A stretch of 64,000 nt of DNA from Deltaproteobacteria bacterium (GCA_016218805.1 JACRCW010000169.1:1-64000); one strand, 5' to 3'; positions 1 to 64,000 are shown, numbered from the stretch's first letter. The notes: generated by a model from the letters alone, not told the origin. A program made the numbers and translations.

Positions 1-99
1 AGGACTGCCTTCGGATTCCACTCCGCCGAAGCCCTCATTGCGCTGGCCTATGCCAAGTTCGGCGGACTCTGCCCGCCGCTGCCAACCATGCTCTCGTGA
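1..99 (+). CDS. ISL3-family transposase, C-terminal 32 aa (5' partial)
   Basis: Open frame from base 1 to TGA at 97-99; RxAFGFHS..ALIAL...GGLCPPLP motif. Confidence 0.75.
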   Translation, partial: RTAFGFHSAEALIALAYAKFGGLCPPLPTMLS

Positions 100-141
100 T
101 CCCATGCGTCAATTTCAACCCATTCGGAGTGCAGGAGGGCC
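1..141 (+). mobile_element. Right end of an ISL3-family insertion sequence (partial, runs off the window)
   Basis: Frame 1 reads RTAFGFHSAEALIALAYAKFGGLCPPLP, typical of ISL3 transposase C-termini. The end at 141 reads GGCCCTCCTGCACTCCGAATGGG on the - strand (GG-initial terminus as in ISL3) and coincides with the break point of the adjacent Clp-like gene. Confidence 0.8.
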
Positions 142-1191
142 GGAAAGCGCGGGTTCCATGTATTGCGCCACGTGGGTCTTCCCCTGGCGGGTCTGACCGG
201 CGAACGCCATGGAGGCCAGGTCATCCAGGTAGAGCACGTCCCCGAGCTCGCTGAGCTCCCGCAACATCTCCTGGGCACGCGCCTCCCATTGCCCGACGTA
301 GCTCATCCCCGCAATGAAGCGATTTCCGTCAACGCGCCACACGTCACGCCGCTGATTGGCCTTGCTGTAGGCAACGTGGAGCCGGCGCGTGAACTCATGC
401 ACCAGCGCGGTCTTTCCTGCGCCGGATGGGCCCACCAGGCACACCGCCAGACCCTCGCGCGCCTCAAAGGTGGACACCAGTTGCCGCACCAGCGCCTCAC
501 GACCGAGACACCGCTCCAGCGTGTCATCCTGCGCGGCGTGACTGAGGTTTCTGCAGACGGTGCGCAGCGTGTCGGCCGTCAGCCGCCTACGACGACGACG
601 CTCCTCCTTCTGCAACGGCGTCTCCGGCTCGCGCGTGCCCGGCGCCGCACGCGGTTTGTGCTGCGTCCTCTTCGCCAACCGCGGCAGCACGCTTGACGGG
701 TAGACATCCACCTCAAGGATGTCCAAACGCTCCCTATGGCGCGAAACGCAGCTTTCAAGCGATTCAGCACGGGTTGCGAGGAGGTGCTTGCCCAGACGCC
801 GCGCCAGGGTGTCCGGCAGGGAGTCCAGGGACGCCAGCGCAAAGCGCGCCTCCGGCAACCTGATTGGGGTCACGACGAAGAAGTCATCCTTCGGCCACTT
901 CTCAATGAACACCGACACCATGCCCTTCAACTCGGCCTTGCGGCCCCGCTTCGGGTCCCGCGCCACGGAGTCCAGCCGCACCTGCCGCAGGCTCATGTGC
1001 GGCGGCAGGGCAAACGCCGCCTGCTCCAACGCACTGCTGTGCTCGTACGTATCCATCACCATCAACGCGAGATCGTCCCTGAGTTCCGCGGCCGACCCGC
1101 CCGACGTCCGGAACTCCGGCATGGCAGGCAACCACATTTCCACGTGGCGCGCGGAATGACGATCCACGATGAGCGGCAGCTTCAGTTCCAC
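142..1191 (-). pseudogene. ClpA/B-like AAA+ ATPase truncated within its first AAA domain by ISL3
   Basis: Walker A GPSGAGKT, pore-loop-like IAGMSYVGQWE and Walker B LYLDDL are present. After QYMEPALS the frame reads into IS sequence and stops at 115. Confidence 0.8.
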
Positions 1192-4100
1192 AGCGCCACC
1201 TCGTCCACGTCGAGCTGTTGTTCCAACCAGGCCTGCCAGATGTCGGCCAGGGGCGGCGGGTGGCCATCCACCAGCGGGTAGCCAGTCCTGGTGCGCAGGT
1301 CCTGGATCACGTGCTTGTCCCAGTCCACGCGCCGCACCTCAGCGCCGGGCTTGGCCTTCTCAATCTCCTCCAGGTCCGGCAGCGCGGCTCCCGCCCGCAC
1401 TGCATCAACCAGAATGCGCAGCAGAAACGTGTTCCCGTTGGTGATGACGCGGTGGACGCCGTGCTCCGCACGGAGCAACCACCGCGCTGAAGTACCACCA
1501 AACGTGAGCGCCACAGCGAGCGCCTCATCGCCGGGAGGCGGCTGCCGGTCGTCGGGGCGCTTCCACTGGGGCGCCTGGGTGATCCGCGGTGGCTTGCCGG
1601 GCCGGCCGGCCGGCGTCTTCACCTCCCGCACCACGAGCACCTGGCAGTCCGTGCAGCTTATGGCATTCCGGTAGGCATGAACCCACTGGCGGGCCTGGGC
1701 GGCTCCGCCGCGGCTCCACGTCATGACCACCCGCACCGGGCTCCGGGGAGGATGCATGGCGGCAAAGAGTTCTTCCGCCATGGGCCGGAGGCCCGCTTCC
1801 ACCGCCACCAGGTCCCCCCGCAACGAAGTGAGCGAATCCGCCGAACGATCGTAAAAGGCCTCAAACGCCACATCTTCAATGGCCGTGGCCTGGCGGGAAC
1901 CGTGCTCCAGTTTCTCCACGATTTCCCGGGCAACCGTGGCATCCTGGGATTGCTTTTCCGCGGCGCTGTGATCCGCCCAGAAGGCGGGATGTTTGCTCGC
2001 CTTGTCAAAGAGGGCGGTGCGCTCCCGCAACTGCGTGACCACGGCACTGCGCTGGAGCTTCATTAGGCGCGCGCGCAGCTCGGCGGCGTCCGCCAGCAGT
2101 TGTTCAACCTGCGCGGTCATGTCCGGCGCGCCACGGCTGTCACCAAGGTGCGTGAAGACCACCCTTTCACCGTCGGCTTCGGCCGCCAGCACTGCGCCCC
2201 GGGTGTTGGGATGGGACGCCAATGACGACGCCAGGGGAACCACCAGGTCGCGCTCCAGCGCACGTTTGAGTGGGCGGGCGCCGTAGCGCGGATCCACACC
2301 GTTCTTCAGCAGGAGCGAACGCGCAACCGCGCCCACCTCCATGCGTACTCCCAGGCGGCGCAGTCCTTCCCGACGGGGAACGGCCTGCAACTCACGGTCA
2401 AGCACGTGGTGGAGGACTGGTGGCGGCAGTGACGAGAAGACAATGACGTCATCCAGCCGGTTGAAGAGCTCCGGGCGGAAGAACCGCTCCACCTCGCCCC
2501 GGTAGTGCCTGCGCCGGTCAGCGTCCTCCGCGCCACCCTCCGCGGACCGGCCAAATCCCACTGTGGTGCGCAACGTGTCCGCGCCAAGGTTGGACGTCAG
2601 GATGATGACGGCGTTCCGGAAGTCCGTGAAGCGTCCCGTGGCGTCGGTCAGGCGCCCCTCCCCCAGCACGCCCAACAACGCGTCAAACACCGCCGGGTGC
2701 GCCTTCTCAATCTCATCCAGCAGCACCACGCAGAACGGCTCCCGCCGCACGGACGACGCCAGCAGCCCGGGACTCTCCGGGGTACCCAGGAGCCGCTCCA
2801 GCGCATCCGGCCCGGCGTATTCACCCATATCCAGGCGCACGAGGCGCTCGCGCGAGGAAAAGACGCATTCGCACAGCGCCTTGGCAAGTTCAGTCTTTCC
2901 CACGCCGGTGGGCCCGCAGAAGAACAACACCGCCATGGGCCGGTGTTCATCCGTCAGCCCGGCCTTGATCCGCGCCACGGCTTCCACCGCGCGGGCCACC
3001 GCTTCGTCCTGCCCCATCACCGCGCGTGCCATGCTGGCCTGCAGTTCCGCGCGCGGCATGGGCAGGTCGTCCCGGAGCAGCCGCTCGGGTAGGCCGCTTT
3101 CTGACGAGAAATGCCCCACCGCCACGTTCTCCGTGATGCGCGTGGTGCCGGCATGTGCCGCCGCGTCGGCGACGCGCCGGAGGAACGCGGCCCCCGTCCC
3201 AACCGCCGAACCATAGGGCCAGAACCGCCGGGCCAGCCGGAGGGTCAGCCGCACCACCTCGTCGTCAATCACAACCTTTCTGCGCGTGCCCTGGCGGCCG
3301 GCAACAGCCAGCAGGACGCGCTCCGCCTGGGCAGGGGGCGGTTCCTCCACGCGCAGCACGGTCCACTGCCGTGCAAAGGACTGGTTGATGTTCTCCACGC
3401 GTGACCACGCCTCCGGAGTTGCCTCCGCCACCACGCTGATACGACGGGTTGCCAGGAGCGGGGTGATCAATTGGGAGACATTCTCCTCGCTGTGTGCGCT
3501 CTTGCCCGCGTGCAACAGGTCCTCTGCCGTTCCCAGGTCCAGCAGCACCCGGGACCGCTCCGCCTCCGCAAACGCTCGGAGCGTGTCTCCCTGCCACCCA
3601 CCCAACATGCCGCCGCCGGCAATCAACCGCGGGCCGTCCAGGCGGAAGAACGGCCGCACGCGGCGGCCGGACGCCTGACGCTCCGCGGTCAACGCGCACG
3701 CAAGTTCATCCACCAGTGCCGTCTTGCCCACTCCGGCGCGCCCCACGATCACAACGGGCTCCGGACGTTCCGCCACCATCATGTTCCTGAGGCTGTGCAC
3801 CAGCGCATCCACGTGAAACGCGCGCTCCAGTGTTCCTTCAAGGGCCAACCGGTGCAGGGCCACGCCCTTCGCCTCCAGGAGCGGCGTGGCAAACCGGCGG
3901 CGCACCCTGGCCGTCCACTTCTCTTCGGGGAGATCTTCCGGCGGGCCGTCCTCATCGGAGGGTGCCGCCGTGTGACTCTCCTCGTCCGTATCCGCATCCG
4001 GAAGTTCCGGATCGTCGTCGTCCTGTGGATCGGGCAGGCGTTCACGATGAAGGTCCTTGGCCCCGATGTCAGACAGGCGAACCGGTTCGGCGGACACTTC

Positions 4101-4568
4101 CACGTGCTGGAACAACTCGGAACCGTCACTCCGCAGGCCCAGCAGCGAGTGGTCCCCCTGGGCCTCCAGATGCGCCTCCAGGAGGCGCTCCGCCGTGGTG
4201 GCCGCGTGTTCGTCGTCCTTCACCCAGGCGCGCCAATCCAGCCGCGGGACCCATACCTCCGCAAAGCCGGCGTGCACCGCCGTCAGCACGGCGGCAAACG
4301 CCAGCGGTTGCAGGTTGCGCCCTTGCGGTGTCCACACGGGAAGCGACTTGGGCGCCAGGCCCAGCGGGCGGAAGGCGGGACCATGCGGGAATGACGCCAT
4401 GAGGCGCGGATGCGTGCGGGAGATCATGTCATCCAGCGCCAGGGTGAGTTCCTCCAGCGCGGGTTCCAGCGCCACCGCGTGCAGCGAAAGCGAACGGAGT
4501 CCCTTGGGTACAACCGAAACCCGTCCGCTGGCATGGCGCGCCACAAGCGTGATGATGCGGAACCGCAT
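1182..4568 (-). CDS. Atypical ClpA/B-type double AAA+ ATPase with C-terminal release-factor-like region
   Basis: D1 Walker A GRAGVGKT with degenerate Walker B; D2 GPTGVGKT, LLDEIEKA, IILTSNLG, RPELFNRLD, YGARPLKR; VGF loop. Overlaps the start of the downstream Clp-like gene. Confidence 0.9.
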   Translation of the reverse strand: MRFRIITLVARHASGRVSVVPKGLRSLSLHAVALEPALEELTLALDDMISRTHPRLMASFPHGPAFRPLGLAPKSLPVWTPQGRNLQPLAFAAVLTAVHAGFAEVWVPRLDWRAWVKDDEHAATTAERLLEAHLEAQGDHSLLGLRSDGSELFQHVEVSAEPVRLSDIGAKDLHRERLPDPQDDDDPELPDADTDEESHTAAPSDEDGPPEDLPEEKWTARVRRRFATPLLEAKGVALHRLALEGTLERAFHVDALVHSLRNMMVAERPEPVVIVGRAGVGKTALVDELACALTAERQASGRRVRPFFRLDGPRLIAGGGMLGGWQGDTLRAFAEAERSRVLLDLGTAEDLLHAGKSAHSEENVSQLITPLLATRRISVVAEATPEAWSRVENINQSFARQWTVLRVEEPPPAQAERVLLAVAGRQGTRRKVVIDDEVVRLTLRLARRFWPYGSAVGTGAAFLRRVADAAAHAGTTRITENVAVGHFSSESGLPERLLRDDLPMPRAELQASMARAVMGQDEAVARAVEAVARIKAGLTDEHRPMAVLFFCGPTGVGKTELAKALCECVFSSRERLVRLDMGEYAGPDALERLLGTPESPGLLASSVRREPFCVVLLDEIEKAHPAVFDALLGVLGEGRLTDATGRFTDFRNAVIILTSNLGADTLRTTVGFGRSAEGGAEDADRRRHYRGEVERFFRPELFNRLDDVIVFSSLPPPVLHHVLDRELQAVPRREGLRRLGVRMEVGAVARSLLLKNGVDPRYGARPLKRALERDLVVPLASSLASHPNTRGAVLAAEADGERVVFTHLGDSRGAPDMTAQVEQLLADAAELRARLMKLQRSAVVTQLRERTALFDKASKHPAFWADHSAAEKQSQDATVAREIVEKLEHGSRQATAIEDVAFEAFYDRSADSLTSLRGDLVAVEAGLRPMAEELFAAMHPPRSPVRVVMTWSRGGAAQARQWVHAYRNAISCTDCQVLVVREVKTPAGRPGKPPRITQAPQWKRPDDRQPPPGDEALAVALTFGGTSARWLLRAEHGVHRVITNGNTFLLRILVDAVRAGAALPDLEEIEKAKPGAEVRRVDWDKHVIQDLRTRTGYPLVDGHPPPLADIWQAWLEQQLDVDEVALWN

Positions 4569-4653
4569 AGGCCGGATTCACCCACACGGACACGGCCGCC
4601 GGCAAGTGCCGTGCGAGACACCGCAAGGTTGCCGTCGTGGAGAGGGTGTCACA

Positions 4654-5121
4654 TCACGCCGTGACGCGCGCGCTCAACAGCATTTCAAACCGGGCCACGG
4701 GCGTACCCTGCACGGATGCCAGCACATTGACGGGTGTTTCGTGCCGCTCACCGCTCCGCACGGCTGCTTCCACGGCGGCGCGGATCTTCCGGCCGTCCTC
4801 GCAGGTGAAATCCACGTGGCCATCCGCGCGCCGGAGAAACTCCGCTTTCATGTCCTTGAAGAGCACCTTCACCCGGCCGCGGTGCTGCCAGGCCAGGTCC
4901 ATGGCCAGCATGCCGCCGGCGCAGTCCGCCCCGGTGCACAGCGCGCCCACGTACATGCTCCCCACGTGGTTGCGCGTCCGGCGGCACAGGCGGATCCGGA
5001 GGACCACGCGCTCGTCGTCGTACTGGGTCACCCGTGGCGCCAGAAAGGCAATCAGCGGAATGCGCAGCGTGGTGATGGTCTTGAGCAGCAGGTTGGCGCG
5101 GACGGTGGAAGGCAGGCGCAC
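4654..5121 (-). CDS. DUF4442/PaaI-like hotdog-fold thioesterase family protein
   Basis: RTRNHVGSMYVGAL and AEFLRRADG motifs; GTG start at 5121 with GGAG upstream. Confidence 0.75.
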   Translation of the reverse strand: MRLPSTVRANLLLKTITTLRIPLIAFLAPRVTQYDDERVVLRIRLCRRTRNHVGSMYVGALCTGADCAGGMLAMDLAWQHRGRVKVLFKDMKAEFLRRADGHVDFTCEDGRKIRAAVEAAVRSGERHETPVNVLASVQGTPVARFEMLLSARVTA

Positions 5122-5285
5122 GGGATCTCCGGAGCGGGAGTCCCCGTGTAGCAGAGCCCGGTCATGCGTAGAAAGTACAAACCGCACCCCGCCAGGCGTC
5201 AGAGCCCTTGCATTTCCGGGCAGTTGCACCGGACCGGCCTGCGCGTCAGGTCCCTCTGCGCGCCTTCACAGCGCGGGGAGGCACC

Positions 5286-5777
5286 ATGATCGCAGCATCC
5301 ATTCCCACGGCAGACTTCAGCGTCGCGCAACTTGCCACGCCGCAGGTGCCGCAGGCCGCGGCGTTGCTGCTGGCCATCAATGATGACACGGCCTACTCGG
5401 ACGAATGCGCGTGGCTGCTGCATTGCCTCACGCGGTGGCCGCCGCTGCAGGTGGGCGCAGTGGACCACGGGCAGCTGGTGGGCGTGGCCAGCGGCGCGGT
5501 GGACGAGCGCGACCCTGGACTGGGCTGGTCCCATGATCTGGTGGTGTCCGCTTCGTACCAGCACCACGGCGTGGGCGCGGCGTTGCTGCGGGCGCAGCTC
5601 CAGGGCTTCCGGCTGCTGGGGTGCTCGCGCATCCGGGGGCAGTCACCCACGCGGCTGGCCAGCGCCATTGCGTTCTTTGAGCATTTCGGGTTCCGCGTCG
5701 TGGATGAAACCACCGCGGCCGGATTCCCCGGTATTGCGGACGGAACCCGGGTATTCATCACCGAGTGCGCGTTGTGA
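5286..5777 (+). CDS. GNAT-family N-acetyltransferase
   Basis: Acetyl-CoA motif LVVSASYQHHGVGAALL and AIAFFEHFGF; GGGGAGG RBS before ATG 5286. Confidence 0.8.
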   Translation: MIAASIPTADFSVAQLATPQVPQAAALLLAINDDTAYSDECAWLLHCLTRWPPLQVGAVDHGQLVGVASGAVDERDPGLGWSHDLVVSASYQHHGVGAALLRAQLQGFRLLGCSRIRGQSPTRLASAIAFFEHFGFRVVDETTAAGFPGIADGTRVFITECAL

Positions 5778-5807
5778 CCCAGCGCCGGGGTCAGGGCCGC
5801 GCGGGTG

Positions 5808-6674
5808 TCACGGGGCCGGGTTGAGCGCCCGGTGCAGCGTTCCCACTTCCTGCTCGCTGATGCCCACCCCGTTGCGGGGACGCATGCCGGCGGGACACAT
5901 GGCGCCCAGCCCCTTCAACGCGCTGGCATCCAACCGCGCGGGCAGGTCCAGCGCGCGCGTCAGTCCCGCCTGCGCGCGGCCCGCCGCCGTGGTGTCCAGC
6001 TGAAAGGCCAGCTTGGCGGCGTTCCACGCCACTCCGGTCAGTCCCACGTCGTGGCTCCGGAAACTGTCCGGAATGCGGTTGTCCTTGAAGAGGGTGACCA
6101 CGTCCTTGAGGTCCAGCGATTTCTCGCCTTTTGCATTGGGGGTGCCAAACACCATGGTCAGCGCGGCAATCTCCACCACGCCCAGCGCCTTGTCCCGCAG
6201 GCCGCCCTGCTCCTGCGCCATGCGCAGTGACTCCGCCTTGGACAGGTCCGACAGCGTCAGCGACTTGCCGTCGCTGGAGAAGCTCATGAGTTGGTCCAGG
6301 TATTTCTGGTTGAAGCCACCGTCCTGCAGCGGCCCCAGGCTTCCCTTGTGGTCCAGCGTGCTCCCGTACAGCTTGAACAGGTTGAGCTTGTTGGCAAACG
6401 CGTTCCCTTCAATGGCCAGCGTCCCGCCGTGTGCCAGCAACAGCTGGGCGGGCGTGGACAACCCCATCTTGTTGAGCGCCTCCTTGAGCTGGGTGACCTG
6501 GACGTTCCCGTCCTTGTCCGGCGTCAGCATGCCTTCCATGACCAGCACGGAGAGCATGGGACAGGGGATGGCACTGGCGCGTGCGTCCCCCACCTTGTCC
6601 ACCAGGTGCTGGCGGAGCTGTGGCAGGTTCTGCATGGGGAAGCTGGGCCGTGGCGACGAGCTGATGCCGGACAT
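5808..6674 (-). CDS. Heme-thiolate peroxidase (Peroxidase_2/chloroperoxidase/UPO)-like protein
   Basis: PCP heme-ligand motif (AIPCPMLSVL), LDHKGSL (cf. EHDxSL), FNQKYLDQLMSFSSDGKSLTLSDL, ExAAL..VFG and F..NRIP (cf. ERLP). AGGAGG RBS. Confidence 0.7.
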   Translation of the reverse strand: MSGISSSPRPSFPMQNLPQLRQHLVDKVGDARASAIPCPMLSVLVMEGMLTPDKDGNVQVTQLKEALNKMGLSTPAQLLLAHGGTLAIEGNAFANKLNLFKLYGSTLDHKGSLGPLQDGGFNQKYLDQLMSFSSDGKSLTLSDLSKAESLRMAQEQGGLRDKALGVVEIAALTMVFGTPNAKGEKSLDLKDVVTLFKDNRIPDSFRSHDVGLTGVAWNAAKLAFQLDTTAAGRAQAGLTRALDLPARLDASALKGLGAMCPAGMRPRNGVGISEQEVGTLHRALNPAP

Positions 6675-6692
6675 GCGTGCCTCCTGGGGCGT

Positions 6693-7193
6693 TCAGGTGT
6701 TGAGGAAACCGGGACGGCTGGCGGGCGCGGGGGGCTTCATGGACGCCAACGACCGCAGGTAGAGTTCCCTGAGCGTGTCATTGAGCGTGGTGGAGTCCAC
6801 GGTGAGCGTCAACGACGTCAGCACGCCCGCATCCAGGCGCAGCGCCTGGAACTGGCGGACGGTGGCAAGCGTTCCGGCGGGGAAATCAAACACCACCAGC
6901 ATCCCCCGGCCACCGTCATCAAACGCGAACGCCTGGGTCCCCAGCCCCTTGATGCCGTCCACGGCGCTCACCAGCTCCGCGCAGACCTCCCCGCACAGCA
7001 TTTCCACCGTGGCAGCGGAGCCCACCACCCGACGGTGGATGATGAGGTTGGGCCGCACCGGCGTCTGCTTCTGCAGCATGCGCGGGTCCTTCAGGCCAGC
7101 GACGGGCGCACCCTTGAGGGTGAGCATCACTTCGTCCACGCCAAACTCCGGCGGCGGATTGAACTGAATCCCCTGCGCCTCAAACACGCTCAT
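6693..7193 (-). CDS. DcrB/DUF1795-like (PsbP/Mog1p-fold) protein
   Basis: PNLIIHR, RQFQALRL and LTSLTLT pattern and 166-aa length fit DcrB-related proteins; AGGGAGG RBS. Confidence 0.55.
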   Translation of the reverse strand: MSVFEAQGIQFNPPPEFGVDEVMLTLKGAPVAGLKDPRMLQKQTPVRPNLIIHRRVVGSAATVEMLCGEVCAELVSAVDGIKGLGTQAFAFDDGGRGMLVVFDFPAGTLATVRQFQALRLDAGVLTSLTLTVDSTTLNDTLRELYLRSLASMKPPAPASRPGFLNT

Positions 7194-7307
7194 GCGCGCG
7201 CCCTCCCTGCTGAAATGGAACCGACACCGCTAGCAGCGGCGGAGACGTGACGCAACGGCATGCTCAAGAACTCCGCTGCGGGGCGTTGGGGTCATGCTTG
7301 CTGTGGG

Positions 7308-7748
7308 TCAGGGTGCCGTGGCGGGGGCGTGCACGCCGGTCTGCGGTTGCGTGTTCTCCTGCGCGCACCGGCGCACCCACGCAAACTGCAGCAGGTCCAG
7401 CGCCGCCAGGACGGCAATGAGCACCCACCCGGCGGGCGAGGCGAAGCGCGGCGTGAGCGGCCGGGCGAACGCCGCCGCGCTGCTGGTGGCGATGTCCCCG
7501 TCGTCGGTTGTGGCGGAGGCGTCCTCGGTCCGCGCGGAACGCGCTTCATCCACCAGTTGCCGGGCGCGCTCCAGGTGCGCCGCGGGCACGCGGACGCTGC
7601 ACCCTCCCCCGCCCAGCCCCGGCGCCCAGGCGCCCAGGCCCGCGTCGCCCAGGACGGCGGGGATGTCCGCTGCCCCCACCACGGACACTACAAACCCGGC
7701 CTCCGCGACATCGCGGCATACGCACAGAACGACCCACCCGCTGGTCAT
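7308..7748 (-). CDS. DUF2007-like membrane-anchored protein
   Basis: EAGFVVSVVGAADIPA...SVRVPAAHLERARQLV pattern plus a C-terminal hydrophobic helix; GGAGG RBS. Confidence 0.6.
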   Translation of the reverse strand: MTSGWVVLCVCRDVAEAGFVVSVVGAADIPAVLGDAGLGAWAPGLGGGGCSVRVPAAHLERARQLVDEARSARTEDASATTDDGDIATSSAAAFARPLTPRFASPAGWVLIAVLAALDLLQFAWVRRCAQENTQPQTGVHAPATAP

Positions 7749-7829
7749 GGCCCGGTCCTCCCGTGGTTACCCGCGGGGAACGGTAACACCCGCGCGCGCT
7801 GCCCACATGGCCGCGCCTGTGTGGGCGGT

Positions 7830-10800
7830 TCAGCCGGGCCCGGCCTTCTTGCGCAGCTTCTTGACCGCGGTCTCAATCTTCTCGTTGAGGCCGCGCTCCT
7901 TGCGCAGGGCCACCGCGGCGCGCTCCGCATCGTCAACCAGTTGCTTGAGCTCGCGCGCTTTTTCAATGGCCAGCTCCACCATGGCCTGCTGTTCGGCCAG
8001 TTCCTCCACCTGGGCGGCGGCGCGGTCCAGCAGTTCACGCGTGGCGCCCACCTCGTCACGCAGGCCGGACCACTGGCGGCCGGCCTCCTGCAGGTCCTCC
8101 AGGTTGTGCTGCAGCGCGTGGACACCGGCGCGGGCCTCCTGCACGTCGGCCACCACGCGTCCCACCTCGTCGGCGCGCGCGCGTGCGGCCGCGGCGGCGC
8201 GCTCCACCTCTTCGCGGCGGCGCTCCAGCACGTCCAGGGAATCATGCACCTCCTGCACCACGCTGAGGCGCTGCACCACGCTCTGCAATTCCTGGTCAGC
8301 CGCGGCCGCCATGGTGCGGACCTGGTCAAACATGGCCTGCCGCGCGTCCACGCGCTCCGCCGCGCCCTGCAGGGCCACGCGCTTCTCCTCCATGGTCCGC
8401 ACCAGGCGCTCCAGGGTGCGGGCGTCATCCTGGGATGCGCCCAGTTGTGACTCCAGCGCCACCTGGGTGGCGCGGGCATCCGCGGCGGCACCGGCCAGCG
8501 CCTGCTCCAGGGCGCCCACCCGCCCCAGCTCGGTGACCAGCTGTGAGGCCTGCCGGGAGCGCTCATCCAGCAGGCGCGCGTACTCCTCCTGGCGGCGGAC
8601 CAACTCGCGCAGCGCCTGCTCCTGCGCGGCCAGGTCGGACTTCTGGACCGCCATGGCGGTCAGGCGCTTCTCCGCCTCTTCCATGCGCGTGCGGATGCCG
8701 CGGATCTGCTCGGGGAGGGCAGCCAGCTTGCCGCGGAGGTCCTGCACCGCCTCCATCTCGCGGCGCAGGCCTTCCAGCTGCTGCCGAACGCCGTCGGTCG
8801 CCACGGACAGCGTCTGGATGTCACCGCGGCGCTTGAGCAGTTCCTGCCACTGGTTCTCCACGTCCTGGTGCAGGCCGGCCAGGCGGTCCAGGCGCGTGTG
8901 GATCTCCTCGGTCTGCCGCGCCCGGTGCTGCAGCTCCTCCATCTGGGACTCAATTTCGCGGCGGGACGCCACGGCGCCGGCCAGGACCTCCTGCCGCTCC
9001 TCCACCTCATCCAGCGCGCGCTGCAATTCGTCCGCGCGGCCGGCCATGGCGGGGAGCCCGTCCTGCGCCGCGCGCAGCCGGGAGAGCAGCGCGTCCGCCA
9101 AGGACGCTTCGCGCGCCAACTCCGCGCGTGACCGCTCCGCCGCCTCGCGTGCCAGCTCCCACTGTTTCAACGCGGCGTGCTGTTCCTGGAGCCCCGCGTA
9201 CATCTGCTCAATGGACGCCATGTGTTCCGCGGTGGCGTGCGCGGCCTGTTTGACCTGATCCATGCGGGCGCGCGCGTCCTCCAGCTGGGCGCCGCGGTCA
9301 CGCAGCTCGTCGTGGCGCTCGTGCAGCTCGCCCATCTCGGCCGCCACGCGGTCAGACAGGGCCTTGAGCAGCTCCCCGTCGGCGCGGACGCGGCGCGCGG
9401 CATCTTCCGTGCGCTCCGCGGCAGCCTCGGACGCGTTGAGGCGCGCTTCCAGGGCCTGCGCGCGCCGTGACGCATCCTCCATGATCTCGCGCGCGGTCTT
9501 GGCCACCTCGTTGGACTCGCGCAGGAGGGCGGCGTCCCGCAGCACCTGGTCGCGCATGGCACGCACGCCCTGCATCTCGCGGCCGGCCTCCGTGACAAAG
9601 TTCCGCAGCGCCTCCACCTGGTCCCGTTCCTCACCGGACAGGAACAGGTCCCGCGCGGCCCCACTGATCCGCTGCTCCAGCGCGGCCAGCGTCTCCAGCT
9701 GTCCGGCCACGGCGCGTTGCCGGTCCTCCATTTCGCGCAGCCGGGGATGCATGCGCGCCAGCATCTCATCCCACTGCTGGGGTGATCCCGCGCGGGCCAC
9801 AATGTCCGTGACCACGTCCGAAGTGGCCTGCGCCTGGTCAATCAGCGGCTTGAGGCGCGTTTCCACGCCCTGGGCCACGCGCTGCATCAACTCCACCTGC
9901 TCGCCCTGCTCGCCCAGGGAGGCCACGGATTCCGCCAGGGACTGCTGCAGCGCACCCGCCTGCATCACCAGCCCGCCCAGCTTCAGCGCGGTGGCCTCCG
10001 CGCCGGCCAGCCGCTGCTCCATGGCGCCGAATCTCTGCTCGCGCTGTTCCACGGCGGCCATGCGCTGCGCCTGGCGGGTGGTCAGCGCCTCGGCCTGCCG
10101 CACCATTTCCATCAGCGCCTGGGCGCGGTGCGCCGCGTGCTGCTCCAGCTCGTCCGTGCCCATCCGCTCCACGGCGGGGGACTCATCCAGGCTGGCGCGG
10201 GGCGTGCGCGCGTTGGGTGGGCGGCGTCCCTGACCGGCGGCGGCCGCGTGGCGGGCCGCGCCCACACACACCACCAGGCGCGGGTCCACGGACAACCGCG
10301 GATCCTTCTTGAAGTACCGGCGCAGCGCCAGCGCCACAAACGGCAGCCGGGTGGGCCCGCCCGACAGGATCACGTGGTCCACCTGTGCGGCGGTGACCTG
10401 CGCGGTGCGCAGCGCCTCGTCACAGATCTTGAACCCGCGCTGCACCAGGTCCGCCACCATGCGCTCCAGGTGCGGGCGCTGCAGCACCAGGTCCACGTCA
10501 TGCAGGGTGCCGTCCGCGGCGGGGACCGCGGGGACGGCCAGGCGCGCGGACTCCGCGTCCGCCAGCGCGTTCTTGGCCTGCTCCGCCGCGTCACGGATGC
10601 GCACCAGCGCGGCCGGGCTCTGCGCCAGGTCCACGCCCTGCTGGGCGCGGCACGCTTCCACCACGGACGAGACAATGCGGTTGTCCAGGTCATCCCCGCC
10701 CCACGTGGGGTCCTGGGACGCACCCGCCACGCGGCCCGCGCCGCCGCCCAGTTCCACCAGGGTGGCGCGGCATTCGTCCGCGCTCAGCTCAAACACCAGC

Positions 10801-11372
10801 GCGCGGACCGCGGGCCCGTCATCCAGCCCATAGGCGCGTGCGGCGGCCACCGGTTCTTCAATCACGTCCAGCGGCTCCAGCCCGGCCAGCCGCAGCGCGT
10901 CCGCCGCCGCGGCGCGCTGGCGCTCATTGAACCACGGCGGCACGGCCACCACGCCCGCCTCCGGGGCCTCCCCCAACCGGTCCCGCGCGCGCGCGCGCAG
11001 CTCGCGCACCAGGAACGCCTCAATCTCCTCAGGGCCGTACGCCCGGCCGTGGAGCACCAGCCGCACGGAATGCTCGGGGCCCTCGCGCAACTCGTAGGGC
11101 AGCGCCGCGCGCGCCTTCTGGACCTCGTCAGAAAAGAACGGGCGCCCCAGCAGCCGCTTGGCGCGCGCCACCGTGGTCCGCGGCGCGGTGAGCAGCTGAT
11201 CCCGCGCCTCCCGCCCCACCAGGATCCGGCCGTCCGCCAGGATGGACACCACGGACGGAAGCTGCGGCTCACCCCACGCGTCAGGGATCACCTGCGGCAC
11301 GCCATCCTTCACGGCCGCGGCGCGGGTGAAGCGCGTACCCAGGTCGATCCCGAGTGCCAGGGCGTCCGCCAT
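7830..11372 (-). CDS. Hsp70-family nucleotide-binding domain fused to ~800-aa coiled coil (no substrate-binding domain)
   Basis: Starts MADALALGIDLGT; VPPWFNERQR, EEPVAAA, GGDDLD, AEQAK, ILSGGPTRLP, VDPRLVVCVGAA; then heptad-rich A/E/Q/R/L helix to the end. Confidence 0.9.
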   Translation of the reverse strand: MADALALGIDLGTRFTRAAAVKDGVPQVIPDAWGEPQLPSVVSILADGRILVGREARDQLLTAPRTTVARAKRLLGRPFFSDEVQKARAALPYELREGPEHSVRLVLHGRAYGPEEIEAFLVRELRARARDRLGEAPEAGVVAVPPWFNERQRAAAADALRLAGLEPLDVIEEPVAAARAYGLDDGPAVRALVFELSADECRATLVELGGGAGRVAGASQDPTWGGDDLDNRIVSSVVEACRAQQGVDLAQSPAALVRIRDAAEQAKNALADAESARLAVPAVPAADGTLHDVDLVLQRPHLERMVADLVQRGFKICDEALRTAQVTAAQVDHVILSGGPTRLPFVALALRRYFKKDPRLSVDPRLVVCVGAARHAAAAGQGRRPPNARTPRASLDESPAVERMGTDELEQHAAHRAQALMEMVRQAEALTTRQAQRMAAVEQREQRFGAMEQRLAGAEATALKLGGLVMQAGALQQSLAESVASLGEQGEQVELMQRVAQGVETRLKPLIDQAQATSDVVTDIVARAGSPQQWDEMLARMHPRLREMEDRQRAVAGQLETLAALEQRISGAARDLFLSGEERDQVEALRNFVTEAGREMQGVRAMRDQVLRDAALLRESNEVAKTAREIMEDASRRAQALEARLNASEAAAERTEDAARRVRADGELLKALSDRVAAEMGELHERHDELRDRGAQLEDARARMDQVKQAAHATAEHMASIEQMYAGLQEQHAALKQWELAREAAERSRAELAREASLADALLSRLRAAQDGLPAMAGRADELQRALDEVEERQEVLAGAVASRREIESQMEELQHRARQTEEIHTRLDRLAGLHQDVENQWQELLKRRGDIQTLSVATDGVRQQLEGLRREMEAVQDLRGKLAALPEQIRGIRTRMEEAEKRLTAMAVQKSDLAAQEQALRELVRRQEEYARLLDERSRQASQLVTELGRVGALEQALAGAAADARATQVALESQLGASQDDARTLERLVRTMEEKRVALQGAAERVDARQAMFDQVRTMAAAADQELQSVVQRLSVVQEVHDSLDVLERRREEVERAAAAARARADEVGRVVADVQEARAGVHALQHNLEDLQEAGRQWSGLRDEVGATRELLDRAAAQVEELAEQQAMVELAIEKARELKQLVDDAERAAVALRKERGLNEKIETAVKKLRKKAGPG

Positions 11373-11565
11373 GTGCTGCCGGTTCCGTTCTCCGTGGACG
11401 CCGTGTCCTAGCACGGGCGGGCGGGCGGCCGCGGTGTGCGAGCGGTGCCTCCGCCCTCCCACCCCTGCTGCCGGCGCGGCACGCGGATCCAGGATGCGCC
11501 GGGGGCCCAAGGGTCTGTAGAGTCCGCGCCCGGGCGGGCGAACTGAACTAGCGCGGAGGCAGTGA

Positions 11566-14058
11566 ATGGCGACGTTGTTCCGCAAGAGCGGCGGGAGCAC
11601 CGGCAAGGAGGCTGAGGAGCTGAGCGCCGCGGTGGCGGCCGCGCAGAAGGAGCGCGAGGCATTGCAGCAGCTGGTGGATCAGCTGGCCGGAGCGCAGAAG
11701 CTGGGTGACCTCATCACCCGCGCCGGCGCGGAGAAAGCGGCGCTGGAACAGGCGCTGGCCAACACGGAGAAGAACAAGCCGCGCTTTGCCTCCGCGGAGA
11801 AGGCGCTGCGTGACCTGGAGGGGCTGGCGGAGGCGCTGCAGGGCCGCGTGGCGGCCGCGGAGGGCAAGGCGGAAGCGCTGTCCAGCATGGACCAGCGGGT
11901 CCAGCGCCTGTCTGATGACGCCAAGAAGGCCGAGACCGCGGTGCAGGCCGCGTCCCAGAAGGCGCTGGACGCCGTCAAGGACGTGGAGGGGCGCCTGGAA
12001 GGCGTGGCCAAGCTGCAGGAGCTGGCCGGGCCGCTGCAGGAGAAGTTGTCGTCGTTGAACTCACTGTCTGAGTACGTGCAGCAGAAGGTGAAGCTGCTGG
12101 AGAAACAGAAGACCACGGTGGAGCACGCGCTGCTGGAGGGCAACCGGCTCAGCGAGCTGGTGTGGAAGATGGAGCAGCAGATCAAGACGCTGAAGGAGGG
12201 CGGCGCCGAGGCGGAGCGCGTGGAGCAGATCCTGGGGCGCGTGGAGGAGTTGTCCCAGCGGTCCAAGTCCGCACTGGAGGAGTCCACGCGCGGGACGGAG
12301 GCCACTGAGGCCACGGCGCGGCGCCTGGCCGAGGAGCGCGCGGCGCAGGAGGAGCTGCTGCGCACGCAGTCCGAACAGTTGGCCACCGTGCGCAAGGAGT
12401 ATGAGGCGTTCAGCGGCCGCACCGACGCGCTGCGCGGCCAGCTGGCCGAATTGGAGAAGACCGCGGGCGACCTGGCAGAGAAGGAGCGCGCGCTGGCCGG
12501 GCTGACGCAGAAGCTGGACGGCGCATCCCGCCAGATCCGGGACAACCTGGCGCAGGCGGATGCGCTGCACGCGCGGCAGTCCGCGCTGTCCGCCCTGGAG
12601 GAACAGCTGGCTGACGTGGAGGGCGTGTCCCGCAAGGCCCTGGGACAGGCCGAGTCCCTGGCGAAGGCGCAGGCGGAGTTGGACCGCATCCGCGGCGAGA
12701 TTGAGAAGCTCTACAAGTCCCACGCGGAGGTGGTGGCCCTGGTGGAGAAGCTGCGCGGCGAGCGCGTGTCGCTGGAGGCGTTCATGGAGCGCGCGCGGGA
12801 CTTTGCCACGGGGGTGCCGGAGCTGGAGCGCCGCATGGGCGGCATCAAGGACGGGCTGGCCACGCTGGATGAGTCTGAGGCGCGCGCCAAGGAGATCCTG
12901 GCGCAGTCCGCGGACATGGCGGCGCACATGGAGCGCCTGGCCGCGCACCGTGACGTGGTGGAGAAGGTGGACGGCCGCCTGACGCGGCTGCATGAGCTGA
13001 CCGCCGAGGTGGACCAGAAACACCTGGCGCAGATTGCGCGCCAGTCAGAGATTGACGGGCTGAAGAGCCGGTGTGACGCGCTGGGCATCCAGCTCAATGA
13101 CGTGGAGCACAAGGTGGACGCGGTCTCCGCCGTGGAGCGGCGCCTGTCCCCGCTGCTGGAACAGGCCAAGGCGCTCAACACGGAGCTGGACAAGGCCAAT
13201 GCGCGCTTCCGTTCCGCGCTGCGCGAGCAGGCCGCCGTGGACGCCCAGGAGAAGCGCCTCACCGCCATGGCGGAGGAGACCCGCGTCACGTCCGGGCAGG
13301 TGGAGGAACGCCTCAAGCAGGTCAACTCGCTGCAGGACGATCTCTCGCTGGCGTCGTCCGTGAAGGAGGACCTGTCCAAGGAGCTGGGCCAGGTCAGCGC
13401 GCGGCAGCTGGAGGTGGGCAGCCAGATGGACGCCGCGGAGACGCACCTCAAGCGCATCCAGGACACGCTCAAGAAGCTGGAGGGGCGCCAGAGTGTGCTG
13501 GCGCGCGGGGAAGAGGTCATCTCCCGCTTTGAGCTGCGGGTGGAGGAACTCACGCGCAACGCGGACGAGACGGACCGCAAGCTGGCGTCCCTGGCGCAGC
13601 GCGGGTCCCTGGTGGAGGCGGTCAAGAAGGAGGTGGACACCATCCACGAGATTGCCGCGCGCAGCCGCGCGGACCTGCAGAACGTGGCGGACCACCGGGC
13701 GCAGGTGACCGAGCTGCGCGCCAAGCTGGACGAGGTGCTGGCGCGCGCCGCCGAGACGCAGGACCGCATCAACGCCATTGAGGCGCGGCGCAAGGTGATT
13801 GACGCCGTGGAACAGAAGGCCAACCTCATCACCAACATGCTGGAGGACGTCCGCGTCAACCTGGAGATGCTCACGGAACAGCGGGCGGTCATTGACCACG
13901 TCATGGAGTCCGCCGCCCAGCTGGAGAAGGCGGTGCAGGACGCGCAGGCGGTGCTGCGCAACCTCCACTCGGAGCGCGAGCTGGCCGAGAAGATTGGCAG
14001 CGGCATCAAGAAGCTGCGCAGCAACCGCTCCACGCCGCCCACGGAGGGCGGCGGCTGA
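11566..14058 (+). CDS. Long coiled-coil protein (830 aa), paralogous to the tail of the divergent Hsp70 fusion
   Basis: Almost Pro-free heptad-rich sequence, strong host codon bias, GGAGG RBS, no NTPase motifs. Confidence 0.85.
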   Translation: MATLFRKSGGSTGKEAEELSAAVAAAQKEREALQQLVDQLAGAQKLGDLITRAGAEKAALEQALANTEKNKPRFASAEKALRDLEGLAEALQGRVAAAEGKAEALSSMDQRVQRLSDDAKKAETAVQAASQKALDAVKDVEGRLEGVAKLQELAGPLQEKLSSLNSLSEYVQQKVKLLEKQKTTVEHALLEGNRLSELVWKMEQQIKTLKEGGAEAERVEQILGRVEELSQRSKSALEESTRGTEATEATARRLAEERAAQEELLRTQSEQLATVRKEYEAFSGRTDALRGQLAELEKTAGDLAEKERALAGLTQKLDGASRQIRDNLAQADALHARQSALSALEEQLADVEGVSRKALGQAESLAKAQAELDRIRGEIEKLYKSHAEVVALVEKLRGERVSLEAFMERARDFATGVPELERRMGGIKDGLATLDESEARAKEILAQSADMAAHMERLAAHRDVVEKVDGRLTRLHELTAEVDQKHLAQIARQSEIDGLKSRCDALGIQLNDVEHKVDAVSAVERRLSPLLEQAKALNTELDKANARFRSALREQAAVDAQEKRLTAMAEETRVTSGQVEERLKQVNSLQDDLSLASSVKEDLSKELGQVSARQLEVGSQMDAAETHLKRIQDTLKKLEGRQSVLARGEEVISRFELRVEELTRNADETDRKLASLAQRGSLVEAVKKEVDTIHEIAARSRADLQNVADHRAQVTELRAKLDEVLARAAETQDRINAIEARRKVIDAVEQKANLITNMLEDVRVNLEMLTEQRAVIDHVMESAAQLEKAVQDAQAVLRNLHSERELAEKIGSGIKKLRSNRSTPPTEGGG

Positions 14059-14074
14059 AGCCGCGGCAGCACCG

Positions 14075-15382
14075 TCACGCTTTGGAGAGCGTTTCCTCGG
14101 CGGCCTTCTCCGCGGCCTTCTCGGCCACCTTCTCCGCGGCCTTCTCGGCCACCTTCTCCGCGGCCTTCTCGGCCACCTTCTCCGCCTTCTCGGCGGCTCT
14201 CTCCGCCGCCTTCTCCGCCACCTTCTCCGCCTTTTCAGCCACTTTCTCCGCCTTCTCAGCTGCTTTCTCCGCCGCCTTCTCCGCCACCTTCTCCGCCTTC
14301 TCGGCGGCCTTCTCCGCGGGCCGGTCCTTGTCCGCGGGGTCCTTGCGGTGCACTGCCACCTGCGGCTGCGCGGGCAGCATGCCCTCGCGGCGCTCGCGGC
14401 GGCGCTTCCACGCAAACTCCACAATCTGGCGGATGAGATCGTCATACGGGATGCCGGAGTGCTCCGCCGCCATGGCCAGCTCCGCGTCCCGTGCAAGGTA
14501 CGGATTGGGGTTCACCTCAATCACGTACACGTCACCGCCCGGCGTCACGCGCACGTCCACGCGGCCGTAGTCACGCGCCTGCAGCGCCAGGTACGCCTCG
14601 CGCGCTGCCGCCTGCACGCGCGCCGCCAGCTCAGACGAAAGGTCCGTGGCAATCACCGCCTTGGTCCCCTTGTACGCCCGCGTGCGCGCATTCCACTTGG
14701 CGTCATAACTGGCCACCGGCGGCACGTGCGGCGGCAGCCCGGAGAAGTCCATCTCCACCAGGGACAGCGGGCGCGGGTTCAGGTGGCCAATGACGCTGAC
14801 GTAGTACTCGCGCCCCTCAATGTACTCCTCCGCCAGCGCCGTCCCGCCAAACGTCTCATGCACGTAGTGCACGCGCTCAATGAGGCTCTTGAAGTCCGTC
14901 ACCAAAGACGCCTCGGTGATGCCCAGGGACGCGTCCGCGCGGGCGGGCTTCACAAACAACGGGTAGCGGATGTTGCCCCCCGTCTCGATGCGGTCCGAGG
15001 CGAACGTCAGGAACTGCGGGTATTTCACGCCGTGGTACTGCAGCAGCTTCTTGGTCAGCACCTTGTCCTGCGCCATGAACAGGCCACCGGGGTCAGCCCC
15101 GGTGAACGGCACCGCCATCAACTCCAGCAGCGCGCCCACGTGCATGTCCATGGTCATGTTGTTGCCAAAACTCTCCACCAGGTTGAACACCAGATCCGGC
15201 CTGGTATCCATCACGCCGTCAATGAAACCGCGCGCGTCGTCCGGCACGGCGTAGGGCGTCACGCGGTGCCCGTGGTTGGACAGCGCGGTGGCCACGTGCT
15301 CCACGCACGCATCGGGCTTCTCGGACCCGCGGTGGTCCTTCAGGGGTGCGTCGTGGATCACGGTGACGTTGAGCTTCTTCAT
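14075..15382 (-). CDS. D-Ala-D-Ala ligase-like ATP-grasp protein with AEK-repeat tail
   Basis: LVFNLVE, AQDKVLTK, YPLFVKP...DASLGI, AEEYIEGRE, YGRVDVR, VIEVNPNP; AAGGAAG before ATG 15382. Confidence 0.85.
   Translation of the reverse strand: MKKLNVTVIHDAPLKDHRGSEKPDACVEHVATALSNHGHRVTPYAVPDDARGFIDGVMDTRPDLVFNLVESFGNNMTMDMHVGALLELMAVPFTGADPGGLFMAQDKVLTKKLLQYHGVKYPQFLTFASDRIETGGNIRYPLFVKPARADASLGITEASLVTDFKSLIERVHYVHETFGGTALAEEYIEGREYYVSVIGHLNPRPLSLVEMDFSGLPPHVPPVASYDAKWNARTRAYKGTKAVIATDLSSELAARVQAAAREAYLALQARDYGRVDVRVTPGGDVYVIEVNPNPYLARDAELAMAAEHSGIPYDDLIRQIVEFAWKRRRERREGMLPAQPQVAVHRKDPADKDRPAEKAAEKAEKVAEKAAEKAAEKAEKVAEKAEKVAEKAAERAAEKAEKVAEKAAEKVAEKAAEKVAEKAAEKAAEETLSKA
14097..14320 (-). repeat. 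Coding low-complexity tandem repeat (AAEK/VAEK/AEK)n
   Basis: Repeated ccttctccg/ccttctcgg units on the + strand encode about 70 aa of A/E/K/V repeats. Confidence 0.9.
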
Positions 15383-15399
15383 CGCTTCCTTGTGCCCCC

Positions 15400-16455
15400 T
15401 CAGACTTCCACAAACTTCTCCCGGTACAGGTGGTTCACCACCAGGGTGGTCAGCATGATGGCCAACCGCACGCCCACGGCATCCTCGCGGCCCGTGGGGA
15501 CCACCAGCCCCAGCACGCCGGTGCGCGCCCCCAGGTGGTCCAACAGCGCGCCAATGACCCTGGGGCGCGCGCCCGTCCAGTACGCCACGTCCCGCGCCAG
15601 GTCCCGCCGGCGGCGGTGGATGAACTTCTGCGCGGGCTCCCCGCCCGCCTCCGGGCCGCCAAACAGATCCCGCAGGTCCCCGTCCAGCCACGCGCCCACG
15701 TGCTCCGCCACCTGCTCCGGCTCCTGCTGCGCGTAGTGCTCGCGGACCGTGTAGGACATTTCCTCAACGGGCAGCAGCACCGCGGGGGGAACCGCGTCCG
15801 CCACGCGCATGGGCGGCAGGGCGCGCGTGACGCGGTCCACGTAGCGAAGCTTCTCCAGCGCTGGCCAATCCTTGTACGCGGTCTCCCAGGAGGACCCGGG
15901 AGTGAGCCACACCGCAAACGTCTCAGCAAAGTCCTCATCCGGGTGCTTCTGCGCGTACCAGCCCGGGATGTGCTTCACGAACTTCTTGGAGAACGGCGAG
16001 GGCTTGTAGTCCTCCACGTACGGGCGCGTGTACGGCCCGAACAGCGCGTGCCATTCCTCCGTCTCGTGCAGGCGGTAGGCGTAGTTGTACGCGTGGCCGG
16101 CCTCGTGCCGCAGGAACATCAGGATCTGCTTCTCGCCCTCCAGGTCACCCGTCTGCTCCTCTTCAATCTTCGCCAGCATGGGGTTGGCCAGGTAGAACGG
16201 GATGCCAATAACGGGGACGCCGTCCGGACAGCCCCACTCGTCAGAGAGGTAGCACCGCGGCTTGAACGGCAGGCCCTTGGCGTCCAGCTCGCGGTGCAAC
16301 TGGTCAACCAGCTCGCCCAGGCGGGTGCCCTCAATGCGCAGCTGGAGGTCGCTGATCTTGCGCTCGAGGACGTCGAGGTCATCGCGGCCGCGCAGCTCCG
16401 GTGCGCCTTCCTTGAACGTCGAGTCTGCCTGGGCCACGGCCGCGGATCGTAGCAT
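15400..16455 (-). CDS. Putative zinc-binding metallopeptidase
   Basis: HEAGH zincin motif and YAQKHPDEDFAETFAVW; start may be ATG 16455 or GTG 16437. Confidence 0.8.
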   Translation of the reverse strand: MLRSAAVAQADSTFKEGAPELRGRDDLDVLERKISDLQLRIEGTRLGELVDQLHRELDAKGLPFKPRCYLSDEWGCPDGVPVIGIPFYLANPMLAKIEEEQTGDLEGEKQILMFLRHEAGHAYNYAYRLHETEEWHALFGPYTRPYVEDYKPSPFSKKFVKHIPGWYAQKHPDEDFAETFAVWLTPGSSWETAYKDWPALEKLRYVDRVTRALPPMRVADAVPPAVLLPVEEMSYTVREHYAQQEPEQVAEHVGAWLDGDLRDLFGGPEAGGEPAQKFIHRRRRDLARDVAYWTGARPRVIGALLDHLGARTGVLGLVVPTGREDAVGVRLAIMLTTLVVNHLYREKFVEV

Positions 16456-16551
16456 CACGGCCCGGGTGCCGCCCCTTCCCGGCGGCCGGGCCGGCCCATT
16501 GGCGCGCCGCGGCGGCACCGCTACCAATGCGGAGGCCAACGCTGGAGGCCC

Positions 16552-17145
16552 ATGGTGAACGCCCCGGGAGAGCCCCGCTCGCTTCGCACGCTCCTGGATG
16601 GGCGCGCCACGCTCTCCGCCGTGACCGCGTACCTGGACGGACTCACTCCGGCCGCGCGCCTGCATGAGGCCCGCGAGCTGCCGCCGCTGGGCCTGGACAT
16701 CCTGTGGGAGATTTCCGCGGCCGCGCCGCCCCTCACCGTGTCCCACGTGCTGCCGCCGTCCCGCGCGGCGCACCACGCGCTGCGCTGGGTGGGGCGCTCC
16801 ACGCGCCCGCCGTTCCGCCAGCTGGAGCTGCCGTGCTTCCAGGACGAGCACGGCCGCGTCTGGGGCCGCGTGGTCCCCGCGTATGACCTGATGGCCACCG
16901 TGGTGGGACCCATGTACTTCGCGGTGACCGCGCACCCCGAGTGGCCGGGCGAGGTGTGCCTGAGTTTTGACCGCGTGCCGGACACCGCGCCGCCGGGCTG
17001 GCCGGAGATCCGCCAGCACGGCCGCACGTCCGCGCTCATGCTGCAGGGCGTGCCGGACCGGCTGCGGGGCGCGGCCGCCGGCGTCCTCGTCGGGCGCGCG
17101 GAGGCCACCGGCGCGCACTCCATCCTCGTCGTCGTGGAGGACTGA
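16552..17145 (+). CDS. Hypothetical protein
   Basis: GGAGG RBS, host-like codon usage, directly upstream of mfd. Confidence 0.65.
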   Translation: MVNAPGEPRSLRTLLDGRATLSAVTAYLDGLTPAARLHEARELPPLGLDILWEISAAAPPLTVSHVLPPSRAAHHALRWVGRSTRPPFRQLELPCFQDEHGRVWGRVVPAYDLMATVVGPMYFAVTAHPEWPGEVCLSFDRVPDTAPPGWPEIRQHGRTSALMLQGVPDRLRGAAAGVLVGRAEATGAHSILVVVED

Positions 17146-17190
17146 GCGCCGCTTGCACTGGCGCGCGCGCGCCGCTACCGCCGGGCGCCC

Positions 17191-20100
17191 GTGACCACGC
17201 CCCGTGCGCTCCAGCCCCTTGCGCGGCTCCCGCCGGCCGGCCAGCCGCCGCTGCGCGTCAACGGCGTGCACGGCCTGGGCGTGGCCTACGTGGCGGTGTC
17301 CGCGCGCCGCCTCCACCCTGCCCGGCCCGTCATCCTGGTCACCCCGGACGAGGAGTCCGCTGACGAGGCCGCCCGCGACGTGCGCTTCCTGCTGGGCTGC
17401 GCCGGTGACGCCGCGTCCGGCGAGCGCGTGCTGCGCTTTCCCGGCGACGAGCGCGGCCCGTACGCGGAGCAGAGCCCGGACTCAGTGGCCATCATGGACC
17501 GGGTGGCCGCGCTGTTTGCGTTTGCCACCGACCGCGCCCCGGCGTTCCTGGTGGTCTCCGCCGCCGCCGCGTCCCGCCGGACGGTCCCGGTGCGCGCCCT
17601 GCAGCGCTACGCGCAGCTGCTGGTCACCGGTGAACAGGTGGGCCGCGAGCCGCTGCTCCAGGCCCTGTCCCGCAGCGGGTACACCCCGGTGTCACAGGTG
17701 GAGGAAGTTGGGACGTTTGCCGTGCGCGGCGGCATTGTGGACGTGTACGCGGCGGGCGAGCCGTGGCCCGTGCGCGTGGACCTGTTTGGCGACGAGGTGG
17801 AATCACTCAAGTACTTTGACCCCGAGACGCAGCGCACGCGGCCGGACCCGCCACTCAAGGAGTGGAGCTTTGGTCCCGCGCGCGAGGTGGTGTTTGACAC
17901 GGAGAACGTGGCGCGCGCCAAGGGCGCCCTGCGTGACCTGGCCGACCGGCAGGACATCCCCACGCGCCAGGTGAGCCAGCACCTGGCGGACATTGACGCG
18001 GGAATCCCGTTCTTTGGCATTGAGGGATTTGTTCCCGCGTTCTACCCGCCCGGCCGCCCCAGCCTGCTGCGCTTCCTGGCGGAGAACGGCGGCGCCAACC
18101 CGCCGGTGCTGGTCACGGAGGACTCCATCGCCTGCGGGCACGCGCTGCGGGCGGCGCATGACGAGTTCCTCCAGGCCCACGAACGCGCGCGTTCGCGCGG
18201 CCGCATGGCGTTCCCGCCGGATGACCACACCGCCACCCCGGACGAACTGGAGCGCGACCGCGCGCTGCTCCCGCGCGTGGAGCTGGAGCGGCTCAACCTC
18301 ATTGAGGCGGGCCCCGCACCGGTGGAACTCAAGTGCGTGCCCACCCGTGACCTGCGCAACCAGATCGTCGCGCGGCTCAAGGGCGCCACCGCGCACCAGG
18401 CTGAGGAACACGGCCACCACGCATCCGCCGAGGAACTGCTGGAACCGCTGGTCCTCAAGGCCAAGGCGCTGCGCTCCGCGCGCGTGGCCACGTTCCTGGT
18501 GGCGGAAACGCTGGGCGGCGTGGAGCGGCTCAAGGAACTGCTGGACGGGCACGGGCTGGGCGTGCGCGTGGTGAAGCAGGCCCCGGACGTGTTTGACGAG
18601 GAGGTCCTGCGCCGCTGGTTTGACCCGTCCGTCCACGCGTGGATCCTGCAGGGCCGGCCGCACGCGCCCTCGCGCGGTGCGGAGTTCCCGGACCTGGGCG
18701 TTGCGTTCATCTCAGAGGAGGAGATCTTTGGGAAGCGCGCGCAGCGCGGACCCAAGCACCGCTCCGCGTTCAAGACCAGCCTGTCAGACCTGGAACCCGG
18801 GGACTACGTGGTCCACGTGGACCACGGCGTGGGCACCTACCGCGGGCTGGTGCGGCTGGCCCTGCGCGGCGTGGAGGCGGACTACCTGCACCTGGAATAC
18901 GCGGGCCAGGACAAGCTGTACCTGCCCGTCACGCGCATCAACCTCATCCAGCGCTATGCCGGCGCGGACACCGCCAAGCCGCGGTTGGACAAGCTGGGCG
19001 GCACCGGCTGGGAGAACGCCAAGCAGCGCGTCAAGAAGGCCATCCTGGCCATGGCCGGTGAGCTGCTCAACCTCTACGCGCGCCGCGAACTGGCCACCGG
19101 GCAGGCCTACCCCGAGCCGGATGCCATGTTCCGCGAGTTTGAAGCGGAGTTTGCGTTTGAGGAGACCGCGGACCAGCAGAAGGCGATTGATGACTGTCTC
19201 AAGGACCTGCAGCGCGGGAAACCCATGGACCGCCTGGTCTGCGGCGACGTGGGGTACGGCAAGACGGAGGTGGCGCTGCGTGCGGCCATGCTGGTGGCGC
19301 TGGCCAGCCGGCAGGTGTGCGTGCTCGCCCCCACCACGGTGCTGGCGCAGCAGCACTACTACACGTTCCGCGAGCGCATGAAGAACTACCCCGTGCGCAT
19401 TGAGGTGGTCTCCAGCTTCCGCGCCACGCGCGAGGTGAAACAGGTGCTGCAGCGGCTGAAGGAAGGCCAGGTGGATGTCATCATCGGCACGCACCGCCTC
19501 CTCAACCCGGACGTTGCGTTCAAGGACCTTGGGTTGGTCGTTGTTGACGAGGAGCACCGGTTTGGCGTGGCGCACAAGGAGCGGCTCAAGCAGCTCAAGA
19601 CCGCGTCCCACGTCCTCACGCTGACCGCCACGCCCATCCCGCGCACGCTGCAGATGAGCTTCTTTGGCGTGCGGGACCTCTCCCTCATCCAGACGCCGCC
19701 CGTGGACCGCCGCAGCGTCCGCACCACGTTGGCCCGCTTCAGCGAAGAGGACATCCGCGAGACCATGCTGCGCGAGCTGCGCCGCGGTGGGCAGGTCTAC
19801 TTTGTGCACAACCGCGTGCAGTCCATCCACGCCATGCGGGACTTCCTGCAGCGGCTGGTGCCGGAGGCGCGCATTGGCGTTGGGCACGGGCAGATGGAAG
19901 GGCATGACCTGGAAGAGGTCATGGTCAAGTTCATCAACCGGGAACTCAACGTCCTGCTGTGCACCACCATCATTGAGAGCGGGATCGACATCCCGACCGC
20001 GAACACGATCATCATCAACCGCGCCGACCGCATGGGTCTGGCGCAGCTGCACCAGCTGCGCGGCCGCGTGGGCCGGTCCTCCGAGCGCGGTTACGCGCTG

Positions 20101-20958
20101 CTGCTCATCCCGCCGTCCACACAGATCACCGCGGAGGCCAAGAGCCGCCTGGAGGCGCTGCAGAAGTTCACGGACCTGGGCGCCGGCTTCCAGGTTGCCC
20201 AACACGACCTGGAGCTGCGCGGCGCGGGCGAGCTGCTGGGCAAGCAGCAACACGGACACGTCACCGCCGTGGGGTTTGAGATGTACGCGGAGCTGCTGGC
20301 GCAGGCGGTGCAGGAACTCAAGGGCCGCGCCGGCATCCTCACCGAGCACGACGCGCCCGACCCCGAGGTCAACCTCCCGGTGCGCGCGCTGGTGCCGGAC
20401 GGGTTCATTCCCGACGTGCACGAGCGGTTGTCGCTGTACCAGAAGCTTGCCACCGCCAAGGATTCCGCGGCGATTTACGACGAGATTGGCCTGGTGGGGG
20501 ACCGCTACGGGGAACCGCCGCCGGAAGTGCTGGCCCTGGCGGAGGTCATGGTCCTCAAACAGAAGCTGCGCGAGATGCACGCGCGCGCACTGGACGTGGC
20601 CACCCCGCCCCCGCCTGACCCGCGCAAGGGTCAGCGTGTGAAAGAGCTGCCGCGGCCGCGCACCGCGGAGGGCGCCGCCGCCGCGGGAACGCGCGCGCTG
20701 GATGAGGGCCTGCGCATCTTCATCACGCTGGGTGAGGGCGCGCGCCTGGATCCGGCCAGGCTCACTGAGTGGATTGCCAAGGACGCGCAGCACCGGCGCC
20801 TCACTCCGCAGATGAAGCTGGTCTACCACCCCACCCCGGAAGAGCTGATGGCCGCGGGCGAAGACGTCACCGCGCTGTGCCGCCGCCTGCTCAGCACGCT
20901 GCTCGAGGTCGCCGCGCCGCACAAAGGCGCCCGTGCCGCGACCCTGTCCGCCCGCTAG
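17191..20958 (+). CDS. mfd: Transcription-repair coupling factor
   Basis: UvrB-like FAVRGGIVDVY; CarD-like PGDYVVHVDHGVG; GDVGYGKT, DEEH, TATPIPRTL, QLRGRVGR, DLELRGAG; TRCF C-terminus. Confidence 0.97.
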   Translation: MTTPRALQPLARLPPAGQPPLRVNGVHGLGVAYVAVSARRLHPARPVILVTPDEESADEAARDVRFLLGCAGDAASGERVLRFPGDERGPYAEQSPDSVAIMDRVAALFAFATDRAPAFLVVSAAAASRRTVPVRALQRYAQLLVTGEQVGREPLLQALSRSGYTPVSQVEEVGTFAVRGGIVDVYAAGEPWPVRVDLFGDEVESLKYFDPETQRTRPDPPLKEWSFGPAREVVFDTENVARAKGALRDLADRQDIPTRQVSQHLADIDAGIPFFGIEGFVPAFYPPGRPSLLRFLAENGGANPPVLVTEDSIACGHALRAAHDEFLQAHERARSRGRMAFPPDDHTATPDELERDRALLPRVELERLNLIEAGPAPVELKCVPTRDLRNQIVARLKGATAHQAEEHGHHASAEELLEPLVLKAKALRSARVATFLVAETLGGVERLKELLDGHGLGVRVVKQAPDVFDEEVLRRWFDPSVHAWILQGRPHAPSRGAEFPDLGVAFISEEEIFGKRAQRGPKHRSAFKTSLSDLEPGDYVVHVDHGVGTYRGLVRLALRGVEADYLHLEYAGQDKLYLPVTRINLIQRYAGADTAKPRLDKLGGTGWENAKQRVKKAILAMAGELLNLYARRELATGQAYPEPDAMFREFEAEFAFEETADQQKAIDDCLKDLQRGKPMDRLVCGDVGYGKTEVALRAAMLVALASRQVCVLAPTTVLAQQHYYTFRERMKNYPVRIEVVSSFRATREVKQVLQRLKEGQVDVIIGTHRLLNPDVAFKDLGLVVVDEEHRFGVAHKERLKQLKTASHVLTLTATPIPRTLQMSFFGVRDLSLIQTPPVDRRSVRTTLARFSEEDIRETMLRELRRGGQVYFVHNRVQSIHAMRDFLQRLVPEARIGVGHGQMEGHDLEEVMVKFINRELNVLLCTTIIESGIDIPTANTIIINRADRMGLAQLHQLRGRVGRSSERGYALLLIPPSTQITAEAKSRLEALQKFTDLGAGFQVAQHDLELRGAGELLGKQQHGHVTAVGFEMYAELLAQAVQELKGRAGILTEHDAPDPEVNLPVRALVPDGFIPDVHERLSLYQKLATAKDSAAIYDEIGLVGDRYGEPPPEVLALAEVMVLKQKLREMHARALDVATPPPPDPRKGQRVKELPRPRTAEGAAAAGTRALDEGLRIFITLGEGARLDPARLTEWIAKDAQHRRLTPQMKLVYHPTPEELMAAGEDVTALCRRLLSTLLEVAAPHKGARAATLSAR

Positions 20959-20974
20959 GATCACCGCCGTCGCG

Positions 20975-21895
20975 ATGCGCTACCGCAACCTGGACGGTTC
21001 CATTCCCCAGACCCGTGCCTCCGTCTTCAAGTGGGCCGTGCTGGACCGCCTTTCCGGCAGGCGTGCGCCCAACCGCGCGCCCTTTGATGCGCCGCGCGTG
21101 CACAATGACGGCAGCGCCCTGCGCGGCAACACCGCGTCACCGCTGGTCACGTGGATCGGTCACGCCACGTGGATCATCCAGCTGCGCGGTGTGAACTTTG
21201 CCGTGGACCCCATCTGGGCCCGCGCCATCTCCGGCGTCATCCCGCGCCGCAGCGCACCGGGTGTGCCCCTGGACGCGCTCCCGCCGGTCCACTGCGTGCT
21301 CGTGTCGCACAACCACCGTGACCACATGGATGAGCCCACCCTGCGCGCGCTGTCCAACGCGCCGCGCGCCGTGGTCCCCGCCGGGCTGGGGCGCGCCATG
21401 CGCGCGCTCGGATATCGGGAAGTGACCGAGCTGGAATGGTGGCAGGACGTGGACGTTGGCGGCGTGCGGGTCACCCTGGTCCCCGCGCAGCACTGGAGCC
21501 GCCGCGGGCTGCATGACACCAACGCATCACTGTGGGGCGGGTTTGTGCTCGCCGCGGAGGGGAAGCGTGTCTACCACACGGGGGACACGGCCTACTTTGA
21601 CGGGTTCCGTGAGATTGCACGGCGCTGCGGCTCACCGGACCTGGCGCTGCTGCCCATAGGCGCGTACGACCCGGAGTGGTTCATGCGCAAGCAACACATG
21701 AATCCGGAGGACGCGTTGCAGGCCGCGCGTGACCTGGACGCGCGCCGCATCCTGCCCATGCACTGGGGCACCTATCAGCTCACGGACGAGTGGCTCGGTG
21801 AACCGCCGCAGAAGATCGTCGAGCTCGCTGCGCAGGACCCGCGCCTGCTGGAGCGCCTGGAACTGGTGCCCATCGGCGGCACCATTCCTTTCTAG
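20975..21895 (+). CDS. MBL-fold metallo-hydrolase (NAPE-PLD/RomA-like)
   Basis: TWIGHAT, SHNHRDH, PAQHWS, GDT, LPIGAY, PMHWGT motifs. Confidence 0.9.
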   Translation: MRYRNLDGSIPQTRASVFKWAVLDRLSGRRAPNRAPFDAPRVHNDGSALRGNTASPLVTWIGHATWIIQLRGVNFAVDPIWARAISGVIPRRSAPGVPLDALPPVHCVLVSHNHRDHMDEPTLRALSNAPRAVVPAGLGRAMRALGYREVTELEWWQDVDVGGVRVTLVPAQHWSRRGLHDTNASLWGGFVLAAEGKRVYHTGDTAYFDGFREIARRCGSPDLALLPIGAYDPEWFMRKQHMNPEDALQAARDLDARRILPMHWGTYQLTDEWLGEPPQKIVELAAQDPRLLERLELVPIGGTIPF

Positions 21896-21901
21896 GGAGC
21901 A

Positions 21902-22025
21902 CCTGGGAGGGCGAGGCTCCTGCCGAGCCCGCGTGAACGGCCCGCCCCGTGGCAACGCCGCGTGCCCTTTGTTTGTAATGTTTACCCGGCGGGACGTGGC
22001 TCGGCAGGAGCCTCGCCCTCCCAGG
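21902..22025. repeat. REP-doublet (REPIN/MITE-like) element with 28-bp perfect inverted arms
   Basis: CCTGGGAGGGCGAGGCTCCTGCCGAGCC at 21902-21929 and its exact reverse complement at 21998-22025; each arm holds a GGCTC-N5-GAGCC hairpin. Confidence 0.85.
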
Positions 22026-22029
22026 ATGT

Positions 22030-23574
22030 TCACATCCCGTAGTCCTTGAGCTTGCGTGCCAACGTGTTGCGGCCAATCTGCAGCACGCGCGCCGCCAGCG
22101 AACGGTTCCCCTGCACCAAATCCAGCACGTGCAGGATGTGCTCTTTCTCCACGTCAGCCAGCGGCTTTGTCGGCGGAAGGTTCCCGGACAGCGGAATGGC
22201 CAGCGGCGTGGGCAGCCGGGAAGGGCTCATCTCCGACGGTGCGTGCAGCGCCGGGGTGGCCTCCGGGAGTGGCAGGTGCTCGGGGAGGATCTCGCGGCCG
22301 TCCATGATGACCACCGCGCTCTCCACGCAGTTCTCCAGCTCCCGCACGTTTCCCGGCCACGGGTACGCGCACAGGCGTGACATCGCCACCGCGGACAACG
22401 TCGGTACCGCGCGCGCGTGGCGCCGCGCCGCTTGCGTCACAAAATGTTTCGCCAACCGCCCAATGTCGTCCGGGCCGCGCGCGCGCAGCGGCGGCAGGCG
22501 GATTTCCACCACCTTGATGCGGTAGTACAGGTCCGCGCGGAACGTTCCCGCTGCCACCATCTTCTCCAGGTCACGGTTGGTGGCCGCCACAATGCGCACG
22601 TCCACCTCAACGGGGCGGTTGCCGCCCACGCGCTCAAAATCGCGGTCCTGCAACACGCGCAGCAGCTTCCCCTGCACCGGCAGCGGCAGCTCGCCAATCT
22701 CATCCAGGAAGATGGTCCCCTTTTGCGCCGCGTCAAACTTCCCCACGGCGCGCTGGTCCGCGCCCGTGTACGCACCGCGCTCGTGCCCGAACAACTCATT
22801 CTCTATGAGCGACGCGGGCAGCGCCGCGCAGTCCACCTTCACAAACGCGCCGTCCCGCCGTGGCGAGTTCACGTGCACCGCGCGCGCGAACAGCTCCTTG
22901 CCCGTCCCGCTCTCGCCGGTGATGAGCACGGTGGCCTGTGACGCCGCCGCGCGCGTGGTCAGCTTGTACACCTGCCGCATCGGCGCGCTCTCGCCGACAA
23001 TGCGGTTGAAACGGTCCTGCAGCGGCACCGGCTCGGTGGCCTCCGCCGCGGGGCGCAGCAGCTGCGCGTGCAGCGTGGTGGACTCAATGGCCATCCCCGC
23101 CTGCCGTGACAGCTCCGTCAGCAGGCGCGCGTCCTCGTCCGTGAAGTGGCCGTCCAGCTTGTTGAGCAGCTGCACCACACCCACAATGTTGCCCGCGCGG
23201 TCCCGCACGGCCGCGGCCAGCATGCTCTCCGTGCGGTAACCCGTCTTCTCGTCCACACCGCCGTAGAAGCGCGCGTCCTCCTTGGCGGAGGGCACGTTCA
23301 CCAGCTCACCGGTCTGCGCCACGTGACCCGCCACGCCCTGGCCCAGCTTGAGGCGGATCTCCGGCAGCTCCGGCAGGTGCGCCGCCTTGGAGAACACCTC
23401 ACCCTTGCCGTGGTCCACCAGGTACAGCGTGCAGCGGTCCGCCCGCATGGCGGTCCGGATGCGGTCAATCATGGTGCGCAACAGGTCATCCAGCGCAACC
23501 TCGCGCCCAATGAGGTCGTGCACGCTCAGCAGGACTTCGTTGTCCTCACCCGGCTGCGCCATGACGGTGCTCAT
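22030..23574 (-). CDS. GAF-domain sigma54-dependent transcriptional activator (NifA/FhlA-like architecture)
   Basis: GAF region, [21 protein letters not shown] (GAFTGA variant), [15 protein letters not shown], Fis-type HTH. Start 23574 or 23562. Confidence 0.92.
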
Positions 23575-23652
23575 CCTACGCCCGCCCCCCCGGGGGCGCG
23601 CCAGCGACAGGACGACAGGACCCGACATGCTGCCACCTCCGTGGCATGGCGC

Positions 23653-23668
23653 AGCAGCGGACGTGCCA
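23653..23668 (-). promoter_or_regulatory. Putative sigma54 -24/-12 promoter
   Basis: The - strand reads TGGCACGTCCGCTGCT (GG-N10-GC), about 80 nt upstream of the activator start. Confidence 0.55.
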
Positions 23669-23774
23669 CGGCCGGCGCACAGGCCCATGGCGCGAATTGC
23701 GAGTTGCACCGGCCCCGCGTGGGCGGCCGTGAGCGGGGACACCGCGGAGGCTGCGCCGGGTTGGAGCGACGTCA

Positions 23775-23791
23775 TGCACCACAACGGCGCA
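23775..23791. promoter_or_regulatory. Putative enhancer (NtrC-type palindrome)
   Basis: TGCACC-ACAAC-GGCGCA versus consensus TGCACC-N5-GGTGCA, about 107 bp upstream of the -24 box. Confidence 0.4.
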
Positions 23792-23812
23792 GTTGATCGG
23801 GAACAGCGCAGC

Positions 23813-25750
23813 TCAGTCCAACGACCGCGCGTGCGTGAGGTAGGTGTACCCGCGCATGACCTCTTCATAGAAGTCCGTGAGCATGACGCTCTCCTTGGGC
23901 TTCATGGCGCCTTCCTTCACCTTCTGCTCCAGCGCGTTCTTGATCTTCTTCATCATCGCGTGCGGGTCGTATTGCAGGCGCGTCACCAGCTCAATGATGG
24001 GGTCACCCGGGATGATCTCCTCAATGTAGTAGTCCTCGGGGTCCTCGTCGTCACAGAAGACGTGCACCTCATTCACGCGGCCAAACAGGTTGTGCATGTC
24101 CCCCATGATGTCCTGGTAGGCGCCCACCAGGAACACGCCCAGGAAGTACGGCTCACCGGGCCTGAGCGAATGCAGCGACAGCGTCTCCCGCACGTCCTTG
24201 AGGTCGATGAACTTGTCGATCTTCCCGTCGGAGTCACACGTGATGTCCACGATGGTGGTCTCGCGCGTGGGGCGCTCATCAAAGCGGTGCACCGGCACAA
24301 TGGGGAACAGCTGTTTGACCGCCCAGTGGTCCGGCGCGCTCTGGAACAGCGAGAAGTTGGCCAGGTACTGGTCCGCCAACGCGTCCTGCAGGCGCTGCAG
24401 GTCCTCCGGTACCTGCGTCATGCGTTCCTGCAGGCGCAGGATGGAGCGCAGCACCTCCCAGAACAGGTTCTCCACCTTGGCGCGGTCCTCCAGGGACATG
24501 AAGCCCAGTGAGAAACGCTGCAGCGCCTCGTCCTTCTTGGCCACCGCGTCGTGGAAGCTCTCCAGCAGGTTCTTGGGCGAGAGGGCCTGCAGCGTCTCCC
24601 GCATCTCGCGGACCACCTCGTGCTCGTCCTTGGGCGGCGGCTCCAGGGACTTCTGTTCGCCTTCGCCGATTTCAATGTGGCCGAACACGTTCATGATGAC
24701 GCAGCTGTGGTGCGCCACCAGCGCGCGCCCGCTCTCTGACACCACGTTGGGCGGCGGGACGTTCTCCGCCTCACAGATCTGTTGCAGCTGGTAGATGACG
24801 TCAGAGCAGTACTCCTCCATGGTGTAGTTCATGGAGGATTCAAACGTGGTGCGGCTGCCGTCGTAGTCCACGCCCAGCCCGCCGCCGACGTCAAAGTAGT
24901 CCAACGGGAAGCCCATCTTCTTGAGCTTGGCGTAGATGCGCGCGCCTTCGCGCACCGCGTTCTTCACGGTGCGGATGTCCGTGAGCTGGCTGCCCACGTG
25001 GAAGTGGAAGAGCTTCAGCGCGCCCTCCATCTTCCGCTCGCGCAGCATGGTGCAGACCTTGATGATCTCCGGCGTGGTCAGCCCAAACTTGGCAAAGTCA
25101 CCCCCGGAGTGCTCCCACTTGCCAGCGCCACGCGTGGTCAGCTTTGCGCGCAGGCCAATCATGGGCTCTGCCACGCCCATGTCCTGCGCCAGGTTGAGGT
25201 ACGCGGGCAGCTCGGACAGCTTCTCAATGACGACGATGACCTTGCGGCCCAGCTTGCGTCCCAGCAGCGCCAGCTTGAGGTACTGGTCGTCCTTGTAGCC
25301 GTTGCAGATGGTGAGCGCGTCAAGGTCGTCGTTGAGACCCAGCACGGTGAGCAGTTCCGCCTTGGAGCCAGCTTCCAGGCCCATGTGGTAGGGCGCGCCC
25401 GCGTCAAGGATCTCCTCGACGATCTCGCGCATCTGGTTCACCTTGATGGGGTACACGCCAAAGTAGGCGCCGCGGTAGTTGTGGTCCGCAATGGCGCGCC
25501 GGAAGGACTCATTGAGCGCAACCACGCGGCTGCGCAGCACGTCCTGGAAGCGGATGGTGCACGGGAACCCGAGCTTCTTCTCGCGGATGTCCTCCACGAC
25601 GTCCATGATGTCGATGGACGGGCCGTTCTTCCCATAGGGCGTGCAGGCCAGGTGACCGCGCGAGTTGATCGTGAAGTAGCCGGCGCCCCAATTCGCGATG
25701 TTGTAGTGCGTGAGCGCCTTGTCCAGCGACCATTCGGGGAACAGGGTCAT
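23813..25750 (-). CDS. speA: Biosynthetic arginine decarboxylase
   Basis: VYPIKVNQ (PLP lysine), GLEAGSKAEL, HFHVGSQ, DVGGGLGVDYDG, SESGR, DITCDSDG, GAYQDIMGDMHNLFG. Alternative GTG start at 25783. Confidence 0.96.
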   Translation of the reverse strand: MTLFPEWSLDKALTHYNIANWGAGYFTINSRGHLACTPYGKNGPSIDIMDVVEDIREKKLGFPCTIRFQDVLRSRVVALNESFRRAIADHNYRGAYFGVYPIKVNQMREIVEEILDAGAPYHMGLEAGSKAELLTVLGLNDDLDALTICNGYKDDQYLKLALLGRKLGRKVIVVIEKLSELPAYLNLAQDMGVAEPMIGLRAKLTTRGAGKWEHSGGDFAKFGLTTPEIIKVCTMLRERKMEGALKLFHFHVGSQLTDIRTVKNAVREGARIYAKLKKMGFPLDYFDVGGGLGVDYDGSRTTFESSMNYTMEEYCSDVIYQLQQICEAENVPPPNVVSESGRALVAHHSCVIMNVFGHIEIGEGEQKSLEPPPKDEHEVVREMRETLQALSPKNLLESFHDAVAKKDEALQRFSLGFMSLEDRAKVENLFWEVLRSILRLQERMTQVPEDLQRLQDALADQYLANFSLFQSAPDHWAVKQLFPIVPVHRFDERPTRETTIVDITCDSDGKIDKFIDLKDVRETLSLHSLRPGEPYFLGVFLVGAYQDIMGDMHNLFGRVNEVHVFCDDEDPEDYYIEEIIPGDPIIELVTRLQYDPHAMMKKIKNALEQKVKEGAMKPKESVMLTDFYEEVMRGYTYLTHARSLD

Positions 25751-25851
25751 CGAGCTGCGGTCCTCCCGGGAGGTGATCTCCACACCGGCGAGGGAGCGAC
25801 CGCGCCGAGAAGCGCGTTTCTACCAGCAACCACCGCGTGCGCAACGGTTTT

Positions 25852-26280
25852 TCAGCGTGCAGCCGGCGGGGGGACCAGGCGGCCGCGCACGGCGGTGACA
25901 AAGCGCTCCAGGTCGCCCAGGTGGTTGTCAACGACGTCACGCACCAGGGTGGGGTCCACGGCGGCATACCCGTGCACCAGGACGTTCCGGAACCCGGCCA
26001 TGCGGCGCAGGTCGTCGCGGAGCGCCGGGTCGATCCACGCGTGCGCTGCGAGCAGGTCGAACAATTCGCGGTTGGTGGCGGGCTCACCCAGGCGTCCCTC
26101 GGCCACGATGTGGGCCGCCACGTCCAGCGCGGCCTGGATGGCCAGCTGCAGCGTGTGCTCAACGAAGCGGCGCTCCCGCACGTCCCGCAACAGCTCCGCG
26201 GGGCGGGCCAACGTGCGCAATTCCGTCAGGCAGGTCTCAATGAACGCGAGCTTCTTGAGGACCAGTTCGGCGTCGGTCAC
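25852..26280 (-). CDS. HEPN (HepT/DUF86) ribonuclease toxin
   Basis: RNVLVHGY (RX4HXY) motif; GTGA overlap with the upstream MNT gene. Confidence 0.9.
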   Translation of the reverse strand: MTDAELVLKKLAFIETCLTELRTLARPAELLRDVRERRFVEHTLQLAIQAALDVAAHIVAEGRLGEPATNRELFDLLAAHAWIDPALRDDLRRMAGFRNVLVHGYAAVDPTLVRDVVDNHLGDLERFVTAVRGRLVPPPAAR

Positions 26281-26666
26281 GGCGTCACCCGTCCCGCCCG
26301 GCGGTACAGCTGCAGGTAGGGCAGCAGGTCCCAGTATTCGTTGCGCCGCGCCACTTCAAAACGCACGCGGGCGGACCGGTCGTTTTCCACCAGCAGGACA
26401 CCATCACGCAGCACCCGGTGCACCAGGTCGGCCGGCGCGGCGTTGAGCGCCGTCACCTGCACCTCGTGTCTGACGGCCCGCTCCAGCCCGCCCTCAATGT
26501 CCAGCGCGCGGGCCGGCGGCACGCTGCCGCGGAAGAGCACCGCCACGTCCACGTCGCTGGCCGCGGTGGCGGTCCCGCGGGCGCGGCTGCCAAACAGCCA
26601 CGCGGCGGCCACGTCCGGCGCGTGCTCCTGCAACCAGGCCCGCAACGTGTCAGCCAGGTCCTCCAC
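26277..26666 (-). CDS. Minimal nucleotidyltransferase (MntA-like) antitoxin
   Basis: LFGSRARG...SDVDVAV (GS-X10-DXD); GTG start 4 nt after the clpA stop. Confidence 0.88.
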   Translation of the reverse strand: MEDLADTLRAWLQEHAPDVAAAWLFGSRARGTATAASDVDVAVLFRGSVPPARALDIEGGLERAVRHEVQVTALNAAPADLVHRVLRDGVLLVENDRSARVRFEVARRNEYWDLLPYLQLYRRAGRVTP

Positions 26667-26670
26667 GGCG

Positions 26671-29000
<2,330 letters not shown>

Positions 29001-29004
<4 letters not shown>

Positions 29005-29318
29005 TCGGGTTCCGACGTGACTTTCAGGGGGTACTGGTTGGCCTGGGCGTAGTCCGTCACCTGGACCACTTTTGCCTCGGCAACTTCGGCGGGGTAGACG
29101 CCAGCCACGCCCATGCCGGTGTGGTGCACCGTGAACATGATCTGCATGGCCTCCGTCTCGGACTTCTTGAAGAACTTCTGCAGCACGTGCACCACGAACT
29201 GCATCGTCGTGAAATCATCATTATGCAGGAGCACCTTGTGCTTGCGCGGCTTGCGGACCTCCGCCCGGTCTTTGGTGGCGACGTCGCCAGCGGGCGTTGA
29301 GGTCTTGGGCGTGGACAT
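29001..29318 (-). CDS. clpS: Clp protease adaptor ClpS
   Basis: KVLLHNDDFTTMQFVV and YPLK motifs; ATGA overlap with clpA. Confidence 0.95.
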
Positions 29319-29390
29319 GGGGATCGCGTTCCTCGTGGACGCGGGCCCACCCGGGCACCGCCCGGTCATGTTAAGCAGCAGGCCCGCCGG

Positions 29391-30077
29391 ATGCACGCGC
29401 CCACCGAGGAGACCGTCTTGGCTGCCAGGAGAACCCGAGAGACCCGGACCGAGAGGCTGGCCCGTGCGGCCGCCATCCTGGACGCACTGCGGGCGCGCTG
29501 GCCGGACGCGCGTTGCGAGTTGGCGTTTGAGAACCCCTGGCAACTGCTGGTTGCGGTGATCCTGTCGGCGCAATGCACGGACGCCAAGGTGAACCAGGCC
29601 ACGCCTGCGCTGTTCCGGCGTTTCCCGTCACCGGAGGCGTTGTCCGGGGTGGCCGCGGAGGAGGTGGAGCCGCTCATCCGGACGCTGGGGCTGTTCCGCA
29701 ACAAGGCCCGCAGCCTGGTGGTGACGGCGCGGGCGCTGGTGGAGAAGCACGGGGGGCAGGTGCCGGGCACGCGGGAGGAGTTGCAGGCGCTGGCCGGGGT
29801 GGGGCGCAAGACCGCGTCGGTGGTGCTGGCCAATGCGTTCCGTGTGCCGGCGCTGGCGGTGGACACGCACGTGGGGCGGGTGGCGCGGCGCCTGGGTCTG
29901 ACGACGGAGGAAGACCCCGACGGGGTGGAGCAGGACCTGTGCGCACTGTGGCCGCGTGACGCGTGGGTTGACGCGCACCATGCAACGGTGTTGCACGGCC
30001 GTTATGTCTGTCAGGCCCGCCGCCCGCAGTGCGAGCAATGTCCGCTCATGCCGCATTGCCCGCGGGTGGGCGTATGA
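29391..30077 (+). CDS. nth: Endonuclease III
   Basis: LSAQCTD, HhH LAGVGRKTA, VDTHV, 4Fe-4S motif CxARRPxCxxCxLxxxC. Confidence 0.93.
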   Translation: MHAPTEETVLAARRTRETRTERLARAAAILDALRARWPDARCELAFENPWQLLVAVILSAQCTDAKVNQATPALFRRFPSPEALSGVAAEEVEPLIRTLGLFRNKARSLVVTARALVEKHGGQVPGTREELQALAGVGRKTASVVLANAFRVPALAVDTHVGRVARRLGLTTEEDPDGVEQDLCALWPRDAWVDAHHATVLHGRYVCQARRPQCEQCPLMPHCPRVGV

Positions 30078-30167
30078 CGGCGGCATGAGGCCGGGCGGTG
30101 CGCAGCAGCGCCCGGGTGGGAGGCGGGTTTGACAGCGGCCACGTTGGGTCATCAACGGAGGGATTCC

Positions 30168-31268
30168 ATGCGCATTCACGCTGCCACCGCGTGCGCGATG
30201 TGCCTGTGGGCCTGTTCACCCCGCCCGTGGGACAACAACGGGGGGACGCAGGTCACCGACGTGAAGTTGGACCCGCCCGGACCCGGCCAGGGCTTCCAGC
30301 TCAGCACCGGCGCGTTTGAGGTTCCCGTCGGCGACGAGTTGCAGGACTGCTACTTCTTCCAGGTTCCGGGGGCGGCCCCAGACCCCGTCTACGTGACGAA
30401 GCTCGACGTGGCGCAGAACAACGGGAGCCACCACATGAACGTGTTCCGCGTGAAGACCATTGTGCGCGACACGGATGGCAGCGCCAGGCTGGGGCCGGAG
30501 AACGGCGCCGTGTCACGCGGGCGCAACGGAACGGGCGAGTGTTTCAAGAGCCCCAATTGGGCGGACTGGCCGCTGGTCATCAACAGCCAGGCGGGCGGCG
30601 CGCTGTCCTGGGAGTTACCGGCGGGCGTGGCGCACCGCTTTGAACCGGGCGAATGGCTCATGGTGCAGACGCACTACGTGAACGCCACCACGCAGCGGAC
30701 GGATTTCCGCGGGCTGGTGCTGGTGAACTTCTGGACCGCACCGGCTTCCGCGGTGCAACACGAGCTGGGCACGCTGTTCGCAACCAAGCAGTCCATTCGC
30801 ATCTGCCAGGGGAATCCCACGCCGTCTTTTGACGGCACCTGCCAGTTCAACAACCCGGAGCCGGTGCACGTGGTGGCGGCCAATGGGCACTTCCACAGCC
30901 GCGGTACGGAGTTCTTCATGTACGCGTGGGACGGGATGTCCACGCAGCCGGCGCCGCCGGACCGTTTCTACTACTCGGACGTCTGGGACGACCCACCGAT
31001 GTTGCGCTCGCCCGAGCTGGACGCCACGGTGCCCGCGCACGGCGGCGTGTTCTACACGTGCGCGTACGAGTGGATGGAGCCCGCGCCGTCCATTGGTTGC
31101 AGCGGGTTGAACGCGTTGGACGCGGCACCGCATCCGAGCTCACCCACGGGGACGCCGCCGGAGGACCTGGACTGCTGCTACGTGTTTGGCGGGCTGGTTG
31201 AGACGGGCGAGCACTGCAACATCTTTGTCTACTATTGGCCCAAAGTGGACAACATCAACTGCTTCTGA
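30168..31268 (+). CDS. Lipoprotein of the type II copper ascorbate-dependent monooxygenase (PHM/DBH-like) fold
   Basis: Signal peptide with LWAC lipobox; SHHM, QTHY, GHFHSRG and GEHCNIFVYY motifs. Confidence 0.7.
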   Translation: MRIHAATACAMCLWACSPRPWDNNGGTQVTDVKLDPPGPGQGFQLSTGAFEVPVGDELQDCYFFQVPGAAPDPVYVTKLDVAQNNGSHHMNVFRVKTIVRDTDGSARLGPENGAVSRGRNGTGECFKSPNWADWPLVINSQAGGALSWELPAGVAHRFEPGEWLMVQTHYVNATTQRTDFRGLVLVNFWTAPASAVQHELGTLFATKQSIRICQGNPTPSFDGTCQFNNPEPVHVVAANGHFHSRGTEFFMYAWDGMSTQPAPPDRFYYSDVWDDPPMLRSPELDATVPAHGGVFYTCAYEWMEPAPSIGCSGLNALDAAPHPSSPTGTPPEDLDCCYVFGGLVETGEHCNIFVYYWPKVDNINCF

Positions 31269-31844
31269 ATGCACGCGCTCCGCTTCAACCGGCTGACCGT
31301 GGACGAGCTGCTCGCCGTGGCGCGGGCGCACCAGGCGCGGTTGCATGACCACGCGCGCGACGAGGTGCGCGCGTGGGGCGGGCGCGTGGCGACGTGCGTG
31401 CGCGGATGGGAAGACGCGCGCGATGCGGAACTGCGCGCCCGCCGCCACCTCTCCGAGGCGCGTGACCGTCGCCGTGACGACGAGGATTCGCTGCGCCAGT
31501 TGCTGACCGCGCTCCATAGCGACGTGGGCCCGCTCCCCACCGACCTGGCCGCGCTGCTGGACCTTCCGGCCGCGGCGCTGGCGGACGCGCTGGCGCCCGT
31601 CGTCGCGTGGATGCGCGGCCTTGCCGGGGTGGATGCGCGGCGGGTGACCGCGGCGGCGGCGCGCACCGCGGCGCTGGTGGAACACGCCGCGCAGGAACAG
31701 ACGGCGGCGCGCGCCCACGTGGACGCGCTGGCGGGGATGGCGGCCGCCGAGGAGGAACTGCGGCGCCGGCTGGCCGCGTCCGCGTACGTGCTGCGGGGTC
31801 TCATGGACGCGGACGCGCTCTTCCCCGCGCCGGAAGCCCAATGA
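31269..31844 (+). CDS. Hypothetical helical protein
   Basis: Starts immediately after the upstream stop; ATGA overlap with the next gene. Confidence 0.6.
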   Translation: MHALRFNRLTVDELLAVARAHQARLHDHARDEVRAWGGRVATCVRGWEDARDAELRARRHLSEARDRRRDDEDSLRQLLTALHSDVGPLPTDLAALLDLPAAALADALAPVVAWMRGLAGVDARRVTAAAARTAALVEHAAQEQTAARAHVDALAGMAAAEEELRRRLAASAYVLRGLMDADALFPAPEAQ

Positions 31845-32593
31845 CGCTGGAACGCGCACATCTGGAGCGGCTGTGCCGCATTCCACCAGAGCAGTTCACG
31901 GCCGAGCGGGACGCCCTGGTCCGTGAGCTCAAGTCCGCCGGCCGCAAGGAAGACGCCGCGGAGGTGAAGGCCCTGCGTCGCCCTTCCACGGCGCTGTACG
32001 CGGTCAACCAGGCCGCGCGGCAGACACCGGAGCAGGTGCAGGCGCTGCTGTCGTTGACGCAGCGCGTGCTCACAGCGCAGCGCGCAGGGGCTCCGGCCGC
32101 CGAGGTGCTGGAGGCCACGCGCCAGCAGCGGGCCGTCCTGCAGTCGCTCGTCGATGCTGCGCGGGCCTTTGCCCCGGACGCCGACGACCGGGTACGGGCG
32201 ATCCTGTCGGCCGCGGCGACGTCACCCGCGGCGACGGAGCAGCTCCGCGCCGGCGTGATGTTGCAGGAGCCCACCGCCGCCGACCTCTCCGAGTTGCTGC
32301 AGGCCCCTGCCCCGCCGCCGGGGGTGGCGCACATTGGCCAGCTGCGGCGGGAGCAGGATGAACGTGCGGAGCGCGAGCGCGCCGCGGAGGAACAGCGACG
32401 AGCCGCGCGGGCCAAGCGGTTGGCGGAACTGGAGCAAGAGGTGGCGCGCGCGGAGGCGGAAGCGCGGGCGGCACACACGCATGCGGAGGAGACGGCAGCG
32501 GAAGCCCGCAAGGCGCGTGAGACGGCGGAGCGCACGGCGCGCGTGCTGGAGGGGCTGCGTTCGCTGCGCAACGACCTGCTCAACGAGAAGTGA
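31841..32593 (+). CDS. Conserved hypothetical protein
   Basis: PPEQFTAERDAL...VKALRRPSTALYAVNQ N-terminal motif, C-terminal coiled coil. Confidence 0.7.
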   Translation: MTLERAHLERLCRIPPEQFTAERDALVRELKSAGRKEDAAEVKALRRPSTALYAVNQAARQTPEQVQALLSLTQRVLTAQRAGAPAAEVLEATRQQRAVLQSLVDAARAFAPDADDRVRAILSAAATSPAATEQLRAGVMLQEPTAADLSELLQAPAPPPGVAHIGQLRREQDERAERERAAEEQRRAARAKRLAELEQEVARAEAEARAAHTHAEETAAEARKARETAERTARVLEGLRSLRNDLLNEK

Positions 32594-32609
32594 ACCGCGT
32601 TTGGCGTTT

Positions 32610-33824
32610 CTACGCGGCAGGGCACGCGGCAAGCGCGCGCTCCATGTCCTCCGCCACGTCGAGCGGATCCTCCACGCCCACGCTGATGCGCACCAGGCCG
32701 TCCGTGATGCCGCGGGCCAACCGCTCCGCCGGGGGGACGCCGCGGTGGCTGCTGCGCGCCGGGATGGTGACGGACGTCGCCACATCGCCCAGGGACGGGA
32801 CCAGCCGGATGTCCTCCAGGTGGCGCACAAACAGCGCGGCCGCGTCCGCGTCCTTGAGCTCAATACACAGCATCATCCCAAACCGCCCGCCGGCGGCGCG
32901 CCCCAGCCACCCCGCCGCGGCGTGACCCGGCAGCGCGGGGTGCACCACGCGGCGCAGCGCGGGCAACCGGCCCGCGGCCCGGCGGTGTTCAAACCGGTGC
33001 GCCAGGAACAGCGCGTTGTCACATGCCGCCGCGGTGCGCAGGTGCAGCGTGCGCAGTCCCCGCGCAAGCAGCCAAGCCTCCAGCGCGCCCAGGTGCGCCC
33101 CCAGCACGCTGCGGCGCGTGCGCACGCGGTCCACCACCGCCCGCGGGCCCGCCACCACGCCCGCGCTCACGTCGCCATGGCCCGCCAGGAACTTGGACGC
33201 GCTGTGGTGCACCACGTCCGCCCCCAGCGCCGCCACCCGCAGCAGCGTGGGCGGCGTGAAGGTGGCATCCACCAGCACCAACGCCCCCGCCGCATGCGCC
33301 AGCGCGGCCACGCGGTCCAGTTCCAGCACCTTCAATGACGGATTGGTGAGCACCTCAAGCAACACCGCCGCAGGGCGGTCCGCCAGCGCCCGCTCCACGG
33401 CGCCCAGGTCCGCCATGTCCACGCGCGCCACGCGGCCGCCGCGCTCGCGGAACATCCCGTTGAGGTAGGTGTCCGTGGTCCCGTACAGGTCCGGCGACGC
33501 CAGCAGCAGCGCCCCCGGCGGGCACAGCGCGTCAATGGCCGCGGTGATGGCCGCCATCCCGGTGGAGAACAGGCAGGCCGCCTCCACGCCTTCCAGCCCC
33601 GCCAGCGTGCGCTCCACGGCGCCATGCAGCGGCGTACCCAGGCGCGCGTACAGCTCGGAATCCCCGCTGGCGTTGAACGCCGCGTCCGCGTCCTCCACGT
33701 TGCGGAACGCCCACGCGGTGGCCTGCGGGATGGGCGGCGCGGTCGGTTCGCCGCGGATGGGCGCGTGCAGCGCGGCGCGCGCGCACTGCGTCCCCACTCC
33801 TGCGGCGCGCTTTCCCGCCGTCAC
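32610..33824 (-). CDS. Cys/Met metabolism PLP-dependent enzyme (cystathionine gamma-synthase/methionine gamma-lyase family)
   Basis: [48 protein letters not shown]. Confidence 0.9.
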
Positions 33825-34765
33825 GCGTGGCCCTCCGCCACCTGTTTCCGGAAGTACTCCAGGGTGCGCACCAGTCCCTCCTCCAACGGCACCCGCGGCT
33901 CCCAGCCCAGCCGCTGGCGCGCCACACTGATGTCCGGACGGCGCTGCCGCGGGTCATCCGGCGGCAGCGGGCGGTGCTCCAGCTTGGACGAGCTCCCGGA
34001 CAACTGCAGGACCTTCTGCGCCAGCTCCAGCATGGTGAACTCGCCGGGGTTGCCCAGGTTCACCGGCCCCACAAACCCGTCCTGCTCCATCATCTTCACC
34101 ATGCCGGTGACCAGGTCATCCACGTACTGGAATGACCGGGTCTGCTTCCCCTCGCCGTAGATGGTCAGCGGCGCGCCCTTGAGCGCCTGCATGATGAAGT
34201 TGGACACCACGCGCCCGTCGTCAGGCAGCATCATGGGGCCGTACGTGTTGAAGATGCGCACCACGCGGATGTCCACGCCGTTCTGCCGGTGGTAGTCAAA
34301 GAACAGCGTCTCGGCCACGCGCTTGCCCTCGTCATAACAGGAGCGCGGGCCATTGGGGTTCACGTGGCCCCAGTAGCTCTCCGGCTGCGGGTGCACCGCG
34401 GGGTCACCGTAGACCTCGCTGGTGGACGCCTGCAGCACGCGCGCGCGCACGCGCTTGGCCAACCCCAGCACGTGGATGGCGCCCAGCACGGACGTCTTCA
34501 CCGTCTTGACCGGGTTGTACTGGTAGTGCACCGGCGAAGCCGGACACGCCAGGTTGTAGATGCGGTCCACCTCCAGCATGAACGGCTCCACCACGTCGTG
34601 GCGGATGAGCTCAAACCGCGGGTTGCCCACCAGCGCCTCCACGTTGCGCTTGCGGCCCGTGAAGAAGTTGTCCAGGCACAGCACCTCGTGCCCGTCCGCC
34701 AGCAGCCGCCGGCACAGGTGTGACCCGATGAACCCCGCCCCACCCGTCACCAACACGCGCGCCAT
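33821..34765 (-). CDS. UDP-glucuronate decarboxylase (UDP-xylose synthase)
   Basis: [48 protein letters not shown]. Confidence 0.95.
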
Positions 34766-34897
34766 GCCGTCCCTCGCTCCCGTGCGCGCCGGCACGGGCC
34801 GGGCGCGCGGCGGATGGTTGCCACACCGCGGCACGCCCGCTCAATGCGCGGTGCGCGTCCGCTCCCTGTTGTGTGTTGCCCGGCGGGCGGGCTCCGC

Positions 34898-35440
34898 TCA
34901 GCCGGTGCCCAGCGCCTTGGCCTTGCGGTCGCGGATCGCCTTCAGCGCGGCCCCGGATTCGCCCAGCTTGGGCATGGCCTCGTCAATGGCGGCAATGGCC
35001 TCGCGGTCCTGCTGCTTCATGCCCTCCAGCGTCGCGGCAAACAGGTCAAAGAAACCCTTCATCTCGTCGCCATCACGCAGCGGGCGCATGCTGGGGTAGC
35101 CGCCGTCCTTCAGCTCACGCAGGTAGCGGCTGATGATGTAGATGGGACCCGCAATGCGGTGCGTGACCAGCACGCCCCAGAAACCCAGCGCCACAATCTC
35201 CAGCACCACAAACGCCACCACCACGGTGACAATGGTGGTGCTCTCGCGGCGGCTGATCTCCTGGCCCACCGCTTCGCTCAACTCCAGCAGCTGCGTGTTC
35301 TCGTTGTACGCGCGGTAGATGAAGTACGCGCAGATGATGCTGATGATCGCTCCCATCGCCACCACCAGCCCGGTGTACTTGAGCTGGAACTGCGGATCGA
35401 TGAGCAGGATGCTCCGGCGGTACTGCCGCGGCTGGTTCAT
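34898..35440 (-). CDS. Two-TM membrane protein with HAMP-like segment
   Basis: Two hydrophobic helices; THRIAGP...LRDGDE motif. Confidence 0.7.
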   Translation of the reverse strand: MNQPRQYRRSILLIDPQFQLKYTGLVVAMGAIISIICAYFIYRAYNENTQLLELSEAVGQEISRRESTTIVTVVVAFVVLEIVALGFWGVLVTHRIAGPIYIISRYLRELKDGGYPSMRPLRDGDEMKGFFDLFAATLEGMKQQDREAIAAIDEAMPKLGESGAALKAIRDRKAKALGTG

Positions 35441-35610
35441 GGCGGGCTGCTCCCTCTAAGGCGCGTACGATACGCCGAGCCTAGGTAGGACTGCCCCGCC
35501 AGATCAAGGAAGACGCCGCCGCGCCACCCCCGCTTGCACGCGGCCCGCCCCGGCGCGACATCCCACCCGCACCGCGCCCAAGGGGGCGCACCACGGATGG
35601 GAGCAACGCC

Positions 35611-36585
35611 ATGCAGTACACGCAGCTGGGCCGCACCGGCCTGAAGGTGAGCCGCCTGTGCCTGGGGACCATGAACTTTGGGCCCAACACCACAGAGGAT
35701 GACGCGGTGGCCATCATGGACCAGGCGCTGGAGCTGGGGATCAACTTCTGGGACACGGCCAACGTGTACGGCTGGAAGTCCGGCGAAGGCGTCACCGAGC
35801 AGATCCTGGGGCGCTTCTTTGCCCGCGGCGGCGGCCGCCGGGACAAGGTGGTGCTGGCCACCAAGGTCTACGGCAACATGGGCGAGTGGCCCAACCAGGC
35901 GCGCCTCAGCGCGCTGCACATCCGCCGCGCCTGCGAGCACAGCCTCAAGCGCCTGCAGACGGACCACATTGACCTCTACCAGATGCACCACGTGGACCGG
36001 CACGCGCCGTGGGATGAGATCTGGCAGGCGTTTGAGGTGCTGGTCACGCAGGGGAAGGTGCTCTACGTGGGGAGCAGCAACTTTGCCGGCTGGCAGATTG
36101 CGCACGCGCAGATGGAGGCGCGCGCGCGCCACTTCCTGGGCCTGGTCAGCGAGCAGTCCCTGTACAACCTCACCGAGCGCACCCTTGAGCTGGAGGTCAT
36201 CCCGGCGTGCCGGCAGTTTGGGCTGGGGCTCATCCCGTGGAGCCCGCTGGCCAGCGGCGTGCTGGGCGGGAAGCTCAAGGCGCAGGAGACCCTGTCCCGC
36301 CGCCAGGAGGAATGGGGCCAGAAGGTCTACCACCGCAACCAGGAGGCCGCAGACCGCTACGAGGTGTTCTGCAAGGAGCTGGGCCACCCGCCCGCCGACG
36401 TGGCGCTGGGCTGGCTGCTGCACAACATGGCGGTGACGGCGCCCATCATTGGGCCGCGCACGGTGGCGCAGCTGGAGGCCAGCGTGCGCGCGCTGGACCT
36501 CAAGCTGGACGAGACCGCGCTCAAGAAGCTGGATGAGATCTGGCCGGGCCCCGGTGGCGAGGCGCCGGAGGCCTACGCCTGGTGA
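35611..36585 (+). CDS. Aldo/keto reductase
   Basis: LCLGTMNFG, DTANVY, LATK, SLKRLQTDHIDLYQMH, PWSPL. Confidence 0.95.
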   Translation: MQYTQLGRTGLKVSRLCLGTMNFGPNTTEDDAVAIMDQALELGINFWDTANVYGWKSGEGVTEQILGRFFARGGGRRDKVVLATKVYGNMGEWPNQARLSALHIRRACEHSLKRLQTDHIDLYQMHHVDRHAPWDEIWQAFEVLVTQGKVLYVGSSNFAGWQIAHAQMEARARHFLGLVSEQSLYNLTERTLELEVIPACRQFGLGLIPWSPLASGVLGGKLKAQETLSRRQEEWGQKVYHRNQEAADRYEVFCKELGHPPADVALGWLLHNMAVTAPIIGPRTVAQLEASVRALDLKLDETALKKLDEIWPGPGGEAPEAYAW

Positions 36586-36603
36586 CCACCCGCCACCACC
36601 GCG

Positions 36604-38619
36604 TCACTTGGGCTCAACTTCCGTGTGGTCCACCGCGGTGCACAGCGTCTTCACCGTGACGAACTTGCTGTGCTCATGCAGGCCAATGGCCACGCGGTGC
36701 GTGATGTTGGGCGGGGAGAAGTACCGCGGCTTGTTGGGGTCGCCAATGGGCGTGGTCCGCGCGGCCTCCAGGTCGGGCAGGAGGGCCTTGTCCAGCCAGC
36801 CGCGCGCCTGGTCCTTGGTGATGCCGTGGTTCTGCAGGATGTCCGGGGCCTGCGCTTCCACGCCCTTGAGCATGTTCTGCGCCAGCCCCATGGTCTGCGG
36901 GTTGATGGTCCCGCCCGGCGCAAAGTCCTCCTTCTTGCCACCCAGCCCCACGTAGAGCGCGGCCGCCGACTGTTGCATGAACTTCTGCAGGTCCGCCGGG
37001 GACGCAATGTTCTGCGTCTTGGCCTCCGCGATCATCACCTTGTTCATCACGGGCAAGGCCAGCTTGAAGTACTGCTCCGCGGTCACGCCCGTGCGCTCCT
37101 TGAGCACTTCCAGGAACCCGGCCAGCATGGCGCACGTCGTCACGCCGCCCACGTCCTTGAAGTTGGCGTAGACGTTCATGAAGTCGTTCATGATGTCCGG
37201 CGTGGTCTCCGCGGGCCACGCCAGACCCTTGCCAAACCCCGCCTCGTTCACCGGGTTCTGGATGCCCTCCTTCTTCCACAGCGGCTCAAAGCTGGTCTCC
37301 GGCATGTCCTTGCCGGTGGCAGCCTTGTACTTGGCCTGCACTTCGCCAAACAGCTTCTTCCCCTCGGCGTCGCCCCAGATTTCCTTGAAGGCGGCCTCAT
37401 TGTGGGGGACGTTGAGCATGATGTTGGTGACAATGGTTTTGTGCTCGGCGCAGTAGGTGTGCCACTTGGGGTTGGACTTCAGTTCCGGGTCGTCACGGAC
37501 CCAGCGCTTGTAGAAGTCCAGCGTCGTCTTGAGGTCAATGGTCTTGTAGAAGTCGTTCTTGTAGTCCGGCGGGAACTGGACGCCCTTGTTGAGGATGGCG
37601 TCGGCAATCAGCGCGTTCTGGTTGAGCGTCTTCTGGGGCACGCCCTCCAGGCTCACCATCTGCACGTTGGCCGGGTAGCCCGCCACCTCCCATTGGTTCT
37701 GGTGGTAGGTCTCCGGCGAGTTGGTGGTGCGCCCGCCACCGACGTACGCCCCCAGGTGCGTGTTGCCGCCTTCAGTCTTGAGCAGGGTGCCGGCCAGCTC
37801 CTTGAGCGTGCCGGTGTGCCCTTCCGGGTGGATGTAGCCAATGAGCGCAAAGATGGGGTCATCCGCGCCCAGGCCCATCTCCTTGCGCAGGAAGTCATCC
37901 ATCTGCTGGTGGCCGGGGACGGTCTTGCCGTCGGCCGTCTTCACCGTCGTGTCGTCGCCCACGGCCACAAACCGCATGCCCACCTTGCCGCCGCCCAGGT
38001 CGTAGTGGAAGTCCCGCACGTTGAAGGCGCCGCCGCCGGGCAGCTGCACATCCGTGGTGCCAAACTTGTCCGCCTTCACGCCCTTGTACGCGTCCGCAAG
38101 CGCGGCACTCTTGAGCTTCCACGGCCCGTCAAAGGTGGCCACGCCCTTGAACTGCGGGACGATATCGGTTGGCGCGACGCCCAGGCGCAGGTCCATCACA
38201 CTGCCGCCGGTGCCCACGCCGCCTGTGCCCACCGGGCGGTTGCCGCCGCCGGGCGTGGTCACGGTGCCCGTGCCGGTGCCACCGGTGTTGCCCGTGGGGG
38301 CCGCCGGCCGCAGCGACGTCAGCAACGCCTCCAGGCCTGCCGTCTTGGCCGCCTTGGTCAGGGTCACCCCGCGGCACTTCTCCTCCAGCAGCGCCTTCAC
38401 GGACGCATCCGCACCCGGGAGCGCGGCCAGCTTCATGAGCCACTTGGCCTCGGTCACATTGATGGTGGGCGTGCGGCCGGTCACCAGCTTGGGGAACGTG
38501 TCCGTCAACAGCGTCTTGAGCTGCTGGGCGTCCGCGTTGGCCGGGAACGCGGGCAGCGCGTTGGCGTTGGACGTGGTGGAGGTGCCGGAGACGGGACGGG
38601 TTGGATTGACGGGTGGCAT
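36604..38619 (-). CDS. Hypothetical 671-aa protein, possible permuted papain-like domain
   Basis: Strong host codon bias; S/T/P-rich N-terminus, G/T linker, THLGAY and TYCAEH motifs. Confidence 0.75.
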   Translation of the reverse strand: MPPVNPTRPVSGTSTTSNANALPAFPANADAQQLKTLLTDTFPKLVTGRTPTINVTEAKWLMKLAALPGADASVKALLEEKCRGVTLTKAAKTAGLEALLTSLRPAAPTGNTGGTGTGTVTTPGGGNRPVGTGGVGTGGSVMDLRLGVAPTDIVPQFKGVATFDGPWKLKSAALADAYKGVKADKFGTTDVQLPGGGAFNVRDFHYDLGGGKVGMRFVAVGDDTTVKTADGKTVPGHQQMDDFLRKEMGLGADDPIFALIGYIHPEGHTGTLKELAGTLLKTEGGNTHLGAYVGGGRTTNSPETYHQNQWEVAGYPANVQMVSLEGVPQKTLNQNALIADAILNKGVQFPPDYKNDFYKTIDLKTTLDFYKRWVRDDPELKSNPKWHTYCAEHKTIVTNIMLNVPHNEAAFKEIWGDAEGKKLFGEVQAKYKAATGKDMPETSFEPLWKKEGIQNPVNEAGFGKGLAWPAETTPDIMNDFMNVYANFKDVGGVTTCAMLAGFLEVLKERTGVTAEQYFKLALPVMNKVMIAEAKTQNIASPADLQKFMQQSAAALYVGLGGKKEDFAPGGTINPQTMGLAQNMLKGVEAQAPDILQNHGITKDQARGWLDKALLPDLEAARTTPIGDPNKPRYFSPPNITHRVAIGLHEHSKFVTVKTLCTAVDHTEVEPK

Positions 38620-38724
38620 CAGAAGACTCCCCTCGGTTGACGAGAACGGCCGCGCACTGTTGGCCCCTGTCAGGGCGTTGTCAAGGCAGCGGCCACGCTT
38701 CCCGACGACGCGACGTGAGGTGTC

Positions 38725-39543
38725 TCACGGGCGGCGGCGCGGCTTGAGCCACTGCGCCACCGCCGTGGCAAGGGCCGCCGTGTCCCGACGGGCGGAGGCG
38801 GCAGCCAGGCGGGCCAGCGGTGTGCCGCGCGCGACCTCCGCCAGGATGGGTGCCGCCGCCTGCGCGTCCAACGTGCGCCCCAGGGCGTCCTGCACGGTCC
38901 GCAGCGCGTGCAGGTCGTCGTCGGAAAGGGGGCGCCAGCCCAGCGTGTGGGCAGCCTCCAGCGCGTACCGCAGGCGCTTGAAGCGGATGCGCAGGCGGTG
39001 CAGCGCGGCCAGGTCCCGGTGGTGCGCGGCGCGCTGCGCGGCCCGGGTCACCTGTTCAGCCAGGCCGGCCAGGCGGCGGGGCCAGCGTTCACCCAGGCGG
39101 CCCTGTGACGCAGTGGCGAACCGCGCGAGCGCGCGCGTCAACCGCTGCGCGGGGCCGGTGCACCCGGCGGCCGCCGCGTGACGGGCCGCGCGCACCTTCC
39201 TCTGCAGGGCGGCCCGGGCCGGGGCCAGGCGCAGGGTCACGCGCGGCTGGGACTCCCGGGCCAGCCGGGTGAGGACGCCCAGGGCCACCTCGGCGTCGCG
39301 CGCACCCCCAAGCGTACGCCGCAGCTCGCGCAAGCGGCGCTGCGCGGCGCGCGCCTGGCGCCGGGTGCCGCGTGGCCGAAGCAGCTCCACCAACGCCTCC
39401 AGCCGCCGGGTGGCCACGCGCGCGTCGTGGACGGCCTCTTCGCCGCCCGTCTGCAGCGTGCCCACGGCGTGCTGCAGCGCGGCTTCCGCGTCAGTCCAGG
39501 CGGCCAGAGGCACGGGCGGGCGGGGCGTGGGACGGCGCACCAT
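38725..39543 (-). CDS. CHAD domain protein
   Basis: VHDARVATRRL, LGGARDAEV, LHRLRIRFKRLRYALE, VQDALG. Confidence 0.9.
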   Translation of the reverse strand: MVRRPTPRPPVPLAAWTDAEAALQHAVGTLQTGGEEAVHDARVATRRLEALVELLRPRGTRRQARAAQRRLRELRRTLGGARDAEVALGVLTRLARESQPRVTLRLAPARAALQRKVRAARHAAAAGCTGPAQRLTRALARFATASQGRLGERWPRRLAGLAEQVTRAAQRAAHHRDLAALHRLRIRFKRLRYALEAAHTLGWRPLSDDDLHALRTVQDALGRTLDAQAAAPILAEVARGTPLARLAAASARRDTAALATAVAQWLKPRRRP

Positions 39544-39627
39544 GGCCGCAAACTAGCGCCCCTTTGGCCCTGCGCCAGTTCCCGGTCGCGTGGACAGCCC
39601 CCGCCGGTCGTGCGTTAAGGGAACGTC

Positions 39628-40485
39628 ATGACCGCCGCCTCCGCCACCGCCCTCATCAGCTGCCCGGACCAGAAGGGCATCGTCGCCGAAATCGCCCTGT
39701 TCATCCGTGACCACGGCGGGAACATCCTGGACGCGGACCAGCATTCCGACGCGGCTGTGGGGCAGTTCTTCATGCGCGTGGTGTTTGACCTGGCCGGGAT
39801 GAGCCTGCCCGCCACCGCCCTGCAGGCGACGATGACGGAGGCCCTGCGCCGCTTCAGCGCGCGCGTGGAGGTCCGCCTGTCCACCGACGTCAAACGTGCG
39901 GCCATCCTGGTCAGCAAGCAGGACCACTGCTTCTATGACCTGCTGCTGCGCCACCGCGCGGGCGAGCTCAACTGCCAGATCCCGCTCATCATCTCCAACC
40001 ACCCGGACCTGGAGGAACCCGCGCGGCACTTCGGCATCCCCTACCTGCACGTCCCAGTTGCCAAGGACAACAAGACCGCCGCGGAAGACAGCATCCTGGC
40101 CGAACTCGCCCGGGCCGACGTCCACCTCGTCGTGCTTGCCCGCTACATGCAGATCCTGTCCTCGCGTTTCTGCGCGGCCTACCCGCACCGCATCATCAAC
40201 ATCCACCACAGCTTCCTGCCCGCATTTGTTGGCGCCAACCCGTACCGCCAGGCGTTTGACCGCGGGGTGAAGCTCATTGGCGCCACGTCCCACTACGTCA
40301 CGGACGTGCTGGATGACGGGCCCATCATTGACCAGCAGGTGGACCGCGTGACGCACCGGGACAGCGTTGAGGACCTGGTGCGCCACGGCAAAGACCTGGA
40401 GCGCGTGGTGCTGGGGCGCGCGGTGCGGCTGCACCTGGAAGACCGCGTGCTGGTCAGCGGGCGCAAGACCATCGTGTTTGCCTGA
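39628..40485 (+). CDS. purU: Formyltetrahydrofolate deformylase
   Basis: ACT domain CPDQKGIVA; VLARYMQIL, INIHHSFLPAF, GVKLIGATSHYV. Confidence 0.96.
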   Translation: MTAASATALISCPDQKGIVAEIALFIRDHGGNILDADQHSDAAVGQFFMRVVFDLAGMSLPATALQATMTEALRRFSARVEVRLSTDVKRAAILVSKQDHCFYDLLLRHRAGELNCQIPLIISNHPDLEEPARHFGIPYLHVPVAKDNKTAAEDSILAELARADVHLVVLARYMQILSSRFCAAYPHRIINIHHSFLPAFVGANPYRQAFDRGVKLIGATSHYVTDVLDDGPIIDQQVDRVTHRDSVEDLVRHGKDLERVVLGRAVRLHLEDRVLVSGRKTIVFA

Positions 40486-40934
40486 TGGATGACCTTGCCG
40501 CCATGGCCCTGGCGCTCGCGGAGGCGCGCGCCGCCGCGGAGGCGGGGGACGTTCCCGTGGGGGCGGTGGTGCTGCACGGCGGGGAGATTGTCGGCCGCGG
40601 CCGCAACCGCCGCGAAGCCCTGCGCGACCCCACCTGGCACGCCGAGGTGGAGGCAATCCGCGCGGCGTCCTCCCGGCTGGGCCGCTGGCGGCTGACGGGG
40701 TGCACGCTGCTGGTCACGCTGGAACCCTGTCCCATGTGCGCCTACGCGCTGGTGCTGGCGCGGGTGGACCGCGTGGCGTGGGCGGCTACCGACCCGCGGT
40801 TTGGCGGCGCCGGCAGCCTGCACGCGCTGCTGCGGGACCCGCGCCACAATCACCGGCCCGCCGTCACCACGGGCCTGCTGGCGGAGGAGTGTTCGGACCT
40901 GCTCAAGGACTTCTTCCGCGCGCGGCGCGCTTAG
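40485..40934 (+). CDS. tadA: tRNA adenosine(34) deaminase
   Basis: VPVGAV, DPTWHAE, VTLEPCPMC, FFRARR C-terminus. Confidence 0.9.
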   Translation: MDDLAAMALALAEARAAAEAGDVPVGAVVLHGGEIVGRGRNRREALRDPTWHAEVEAIRAASSRLGRWRLTGCTLLVTLEPCPMCAYALVLARVDRVAWAATDPRFGGAGSLHALLRDPRHNHRPAVTTGLLAEECSDLLKDFFRARRA

Positions 40935-40941
40935 GGAACGG

Positions 40942-41667
40942 CTAAGGACGGCCCGAACAGCTTGGCTGGAAACCCGTGCCACAGCGCGCACCCTGCGGGG
41001 CGGAACCGCCTCCTCCGCTTCCCTCGCCACCACTCTCTTTGGCGGGGCGGCGCTCGGTGCGGCGGAAGAACTGCTCCGCCGCGTCACGCCCGCGCTCCGC
41101 GCGCAGCCCGCTGTACAGCCGGTCCATCAGCGCGCGCCACTCCGTCTCCGCGTGCTCCCGCGCAATGCGCTTGGCCTCCAACGTTGTGAGCGCCTTGCCG
41201 TATTCGGCCTGCGTGTTGGCCCAATCCGTCACCGCCGCCAGCCGCCGCGGCACCAGATTCACCACCAACGGGTCGTCGGACGGCAGGTGCGCCTTGAGGC
41301 GCTCGGCCAGCTGGGCGAAGCGCTTCTGCTGCTCACCCACCGGGGAGGCCGTGTAATACAGCGAACCCTCGGGAGGATGCGATTCCAAGGCGACTGCTTC
41401 TTCGCGTCCGGTATCCGCGCCGCAAGGACGCGGTCGCATTCCTCGGTGGTGCTGTCCAGGGGTGTCATCCGCTGCGTCGCGGTCCGCCATGGCCACGGTC
41501 GCGGGGTCTTCCGCGTCATCCGCGGCCGCCTGCGCATCCCGGATGCGCCGAAGGGCTGCCGCGCAGTCGCGCGCTTGGGTCTCCAAGCCTAGGCGCTTCA
41601 ACTGGCGCACGGAGGTGGTGAACTGCCGCAGCGGGGTGACGCCCACGCCTTCCTTGGGCAGCTGCAC
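40942..41667 (-). pseudogene. Helical hypothetical protein with two apparent compensating frameshifts
   Basis: A better-looking protein results if the frame switches at about 41460 (DDT/LDSTTEECDRVLAARIPDAKKQSPWNRILP) and back at about 41372 (EGSLYYTAS). Confidence 0.5.
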
Positions 41668-41737
41668 GGGGTTGTCCTTGGGTGGAGTGAGTGCGCAAAC
41701 ACCTCCGCCAGGCCCGCGGGGGAAATGAAGTGGCCGC

Positions 41738-41940
41738 GGAATGCGCAATTGGCAGGCACTTCGAAAGTTCCGTGGCACCGGGATCCGGAATTCCGCGCGC
41801 ACTGCGCGTGTTCAGGGCCCCCCGGATCCCGAATTCCGCGCCCACCGGGCGTGTTCAGTGCCACCCGGATCCCGAATTCCCGGGGGTACTCGCAGCTTCC
41901 GTGGCACGCCATTCCGGGAATCCGTGCGCACTCCTGCGTT
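41738..41940. repeat. Degenerate 43-bp tandem repeat (about 5 units)
   Basis: GGATCC(C/G)GAATTCC at 41781, 41824 and 41867 (43-bp period), with decayed copies near 41738 and 41910. Confidence 0.8.
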
Positions 41941-42150
41941 GCGGCGGGCCCGCGGGGGCTCCGCCAGGGACAGCGGCGCGTTGGCTGCGCGCAAGCTGGC
42001 AGCCCGGACATTGACTCCGTGCGCATCACGTTCCCGGCCCAACGCACAAGGACAGGGTGCGCCATAGGACCTCTCCGCCGGCGGCTGGGTCCCGTGCTTC
42101 CTACTTCCGAGGTGATGACGTAATACCGGCGCCAGGGTGGCGACCACGAC

Positions 42151-43467
42151 ATGGCGAGTATTCCAGACTGGCGGAGTGCGTTCCCGTGGCTGCGGCCTGA
42201 CCGGCCGCCGGCAGACATGCGGCTGTATGTGGAACCCAAGTACCGGGCGGCGGAAAGTGCTTTGAAGCGGGTCCAGCGTGACCCTGGTGGATTTGCCAAG
42301 GTCCTCCTGGTGGGTCCGAGGGGCGGCGGCAAGAGCACCGAGTTGCGCAGGATCAGCCAACTTGCCAAAGACGACGCTATCGTCGTGGAGATAGACCTCG
42401 ACGCGTCCGGGGTCTCCGCGGCCAGCGTCTCGGCGTTCGACCTCCTGTATGTCACTTCGGCGGCACTGTTGCGGCACACCGCGGAGGGAACCGCTGAGAC
42501 ACTGTTCAAGGAACTCGCTGAAGCCTACGCCGGCAAGGAGGCGAAAAAGACCCTGGGGCCGCTCGCCGAGACACTCGCCGGTATTGCGACGTTTGCAACG
42601 GCGGCTACCGCCGTAGCGGCTGGCTCCGGACTCCTGGCGGGCGCGGCACCCCTCATCGGTGCGGCGAGCGCCACCACGGCGGGCGCACTCCGCCTTCTTG
42701 CCAGACCCACCGGCGTGATTGCCGAAACGTCGCCCCAGGGCTCGGCACTGATGAGGGTGAGCACCAAGATCACGCGGGAGGTTCGGTCGCAGTCCGACAA
42801 GCCGATTCTCGTGCTGCTTGACGGCCTGGAGAAGATGAATGGCGAAGCGGCGGAACGCTTCCGACAGATGTTTGTCCAGACTCGCCTGCTCGCCGATCCA
42901 ACGTGGTCCGCGGTCATCGCCGCACCGCCGTGCACGTTGACCGAAACCGCCTCCGCACTCGCATTCGTGCCCGTCACCGTCTGGGGTTTCGGGCCCGACG
43001 ATGGCGCGCGCGTGGTGCGGGCGCTTCAGCTGCGCCTGCAAGCCGCGGGTCTCGACATTCCGCGCGATGTTGAAACCGGCGTGCTGGAGTACATCGCCCA
43101 GATGAGCGGCGGCGTGCCGAACCACGCCATCAAACTGATGCAGGAGGCGGTTGCGGCCGCTGAGGGGAAGCCGCGGATGGGGCTCTCCATGGCGCAAGAA
43201 GCCGTCAGGTGGTTGGCCCAACAACTCGCACAGGGTCTGACAGGCGAGGACTTGGACGCGCTTGCGGCCGTTGACGAAGAACATCACCTGCGCGGGGACC
43301 GCGCCTCGGCGTTGTTCGCTGACGGCAGAGTGATTGCGCAGCCGCCTTCGGACGAATCGGACGCACCCGAATTCGTGGTCCACCCCGTGCTCCAGCGCAC
43401 CGTCAAAGTGCATGGGACGCGCCGGGCAGCGCGCGATGTCCCCGAAACCGAGCCAGCCGAGGAATGA
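42151..43467 (+). CDS. P-loop ATPase (STAND/KAP-like) with hydrophobic insert
   Basis: GPRGGGKST, LVLLDGLEK, SGGVP; Ala/Gly-rich hydrophobic stretch between Walker A and Walker B. Confidence 0.8.
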   Translation: MASIPDWRSAFPWLRPDRPPADMRLYVEPKYRAAESALKRVQRDPGGFAKVLLVGPRGGGKSTELRRISQLAKDDAIVVEIDLDASGVSAASVSAFDLLYVTSAALLRHTAEGTAETLFKELAEAYAGKEAKKTLGPLAETLAGIATFATAATAVAAGSGLLAGAAPLIGAASATTAGALRLLARPTGVIAETSPQGSALMRVSTKITREVRSQSDKPILVLLDGLEKMNGEAAERFRQMFVQTRLLADPTWSAVIAAPPCTLTETASALAFVPVTVWGFGPDDGARVVRALQLRLQAAGLDIPRDVETGVLEYIAQMSGGVPNHAIKLMQEAVAAAEGKPRMGLSMAQEAVRWLAQQLAQGLTGEDLDALAAVDEEHHLRGDRASALFADGRVIAQPPSDESDAPEFVVHPVLQRTVKVHGTRRAARDVPETEPAEE

Positions 43468-45860
43468 CCCGCTACCGCGATGCCGTGACTGCCGCCTTGC
43501 GGCACCCGCTGGTCGGGCAACCCGGCGTCTTCCTGCTCATCGTACCGTCCCGGGAGCACAAGGAAATCGGCGCCGAGGTAGCGCGGGTCCTGCCGACCGA
43601 ACGAATCTCCCCACTGGTGCCGGGCGCAGCCGCCGCGGACGACAAGCAACCGTGGATCATCCTTGGGCTCCCCCGCGATTCCGCGACGCGAAAAACGGCG
43701 CTGCAGGAACTCAATGGGCGGCGCGACCGGTTGGCAGCCGCCAACCGGCAGCTGGTGCTCCTCGTGACTCGGGCGGAGTTGAAGGACGTCCAAAGATACG
43801 CGGGCGATCTGTATTCGCGCGTGCGCTTCAACGCGGTTATTCCGTTTGAGCCGGACCCCACGGTGGGTGTCGCGGAAGCGCGATCCCAGCTTGGTGAGTG
43901 GTACCACCGCCGCTACGGCAAGCTGGACCTGCGCGGACTCGTGCGCGACAGCACCGAAGACATCGGGTGGGGAATCGAGAGCATCTACCAGGAACTGCGG
44001 GCAATGCCGGCTGACCTGTCCGGCGAATTCGATGCCCGTTTCGACCGGGGTGGACGCCTGCGCATGTCGTTTGAGCTGGGCGTTGGCGTGCCGTTGGTAC
44101 GCCTTGTGGCGGCACCCGACCATGTCGTGGTGGTGCTGGCGCACCCGGGGTCCGGCAAGACCTTCTTCTTGCGCTGGCTGGCCCTGCGCGCTGCCCGGGA
44201 GCCGACGCTCGGGATGAGCACCCCGCTACCCCTGCTGTTCCCGCTGGCCGCGTTTGGGGGAGCGGCCAGCGTGGACGAAATCGTGGCGATCATGGTGGAC
44301 ACGCTGCTGGAGGACTGCGCCCCGGCAGCGCACGTGCTGGGCGCGGCGCTGCGCAACGGTGATGCGCTCTTGTTGCTGGATGGGTTGGACGAGGTGGGGG
44401 AGGAAGCGCTGCGTGTCCAGGTCGCGGCCCGGGTGGTGGAATTCCATTCGCGTTACCCGTCGTGCCGTTTGGTGGTGACCAGTCGGCTGGCGGGCTATCC
44501 CGAAGCGCCGCTGCCGTTTCCGGCCTGCACCATCGCGCCCCTGGATCGGAATGCCATCAAGGCGTTCCTGGTCCAGTGGTGTGAACTGTACGCGGTGGAT
44601 CTGCACGGGGAAACAGCCCGTGACCGGGGGCGCCAGGACGGCGCGCGACTTGCCCAGGACGTCCTTGGCAACCCGCAGCTCACCGAGCTCGCGGGTAATC
44701 CCCTCCTGCTCACGGTGCTGGCGATCGTGCATCGGACGGGGGTTCGCCTCCCGGATCACCGCGTTGAACTGTACTCGCACGCCACGCGCGTGCTGGTGGA
44801 ACGCTGGAACCGTGCCCGCAGCCTGGGCGGCGACACCCATGCACGGCCCCTGACCAGTGCCGATGCAGCCAGGCTGCTGGGTCCGCTGGCGTTGCGGGCC
44901 GTCCGGCGTGCGTCGCGTGGAACCGTTCCGGAAGCCGAGTTGCGCGAGAGCCTCGAACGCGAGCTCTCAGATCGCGCCATCAAGGGTCTTGCGTCCGTGG
45001 ACGAGGCCATTGACCTGTTCAAGCGTGCGCTGGGGTTGCTCGTGGAGGTTGCGCCCGGCCTGTACGGCTTCATGCACCTGACGCTCGCGGAGTACCTGGC
45101 GGCGTGGGAATTGGTACGCACCGGGGAACTGGAGAAGTTGGTGGACCGGCCCACGGAGGCATTCCTGCCCGAGTGGCGCGAAACGCTGTTACTTGCCCTC
45201 GGCGAGCTTGGTGTGAATCGCGGCGAGGATGCGCGGTTGGCGGCCGCCATCCGCGCATTGTTGCGCAGCGCAAGGCGGCGGCGCGGACGTCCTTCGGTGG
45301 GGGTGCCGTCGTTGTTGGCGGGGCTGCTCGCGGACGACCCCGGGCTGACTCTCACGGTGGCGCAGAACATCGCAGACGAGTTGATTCCTCGGTGGTGGTT
45401 CAAACGCGACTACGGTGAAAAACGGCTCGGAGATTTTCTGGCGGAGGCGCTGAACCTGGCTTCCCGAATCGGCGCCGGTCGGTATGCATCCCTGGTCGTG
45501 GAGCGCCTTGAGAAGCACATCAACACGCTGCCCGCGCACATGCAGGTACCGCAGAATGCCGAACGGGTGCTGCGTGTGCTTCTGGTCTGCGGTGCCGGGC
45601 CACCGGCCGTGATGGCGCTGTTGGCGCGGTTGCCGAACGGGCTCTTCGTTTGGTGGCGAGGGGATGGCGAAGAGTTCACGCTCTCGCCAACCATTTCCAC
45701 GCTGGTTCGAGAGGGGGCGGTCCGACTGGAGGCGCACAGGGAGGACAAGACGACCACATCGGTTGAGTTCCTCGGCATGACCGGCGATCGGGGGCGATTT
45801 CGCACGGAGGGCCGCTTGGTGTATGCGCGCATCGCTGAGGTTCCCGGAAAGCGCGGATGA
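43464..45860 (+). CDS. NACHT-domain (bacterial NLR-like) protein
   Basis: AHPGSGKT, LLLLDGLDEV, VVTSR, GNPLLL, FMHLTLAEYLAA; ATGA overlap with the upstream ATPase. Confidence 0.88.
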   Translation: MTRYRDAVTAALRHPLVGQPGVFLLIVPSREHKEIGAEVARVLPTERISPLVPGAAAADDKQPWIILGLPRDSATRKTALQELNGRRDRLAAANRQLVLLVTRAELKDVQRYAGDLYSRVRFNAVIPFEPDPTVGVAEARSQLGEWYHRRYGKLDLRGLVRDSTEDIGWGIESIYQELRAMPADLSGEFDARFDRGGRLRMSFELGVGVPLVRLVAAPDHVVVVLAHPGSGKTFFLRWLALRAAREPTLGMSTPLPLLFPLAAFGGAASVDEIVAIMVDTLLEDCAPAAHVLGAALRNGDALLLLDGLDEVGEEALRVQVAARVVEFHSRYPSCRLVVTSRLAGYPEAPLPFPACTIAPLDRNAIKAFLVQWCELYAVDLHGETARDRGRQDGARLAQDVLGNPQLTELAGNPLLLTVLAIVHRTGVRLPDHRVELYSHATRVLVERWNRARSLGGDTHARPLTSADAARLLGPLALRAVRRASRGTVPEAELRESLERELSDRAIKGLASVDEAIDLFKRALGLLVEVAPGLYGFMHLTLAEYLAAWELVRTGELEKLVDRPTEAFLPEWRETLLLALGELGVNRGEDARLAAAIRALLRSARRRRGRPSVGVPSLLAGLLADDPGLTLTVAQNIADELIPRWWFKRDYGEKRLGDFLAEALNLASRIGAGRYASLVVERLEKHINTLPAHMQVPQNAERVLRVLLVCGAGPPAVMALLARLPNGLFVWWRGDGEEFTLSPTISTLVREGAVRLEAHREDKTTTSVEFLGMTGDRGRFRTEGRLVYARIAEVPGKRG

Positions 45861-45982
45861 CGAGCCCGCGCATTCCTCGTGGAGTCAGGCCGCTGGTGTC
45901 CGTGGGGGTGGTTCAGGCCACCAGTCAGCTGCGCGCTGCGCCTCTCCGCCATGTGCCCGGGACGCAAACCCGGCCAGGTCCC

Positions 45983-47470
45983 TCAGGTCTCATGCTCACT
46001 GACGGGCTGCAGCAGGTCCTCCAGCCGGCGCTGCCGGTGCAACGTGCGCAGCGCCTCCACCACGGCGGGGTCCACCCGTCCCTTCTCCAGCCGAGCCAGC
46101 ACCGCAAACGCGCTCTCCAGGCCGGTGGCCACGCGGTAGGGCCGCGTGGAGGTGATGGCATCCGTCACGTCCGCCACGGCGACAATGCGCGCCTCCAGCG
46201 GGATCTGCGTGCCCTTGAGCCCGTCCGGGTAGCCGCTGCCGTCCAGGCGCTCGTGGTGGGCGCGGATGATGGGCACCACGCAGCGGAACTGGTCCACGTC
46301 ACGCAGCAGCTCATCCCCCAGCGTGGTGTGCGTCTTGATGACCTCAAACTCGTCCGGGGTCAGCAGGTCCGGCTTGAGCAGCACCGAGTCACGCACGCCG
46401 ATCTTCCCGATGTCATGCAGCAGCGCGCCCACGCGGACCATCTCCTTCTTCTCCGCGGGCAGGCGCAGTTCCTCCGCCAGGCGCACGCTGATGGCGGCCA
46501 CGCGGTCCGTGTGACCGGCCGTGTACCCATCCCGCGCTTCCAGCGCGCGCACCATGGCGTTGAGCACCTTGACCTGCTGCTCCTCCTGCGTGCGCCGCGC
46601 CACCGCCAGCTTGCGGTTGGTGGACACCAGGTCCCCGGTCACGCGCCGCAGGTCATGCACCAGCAGGCGCCCGTGCAGCGCGCGCTCCATCCGGTCCGCC
46701 ACCTCCTGCAACCCCGGCAGCGGGACGCCCATGAAGTCCACCGCGCCCGCGCCCAGCGCGGCCGTCGCCGCCGTCCACGTGGGCTCGGGGTCCACCACAA
46801 TCACCGGGAGTGACTCATCCAGCGTGCGCGCCAGGTGGACAATGAGCGTGGTGTCCATCCCGCCCTGCGCCTGCACTACCACCAGGTCAAACGCCCGGTT
46901 GGTCATCAGCGCCTGCGCGGCCCCCAGCCCAGCTTCGGAGGTGATCTCGTAGCGCCGCAGTTCACAGGCCTCGCGCAACACGTCAGACGCGGAGGCGTGC
47001 ACGCCCACAAACAGCGCGCGTGGCGGACGCGCCTCCGGCGCCCGCGCGGACTTGAGCGTGTCCAGCTCCACGCGCAGCAGCGCCTCCGCGCGAACGCGCT
47101 CCACCACCGAGAGCACCACCTGCCGCAGCTCCATGGGCCGCAGGGGCTTGGAGAAGAAGCGGTGCAGCTCCCCGGTGTTCACCGCCTCCACCGCCTTGCT
47201 GAACTCTGTGGACGCCGTCATCAGCATCCGCGCGGCCGCCGGGTGCCGGCTCTTGGCGCGCGCCAGCACCTGCGTCCCGCTGACAAATGGCATCATCTCA
47301 TCAACAAGGATGGCCACCGGGTGCAGCCCTTCCAGCAACTCCAGCGCGCGCTTCCCATCCGACGCAGCGTGCACGTTGAAGTCCCGCCGGAACGTCTTGC
47401 ACAACAGGTCCAGAAACGCCTGGTCATCGTCCGCGATGAGAAAGTCTCCGCTGGCGTTTGACTCGGGCAC
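45983..47470 (-). CDS. Response regulator with REC, degenerate REC and HD-GYP phosphodiesterase domains
   Basis: IADDD...VDEMMP...KP receiver; YTAGH, LLHDIGK, HHERLDGSGYPDGL. GTG start estimated. Confidence 0.9.
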   Translation of the reverse strand: MPESNASGDFLIADDDQAFLDLLCKTFRRDFNVHAASDGKRALELLEGLHPVAILVDEMMPFVSGTQVLARAKSRHPAAARMLMTASTEFSKAVEAVNTGELHRFFSKPLRPMELRQVVLSVVERVRAEALLRVELDTLKSARAPEARPPRALFVGVHASASDVLREACELRRYEITSEAGLGAAQALMTNRAFDLVVVQAQGGMDTTLIVHLARTLDESLPVIVVDPEPTWTAATAALGAGAVDFMGVPLPGLQEVADRMERALHGRLLVHDLRRVTGDLVSTNRKLAVARRTQEEQQVKVLNAMVRALEARDGYTAGHTDRVAAISVRLAEELRLPAEKKEMVRVGALLHDIGKIGVRDSVLLKPDLLTPDEFEVIKTHTTLGDELLRDVDQFRCVVPIIRAHHERLDGSGYPDGLKGTQIPLEARIVAVADVTDAITSTRPYRVATGLESAFAVLARLEKGRVDPAVVEALRTLHRQRRLEDLLQPVSEHET

Positions 47471-47545
47471 GGCGCTCCCCCGGGCCCCTCCCCCGGAGGC
47501 GGCCGCGCCCCATCCTGCCACAAGGCCGGCCCCGCGGCAGTCCGC

Positions 47546-47902
47546 TCACCCCCGCCGGGCCGCCGCCCGCGCCACGAGGTCACGCAGGGCGGCGCGCGAA
47601 GGCTCCTCCATCTGCGTGAACGTGAGCGCCATGCCGGCGGCCGAACCCTCCGTGGCAACCGGCAGGCACCGCACCACCACCGCGGTGCCCTCCAGCAGCG
47701 TCCCGCCGTCCTCCAGCAGGATGCGGAACTGCACGCGCGTGCCCATGGGCCGCGGGCGGTCGGTGCGGAGGAACAGGCCGCCTTCGCTGACGTCAACGGT
47801 GTGCGCGTCCAACAGCGCATCCACAGAGGTGGCGCGGTACTGCACCATGACGGTCAGCGGGACGCGGACAAAACGGCGGCGGTTCTCTGGCGGGATGGTC
47901 AC
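47546..47902 (-). CDS. PilZ-domain protein
   Basis: RRFVR (RxxxR) and DVSEGG (D/NxSxxG) c-di-GMP-binding motifs. Confidence 0.88.
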   Translation of the reverse strand: MTIPPENRRRFVRVPLTVMVQYRATSVDALLDAHTVDVSEGGLFLRTDRPRPMGTRVQFRILLEDGGTLLEGTAVVVRCLPVATEGSAAGMALTFTQMEEPSRAALRDLVARAAARRG

Positions 47903-47913
47903 CTGGGCACCGC

Positions 47914-49002
47914 TCAGAGCGCTTGCTGTTTCACCCGCGCGGACACCAGCAGGTACAGCGCAAACAGCGCGTCCTCCGCGGTCAGCGCCGCGTCCGGCGC
48001 GGACGCCAGCCGGCACAGGCGCAGGTATTCGCGCCCGTCAATGCCCAGCAGCGCCGCCCGGGCCATGGGTCCGCCCGTCCCGCTGGTGCCCGGCAGCGCG
48101 TCCAACAGCAGCGCCATCAGCTCCGCGGCCGCGCGCACGGCCGTGGCAAACTCGCGCGCCACGATGTGCCGCTCCACGCGCTCCACACCCGCCCCGTCCC
48201 CCGGCCACAGGGGCGCAAAACTCAGCCCCGTCCCCGCCAGCGCGGAGCGTGCGGGCAGCGAGGCCGGCGGCGGCTGGGTGGGCACCGGGAGGGAGGGAGC
48301 GGCGGCGGGTGCGGTGGCCTCCTCCACCGCCTCGCTGGCCACGGCGGACAGGCGCGCCGTCAGGCCGTCTTCGGCCACCAGCTGCGTTTCACCGGTGGGC
48401 GCGCGCCGGGCACCCTGCTGCCGGCGTCTGAGGTCCCGCACCACGGACGCGCTGATCTCCTTGAGCGCCTGCAGCACCCCCGTGCCCTTGGACGCGCAGG
48501 TCTCAAACGCCGGCGCGCCGTGGTGGTTGTACTCGGCGTTCATCGTCGCCACGGCCATGGCCGTGGGCAGGTCACGCTTGTTCCACTGGAACACGTGCGG
48601 GAACCGCGCCAGGTCCAGCCCCATCTCTGCCAGGTTGTCCTCCAGGTCCTGCAGCGACAGGCGGTTGTTGTCCCGCGCCGCCTCCTGGCTGTCCGCCACA
48701 AACACCACGCCGTCCGCACCGTTGAGCACCAGCTTGCGCGTGGCCGCGTAGAAGATCTGTCCCGGCACCGTGTACAGCTGCAGCCGCACCGGCATTTCCT
48801 GCACGCGCTCAATGCTGATGGGCAGGAAATCAAAGAACAGCGTGCGGTCGCCCTCGGTGGCCAGCGTCACCAGCTCGCCGCGGCGCTCCGCCTTGATGAC
48901 GGAGTACAGATACTTGAGCGAGGTGGTTTTCCCGGAGAGACCCGGTCCGTAGTAGACAATCTTGGCGGAGATCTCGCGGGCGAGCGGATTGATGAGGGAC
49001 AC
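47914..49002 (-). CDS. MglA-family small GTPase with C-terminal extension
   Basis: KIVYYGPGLSGKTT, TEGDRTLFFDF, TVPGQIFY, ADGVVFVADS, NKRD; about 170 extra residues. Confidence 0.9.
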   Translation of the reverse strand: MSLINPLAREISAKIVYYGPGLSGKTTSLKYLYSVIKAERRGELVTLATEGDRTLFFDFLPISIERVQEMPVRLQLYTVPGQIFYAATRKLVLNGADGVVFVADSQEAARDNNRLSLQDLEDNLAEMGLDLARFPHVFQWNKRDLPTAMAVATMNAEYNHHGAPAFETCASKGTGVLQALKEISASVVRDLRRRQQGARRAPTGETQLVAEDGLTARLSAVASEAVEEATAPAAAPSLPVPTQPPPASLPARSALAGTGLSFAPLWPGDGAGVERVERHIVAREFATAVRAAAELMALLLDALPGTSGTGGPMARAALLGIDGREYLRLCRLASAPDAALTAEDALFALYLLVSARVKQQAL

Positions 49003-49059
49003 GCGGCCTATATAGTCAAAGGAAGTCGGGCGCCCCAAGTCGCCCACCCGGAGGTCCCA

Positions 49060-50022
49060 CTGATAGCCGGTGACCTGTCCACCATGAGCCTGGCTGACCT
49101 GCTGCAGTGGGTGGAGCAGGCCGGCTGCAGTGGCCACGTCAGCCTCCACCGCGACGGCGCCGTCACCTGGCTCAACGTCTCCCAGCGGGAGGTCACCATG
49201 CTGTCCCCGGTGCGTGGCGGACCGGGCGCGGGCTCGCCGGAGGATCCCACCGCCACGGACCGCCTGCTGGATCTGTTCCTGGAACGGCACGGGCGCTTTG
49301 AGTTTGTCCCGCGCGTGGCGTTGGAGGGTGGCGTGCCCCTGCACCTGCCGCTGCGCGTGGTGGTCATGGAGGGGCTGCGCCACCTGGATGAATGGCCCCG
49401 CCTGGCGGAGGCCTACCCGCGCGACGCCGCCACCCTGGCGCGCACGGCGACGCCGGCGCCCGACCGGCTCTCCGGCGTGCAGCGATTGATCCTGCGCTTT
49501 GCGGAGTCCCGCCTCACCCTGGGCGAAGCGCGCCTGAAGCTGGGCGTCTCCCGTCCCGCGCTGCTGCGCCACGTGGAGGAGGTCCGCGGCATGGGGCTGG
49601 TGGAGGTGGAGGGCACGGAGTCCGGCGTGGACCCCGTGGCCCAGCTGCTGGCGCAGGCGTCCGTGCTGGTGCAGGAGCGGCAGTTTGAGGAGGCGGCCAT
49701 TGTGTTTGGGAGCCTGCTGGCATCCGACCCCACGGACCTGCGCGTGCGCCGCCTGCTGCGCGAGGCGGAACGGGAACAGGTGGCCGCGCTCTACCAGCAG
49801 CTGCAGCCGGTGAGCGTGGTGCGGCTGGTGGACCCGGCCGCGCTCCCCTCACGCAAGCTCAGCCGCACGGACCGGGAGATTGCCGAGCGCGTGAACGACC
49901 GCTGGGACGTGGCCAGCCTGGTCCTGGCCAGCCCGCTGCGCGAGGTGGAGACGCTGCGCAGCATCCGGCGCCTGTGGAAGATGGGCATTGTGGACCTGGA
50001 CCAGGCGGCCATGCCCGGCTGA
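49060..50022 (+). CDS. DUF4388 (PatA N-terminal-like) domain protein
   Basis: GDLSTMSLADLLQW...GRFEF...MEGLRHLDEW. Start uncertain: CTG 49060 after GGAGG, or ATG 49084. Confidence 0.8.
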   Translation: MIAGDLSTMSLADLLQWVEQAGCSGHVSLHRDGAVTWLNVSQREVTMLSPVRGGPGAGSPEDPTATDRLLDLFLERHGRFEFVPRVALEGGVPLHLPLRVVVMEGLRHLDEWPRLAEAYPRDAATLARTATPAPDRLSGVQRLILRFAESRLTLGEARLKLGVSRPALLRHVEEVRGMGLVEVEGTESGVDPVAQLLAQASVLVQERQFEEAAIVFGSLLASDPTDLRVRRLLREAEREQVAALYQQLQPVSVVRLVDPAALPSRKLSRTDREIAERVNDRWDVASLVLASPLREVETLRSIRRLWKMGIVDLDQAAMPG

Positions 50023-50031
50023 CTGCGCCCG

Positions 50032-51456
50032 GTGATGCCTCCGTTCCTCCCCGTCCTGGCCCTTGCCGTGGGTGCGTCCGCACCGGCGCTGGATTGTACG
50101 CTCTACCCCTCACCGTTGCCGGAGTTGCGTGTCCGCGGAGAATGCCGCGCGGTCGGGTGGCCTGCGGAGCCGGCCTGGGAGCTGGGCATGCGGGCCGGGG
50201 ATGCGTTTGTCGGGGATGCGTTTGTGACGGACCGCTTGGCGCAGCCGCGGGGCGCCCAATGGGTGGTGTCCTGGAGGGTGGACGCCGGTGCCATGGCGGA
50301 CGCGCACCGCGACGTGGACGTGGCCCTGCGGGCGGGGGACGCCGTCATTGTCAATGACTGCAACCTGCTGCTGCGACCGGCGGAGGTGCCGCCGGACACG
50401 CGCATCACCGTGCGCGTAGCCGGAGAGGTGCTGCTGTCCGCTCCGTGGCTGCCCGGCGGCGCGCCGCGCACGTACACCCTGAGCGCGGCGGCGTTGGAGG
50501 GTGGCAGCTACCTGGTGTTCGGGCCGCAGCGCGCGCTGGACGTGAAGGTGCCCGGGGCGCCGGTGTCCGCGGTGGCCGTGGGAAGACCCGGCCGCGCCGG
50601 TGATGCCGCGCTGACGACGTGGGTGTCCCGCAGCGCGGGCATGTCCGCCCGGTTTGGCGGCGGCAGCCTGCCGGTGGCCCGCACGCTGGTCGTCGTGGTT
50701 CCGTGGGCGGAACAGTCGGACCCCGGCGTGTTCGGGAGCACGCTGCGGTGGGGACTGGGGAGCGCGGTGCTGTTCTATGGCGCGGAGGCGCCGGCGGAGT
50801 CGTTTGCGGCGGACTGGGTGGCACCGCACGAACTGTTCCACCTGCACAACCCGGATGTGGTGCACCGCGTGCCGTGGTTCACCGAGGGTTTCACCACTTA
50901 CTATCAGGACGTGCTGCGTGCGCGCGGTGGCGTGCGGCCGCCGCCGGTGGCGTGGAAGGGGCTGCTGGACGGGTTCCGTCACGGATGCGCCACGGACCAG
51001 CGCACCCCGCTGCGCGCGGCCAGCGCGGACATGCGGCGGAACCATGACTACCGGCGGGTGTACTGGGGCGGCGCGTGCACGGCGTTCATCCTGGACGTGG
51101 CGCTGCGCGAGCACACGGACAACCGCGAAAGCCTGGACACGGTGTACCGCGCGCTGGCGGCGGAGAGCCGCGGCCCGGGCGGCGCGCTTGACGAAGCAGG
51201 CGTGGTGGAGCGCCTGCGCAACGCGCTCCCGGCGGACCACTGGGGGCGCGCCTGGCTGCACGCGTCGCTGGACGGGCGCGCGGCGCTGCCGGTGGGGGAG
51301 CTGGCCTCCCGGCTGGGGGTCTCCGTCAGCGGGGAGCAGGCGCGTTTTGACGACGGGGCACCCTGGTCCCACGTGCGCCGCGCCATCCTGGAGGAGCCGG
51401 TGCCCTCCCCCGCACCCGCGCGCCGGCCGGCCACACCGCCGCCTCCGCCGCGTTGA
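50032..51456 (+). CDS. Secreted M61/M1-like zinc metallopeptidase
   Basis: Signal peptide; HELFH and WFTEGFTTYY gluzincin motifs; YWGG. Confidence 0.8.
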   Translation: MMPPFLPVLALAVGASAPALDCTLYPSPLPELRVRGECRAVGWPAEPAWELGMRAGDAFVGDAFVTDRLAQPRGAQWVVSWRVDAGAMADAHRDVDVALRAGDAVIVNDCNLLLRPAEVPPDTRITVRVAGEVLLSAPWLPGGAPRTYTLSAAALEGGSYLVFGPQRALDVKVPGAPVSAVAVGRPGRAGDAALTTWVSRSAGMSARFGGGSLPVARTLVVVVPWAEQSDPGVFGSTLRWGLGSAVLFYGAEAPAESFAADWVAPHELFHLHNPDVVHRVPWFTEGFTTYYQDVLRARGGVRPPPVAWKGLLDGFRHGCATDQRTPLRAASADMRRNHDYRRVYWGGACTAFILDVALREHTDNRESLDTVYRALAAESRGPGGALDEAGVVERLRNALPADHWGRAWLHASLDGRAALPVGELASRLGVSVSGEQARFDDGAPWSHVRRAILEEPVPSPAPARRPATPPPPPR

Positions 51457-51485
51457 ACCGCGTGGCAATCCGCCGGTCAGCGCGG

Positions 51486-52781
51486 TCAGCGCACGGTACG
51501 GACTTCCACGTGCAGCGGACGGTCCCACGCGGCGGCTACCGCCAGGAGTTCGTCTGCGGGCCGCGGGCCGTCCAGGACGTGGGCCAGAATCTGGACGGAG
51601 AATGACCCGCGCAGCAGGTGTTGCGCGCCCGTCACCCCAAACCCCACGCCCGCGCCCTCCGCGGTGTCGACGTACTCCAACGCCGCGGTCAGCTCCGGGG
51701 GCAGTCCGCGGTGGGCCAGCACCACGGCGGCGTCCGGCCCCTGCAGCGCCACCCAAACCGCACCCACGCGTTGCGCGGAGGCCTCCACCTCGTCAGTCCG
51801 GCCGTCAATGCTGAGCCAGCGCGGATCCGAACTGGCCCGCGCGCGCCACCCGCGCACCGGCCGCAGCCCGGCCAGCGCCGTGAACGTGGCATCCTGCGCC
51901 ACGCCCGCCGGCGGAAACGGGACGTCCAGCCGGAATGACAGAACCACGGAGTCACGCGTGTGGATGCTCACGTTGGGGATGTCCGGGGAGTGCAGGCTGC
52001 CCACCAGACGCACGGAGGTGAGCACCTCCCGCAGCACGCGGACCGGCCCAGCGGTGTAGCGGCCCAGGTGCGAGCGCAGGTCGGACTCGTCCCGGGAGAT
52101 GGGCAGGACCCCCAGCAGCCGCGCGTGGATGCGCATGTGCAGCTGGTCCAGCAGGTTGTCCCCGTTGCCCACGGTCAGCAGGGACGGGACCACCGCGTTG
52201 CCGGGCACAAACCCAATGCGGAAGACCGGCGTGGCAACCAGATCTCCCAGGCCGGGTTGCGGTTGGAAGCGCACGTGCCGCACCGCGCTGCGCGGTGGCG
52301 AGGCGCCCGTGGAGACCAGGTAAGCCCACGCGGTCTCACCGGTGCGGGGGTCCGTCACGGTCAGCTCTTCAGCGGCGGCGTACGCCGCCAGCGCCGCCGC
52401 GCCCACGCGCGCCCCCAGGTCCGCCGGCATGAACGCCAGCTCGTCGTCCGCATCCAACAGCCCGGGGGACTCGTCGCCCTGCGCCCGGCGCCCGTCTGCG
52501 GCCCCGGCAGACGGAGACGCGGATTCCAGGCACCACCCGCCGGCGCGCGTGCGTTCGTCCACCTGGAAGGGGATGGGCGCCAACGCACCGTCCCGTGCGG
52601 CCAGCAGCGCCAACGCCGCCACGGGCCGGTTGCGGTGAACGGTGACCGCGGCACCGCGCAGGACCACGGGCTCCCACGCGCCGGCAAAGGGGCCGGTACC
52701 AGGCGCGGCGGCGCGCGCGCCCACCATGACGCCCAGCGCCAGCAACAGCACCGTCCCCGGCAGCAGCGCGCGCGGCCTCAC
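51486..52781 (-). CDS. Hypothetical secreted protein
   Basis: N-terminal signal peptide (ARA-A); IPFQVDE and LDADDELAF motifs; GTGA overlap with the upstream gene. Confidence 0.7.
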   Translation of the reverse strand: MRPRALLPGTVLLLALGVMVGARAAAPGTGPFAGAWEPVVLRGAAVTVHRNRPVAALALLAARDGALAPIPFQVDERTRAGGWCLESASPSAGAADGRRAQGDESPGLLDADDELAFMPADLGARVGAAALAAYAAAEELTVTDPRTGETAWAYLVSTGASPPRSAVRHVRFQPQPGLGDLVATPVFRIGFVPGNAVVPSLLTVGNGDNLLDQLHMRIHARLLGVLPISRDESDLRSHLGRYTAGPVRVLREVLTSVRLVGSLHSPDIPNVSIHTRDSVVLSFRLDVPFPPAGVAQDATFTALAGLRPVRGWRARASSDPRWLSIDGRTDEVEASAQRVGAVWVALQGPDAAVVLAHRGLPPELTAALEYVDTAEGAGVGFGVTGAQHLLRGSFSVQILAHVLDGPRPADELLAVAAAWDRPLHVEVRTVR

Positions 52782-54610
52782 ACCGGCAGCTCGCGGTTGC
52801 GGCGCGCACGGCTGAGCAGCGCGCTGATGAACTGCCGCAGTTCGCGGTTGGGCTCGCCCTTGCGGTTGTTCTCCAGCGCCCCAAGCATCTTCTCGCTCAG
52901 GTGCTGCTGCAAGACGTCACGGGCCTGCGTGGCCAGGCCGGCCGCGTTGCTGCGCACCACGTCCAGCAGGAACTCCGCGGCCTCGTTGGTGCCGGCCGTG
53001 GCCACGTTGCGCAGCGCCAGCTCCTTCACCCGCACATCGTCATGGTGCCCAAACAGCCGCACCATGGAGTCCAGCGCCTGCGGGAAGATGAAGCCGCGCA
53101 GCGCCGCCAGCCCCGCCTGGTACACCTCGCCGTGCCGTTCCGCGCTGAGCGCCAGGTCCACCACCGCCATGGCCTCCTTCAGCTTCATCCGCCCCGCGGC
53201 CATCACGCACGCCACCTTCTGCGGGGTCTCGCCCCGGCGGAACGCTTCCACCAGCGGCGGGACCAGACCCGGGTGCCGCGAGTCCGACAGCAGCGCCATC
53301 ACCGAGGCGGGGAGCGCCTGCGCGGCCCCGCCGGCAAGCAGGTGATCCTCATAGGAGAGCACCAGGTTGAGCGCGCGCCGCCGCTCCACGTCCCACACGT
53401 TGGGATCCGCCAGCAGGCGCGCCGCGGCCATCCCCAGGTCCACGCCCGCTTCCCGGTCCAGCAGCTCCCGCACCGCAAAGTCCACCGGCACAAACCGCCG
53501 CCGGAAGTAGTCCGGGAGCACCGGCACTCCCTCATCACCCTCCGCCGCCAGGGCAATGCGCCCAAGATCCTCCGCCAGCCGCGCGTAGCGTTCCTTGCGG
53601 GACTCCGGCAGGTCCAGGTTGGCCAGTTGCCCGTAGCAGCGCACCACCTCGCGCGTGTTGAGCGTGCGGTTGAACGCGTCCACCGCCGCCAGCAGCGCGT
53701 TCTCCACCATCGCCACCGGGCGGCTGGCCTTGCCCGCCTCCTCGGCCACGCGCCGCCAGGAATGCCCCGCGGCAACGAGAAAGTAGTCCGCGTACAGGAA
53801 CCCCATGCGGCGCGCGTATTCGCCCGCCTCGCGGTACAGGTCGCTGGCCGCGTGCAGTTCGCCGTCCTCTTCAGCCTGCCGGATGAGCTCCTGCAGCGCC
53901 TGCACCGCGCCAAACCGGTCCCCCTTCTGGCGCAGCAGGCGCGCCGCGTTGAGGTAGCCCTCCGCCACGTCCTCAAACGCCTTGGCCGCCAGTCCCACGT
54001 CCTTCATCACAATGTAACAGCGGAAGGCGCCGTCGCGGTCGCCCTCGCCCTCGCGGCGGTCCGCCTCCTGCCCCAACGCGTTCATCGCCTCAAAGAACAG
54101 CGCCTGCGCGCCCGCGGCGTCCCCGGTGGCCTGCGCCGCGCGCCCCGCGTTGAACCGCGCCAGCGCGGCCACGTGGAGATTCCCCTGCACCTCGGCCGGG
54201 CGCACCAGCTGCGTCCATAGTGACCGCGCCTCCGCAAAGTTCCCGCCCTGCGCCGCCGCGTGCGCGGCGTGCGCCGTCATGTGCGCCCGCTGGAACTCCC
54301 GCGTGGCGCGCGCGTGGTCCTCCGCCAGCCCCGCCACGCGCGCCATGTCCCGCGCGCTACCCGTCAGCGCGTACAACCGCCCCGCCTCGTCAAGATCGCG
54401 CAGGTACTCGCGGATGGCGGCCGCCGCGGCCGTCCGCTTGAGCGCGGGTAGGACGTACAAATCCGCCAGCGCTTCGCAGCAGCGGCGGTAGTCTTCCTCC
54501 TCCACGTTGGTGGCGGACAGCAGGTCCCGCCACAGCGCCACCGCTTCGCCGCTCTTCCCGGCGGCCCGCGCCCGCGCAACCTTCTCATTGAAGTCAGTGG
54601 CCATGCCCAC
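52778..54610 (-). CDS. TPR/HEAT-repeat protein
   Basis: Repeated helical AxxxA patterns; C-terminal HEAT-like repeats. Confidence 0.75.
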   Translation of the reverse strand: MGMATDFNEKVARARAAGKSGEAVALWRDLLSATNVEEEDYRRCCEALADLYVLPALKRTAAAAAIREYLRDLDEAGRLYALTGSARDMARVAGLAEDHARATREFQRAHMTAHAAHAAAQGGNFAEARSLWTQLVRPAEVQGNLHVAALARFNAGRAAQATGDAAGAQALFFEAMNALGQEADRREGEGDRDGAFRCYIVMKDVGLAAKAFEDVAEGYLNAARLLRQKGDRFGAVQALQELIRQAEEDGELHAASDLYREAGEYARRMGFLYADYFLVAAGHSWRRVAEEAGKASRPVAMVENALLAAVDAFNRTLNTREVVRCYGQLANLDLPESRKERYARLAEDLGRIALAAEGDEGVPVLPDYFRRRFVPVDFAVRELLDREAGVDLGMAAARLLADPNVWDVERRRALNLVLSYEDHLLAGGAAQALPASVMALLSDSRHPGLVPPLVEAFRRGETPQKVACVMAAGRMKLKEAMAVVDLALSAERHGEVYQAGLAALRGFIFPQALDSMVRLFGHHDDVRVKELALRNVATAGTNEAAEFLLDVVRSNAAGLATQARDVLQQHLSEKMLGALENNRKGEPNRELRQFISALLSRARRNRELPV

Positions 54611-55031
54611 CGGGTCAGTTACCGGCAGGCGCTGACCCGCTCAAGCAGCGGCCCCTGTAACCGGTTCACCCGGTCGCCCAATCATCACGCTGGAGCGACT
54701 CGAACCATTGAAGCCAGCGCGAAACCCCGCAGCGACAGCGACTTCAGTTCAACGGCCATCTGCAGCCTCCTGATTCCATCGGCGTGGGCGCAGCTCGGTG
54801 ACTTGTCGCCAGAGGTACCGCGGGCCGCCAGCGTGGACGCCTCGGTCAACCTGCAGTCCTGAGCGAGTCACCGAGGACGAGGCCCTTCCGTGGCGCCAGC
54901 AAGGTTGGCTCCATCGTTCCGACGGCTTCGACCCGGCGCAGGACTCACGCGAAGAGGATCGCCACCCAATCCGCTCTTTCGTCACCCGGGTTACCCACGT
55001 GCCCTGCGCCGGGATGGCGGATTCAACGGCC

Positions 55032-56453
55032 TCAGCGCGCGTCCGCCACCCACGGCGGGGTTTCCTTGAACCACTCCGCAGCCAGGCGCGGGTTGAACGT
55101 CCCAAACCGCAGGGCCGGGTGGCGCCGGTGCAACTCCTCGACAAATGTGCGCAGGCCCATGGGCCGCTCCCGCTGCTTCGGGAGGATCTTCTCGTAATAC
55201 GCGGGGTCCACGCACAGGTTCCGCAGCTGGATCATTTCCAACAGCCCGTCGGAGACCAGGCGGCTCACGCGCTCCAGTTCAGAGCGGGTGTCCGTCCAGC
55301 CGGGCCACAGCAGCAGGTTGATGCACTTGTACAGGCCGGCGTCGCGCGCCACGCGCAGCGTCTCGTACAGGTCGGCCAGCTTGTAGTCGCGTGGGCGGTA
55401 GTAGGCCTCAAACACCGGCTCGTCGAACGAATTGACGCTGACGCGGATGCTGTTGATGCCGGCGGCTGCCGCGCGGCCCACCACTTCGGGGCGGCTGCCG
55501 TTGGTGTTGAGGTGGATGATGCCGCGCGTCTGCGTGCGCCGGGCAAATGCCACGGAATCCACCAGCGCGTCTGACGACAGCGTGGGCTCGCCCTCGCACC
55601 CCTGGCCAAAGCTGCACATGCCCTCCGGTGCATGCTTGAGGTGGAACGCAATGACGCGCCCAATCTCCTCCCCCTGCGGACTGAACTTGAGGCGCTTCTG
55701 CGGCGTGGGCGCGTCCCATTCCGCATCCTTGGACAGGCAGCCCAGGCACGCGGCGTTGCAGGCCGGTGCCATGGGGATGGCGCCCTCCCAGCGGCCATAG
55801 AAGATGTTCTGCGCGCAGCAGCACTTGTAGTCCACTGCGCATTCCCTGAGCTGCAACAGCACGGGGTTGTCCGGGTCCTCGCGCAGGCGCGCGTCCACCC
55901 TCGTCGGGAGTTCGTCCTTGTAGAACAGGGACGGGTGCCAGCGGCTCAGTTCGTCACCCTGGAACATGGCCGCCATCACCGAACCGCGCGCCCAGCCCAC
56001 CGCGGTGTACGCCCACAGCGGCAGCCCGCTGCGGCCCGGCATGCCGCCTTCATCCACAATGCGCAGCGGCGCGGTCTCCGGCGCCGTGAACGGCAGGTAG
56101 TCCGCGGCGGGCAGGTACTGCCGCACGTGACCGGGGGGCGGGTGGATGGCCGCCGCACGCGGGCGCACGCCGCGCAGCCCGGGAACGGAGTCCACCACCT
56201 CAAACGAGCCGGTCACCGGATCAAACCCAACGGGGAACGTGTCCGGCAGTTGCATGATCTCCCACTTGGGCGGGAGCGCCGTCATCTCCTCCACGGCGGG
56301 CACCACAAAGTCCTGGCCGTTGTGCGCGGCCATGCGCAGGTGCGGGTGCTCCAGGAGCTGCCCGTCGTCGGTGCTGAACAGCATGCGGGGGAGTTGGGAC
56401 CCACGGCCCGGGCGCGGGCCTTTTTGACGACGGTTGTTCCGGTTGTTGGCCAC
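55032..56453 (-). CDS. Radical SAM protein
   Basis: CNAACLGC (CxxxCxxC), SFGQGCEGEP, LNTNGS, IRVSVNS. Confidence 0.9.
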   Translation of the reverse strand: MANNRNNRRQKGPRPGRGSQLPRMLFSTDDGQLLEHPHLRMAAHNGQDFVVPAVEEMTALPPKWEIMQLPDTFPVGFDPVTGSFEVVDSVPGLRGVRPRAAAIHPPPGHVRQYLPAADYLPFTAPETAPLRIVDEGGMPGRSGLPLWAYTAVGWARGSVMAAMFQGDELSRWHPSLFYKDELPTRVDARLREDPDNPVLLQLRECAVDYKCCCAQNIFYGRWEGAIPMAPACNAACLGCLSKDAEWDAPTPQKRLKFSPQGEEIGRVIAFHLKHAPEGMCSFGQGCEGEPTLSSDALVDSVAFARRTQTRGIIHLNTNGSRPEVVGRAAAAGINSIRVSVNSFDEPVFEAYYRPRDYKLADLYETLRVARDAGLYKCINLLLWPGWTDTRSELERVSRLVSDGLLEMIQLRNLCVDPAYYEKILPKQRERPMGLRTFVEELHRRHPALRFGTFNPRLAAEWFKETPPWVADAR

Positions 56454-56622
56454 GCGCTTGTCCTGGCGGGCAGAGTGGCGCCCGTTCGGCTGACCTACAA
56501 GCCGCTGCTGCTGGCGTCCAGCCTGTCGGTGCCCGCCGCCACAGTCGTGCTGCCGGATGGGCCACAGTGTTCATCCATCGTCCCACCCGTGCGGGCCGCC
56601 ACCCATGCCATAGTACGGCGCC

Positions 56623-57552
56623 GTGATCGGCCAGCTTGCCATGGGATGTTTGTTGGTCTGCGCCACGCCGCCACAGGTTGAGCTCCGCTATGCGCGCGGC
56701 CCCGGTGCCGAGAACTGTCCCGACGAGGCCCATCTCCGCGCGACGGTCGAGGAACACCTGGGTTACGCTCCATGGCAAGCCGGAGCCACCCGCGTGGTCC
56801 GCGCGCAGGTTTCCCTGCAGGAGCAGCAGCTTCACGCCGCTGTGACGCTGGAAACCGGCACCGGCGAGGTGCAGGGCTCCCGGACCCTCGCCAGTGGCAA
56901 CCGCGATTGTGATGAGCTCACCGCATCCATGGCGCTGGCCATCAGCCTGGCCATTGACCCGCTGGTGCTCATGCGCCCCAGCCGCAAGCCCAGACCCCGT
57001 GCGCCATTCAGCCCGTCACCGTCAGGCGGGATGACCAGGCATCCGCGCCGGACATTCCTGCCGGGATATTCCGCCTATTCACTGGTCGGGGCGGGTTGGG
57101 GAGGCACCCCGTCGCCAACGGGCACGCTGTCGGTGGGCGCAGCGGCGCATTGGCGGGGGCTCTCAGTTGCCGGCGAGACGACCCCCGAGGCCCCCTCCAC
57201 CCTGCTGCTGTCCGGCGGATCGATCCTGGTGACGCGGCTGTACGGCTCGTTGCTGGCGTGTGGGCATGCGTTCTTCCTGCTGGCGTGCGGCAAAGCAAGC
57301 GCGGGCGTGATGATGCTCAGGGCGTCATCTGGGCTGGCGTTGGGCACGGGTGCGGTGCCGGTGTGGACGGTGGGGGGGCGGTTTGGCATCCGCTGGCGAG
57401 CGTTGCGGCGGCTGGCCCTGGTGGCTGTGGTGGACCCAGAGTTGGTGCTGTTCCGGGTGCGGCTCCAGGATCCAATGAGCGGGGCGCCGCTGTGGAGAGC
57501 CCCGCCTGTGTCCCTGTCCGCCCGCTTGGGCGCCGAGTTGGTGTTCCCGTGA
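56623..57552 (+). CDS. Hypothetical exported protein of an ECF sigma cluster
   Basis: Signal-like N-terminus, beta-strand-rich C-terminus; GTGA overlap with the sigma factor gene. Confidence 0.65.
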   Translation: MIGQLAMGCLLVCATPPQVELRYARGPGAENCPDEAHLRATVEEHLGYAPWQAGATRVVRAQVSLQEQQLHAAVTLETGTGEVQGSRTLASGNRDCDELTASMALAISLAIDPLVLMRPSRKPRPRAPFSPSPSGGMTRHPRRTFLPGYSAYSLVGAGWGGTPSPTGTLSVGAAAHWRGLSVAGETTPEAPSTLLLSGGSILVTRLYGSLLACGHAFFLLACGKASAGVMMLRASSGLALGTGAVPVWTVGGRFGIRWRALRRLALVAVVDPELVLFRVRLQDPMSGAPLWRAPPVSLSARLGAELVFP

Positions 57553-58133
57553 CGGATCTGGCCCCAGCCACCCATGTTCCTGGGAAGGATGGTCAGCAGC
57601 GCGTCCAGACCGCGGGAATAGGCTTGGATTTCCAGCGCCTCTACCAGGCGAAGTTCGCCTACGTGTGCAAACTCCTCCGCAAGTGGGGCGTGCCCGCGCG
57701 TGACCTGGAGGACGTGGTGCATGACGTCTTTGTGGTGGTGCACAGGAAGCGTTCTGATTGGGATCCATCCACGCCTATTGAGCCGTGGATTGCCGCCATT
57801 TCCTTCCGGACCGCTTCTGACTGGCGCCGCCGCGCGTTCCAGCGCCAGGACCTGCGCGCGGATCTGGGTGACCCGGCGGACGGCGCTCCCTCAGCGTTGG
57901 ACCGCGCCGAGCGCTCCCAGGCGCGCAGCCACGTGGAGATGGCGCTGGGTGAACTGGACGAGGCCCAACGCGTGGTGTTTGTCCTGCACGAACTGGAAGG
58001 GCACGCCATGCCCGAGGTGGCACGCGCGCTGGGGATTGGCGTGAATACGGCGTATTCGCGGCTGCGGTTGGGGCGGCAGCGGTTTGTGCTGGCCATCCGG
58101 AAACTGCGGGGAGGAGCGGAGGCGCGCCCATGA
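57549..58133 (+). CDS. ECF RNA polymerase sigma factor
   Basis: LEDVVHDVFV (region 2) and QRVVFVLHELEG..MPEVARALG..VNTAYSRLRLGR (region 4). Confidence 0.92.
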   Translation: MTDLAPATHVPGKDGQQRVQTAGIGLDFQRLYQAKFAYVCKLLRKWGVPARDLEDVVHDVFVVVHRKRSDWDPSTPIEPWIAAISFRTASDWRRRAFQRQDLRADLGDPADGAPSALDRAERSQARSHVEMALGELDEAQRVVFVLHELEGHAMPEVARALGIGVNTAYSRLRLGRQRFVLAIRKLRGGAEARP

Positions 58134-58897
58134 GCGAGTTAGACGAGGACCTCCCGTCCGACATCACCGCGTTGCTGCGCGAGGAGCGCGCCCGCCAGGA
58201 GGAGGCGGTGCGCGACTTTGTCCCAGACGCCGGCATGCAGGCGCGCACCTGGAGCCGGGTGGAGGCAACCGTCGGAGGCGCGGCTGCCGGTACGGGCGCG
58301 GCGATGACGCTGGCGGGGAAGGCGGGGATCGCTGGGATTGTCGTCGTGGGCAGCCTGGCGCTGCTGAGCAATCTCTCCGGGCAGCCACCGCCAGAAGGCG
58401 CGCCCCCGTTGGCCAGCACGCCGGCCCTCGCCCCGCCGGAGCCGCCCGCGCCACCGCCTGCCGTGGCGCCCGGACCACTCGAGTTGCCGCGCCCCGTTGC
58501 CCGTCCGCCTACCCGTCGCCACCGCACCCCCTCCAGGGAAGCCGCGCCCACCACACCGCCCGCGGAGGCACTGCCAGCGGCCCAACGCGCTCCATCCGTT
58601 GGCGAGGCGATTCCCGCGACCGACACCAACCGGAAGGACTCGCCTGAGGAGCGGTTGTTGCTGGAGGCGGCGCGCCGGAAGCTGGCTGACGGGTCACCCC
58701 AAGAAGCGCTGGCAATGTTGAAACAGCACCAGCAGCAGTTCGCCAAGGGCAGACTTGGGGAGGAGCGTGACGCCATGCGCATCGTGGCGCTGGTCTCGCT
58801 CGGAAAGATCGACGACGCCAAGCAGGGTCTGCTCTTCTTCAAGAAGGAGCACCCACACAGCATGCTCACCCACGAACTGGAGGCCGCGCTGCCCTGA
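58130..58897 (+). CDS. Putative anti-sigma factor (single TM, Pro-rich linker, TPR-like C-terminus)
   Basis: ATGA overlap with the ECF gene; TM helix; EERLLLEAARR...GRLGEER..RIVAL motif. Confidence 0.7.
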   Translation: MSELDEDLPSDITALLREERARQEEAVRDFVPDAGMQARTWSRVEATVGGAAAGTGAAMTLAGKAGIAGIVVVGSLALLSNLSGQPPPEGAPPLASTPALAPPEPPAPPPAVAPGPLELPRPVARPPTRRHRTPSREAAPTTPPAEALPAAQRAPSVGEAIPATDTNRKDSPEERLLLEAARRKLADGSPQEALAMLKQHQQQFAKGRLGEERDAMRIVALVSLGKIDDAKQGLLFFKKEHPHSMLTHELEAALP

Positions 58898-58977
58898 TCC
58901 CACCATCACGCAGAATCCGGTGACGGATTCCGGGCGCCGTGCCCATTTCCCAGGCAACCACCTTGGAGTTCGCGCCC

Positions 58978-59997
58978 ATGAAACCCGTGCTGTCCGGATG
59001 TGCTGCCCTCGCTGTGCTCGGCCTTGCGTGCACCGCCAACGTTGATGTGATCCATCCCGCGGGCGCCGCGCCCGACGGAGGAACGGGCGGGAGTTCGTCC
59101 TCCAACACGTCGGGACTCGCGCCCGGGTCGTCCAGCCAACTGGCCACTTCCAATGCACCCGCGTCGTCGTCGGCGTGGGCGTCGTCAGCGGCCACCAGCG
59201 CTGCTTCCACCAGCAACGGACTTACCGGGATCGACGTCGCGCCCGCGGCGTGCGACTTCGGGCACGTTGTCGTTGGCACCACCGCGACGTGCACCGTCAC
59301 GATCACCAACCACAACGCGGACATGCCGCGCATGATCACCGGCATGGCGTTCACGTCCGAGTCCAGCAGCGACTTCTCCGCGCCGCCGTTCCTGCCCCCG
59401 CTGGCCATTCCCGCGGGACAAAGCCACACGGTGTCACTGACCTTCAGCCCCAGCGCGGTGACGCTCCGCACCGGCGCATTTGAGATCTCGGACGGCACGG
59501 CCCTCACGCCACACGTGGTGCCGGTGACGGGGTGGGGGACCAGCGCTGATGACCTGGTCATCGTGCTGACCTGGAACGTGGAGGCGGCGGACCTGGACCT
59601 CCACCTGGTCCGGCGGGGCGGGCCCGCCGGTCTCCCCTTCACCAACGACGACTGCTATTTCCAGACGTGCCGGAACGGCGCGGGCGCGGTGAACTGGGGC
59701 GCCGTGAACCCCACGCTGGACATTGATGACATCACGGGGCCGGGCCCGGAGAACCTGAGTTGGCGTCCACCACTCGCCGGGGAATACGAGGTGGGCGTGC
59801 ATTTCTTCGCGGGAGTCACCCAACCGGTGACGGCACGCGTGAGGGTCTACCAGGGGGATCTTCCCATCGCGGACGCGGAACGGACCCTCCAGGCATGCAA
59901 CGAATTCTGGCATGTGGCCCTGCTGGACATCAGCAGCACCTTCGCGGTGACCGACCTGAATACCACCGCGGCGGACACACACGGCTCGTGCAATTGA
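58978..59997 (+). CDS. Lipoprotein with Ig-like (ASH/choice-of-anchor D-like) and YfaP/DUF2135-like domains
   Basis: LGLAC lipobox, Ser-rich linker, DFGHV..G..ATCTVTITN, LTWN..ADLDLHL, LDIDD..GPGPEN. Confidence 0.75.
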   Translation: MKPVLSGCAALAVLGLACTANVDVIHPAGAAPDGGTGGSSSSNTSGLAPGSSSQLATSNAPASSSAWASSAATSAASTSNGLTGIDVAPAACDFGHVVVGTTATCTVTITNHNADMPRMITGMAFTSESSSDFSAPPFLPPLAIPAGQSHTVSLTFSPSAVTLRTGAFEISDGTALTPHVVPVTGWGTSADDLVIVLTWNVEAADLDLHLVRRGGPAGLPFTNDDCYFQTCRNGAGAVNWGAVNPTLDIDDITGPGPENLSWRPPLAGEYEVGVHFFAGVTQPVTARVRVYQGDLPIADAERTLQACNEFWHVALLDISSTFAVTDLNTTAADTHGSCN

Positions 59998-60110
59998 TGG
60001 CCATTCACCGCCATTCCGGGCCATTGCTGTGAGCGCGCAAGGTTGCAGCGGTCGAACTGGCTTCTGGCGCACCGCGTGAGCACCGTCCGGGTAAGCGACG
60101 TGCGGGGTTT

Positions 60111-60778
60111 TCACCGCGCCAGTTGTCCCGGGAAACCGCCATCCGGCGGCGCGGCTGCCCTCCGCCTGAGTTCCCCTTCAGCGTCGAGCCGCCGGGACTG
60201 CTCCTCGGCGTGCTGCCTCCGCTCCGCCTCACCTTGGTCAACACTCTTGCGAGCCACGGAACAAGCCACCGCCAGGACCAGCAGCGCCAATCCTACGAGC
60301 AGCCCGCCCCATCTGGCGCCGCCCCGACCCGTCCGCCCTTCGGCCCTTTCGACGACGTACGCTGCGACGACGGAAACCATGGACCCAGCGGACAACGCAG
60401 CCAGGATGAGGAACACCACTGGAACCACGCGGGGCGGCAGGGACTCGGGTCTCGCATCCGGGCCCCCCACCGCGCTGACGAGCGCCATAACGACGACATG
60501 AGAAACGCCGCGAAACCCGCGCACAGGTTGGCGACACCGCCGAGGACCCGCAGGACCACGAAGCTCGACGTCCAGGCCCAAACAACGAGCGCGCAGACGG
60601 CCGCTGGCAGCAACGGCCGTGCGAGCCCCGGGCTTCCGAGAATGGTCCCAAGCTCGCCCCAGCTTCTCCATACCTCGCGCGGGAGGAACGCTGCCGCCAT
60701 ACCGAATCCGACGAGGGGAAGCGCGCCCAGCGCTCTGAGCCAGGCGATTCCAGGCAAATGGGTCCTTTCGCTTGGCAC
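60111..60778 (-). pseudogene. Multi-TM membrane protein split by a 1-nt frameshift near 60497
   Basis: The hydrophobic N-half (frame of ORF 60293-60778) continues as VVVMALVSAV... in the frame of ORF 60111-60671. Confidence 0.55.
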
Positions 60779-61218
60779 GTGTGGATTCTGGAGGTCAGTT
60801 CCGCCCAGGGCAACACAGGTGGAGCACCCGCCGGCCCTCGCCGCGCCGCGTCAGGTCTAGCTATAACTAGCGGTTTCTTCCACGTGCAGGTCGTAGACCC
60901 GCATGCATCGACAAGTTGCCGCCCAGCGACGTCAGATCGCTTGGCGGCTGCACTTGACCAAAAACTTGGCGCGCCAATCAGGATTCCGGCCGTCCGGTTT
61001 TCGGCTTCAGGGAAAGGTCTGGAACCCTGCCTCAGGTCTGAAGCCGGCGCGGAGGACCCACCCTCCGTGCGCGGGTGGTGACGGGCGAACCGTTGACAGC
61101 ATGAGGCCTTGGCCCCTGCACTGTGGCCGCCAGGGTCGTCGGCGACGCCGAGGCGTTGACCGACCCTTGCGCCTGACCATACGGTTGGCACCCTTGAGCC
61201 GCCGCGAATGGGAGCGCC

Positions 61219-61974
61219 GTGTCTGAATCCGACATCAGCCCCAAGGACGCCAAGCTGCTCTGGGGGTTGGCCGCCGCCCGCTGCTCCAAGCCGGATTGCC
61301 GACGTCATCTCGTCGCCCATCCCACTGCTGGGGATCCCGCGAAGGTCCTTGGTGAAATGGCGCACATCGTTGCGGAGAAGCCTGGAGGCCCCCGGGGCGA
61401 TGCCACGTTTCCCGTGGACCAGAGGAATGCCTACGCAAACCTGATCCTCTTGTGCCCCACTCACCACACCGAGATCGATGGCCAGCCGCTCGCTTACCCC
61501 GTTGCTCTCCTCCACCAATGGAAAGCCGAGCACGAAAGATGGATCGCGCTTGAGCTGGATGCTCAGGTCCCGCGGGTGACTTTCAAGGAACTTGAAGCCA
61601 CTACCAGCGCGATTGCATCCAGTTCATCGCCGCCCACACAGCAACTTACGCTTACCCGGATACCGGAGAAGATGGCCCGCAACGGATTCACCCAGAAGGT
61701 GCGCGTCATGCTCAACCAGGCGCTTGCAGGGGCCGCAGAGGTCCATGCTTTCGTGCAGCACGCCGCCACCTACGACTCCGAATTCCCCGAACGGTTGCGG
61801 GACGGCTTCCTGCAGTCCTACCGGGCAGGCCAGAACGCAGGGCTGCTCGGAGACACGTTGTTTCTCCACCTTGTTGACTTTGCATGCCCGAAGTCTGTGG
61901 ACCTACTGGACCGAGCAGCCGCCCTCTCCGTCCTCGGGTACTTGTTCAGCGTGTGCGAGGTGTTTGAACCATGA
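61219..61974 (+). CDS. HNH endonuclease effector with ABC three-component C-terminal domain (LmuA-like)
   Basis: CSKPDC...EMAHI...GGPRG...NLILLCPTHHTEID; C-terminus GDTLF...YLFSVCEVFE. Confidence 0.85.
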   Translation: MSESDISPKDAKLLWGLAAARCSKPDCRRHLVAHPTAGDPAKVLGEMAHIVAEKPGGPRGDATFPVDQRNAYANLILLCPTHHTEIDGQPLAYPVALLHQWKAEHERWIALELDAQVPRVTFKELEATTSAIASSSSPPTQQLTLTRIPEKMARNGFTQKVRVMLNQALAGAAEVHAFVQHAATYDSEFPERLRDGFLQSYRAGQNAGLLGDTLFLHLVDFACPKSVDLLDRAAALSVLGYLFSVCEVFEP

Positions 61975-62198
61975 TCCTCCCCAGCAAGCACATTCCGTCT
62001 CGTTCGTCCTTGCTTGGCGTTGGAGGCATCCTGCTGTCGCGCGTCAACCGCCCCATTACGGCCACATCGCTGTGGGAGCAGGTGCGGGGATTGCCGGAGG
62101 TGGGAACCTACTACCGTTTTGTGCTTGCGCTTGATCTTCTCTTCCTCATCGGCGCGATTGACCTGAACGATGGTCTTCTCAAACGGACCGCCCCATGA
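61971..62198 (+). CDS. ABC three-component system middle component (LmuC-like)
   Basis: 75 aa, MILPSKHI..SLLGVG...FVLALDLLFLIG; ATGA overlaps on both sides. Confidence 0.8.
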   Translation: MILPSKHIPSRSSLLGVGGILLSRVNRPITATSLWEQVRGLPEVGTYYRFVLALDLLFLIGAIDLNDGLLKRTAP

Positions 62199-63940
62199 TC
62201 CTGCGCCGAGTGTTCGCGAACGTGGCATCGTTCCGCGCGGTCAGCCTCGAGCCGGGGTTCAACGTCGTGTTGGCAGACACCACCCGGAATTCATCCGAGA
62301 GGGACTCGCGCAACGGCCTTGGAAAGACCCTGCTTCTTGAGGTGGTCCATTTCTGCCTTGGGAGCAAGGCAGTCAAAGGTCAGGGGGTCTGCGTTCCCGC
62401 CCTTGAAGGTTGGGAGTTTTCGCTGGAGATGGAAGTGGCAGGCCGGAATTTGACGGTCACAAGGCGTACGAATGACCCACGATGGGTTCTCCTGGCCGGC
62501 GCCAACCTTTCCCTCCCAGTTCCCGTCGTGAACCACCCATCCCTCGCTCAGCCGGCCATGCCGGTTGACGATTGGAATCGCGCTTTGGGGGCAATGACAT
62601 TCGGGTTGCCCACCTCCGGACAAGACAAGTACGCACCCTCGTTCAGGTCCCTTTTCTCCTACTTCGCACGCAAGTCACGTGGTTCTGCACTTGACCCCTT
62701 CGCGCACTTCGAACGGCAACATGAGTGGGACAAGCAGGTGCACAACGCCTATTTGTTGGGCCTTCGCTGGGAAACAGCGTCAGAACTTCAGTTCATCAAG
62801 GACCGCAAGGCGGGGTTGAAGAGCTTCAAGAGCGCGATCAAGGCCGGGGTCGTGAAGGGCTACGCCGGCACCCTGGCCGACTTGGAGGCAAAGCGCGTGC
62901 GGCTGGAGGCAGACCTCGAACGACGAGTGGCCGATCTTGATGCCTTCCGCGTGCATGAGCAATTCCGAGAGATTGAGCAGGAGGCAGATCGTCTCACCCA
63001 ACAGATTCATTCCGTCTCGGATGACAACTTTGGCAAGCGCCGGTTGCTGACGACGTACAGGCGCAGCCTTGAGGAGGAGGCGCCACCTGGGCGGGCCGAT
63101 GTTGCTCGGCTCTATGCGGAGGCGGGGGTGGCACTTCCTGATGCCGCCAAACGCCGCCTGATGGATGTGGATGCGTTTCATGTGGCCGTGGTGAGCAATA
63201 GACGGTCTTTCCTCGACGCGGAGTGCCAACGCCTTGAGCGAGAGATCGCGGCGAATGATGCGCGCATTCATGATCTCAGCACAGCGCGCGCCACGCACAT
63301 GGAAATACTCAAGACGCACCGTGCTTTGGATGAGTACACTCGCCTCCAGAATGAGCTGGGTGTCCAGAGGATGGAACTCGCGAGCTTGCGCACCCTGGTG
63401 GAAAACATGCGCCAGCTTCGTGAGGGCGAGGGGGAGGTGCGACTTCAACAGGCGCAGACAGTCCAGGTTGGCCGTCGCGATTTTGACGAACGAGCATCGG
63501 TGCGCGATCAGGCAATTCGCCTGTTCAACGACAACAGCCAGTTCTTGTACGAGGCTCCTGGAAAACTTCTGGTCGATTTCGAGGAGAGAGGGTTCCGCTT
63601 TCGTGTGGAAATAGAACGGGCTGGTTCGGATGGCATTGAACAGATGAAGGTGTTCTGCTTCGACTTGATGCTTGCGCAACTATGGGCCACCCGTGACCCC
63701 TCGCCACGCTTTCTTTTCCACGACAGCCGATTGTTCGACGGTGTGGACGAGCGACAGCGTGCCCGGGCCCTGATTCTGGCGCAGCGTGAGTCGCACCAGC
63801 GAGGCTTCCAGTACATTGTGACATTGAACAGTGACGCGGTTCCAACGTCGCTACTCGGCAATTTCTCCCTTGACCAATATATGCGCCTCCGTCTCACGGA
63901 TAGCGACCCGGCTGGTTGCCTCCTCGGTATTCGGTTTTGA
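62195..63940 (+). CDS. SMC/Rad50-like ABC ATPase (DUF2326-type, LmuB-like)
   Basis: Walker A SRNGLGKT, central coiled coil, GSDG signature, FLFHDS..FDGVD Walker B/D-loop. Confidence 0.88.
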   Translation: MILRRVFANVASFRAVSLEPGFNVVLADTTRNSSERDSRNGLGKTLLLEVVHFCLGSKAVKGQGVCVPALEGWEFSLEMEVAGRNLTVTRRTNDPRWVLLAGANLSLPVPVVNHPSLAQPAMPVDDWNRALGAMTFGLPTSGQDKYAPSFRSLFSYFARKSRGSALDPFAHFERQHEWDKQVHNAYLLGLRWETASELQFIKDRKAGLKSFKSAIKAGVVKGYAGTLADLEAKRVRLEADLERRVADLDAFRVHEQFREIEQEADRLTQQIHSVSDDNFGKRRLLTTYRRSLEEEAPPGRADVARLYAEAGVALPDAAKRRLMDVDAFHVAVVSNRRSFLDAECQRLEREIAANDARIHDLSTARATHMEILKTHRALDEYTRLQNELGVQRMELASLRTLVENMRQLREGEGEVRLQQAQTVQVGRRDFDERASVRDQAIRLFNDNSQFLYEAPGKLLVDFEERGFRFRVEIERAGSDGIEQMKVFCFDLMLAQLWATRDPSPRFLFHDSRLFDGVDERQRARALILAQRESHQRGFQYIVTLNSDAVPTSLLGNFSLDQYMRLRLTDSDPAGCLLGIRF

Positions 63941-64000
63941 TGAATTCGCGGTGCCGTACGGACCGCCGGATTACGCGTCGGGAGCCTTCCTGAACACCGT

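Follow-up and report, generated by a model that had tools for sequence, protein, structure and literature searches.

FrzS and AglZ of Myxococcus each carry a catalytically dead receiver-domain head on a long coiled coil. Myosin and paramyosin form a pair in which a head-plus-rod protein co-assembles with a homologous headless rod of ~870 aa. ZicK and ZacK of Anabaena (Alr4504/Alr4505) are described as coiled-coil-rich proteins that depend on one another and are modelled as a heteropolymer; their genes are given as neighbours, in the same orientation, in 53 of 72 genomes (10.1101/553073). StkA (PMC4319316) and MXAN_2747 (PMC8265645) are presented as short or lidless myxobacterial Hsp70s, with a regulatory role proposed for StkA. 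The main text of PMC8265645 makes no mention of a coiled-coil fusion of Hsp70 (0 matches for 'coiled'), and its Data Set S1, which lists NBD-only Hsp70 proteins, could hold similar fusions. CnuD and CnuCD of the CoCoNuT systems are described as combining a degenerate Hsp70-like domain with coiled coils, and poor ATP hydrolysis is predicted for them (PMC11090510).

The locus considered here lies in a stretch of 64,000 nucleotides from a Deltaproteobacteria bacterium (GCA_016218805.1, JACRCW010000169.1:1-64000), which is referred to below as the window. It consists of two divergent genes, A and B (Table 1). A reading of the sequence alone (the sequence-only reading) had proposed that they encode a heteropolymeric filament or scaffold with a pseudo-ATPase head.

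Table 1. The gene pair and its parts, numbered from the first letter of the window.
Feature	Position	Strand	Remarks
Gene A	7830-11372	-	1180 aa; degenerate Hsp70 NBD, short linker and coiled-coil rod homologous to the gene B family
Hsp70 NBD of A, without substrate-binding domain	10242-11372	-	aa 1-377; Pfam, PDB match, identities
Phosphate-2 loop of A, decayed	10767-10790	-	aa 195-202, ELSADECR
Pro/Arg-rich head-rod linker of A	10140-10241	-	aa 378-411; spanned by contigs from two runs
First coiled segment of A	9627-10139	-	aa 412-582; a probable extra copy of family positions 545-714
Main rod of A	7839-9626	-	aa 583-1178, matching family positions 295-897; period 3.455
Divergent intergenic region A/B	11373-11565	.	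193 bp; presumed shared promoter
Gene B	11566-14058	+	830-aa headless rod of the ~900-aa family
N-terminal Met-hydrophobic-Phe-basic peptide of B, MATLFRKS	11566-11589	+	candidate membrane-targeting sequence; the head takes its place in A
Conserved rod end of B	13858-14019	+	also present in A and in every cyclase-head partner that was aligned

The distance of 193 bp separates the two start codons. A longer open reading frame of A with a TTG start would overlap B, and the start at 11372 is favoured because the homologue of A in L007, a locus from another metagenome, begins at the equivalent Met. The frame of A is intact across its 1180 codons. GC3 of the two genes is host-like at 0.90-0.93, and that of A (0.90) resembles the housekeeping genes. 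A promoter scan of the gap found no sigma-70-like site, and alignment with the 267-bp gap of L007 was uninformative, with no clear conservation. The flanking genes scanned encode Clp-like AAA, GNAT, peroxidase-like, ATP-grasp and Peptidase_Mx proteins.

By sequence comparison, the rods of A and B are true paralogues. BLASTP aligns A760-1174 with B404-818 at 25% identity over 434 aa (E 3e-18), and the five motif pairs quoted in the sequence-only reading as a sign of colinearity all fall inside a single alignment, both by BLASTP and by profile alignment. The similarity also exceeds that of controls. The Smith-Waterman score of A750-1180 against B395-830 is 340, compared with 190 for reversed B and with maxima of 141, 170 and 178 when residues, 7-residue blocks and 14-residue blocks were shuffled (300 shuffles each). 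The signal is not uniform along the rods. The N-terminal halves (A385-760 and B1-410) score 156, which is inside the block-shuffle range (maximum 185) and gives no pairwise homology signal, and the final 60 aa alone score 100, equal to the 14-block shuffle maximum.

A profile built from B and 13 relatives, run on the 34,077 ORFs of the genome, matches A at 121 bits (E 8e-35), followed at E 0.003 by the next-best ORF; reversed A reaches 14.6 bits in its best domain. Another, built from 32 full-length members of the family with neither A nor B among them, gives A 180 bits and reversed A no more than 27. On this second profile the last 503 residues of A align gap-free and stop at the same C-terminal end position as B, which lacks ~73 family positions near its N-terminus and then aligns gap-free for 781 residues. 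The match of A aa 412-582 to family positions 545-714 is clear in the L007 homologue (51.5 bits) and weak in A itself. A retains 22 of 53 conserved polar positions and is hydrophobic at 31 of 36 conserved hydrophobic ones. There is no special likeness between the two rods of the window, as A is 23% identical to B and 25% identical to L063, the best other member. In the rod tree, A is an unplaced long branch. The careful version of this tree used 47 hand-picked rows of 176, and alignment A2 left out P0014, P0007 and P0018. P0014, which has an ABC ATPase head, and the rows with frameshift-like tails are likely assembly or sequencing errors and were not counted.

The head of A is the Hsp70 ATPase domain that the sequence-only reading had recognised. 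The Pfam HSP70 profile matches aa 7-377 (E 3e-83, 280 bits) over its positions 2-373 of 599, no substrate-binding domain or lid is found, and A falls below all DnaK/HscA cut-offs. Among structures, the head matches the DnaK NBD 8w1m (E 4.5e-69). The decay noted in the phosphate-2 motif is real: the loop reads ELSADECR in A, the L007 homologue has ELSGDSCN, and all eight other Hsp70s of the genome that were aligned have D[LFM]GGGTFD. Other motifs are retained in the head: GIDLGT, the GG in the adenosine loop, and Lys and Glu at the catalytic positions. We take the Lys and Glu to be equivalent to DnaK K70 and E171, and the Gly at BiP G226 presumably belongs to the phosphate-2 loop, the site that has decayed in A. 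A Gly-to-Asp change equivalent to BiP G226D is reported to abolish ATP binding by Kar2p (PMC2797226). The head of A is probably hydrolysis-dead, and loss of ATP binding is possible.

Where did this head come from? The closest paralogue of A in its own genome is a lidless Hsp70 of 535 aa on contig C19, to which A is 43% and the L007 homologue 49% identical; the other Hsp70s of the genome, which has many such paralogues, as would fit a myxobacterium, are at 30-37%. Judged by these identities, the head is a recent offshoot of the lidless Hsp70. This type of Hsp70 is present, in 560-600-aa frames, in all three other genomes of the class, and the rod is present in none of them, which argues that the head is native and the rod imported. 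The appeal of the sequence-only reading to the actin fold does not hold up as a guide to origin, because the MreB_Mbl profile gives 17.8 bits (cut-off 27, E 0.0016) compared with 280 bits for HSP70. Identifying the C19 parent as StkA is likewise unsupported, as the gene directly after it encodes a DnaJ-domain protein and is not of stkB type.

The Hsp70-rod fusion is genuine. Contigs from run X1 (9568-11789) and run X2 (10078-10393) span the junction; the two runs belong to one study, and X1 is possibly the source sample itself. In L007 a B homologue (55% identity) stands head-to-head with an A homologue that is 40% identical over 744 aa and colinear through the junction, on a contig that ends before the C-terminal half of the A homologue. 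That both loci share the head-to-head pair and the loss of the phosphate-2 loop argues against an assembly artefact, a danger the sequence-only reading had raised. The organisms of the window and of L007 are the only two from which the Hsp70-head version is known.

The rod itself is far more widespread. A search with B400-830 found 20 proteins at 38-49% identity, and the family profile matches 448 cluster representatives at E<1e-30 and 1383 at E<0.001 among 1.84 billion. The 32 full-length members were picked at a length of 880-930 aa; they measure 896-926 aa, with few internal deletions and a pairwise identity of 17-95% (median 31%). Atlas clusters of ~900 aa are mostly from Acidobacteriota, Pseudomonadota, Gemmatimonadota and Ca. 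Eisenbacteria, with shorter ones in Nitrospinota, and named records include Vicinamibacterales, Burkholderiales and Longimicrobiales MAGs. The rod is found in 32 of 121 genomes (3 of them marginal) of the class to which a Vicinamibacterales genome belongs. It is found in none of 40 relatives from the window's own lineage, and a search of 400 genomes of the phylum, with at most two candidates scored per genome, gave only four weak matches (20-34 bits), all unrelated simple repeats on inspection. Two protein searches with parts of A recovered only A itself among the top 8000 candidates scored, and P0023 was unmatched in the plasmid and phage collections. The absence from the lineage and phylum searches suggests that the rod was likely acquired from outside the phylum, and that this happened long ago, since its GC3 already matches the host. 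Many Vicinamibacterales-like loci have the rod beside comM and pilC/pilB-type genes within ~8 kb. This neighbourhood is limited to one clade; in other clades the neighbours are unrelated, and no comM or pil genes adjoin the window pair.

Pfam gives compositional matches only for the rod, and the best named profile is NCBIfam SpiroCoCo_C (NF047515). Its cut-off of 125 is passed by five of seven full-length members (132-154 bits), with B below it at 117.5 and A at 80.8, and none of three heptad controls is matched. The family is not filed under SpiroCoCo (NF047514/NF047515) here, because in the best stretches the model is never matched beyond ~position 263 of 313 and the register shifts among P0053, P0087, P0117, P0158 and A. 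These matches point to shared periodicity or remote kinship. Full-text searches, with most subscription journals outside their reach, yielded neither a paper using the SpiroCoCo name nor a description of the rod family or of the Hsp70-rod fusion. All this points to an unnamed and unstudied family that is widespread in abundant, poorly cultured bacteria.

One property that unites the family is its periodicity. The hydrophobic period is 3.455-3.46 in A, in B and in all eight relatives tested, and the autocorrelation of the rod peaks at 31, 24 and 38 residues, which corresponds to heptads with regular stammers. The measured value of 3.455 rules out hendecads. The genome's four remaining long rod-like coiled coils have periods of 3.49-3.52; two more strong peaks at ~3.41 resemble helical-repeat proteins. 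Such a sustained period below 3.5 contrasts with most known non-heptad coiled coils, which are described as having periods above 3.5 (Hartmann et al., PMC4786415). The model of B is a helix over aa 10-818 with short breaks (mean pLDDT 61.5), and Foldseek found no match for it in the PDB. No long-range charge period of the kind seen in myosin or intermediate filament (IF) rods stood out, the peaks being at 3.45 and, weakly, 7.8. The motif R-h-x-x-h-E marks coiled-coil trimers, and the rods show no enrichment of it over control coiled coils. Matches to SMC/Rad50 are confined to coiled-coil stretches, far below cut-offs, and Pfam finds no ABC-ATPase domain. At the N-terminus, 25 of the 32 full-length members have a Phe within the first 8 residues, usually with basic residues after it. 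This start is present in B and absent from A. By analogy with the membrane-targeting consensus of bactofilins, given as MFSKKKK (PMC12448750), the peptide of B is a candidate for membrane targeting.

A survey of partners covered 111 loci, 65 of which include the 5' end of the rod and at least 1.5 kb upstream; these loci are related to one another and not independent. The head-to-head arrangement is kept in L007, but the rod is mostly solitary, with a divergent rod-bearing partner in only 4 of the 65 other loci (L007, L015, L027 and L077) and none in 61. An obligate heteropolymer is therefore rejected, as the rod alone suffices in most genomes. The three remaining partners, from a Burkholderiales-like clade in which they account for 3 of 9 loci, are separated from their rods by 397, 286 and 258 bp and have a different head. 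This is a domain of ~150 aa with an Atlas score of 0.93 to Guanylate_cyc clusters. A low-confidence model of it has weak Foldseek matches to adenylyl cyclases (best E 1.6e-3), and a PDB sequence search with its alignment gave coiled-coil noise only. At the motif positions that we take to be those of the metal-binding aspartates of class III cyclases, the alignment shows these residues to be missing. The heads are best assigned, from alignment and model, to a pseudo-enzyme related to class III nucleotide cyclases. The tails of these partners share 60-67% identity with the neighbouring rods and 45-48% with B, and they group with the local rods (97/100) and not with B. The cyclase-head fusions probably originated separately from A.

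Rod pieces turn up in other settings as well. Three PilT-like proteins with altered Walker motifs (P0074, P0159 and P0171, in two clusters) contain rod inserts, which were absent from 12 related loci from Vicinamibacteria genomes, and the derivatives P0062, P0069, P0102 and P0159 have rod pieces shuffled and tandemly repeated. The window genome has further head-plus-coil proteins, one with a receiver domain. The sequence-only reading had noticed neither the breadth of the rod family nor that the layout comes back with other dead-enzyme heads.

What might such a pair do? The explanation we prefer, tentatively and at somewhat below an even chance, is that B makes a rod scaffold, attached to the membrane and assembling by itself, with which A pairs in register as a co-expressed passenger, displaying a dead Hsp70 head. 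B would be the scaffold subunit, a parallel coiled-coil rod of ~120-130 nm and near-fixed length, anchored at the inner membrane by its N-terminal peptide and assembling with itself into a filament or lattice. A would have arisen from a duplicated rod gene fused to the NBD of the host's lidless Hsp70. Having no membrane peptide, it would be recruited to B through its in-register rod, with the same period and the same C-terminal end, and would show its Hsp70-fold head as a binding surface that does not hydrolyse ATP. Co-chaperones or clients of the parent Hsp70 are possibly its partners, and the shared divergent promoter would provide for co-expression. The near-fixed length of the rod, the common period, the gap-free 503 residues and C-terminal end of A, the L007 pair and the recurrence with cyclase and PilT-like proteins are all in favour. 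In addition, the rod mostly has no partner gene and its neighbours vary between clades, as expected of a self-sufficient structural protein. ZicK and ZacK offer a precedent for coiled-coil proteins from neighbouring genes that assemble together. However, the gap-free alignment is family-wide and also compatible with a homodimer of A. Moreover, the rod of A resembles B no more than it does other members, neither a staggering charge repeat nor a promoter motif was found, the Hsp70-head form is limited to two organisms, and contact between A and B and polymerisation of B are themselves proposals. Complex prediction with B560-825 and A915-1180 scored 0.00 in two runs for which no control was folded, a result that weighs neither for nor against contact.

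Some of these points suit a different explanation, unlikely but to be taken seriously, in which A and B act separately. A would be a homodimeric head-plus-stalk protein like FrzS or AglZ, its rod a spacer taken from the neighbouring gene and the layout a leftover of local duplication. This would fit the ~75% divergence of the rods and the lack of special likeness between A and B. The shuffled and tandem pieces in the four derivatives look like a plug-in spacer, and the genome's other head-plus-coil proteins, including the receiver-domain one, would be companions. Nevertheless, the window and L007 have kept the head-to-head order in spite of ~50% divergence between their proteins, three loci repeat it with an unrelated head, and A holds the C-terminal rod end and the exact register, which a spacer would not need.

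The conservation of length across phyla could also mean that a larger machine (e.g., a pilus or competence apparatus) uses the rod as a tether or ruler of fixed length and that the rod forms no polymer, A being an alternative subunit that brings a regulatory head. The comM and pilC/pilB genes near Vicinamibacterales-like rods and the rod pieces in PilT-like proteins agree with this, but we consider it improbable, as the pil neighbourhood belongs to one clade and the window pair has no such genes adjoining.

About equally improbable, in our estimation, is that A is a chaperone co-factor, with an Hsp110/Lhs1- or Ssz1-like head that binds nucleotide or an Hsp70/J-protein without cycling and a rod that serves as a holdase or assembly chaperone for B. 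The retained GIDLGT and catalytic Lys and Glu would make sense here, as would the DnaJ-domain gene that the parent lidless Hsp70 gene precedes. There is a precedent in Lhs1p, described as having undetectable ATPase activity while still requiring nucleotide binding (PMC2797226). However, proteins of the Hsp110/Lhs1/Ssz1 type keep a substrate-binding domain and A has none, and what recurs is not chaperone identity, because the same rod bears unrelated heads of cyclase and PilT fold. Finally, the very long branch of A and the lack of a close homologue among the top 8000 candidates scored in the two protein searches could suggest a decaying chimera with no present function, but the intact frame, the GC3 of 0.90, the gap-free rod and an L007 orthologue that is colinear, 40% identical and altered in the same loop make this highly implausible.

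If A is indeed a passenger on a B scaffold, a wider proposal can be framed, though it is rather doubtful. The ~900-aa rod with its 3.455 period might be an undescribed multi-phylum cytoskeletal polymer whose register acts as an address code. Dead nucleotide-binding enzymes (the Hsp70 NBD, the class III cyclase of the Burkholderiales-like clade, the PilT-like proteins of Vicinamibacterales) would have become its passengers repeatedly, head-to-head at least twice, their heads being positioned by co-polymerisation, in the manner of myosin with paramyosin. Docking via a passenger's own copy of the rod would give pseudo-enzymes a simple route to their place on a scaffold, one that has evolved repeatedly. 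The fusion also adds an example of an Hsp70 domain turned to a non-chaperone use as a head.

How does the pair compare with described systems? Myosin and paramyosin resemble it by analogy only, in matching a head-plus-rod protein with a headless rod; A and B are not homologous to them and have neither an active motor head nor a 28-residue charge repeat. CnuD and CnuCD differ in keeping the substrate-binding domain and in being described from McrBC/HEPN defence operons (PMC11090510), and no McrB GTPase, McrC or HEPN genes are among those flanking the pair. The parent of the A head is lidless, and StkA and MXAN_2747 are by description short or lidless, but these keep the substrate-binding region that A lacks (PMC4319316; PMC8265645). 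The IF membership that the sequence-only reading had entertained is not borne out. Crescentin and IF-like proteins are described as sharing with this family a long rod of conserved length, a short head and tail and an N-terminal segment implicated in envelope attachment (PMC3087291). However, the rod here is much longer (~880 aa) and has a stammer-type period below 3.5, whereas theirs is heptad with a stutter. The Filament and Rod_CreS profiles match neither A nor B, and one distant member reaches 23 bits on Rod_CreS (cut-off 100).

ZicK and ZacK, compared by description, are alike in being two neighbouring coiled-coil-rich proteins (10.1101/553073). They differ in that here the rod is mostly solitary, the genes are divergent and one has an enzyme-fold head. 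FrzS and AglZ share with A the dead head on a long coiled coil, but their head is a receiver domain and they have no headless paralogue standing head-to-head; the receiver-domain coiled coil of the window genome has a period of 3.52 and is unmatched by the rod profile. Overall, the A/B pair falls outside DnaK, MreB, IF proteins, SMC proteins and CoCoNuT and, by analogy, would seem to combine a scaffold of the ZicK/ZacK or crescentin type with a dead head of the FrzS/AglZ type.

The coiled-coil rod is not confined to full-length genes. Its C-terminal piece also follows a pseudo-nucleotide-cyclase head in fusion genes transcribed divergently to a full rod gene, and the same fusion occurs in proteins P0019-P0022, P0104, P0118, P0137 and P0152. 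These heads form one conserved family. Tandem rod inserts are also found in three PilT-like proteins (P0074, P0159 and P0171), in which the N-terminal domain is duplicated and the Walker A/B motifs are altered.

Locations of the features discussed
Feature	Location	Strand
Clp-like AAA+ genes, two in tandem	window 115-4568	-
Putative metallopeptidase gene (Peptidase_Mx), then ATP-grasp gene	window 14075-16410	-
AAA_16 gene and adjoining NACHT ATPase gene	window 42151-45860	+
Defence-like locus, ABC-three-component	window 61219-63940	+
NBD-only Hsp70 frame	G000 C74:40540-41667	
Separate SBD-only match	G000 C19:165793-166596	
Pseudo-nucleotide-cyclase head with C-terminal rod piece	L015:3022-4662, L027:1054-2601, L077:1886-2911	

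Rod segments are themselves repeated in tandem, nearly identically, in derivatives P0062, P0069, P0088, P0102 and P0024, with a unit of about 120 aa in several. This near-identity suggests frequent intragenic duplication or misassembly. Several Vicinamibacteria-class genomes (G067, G113, G128, G131 and G149) carry at least two rod paralogues at unlinked sites, some of them frameshifted.

In the genome that contains the window, the NBD-only Hsp70 frame has an intact phosphate-2 loop. Possibly this frame and the SBD-only match are a single gene split across contigs.

Near the A/B pair, the ATP-grasp gene is D-Ala-D-Ala-ligase-like, and its final part (about window 14082-14350) is a long tail of Ala/Glu/Lys repeats. 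Both Clp-like genes have unusual N-termini. The defence-like locus (unknown ORF, MC6 and DUF2326/CTD10 ATPase) lies in a lower-GC stretch.

In other genomes, a gene order is kept around the rod: secA, M23 peptidase, comM, rod, LysM-SLT transglycosylase, aldehyde dehydrogenase, BMC shell gene, pilC-type and pilB-type, the first gene being a probable secA judged by its sequence. Loci with the secA-comM-rod-pilC-type-pilB-type order include L010, L022, L028, L066, L074 and L075, among others.
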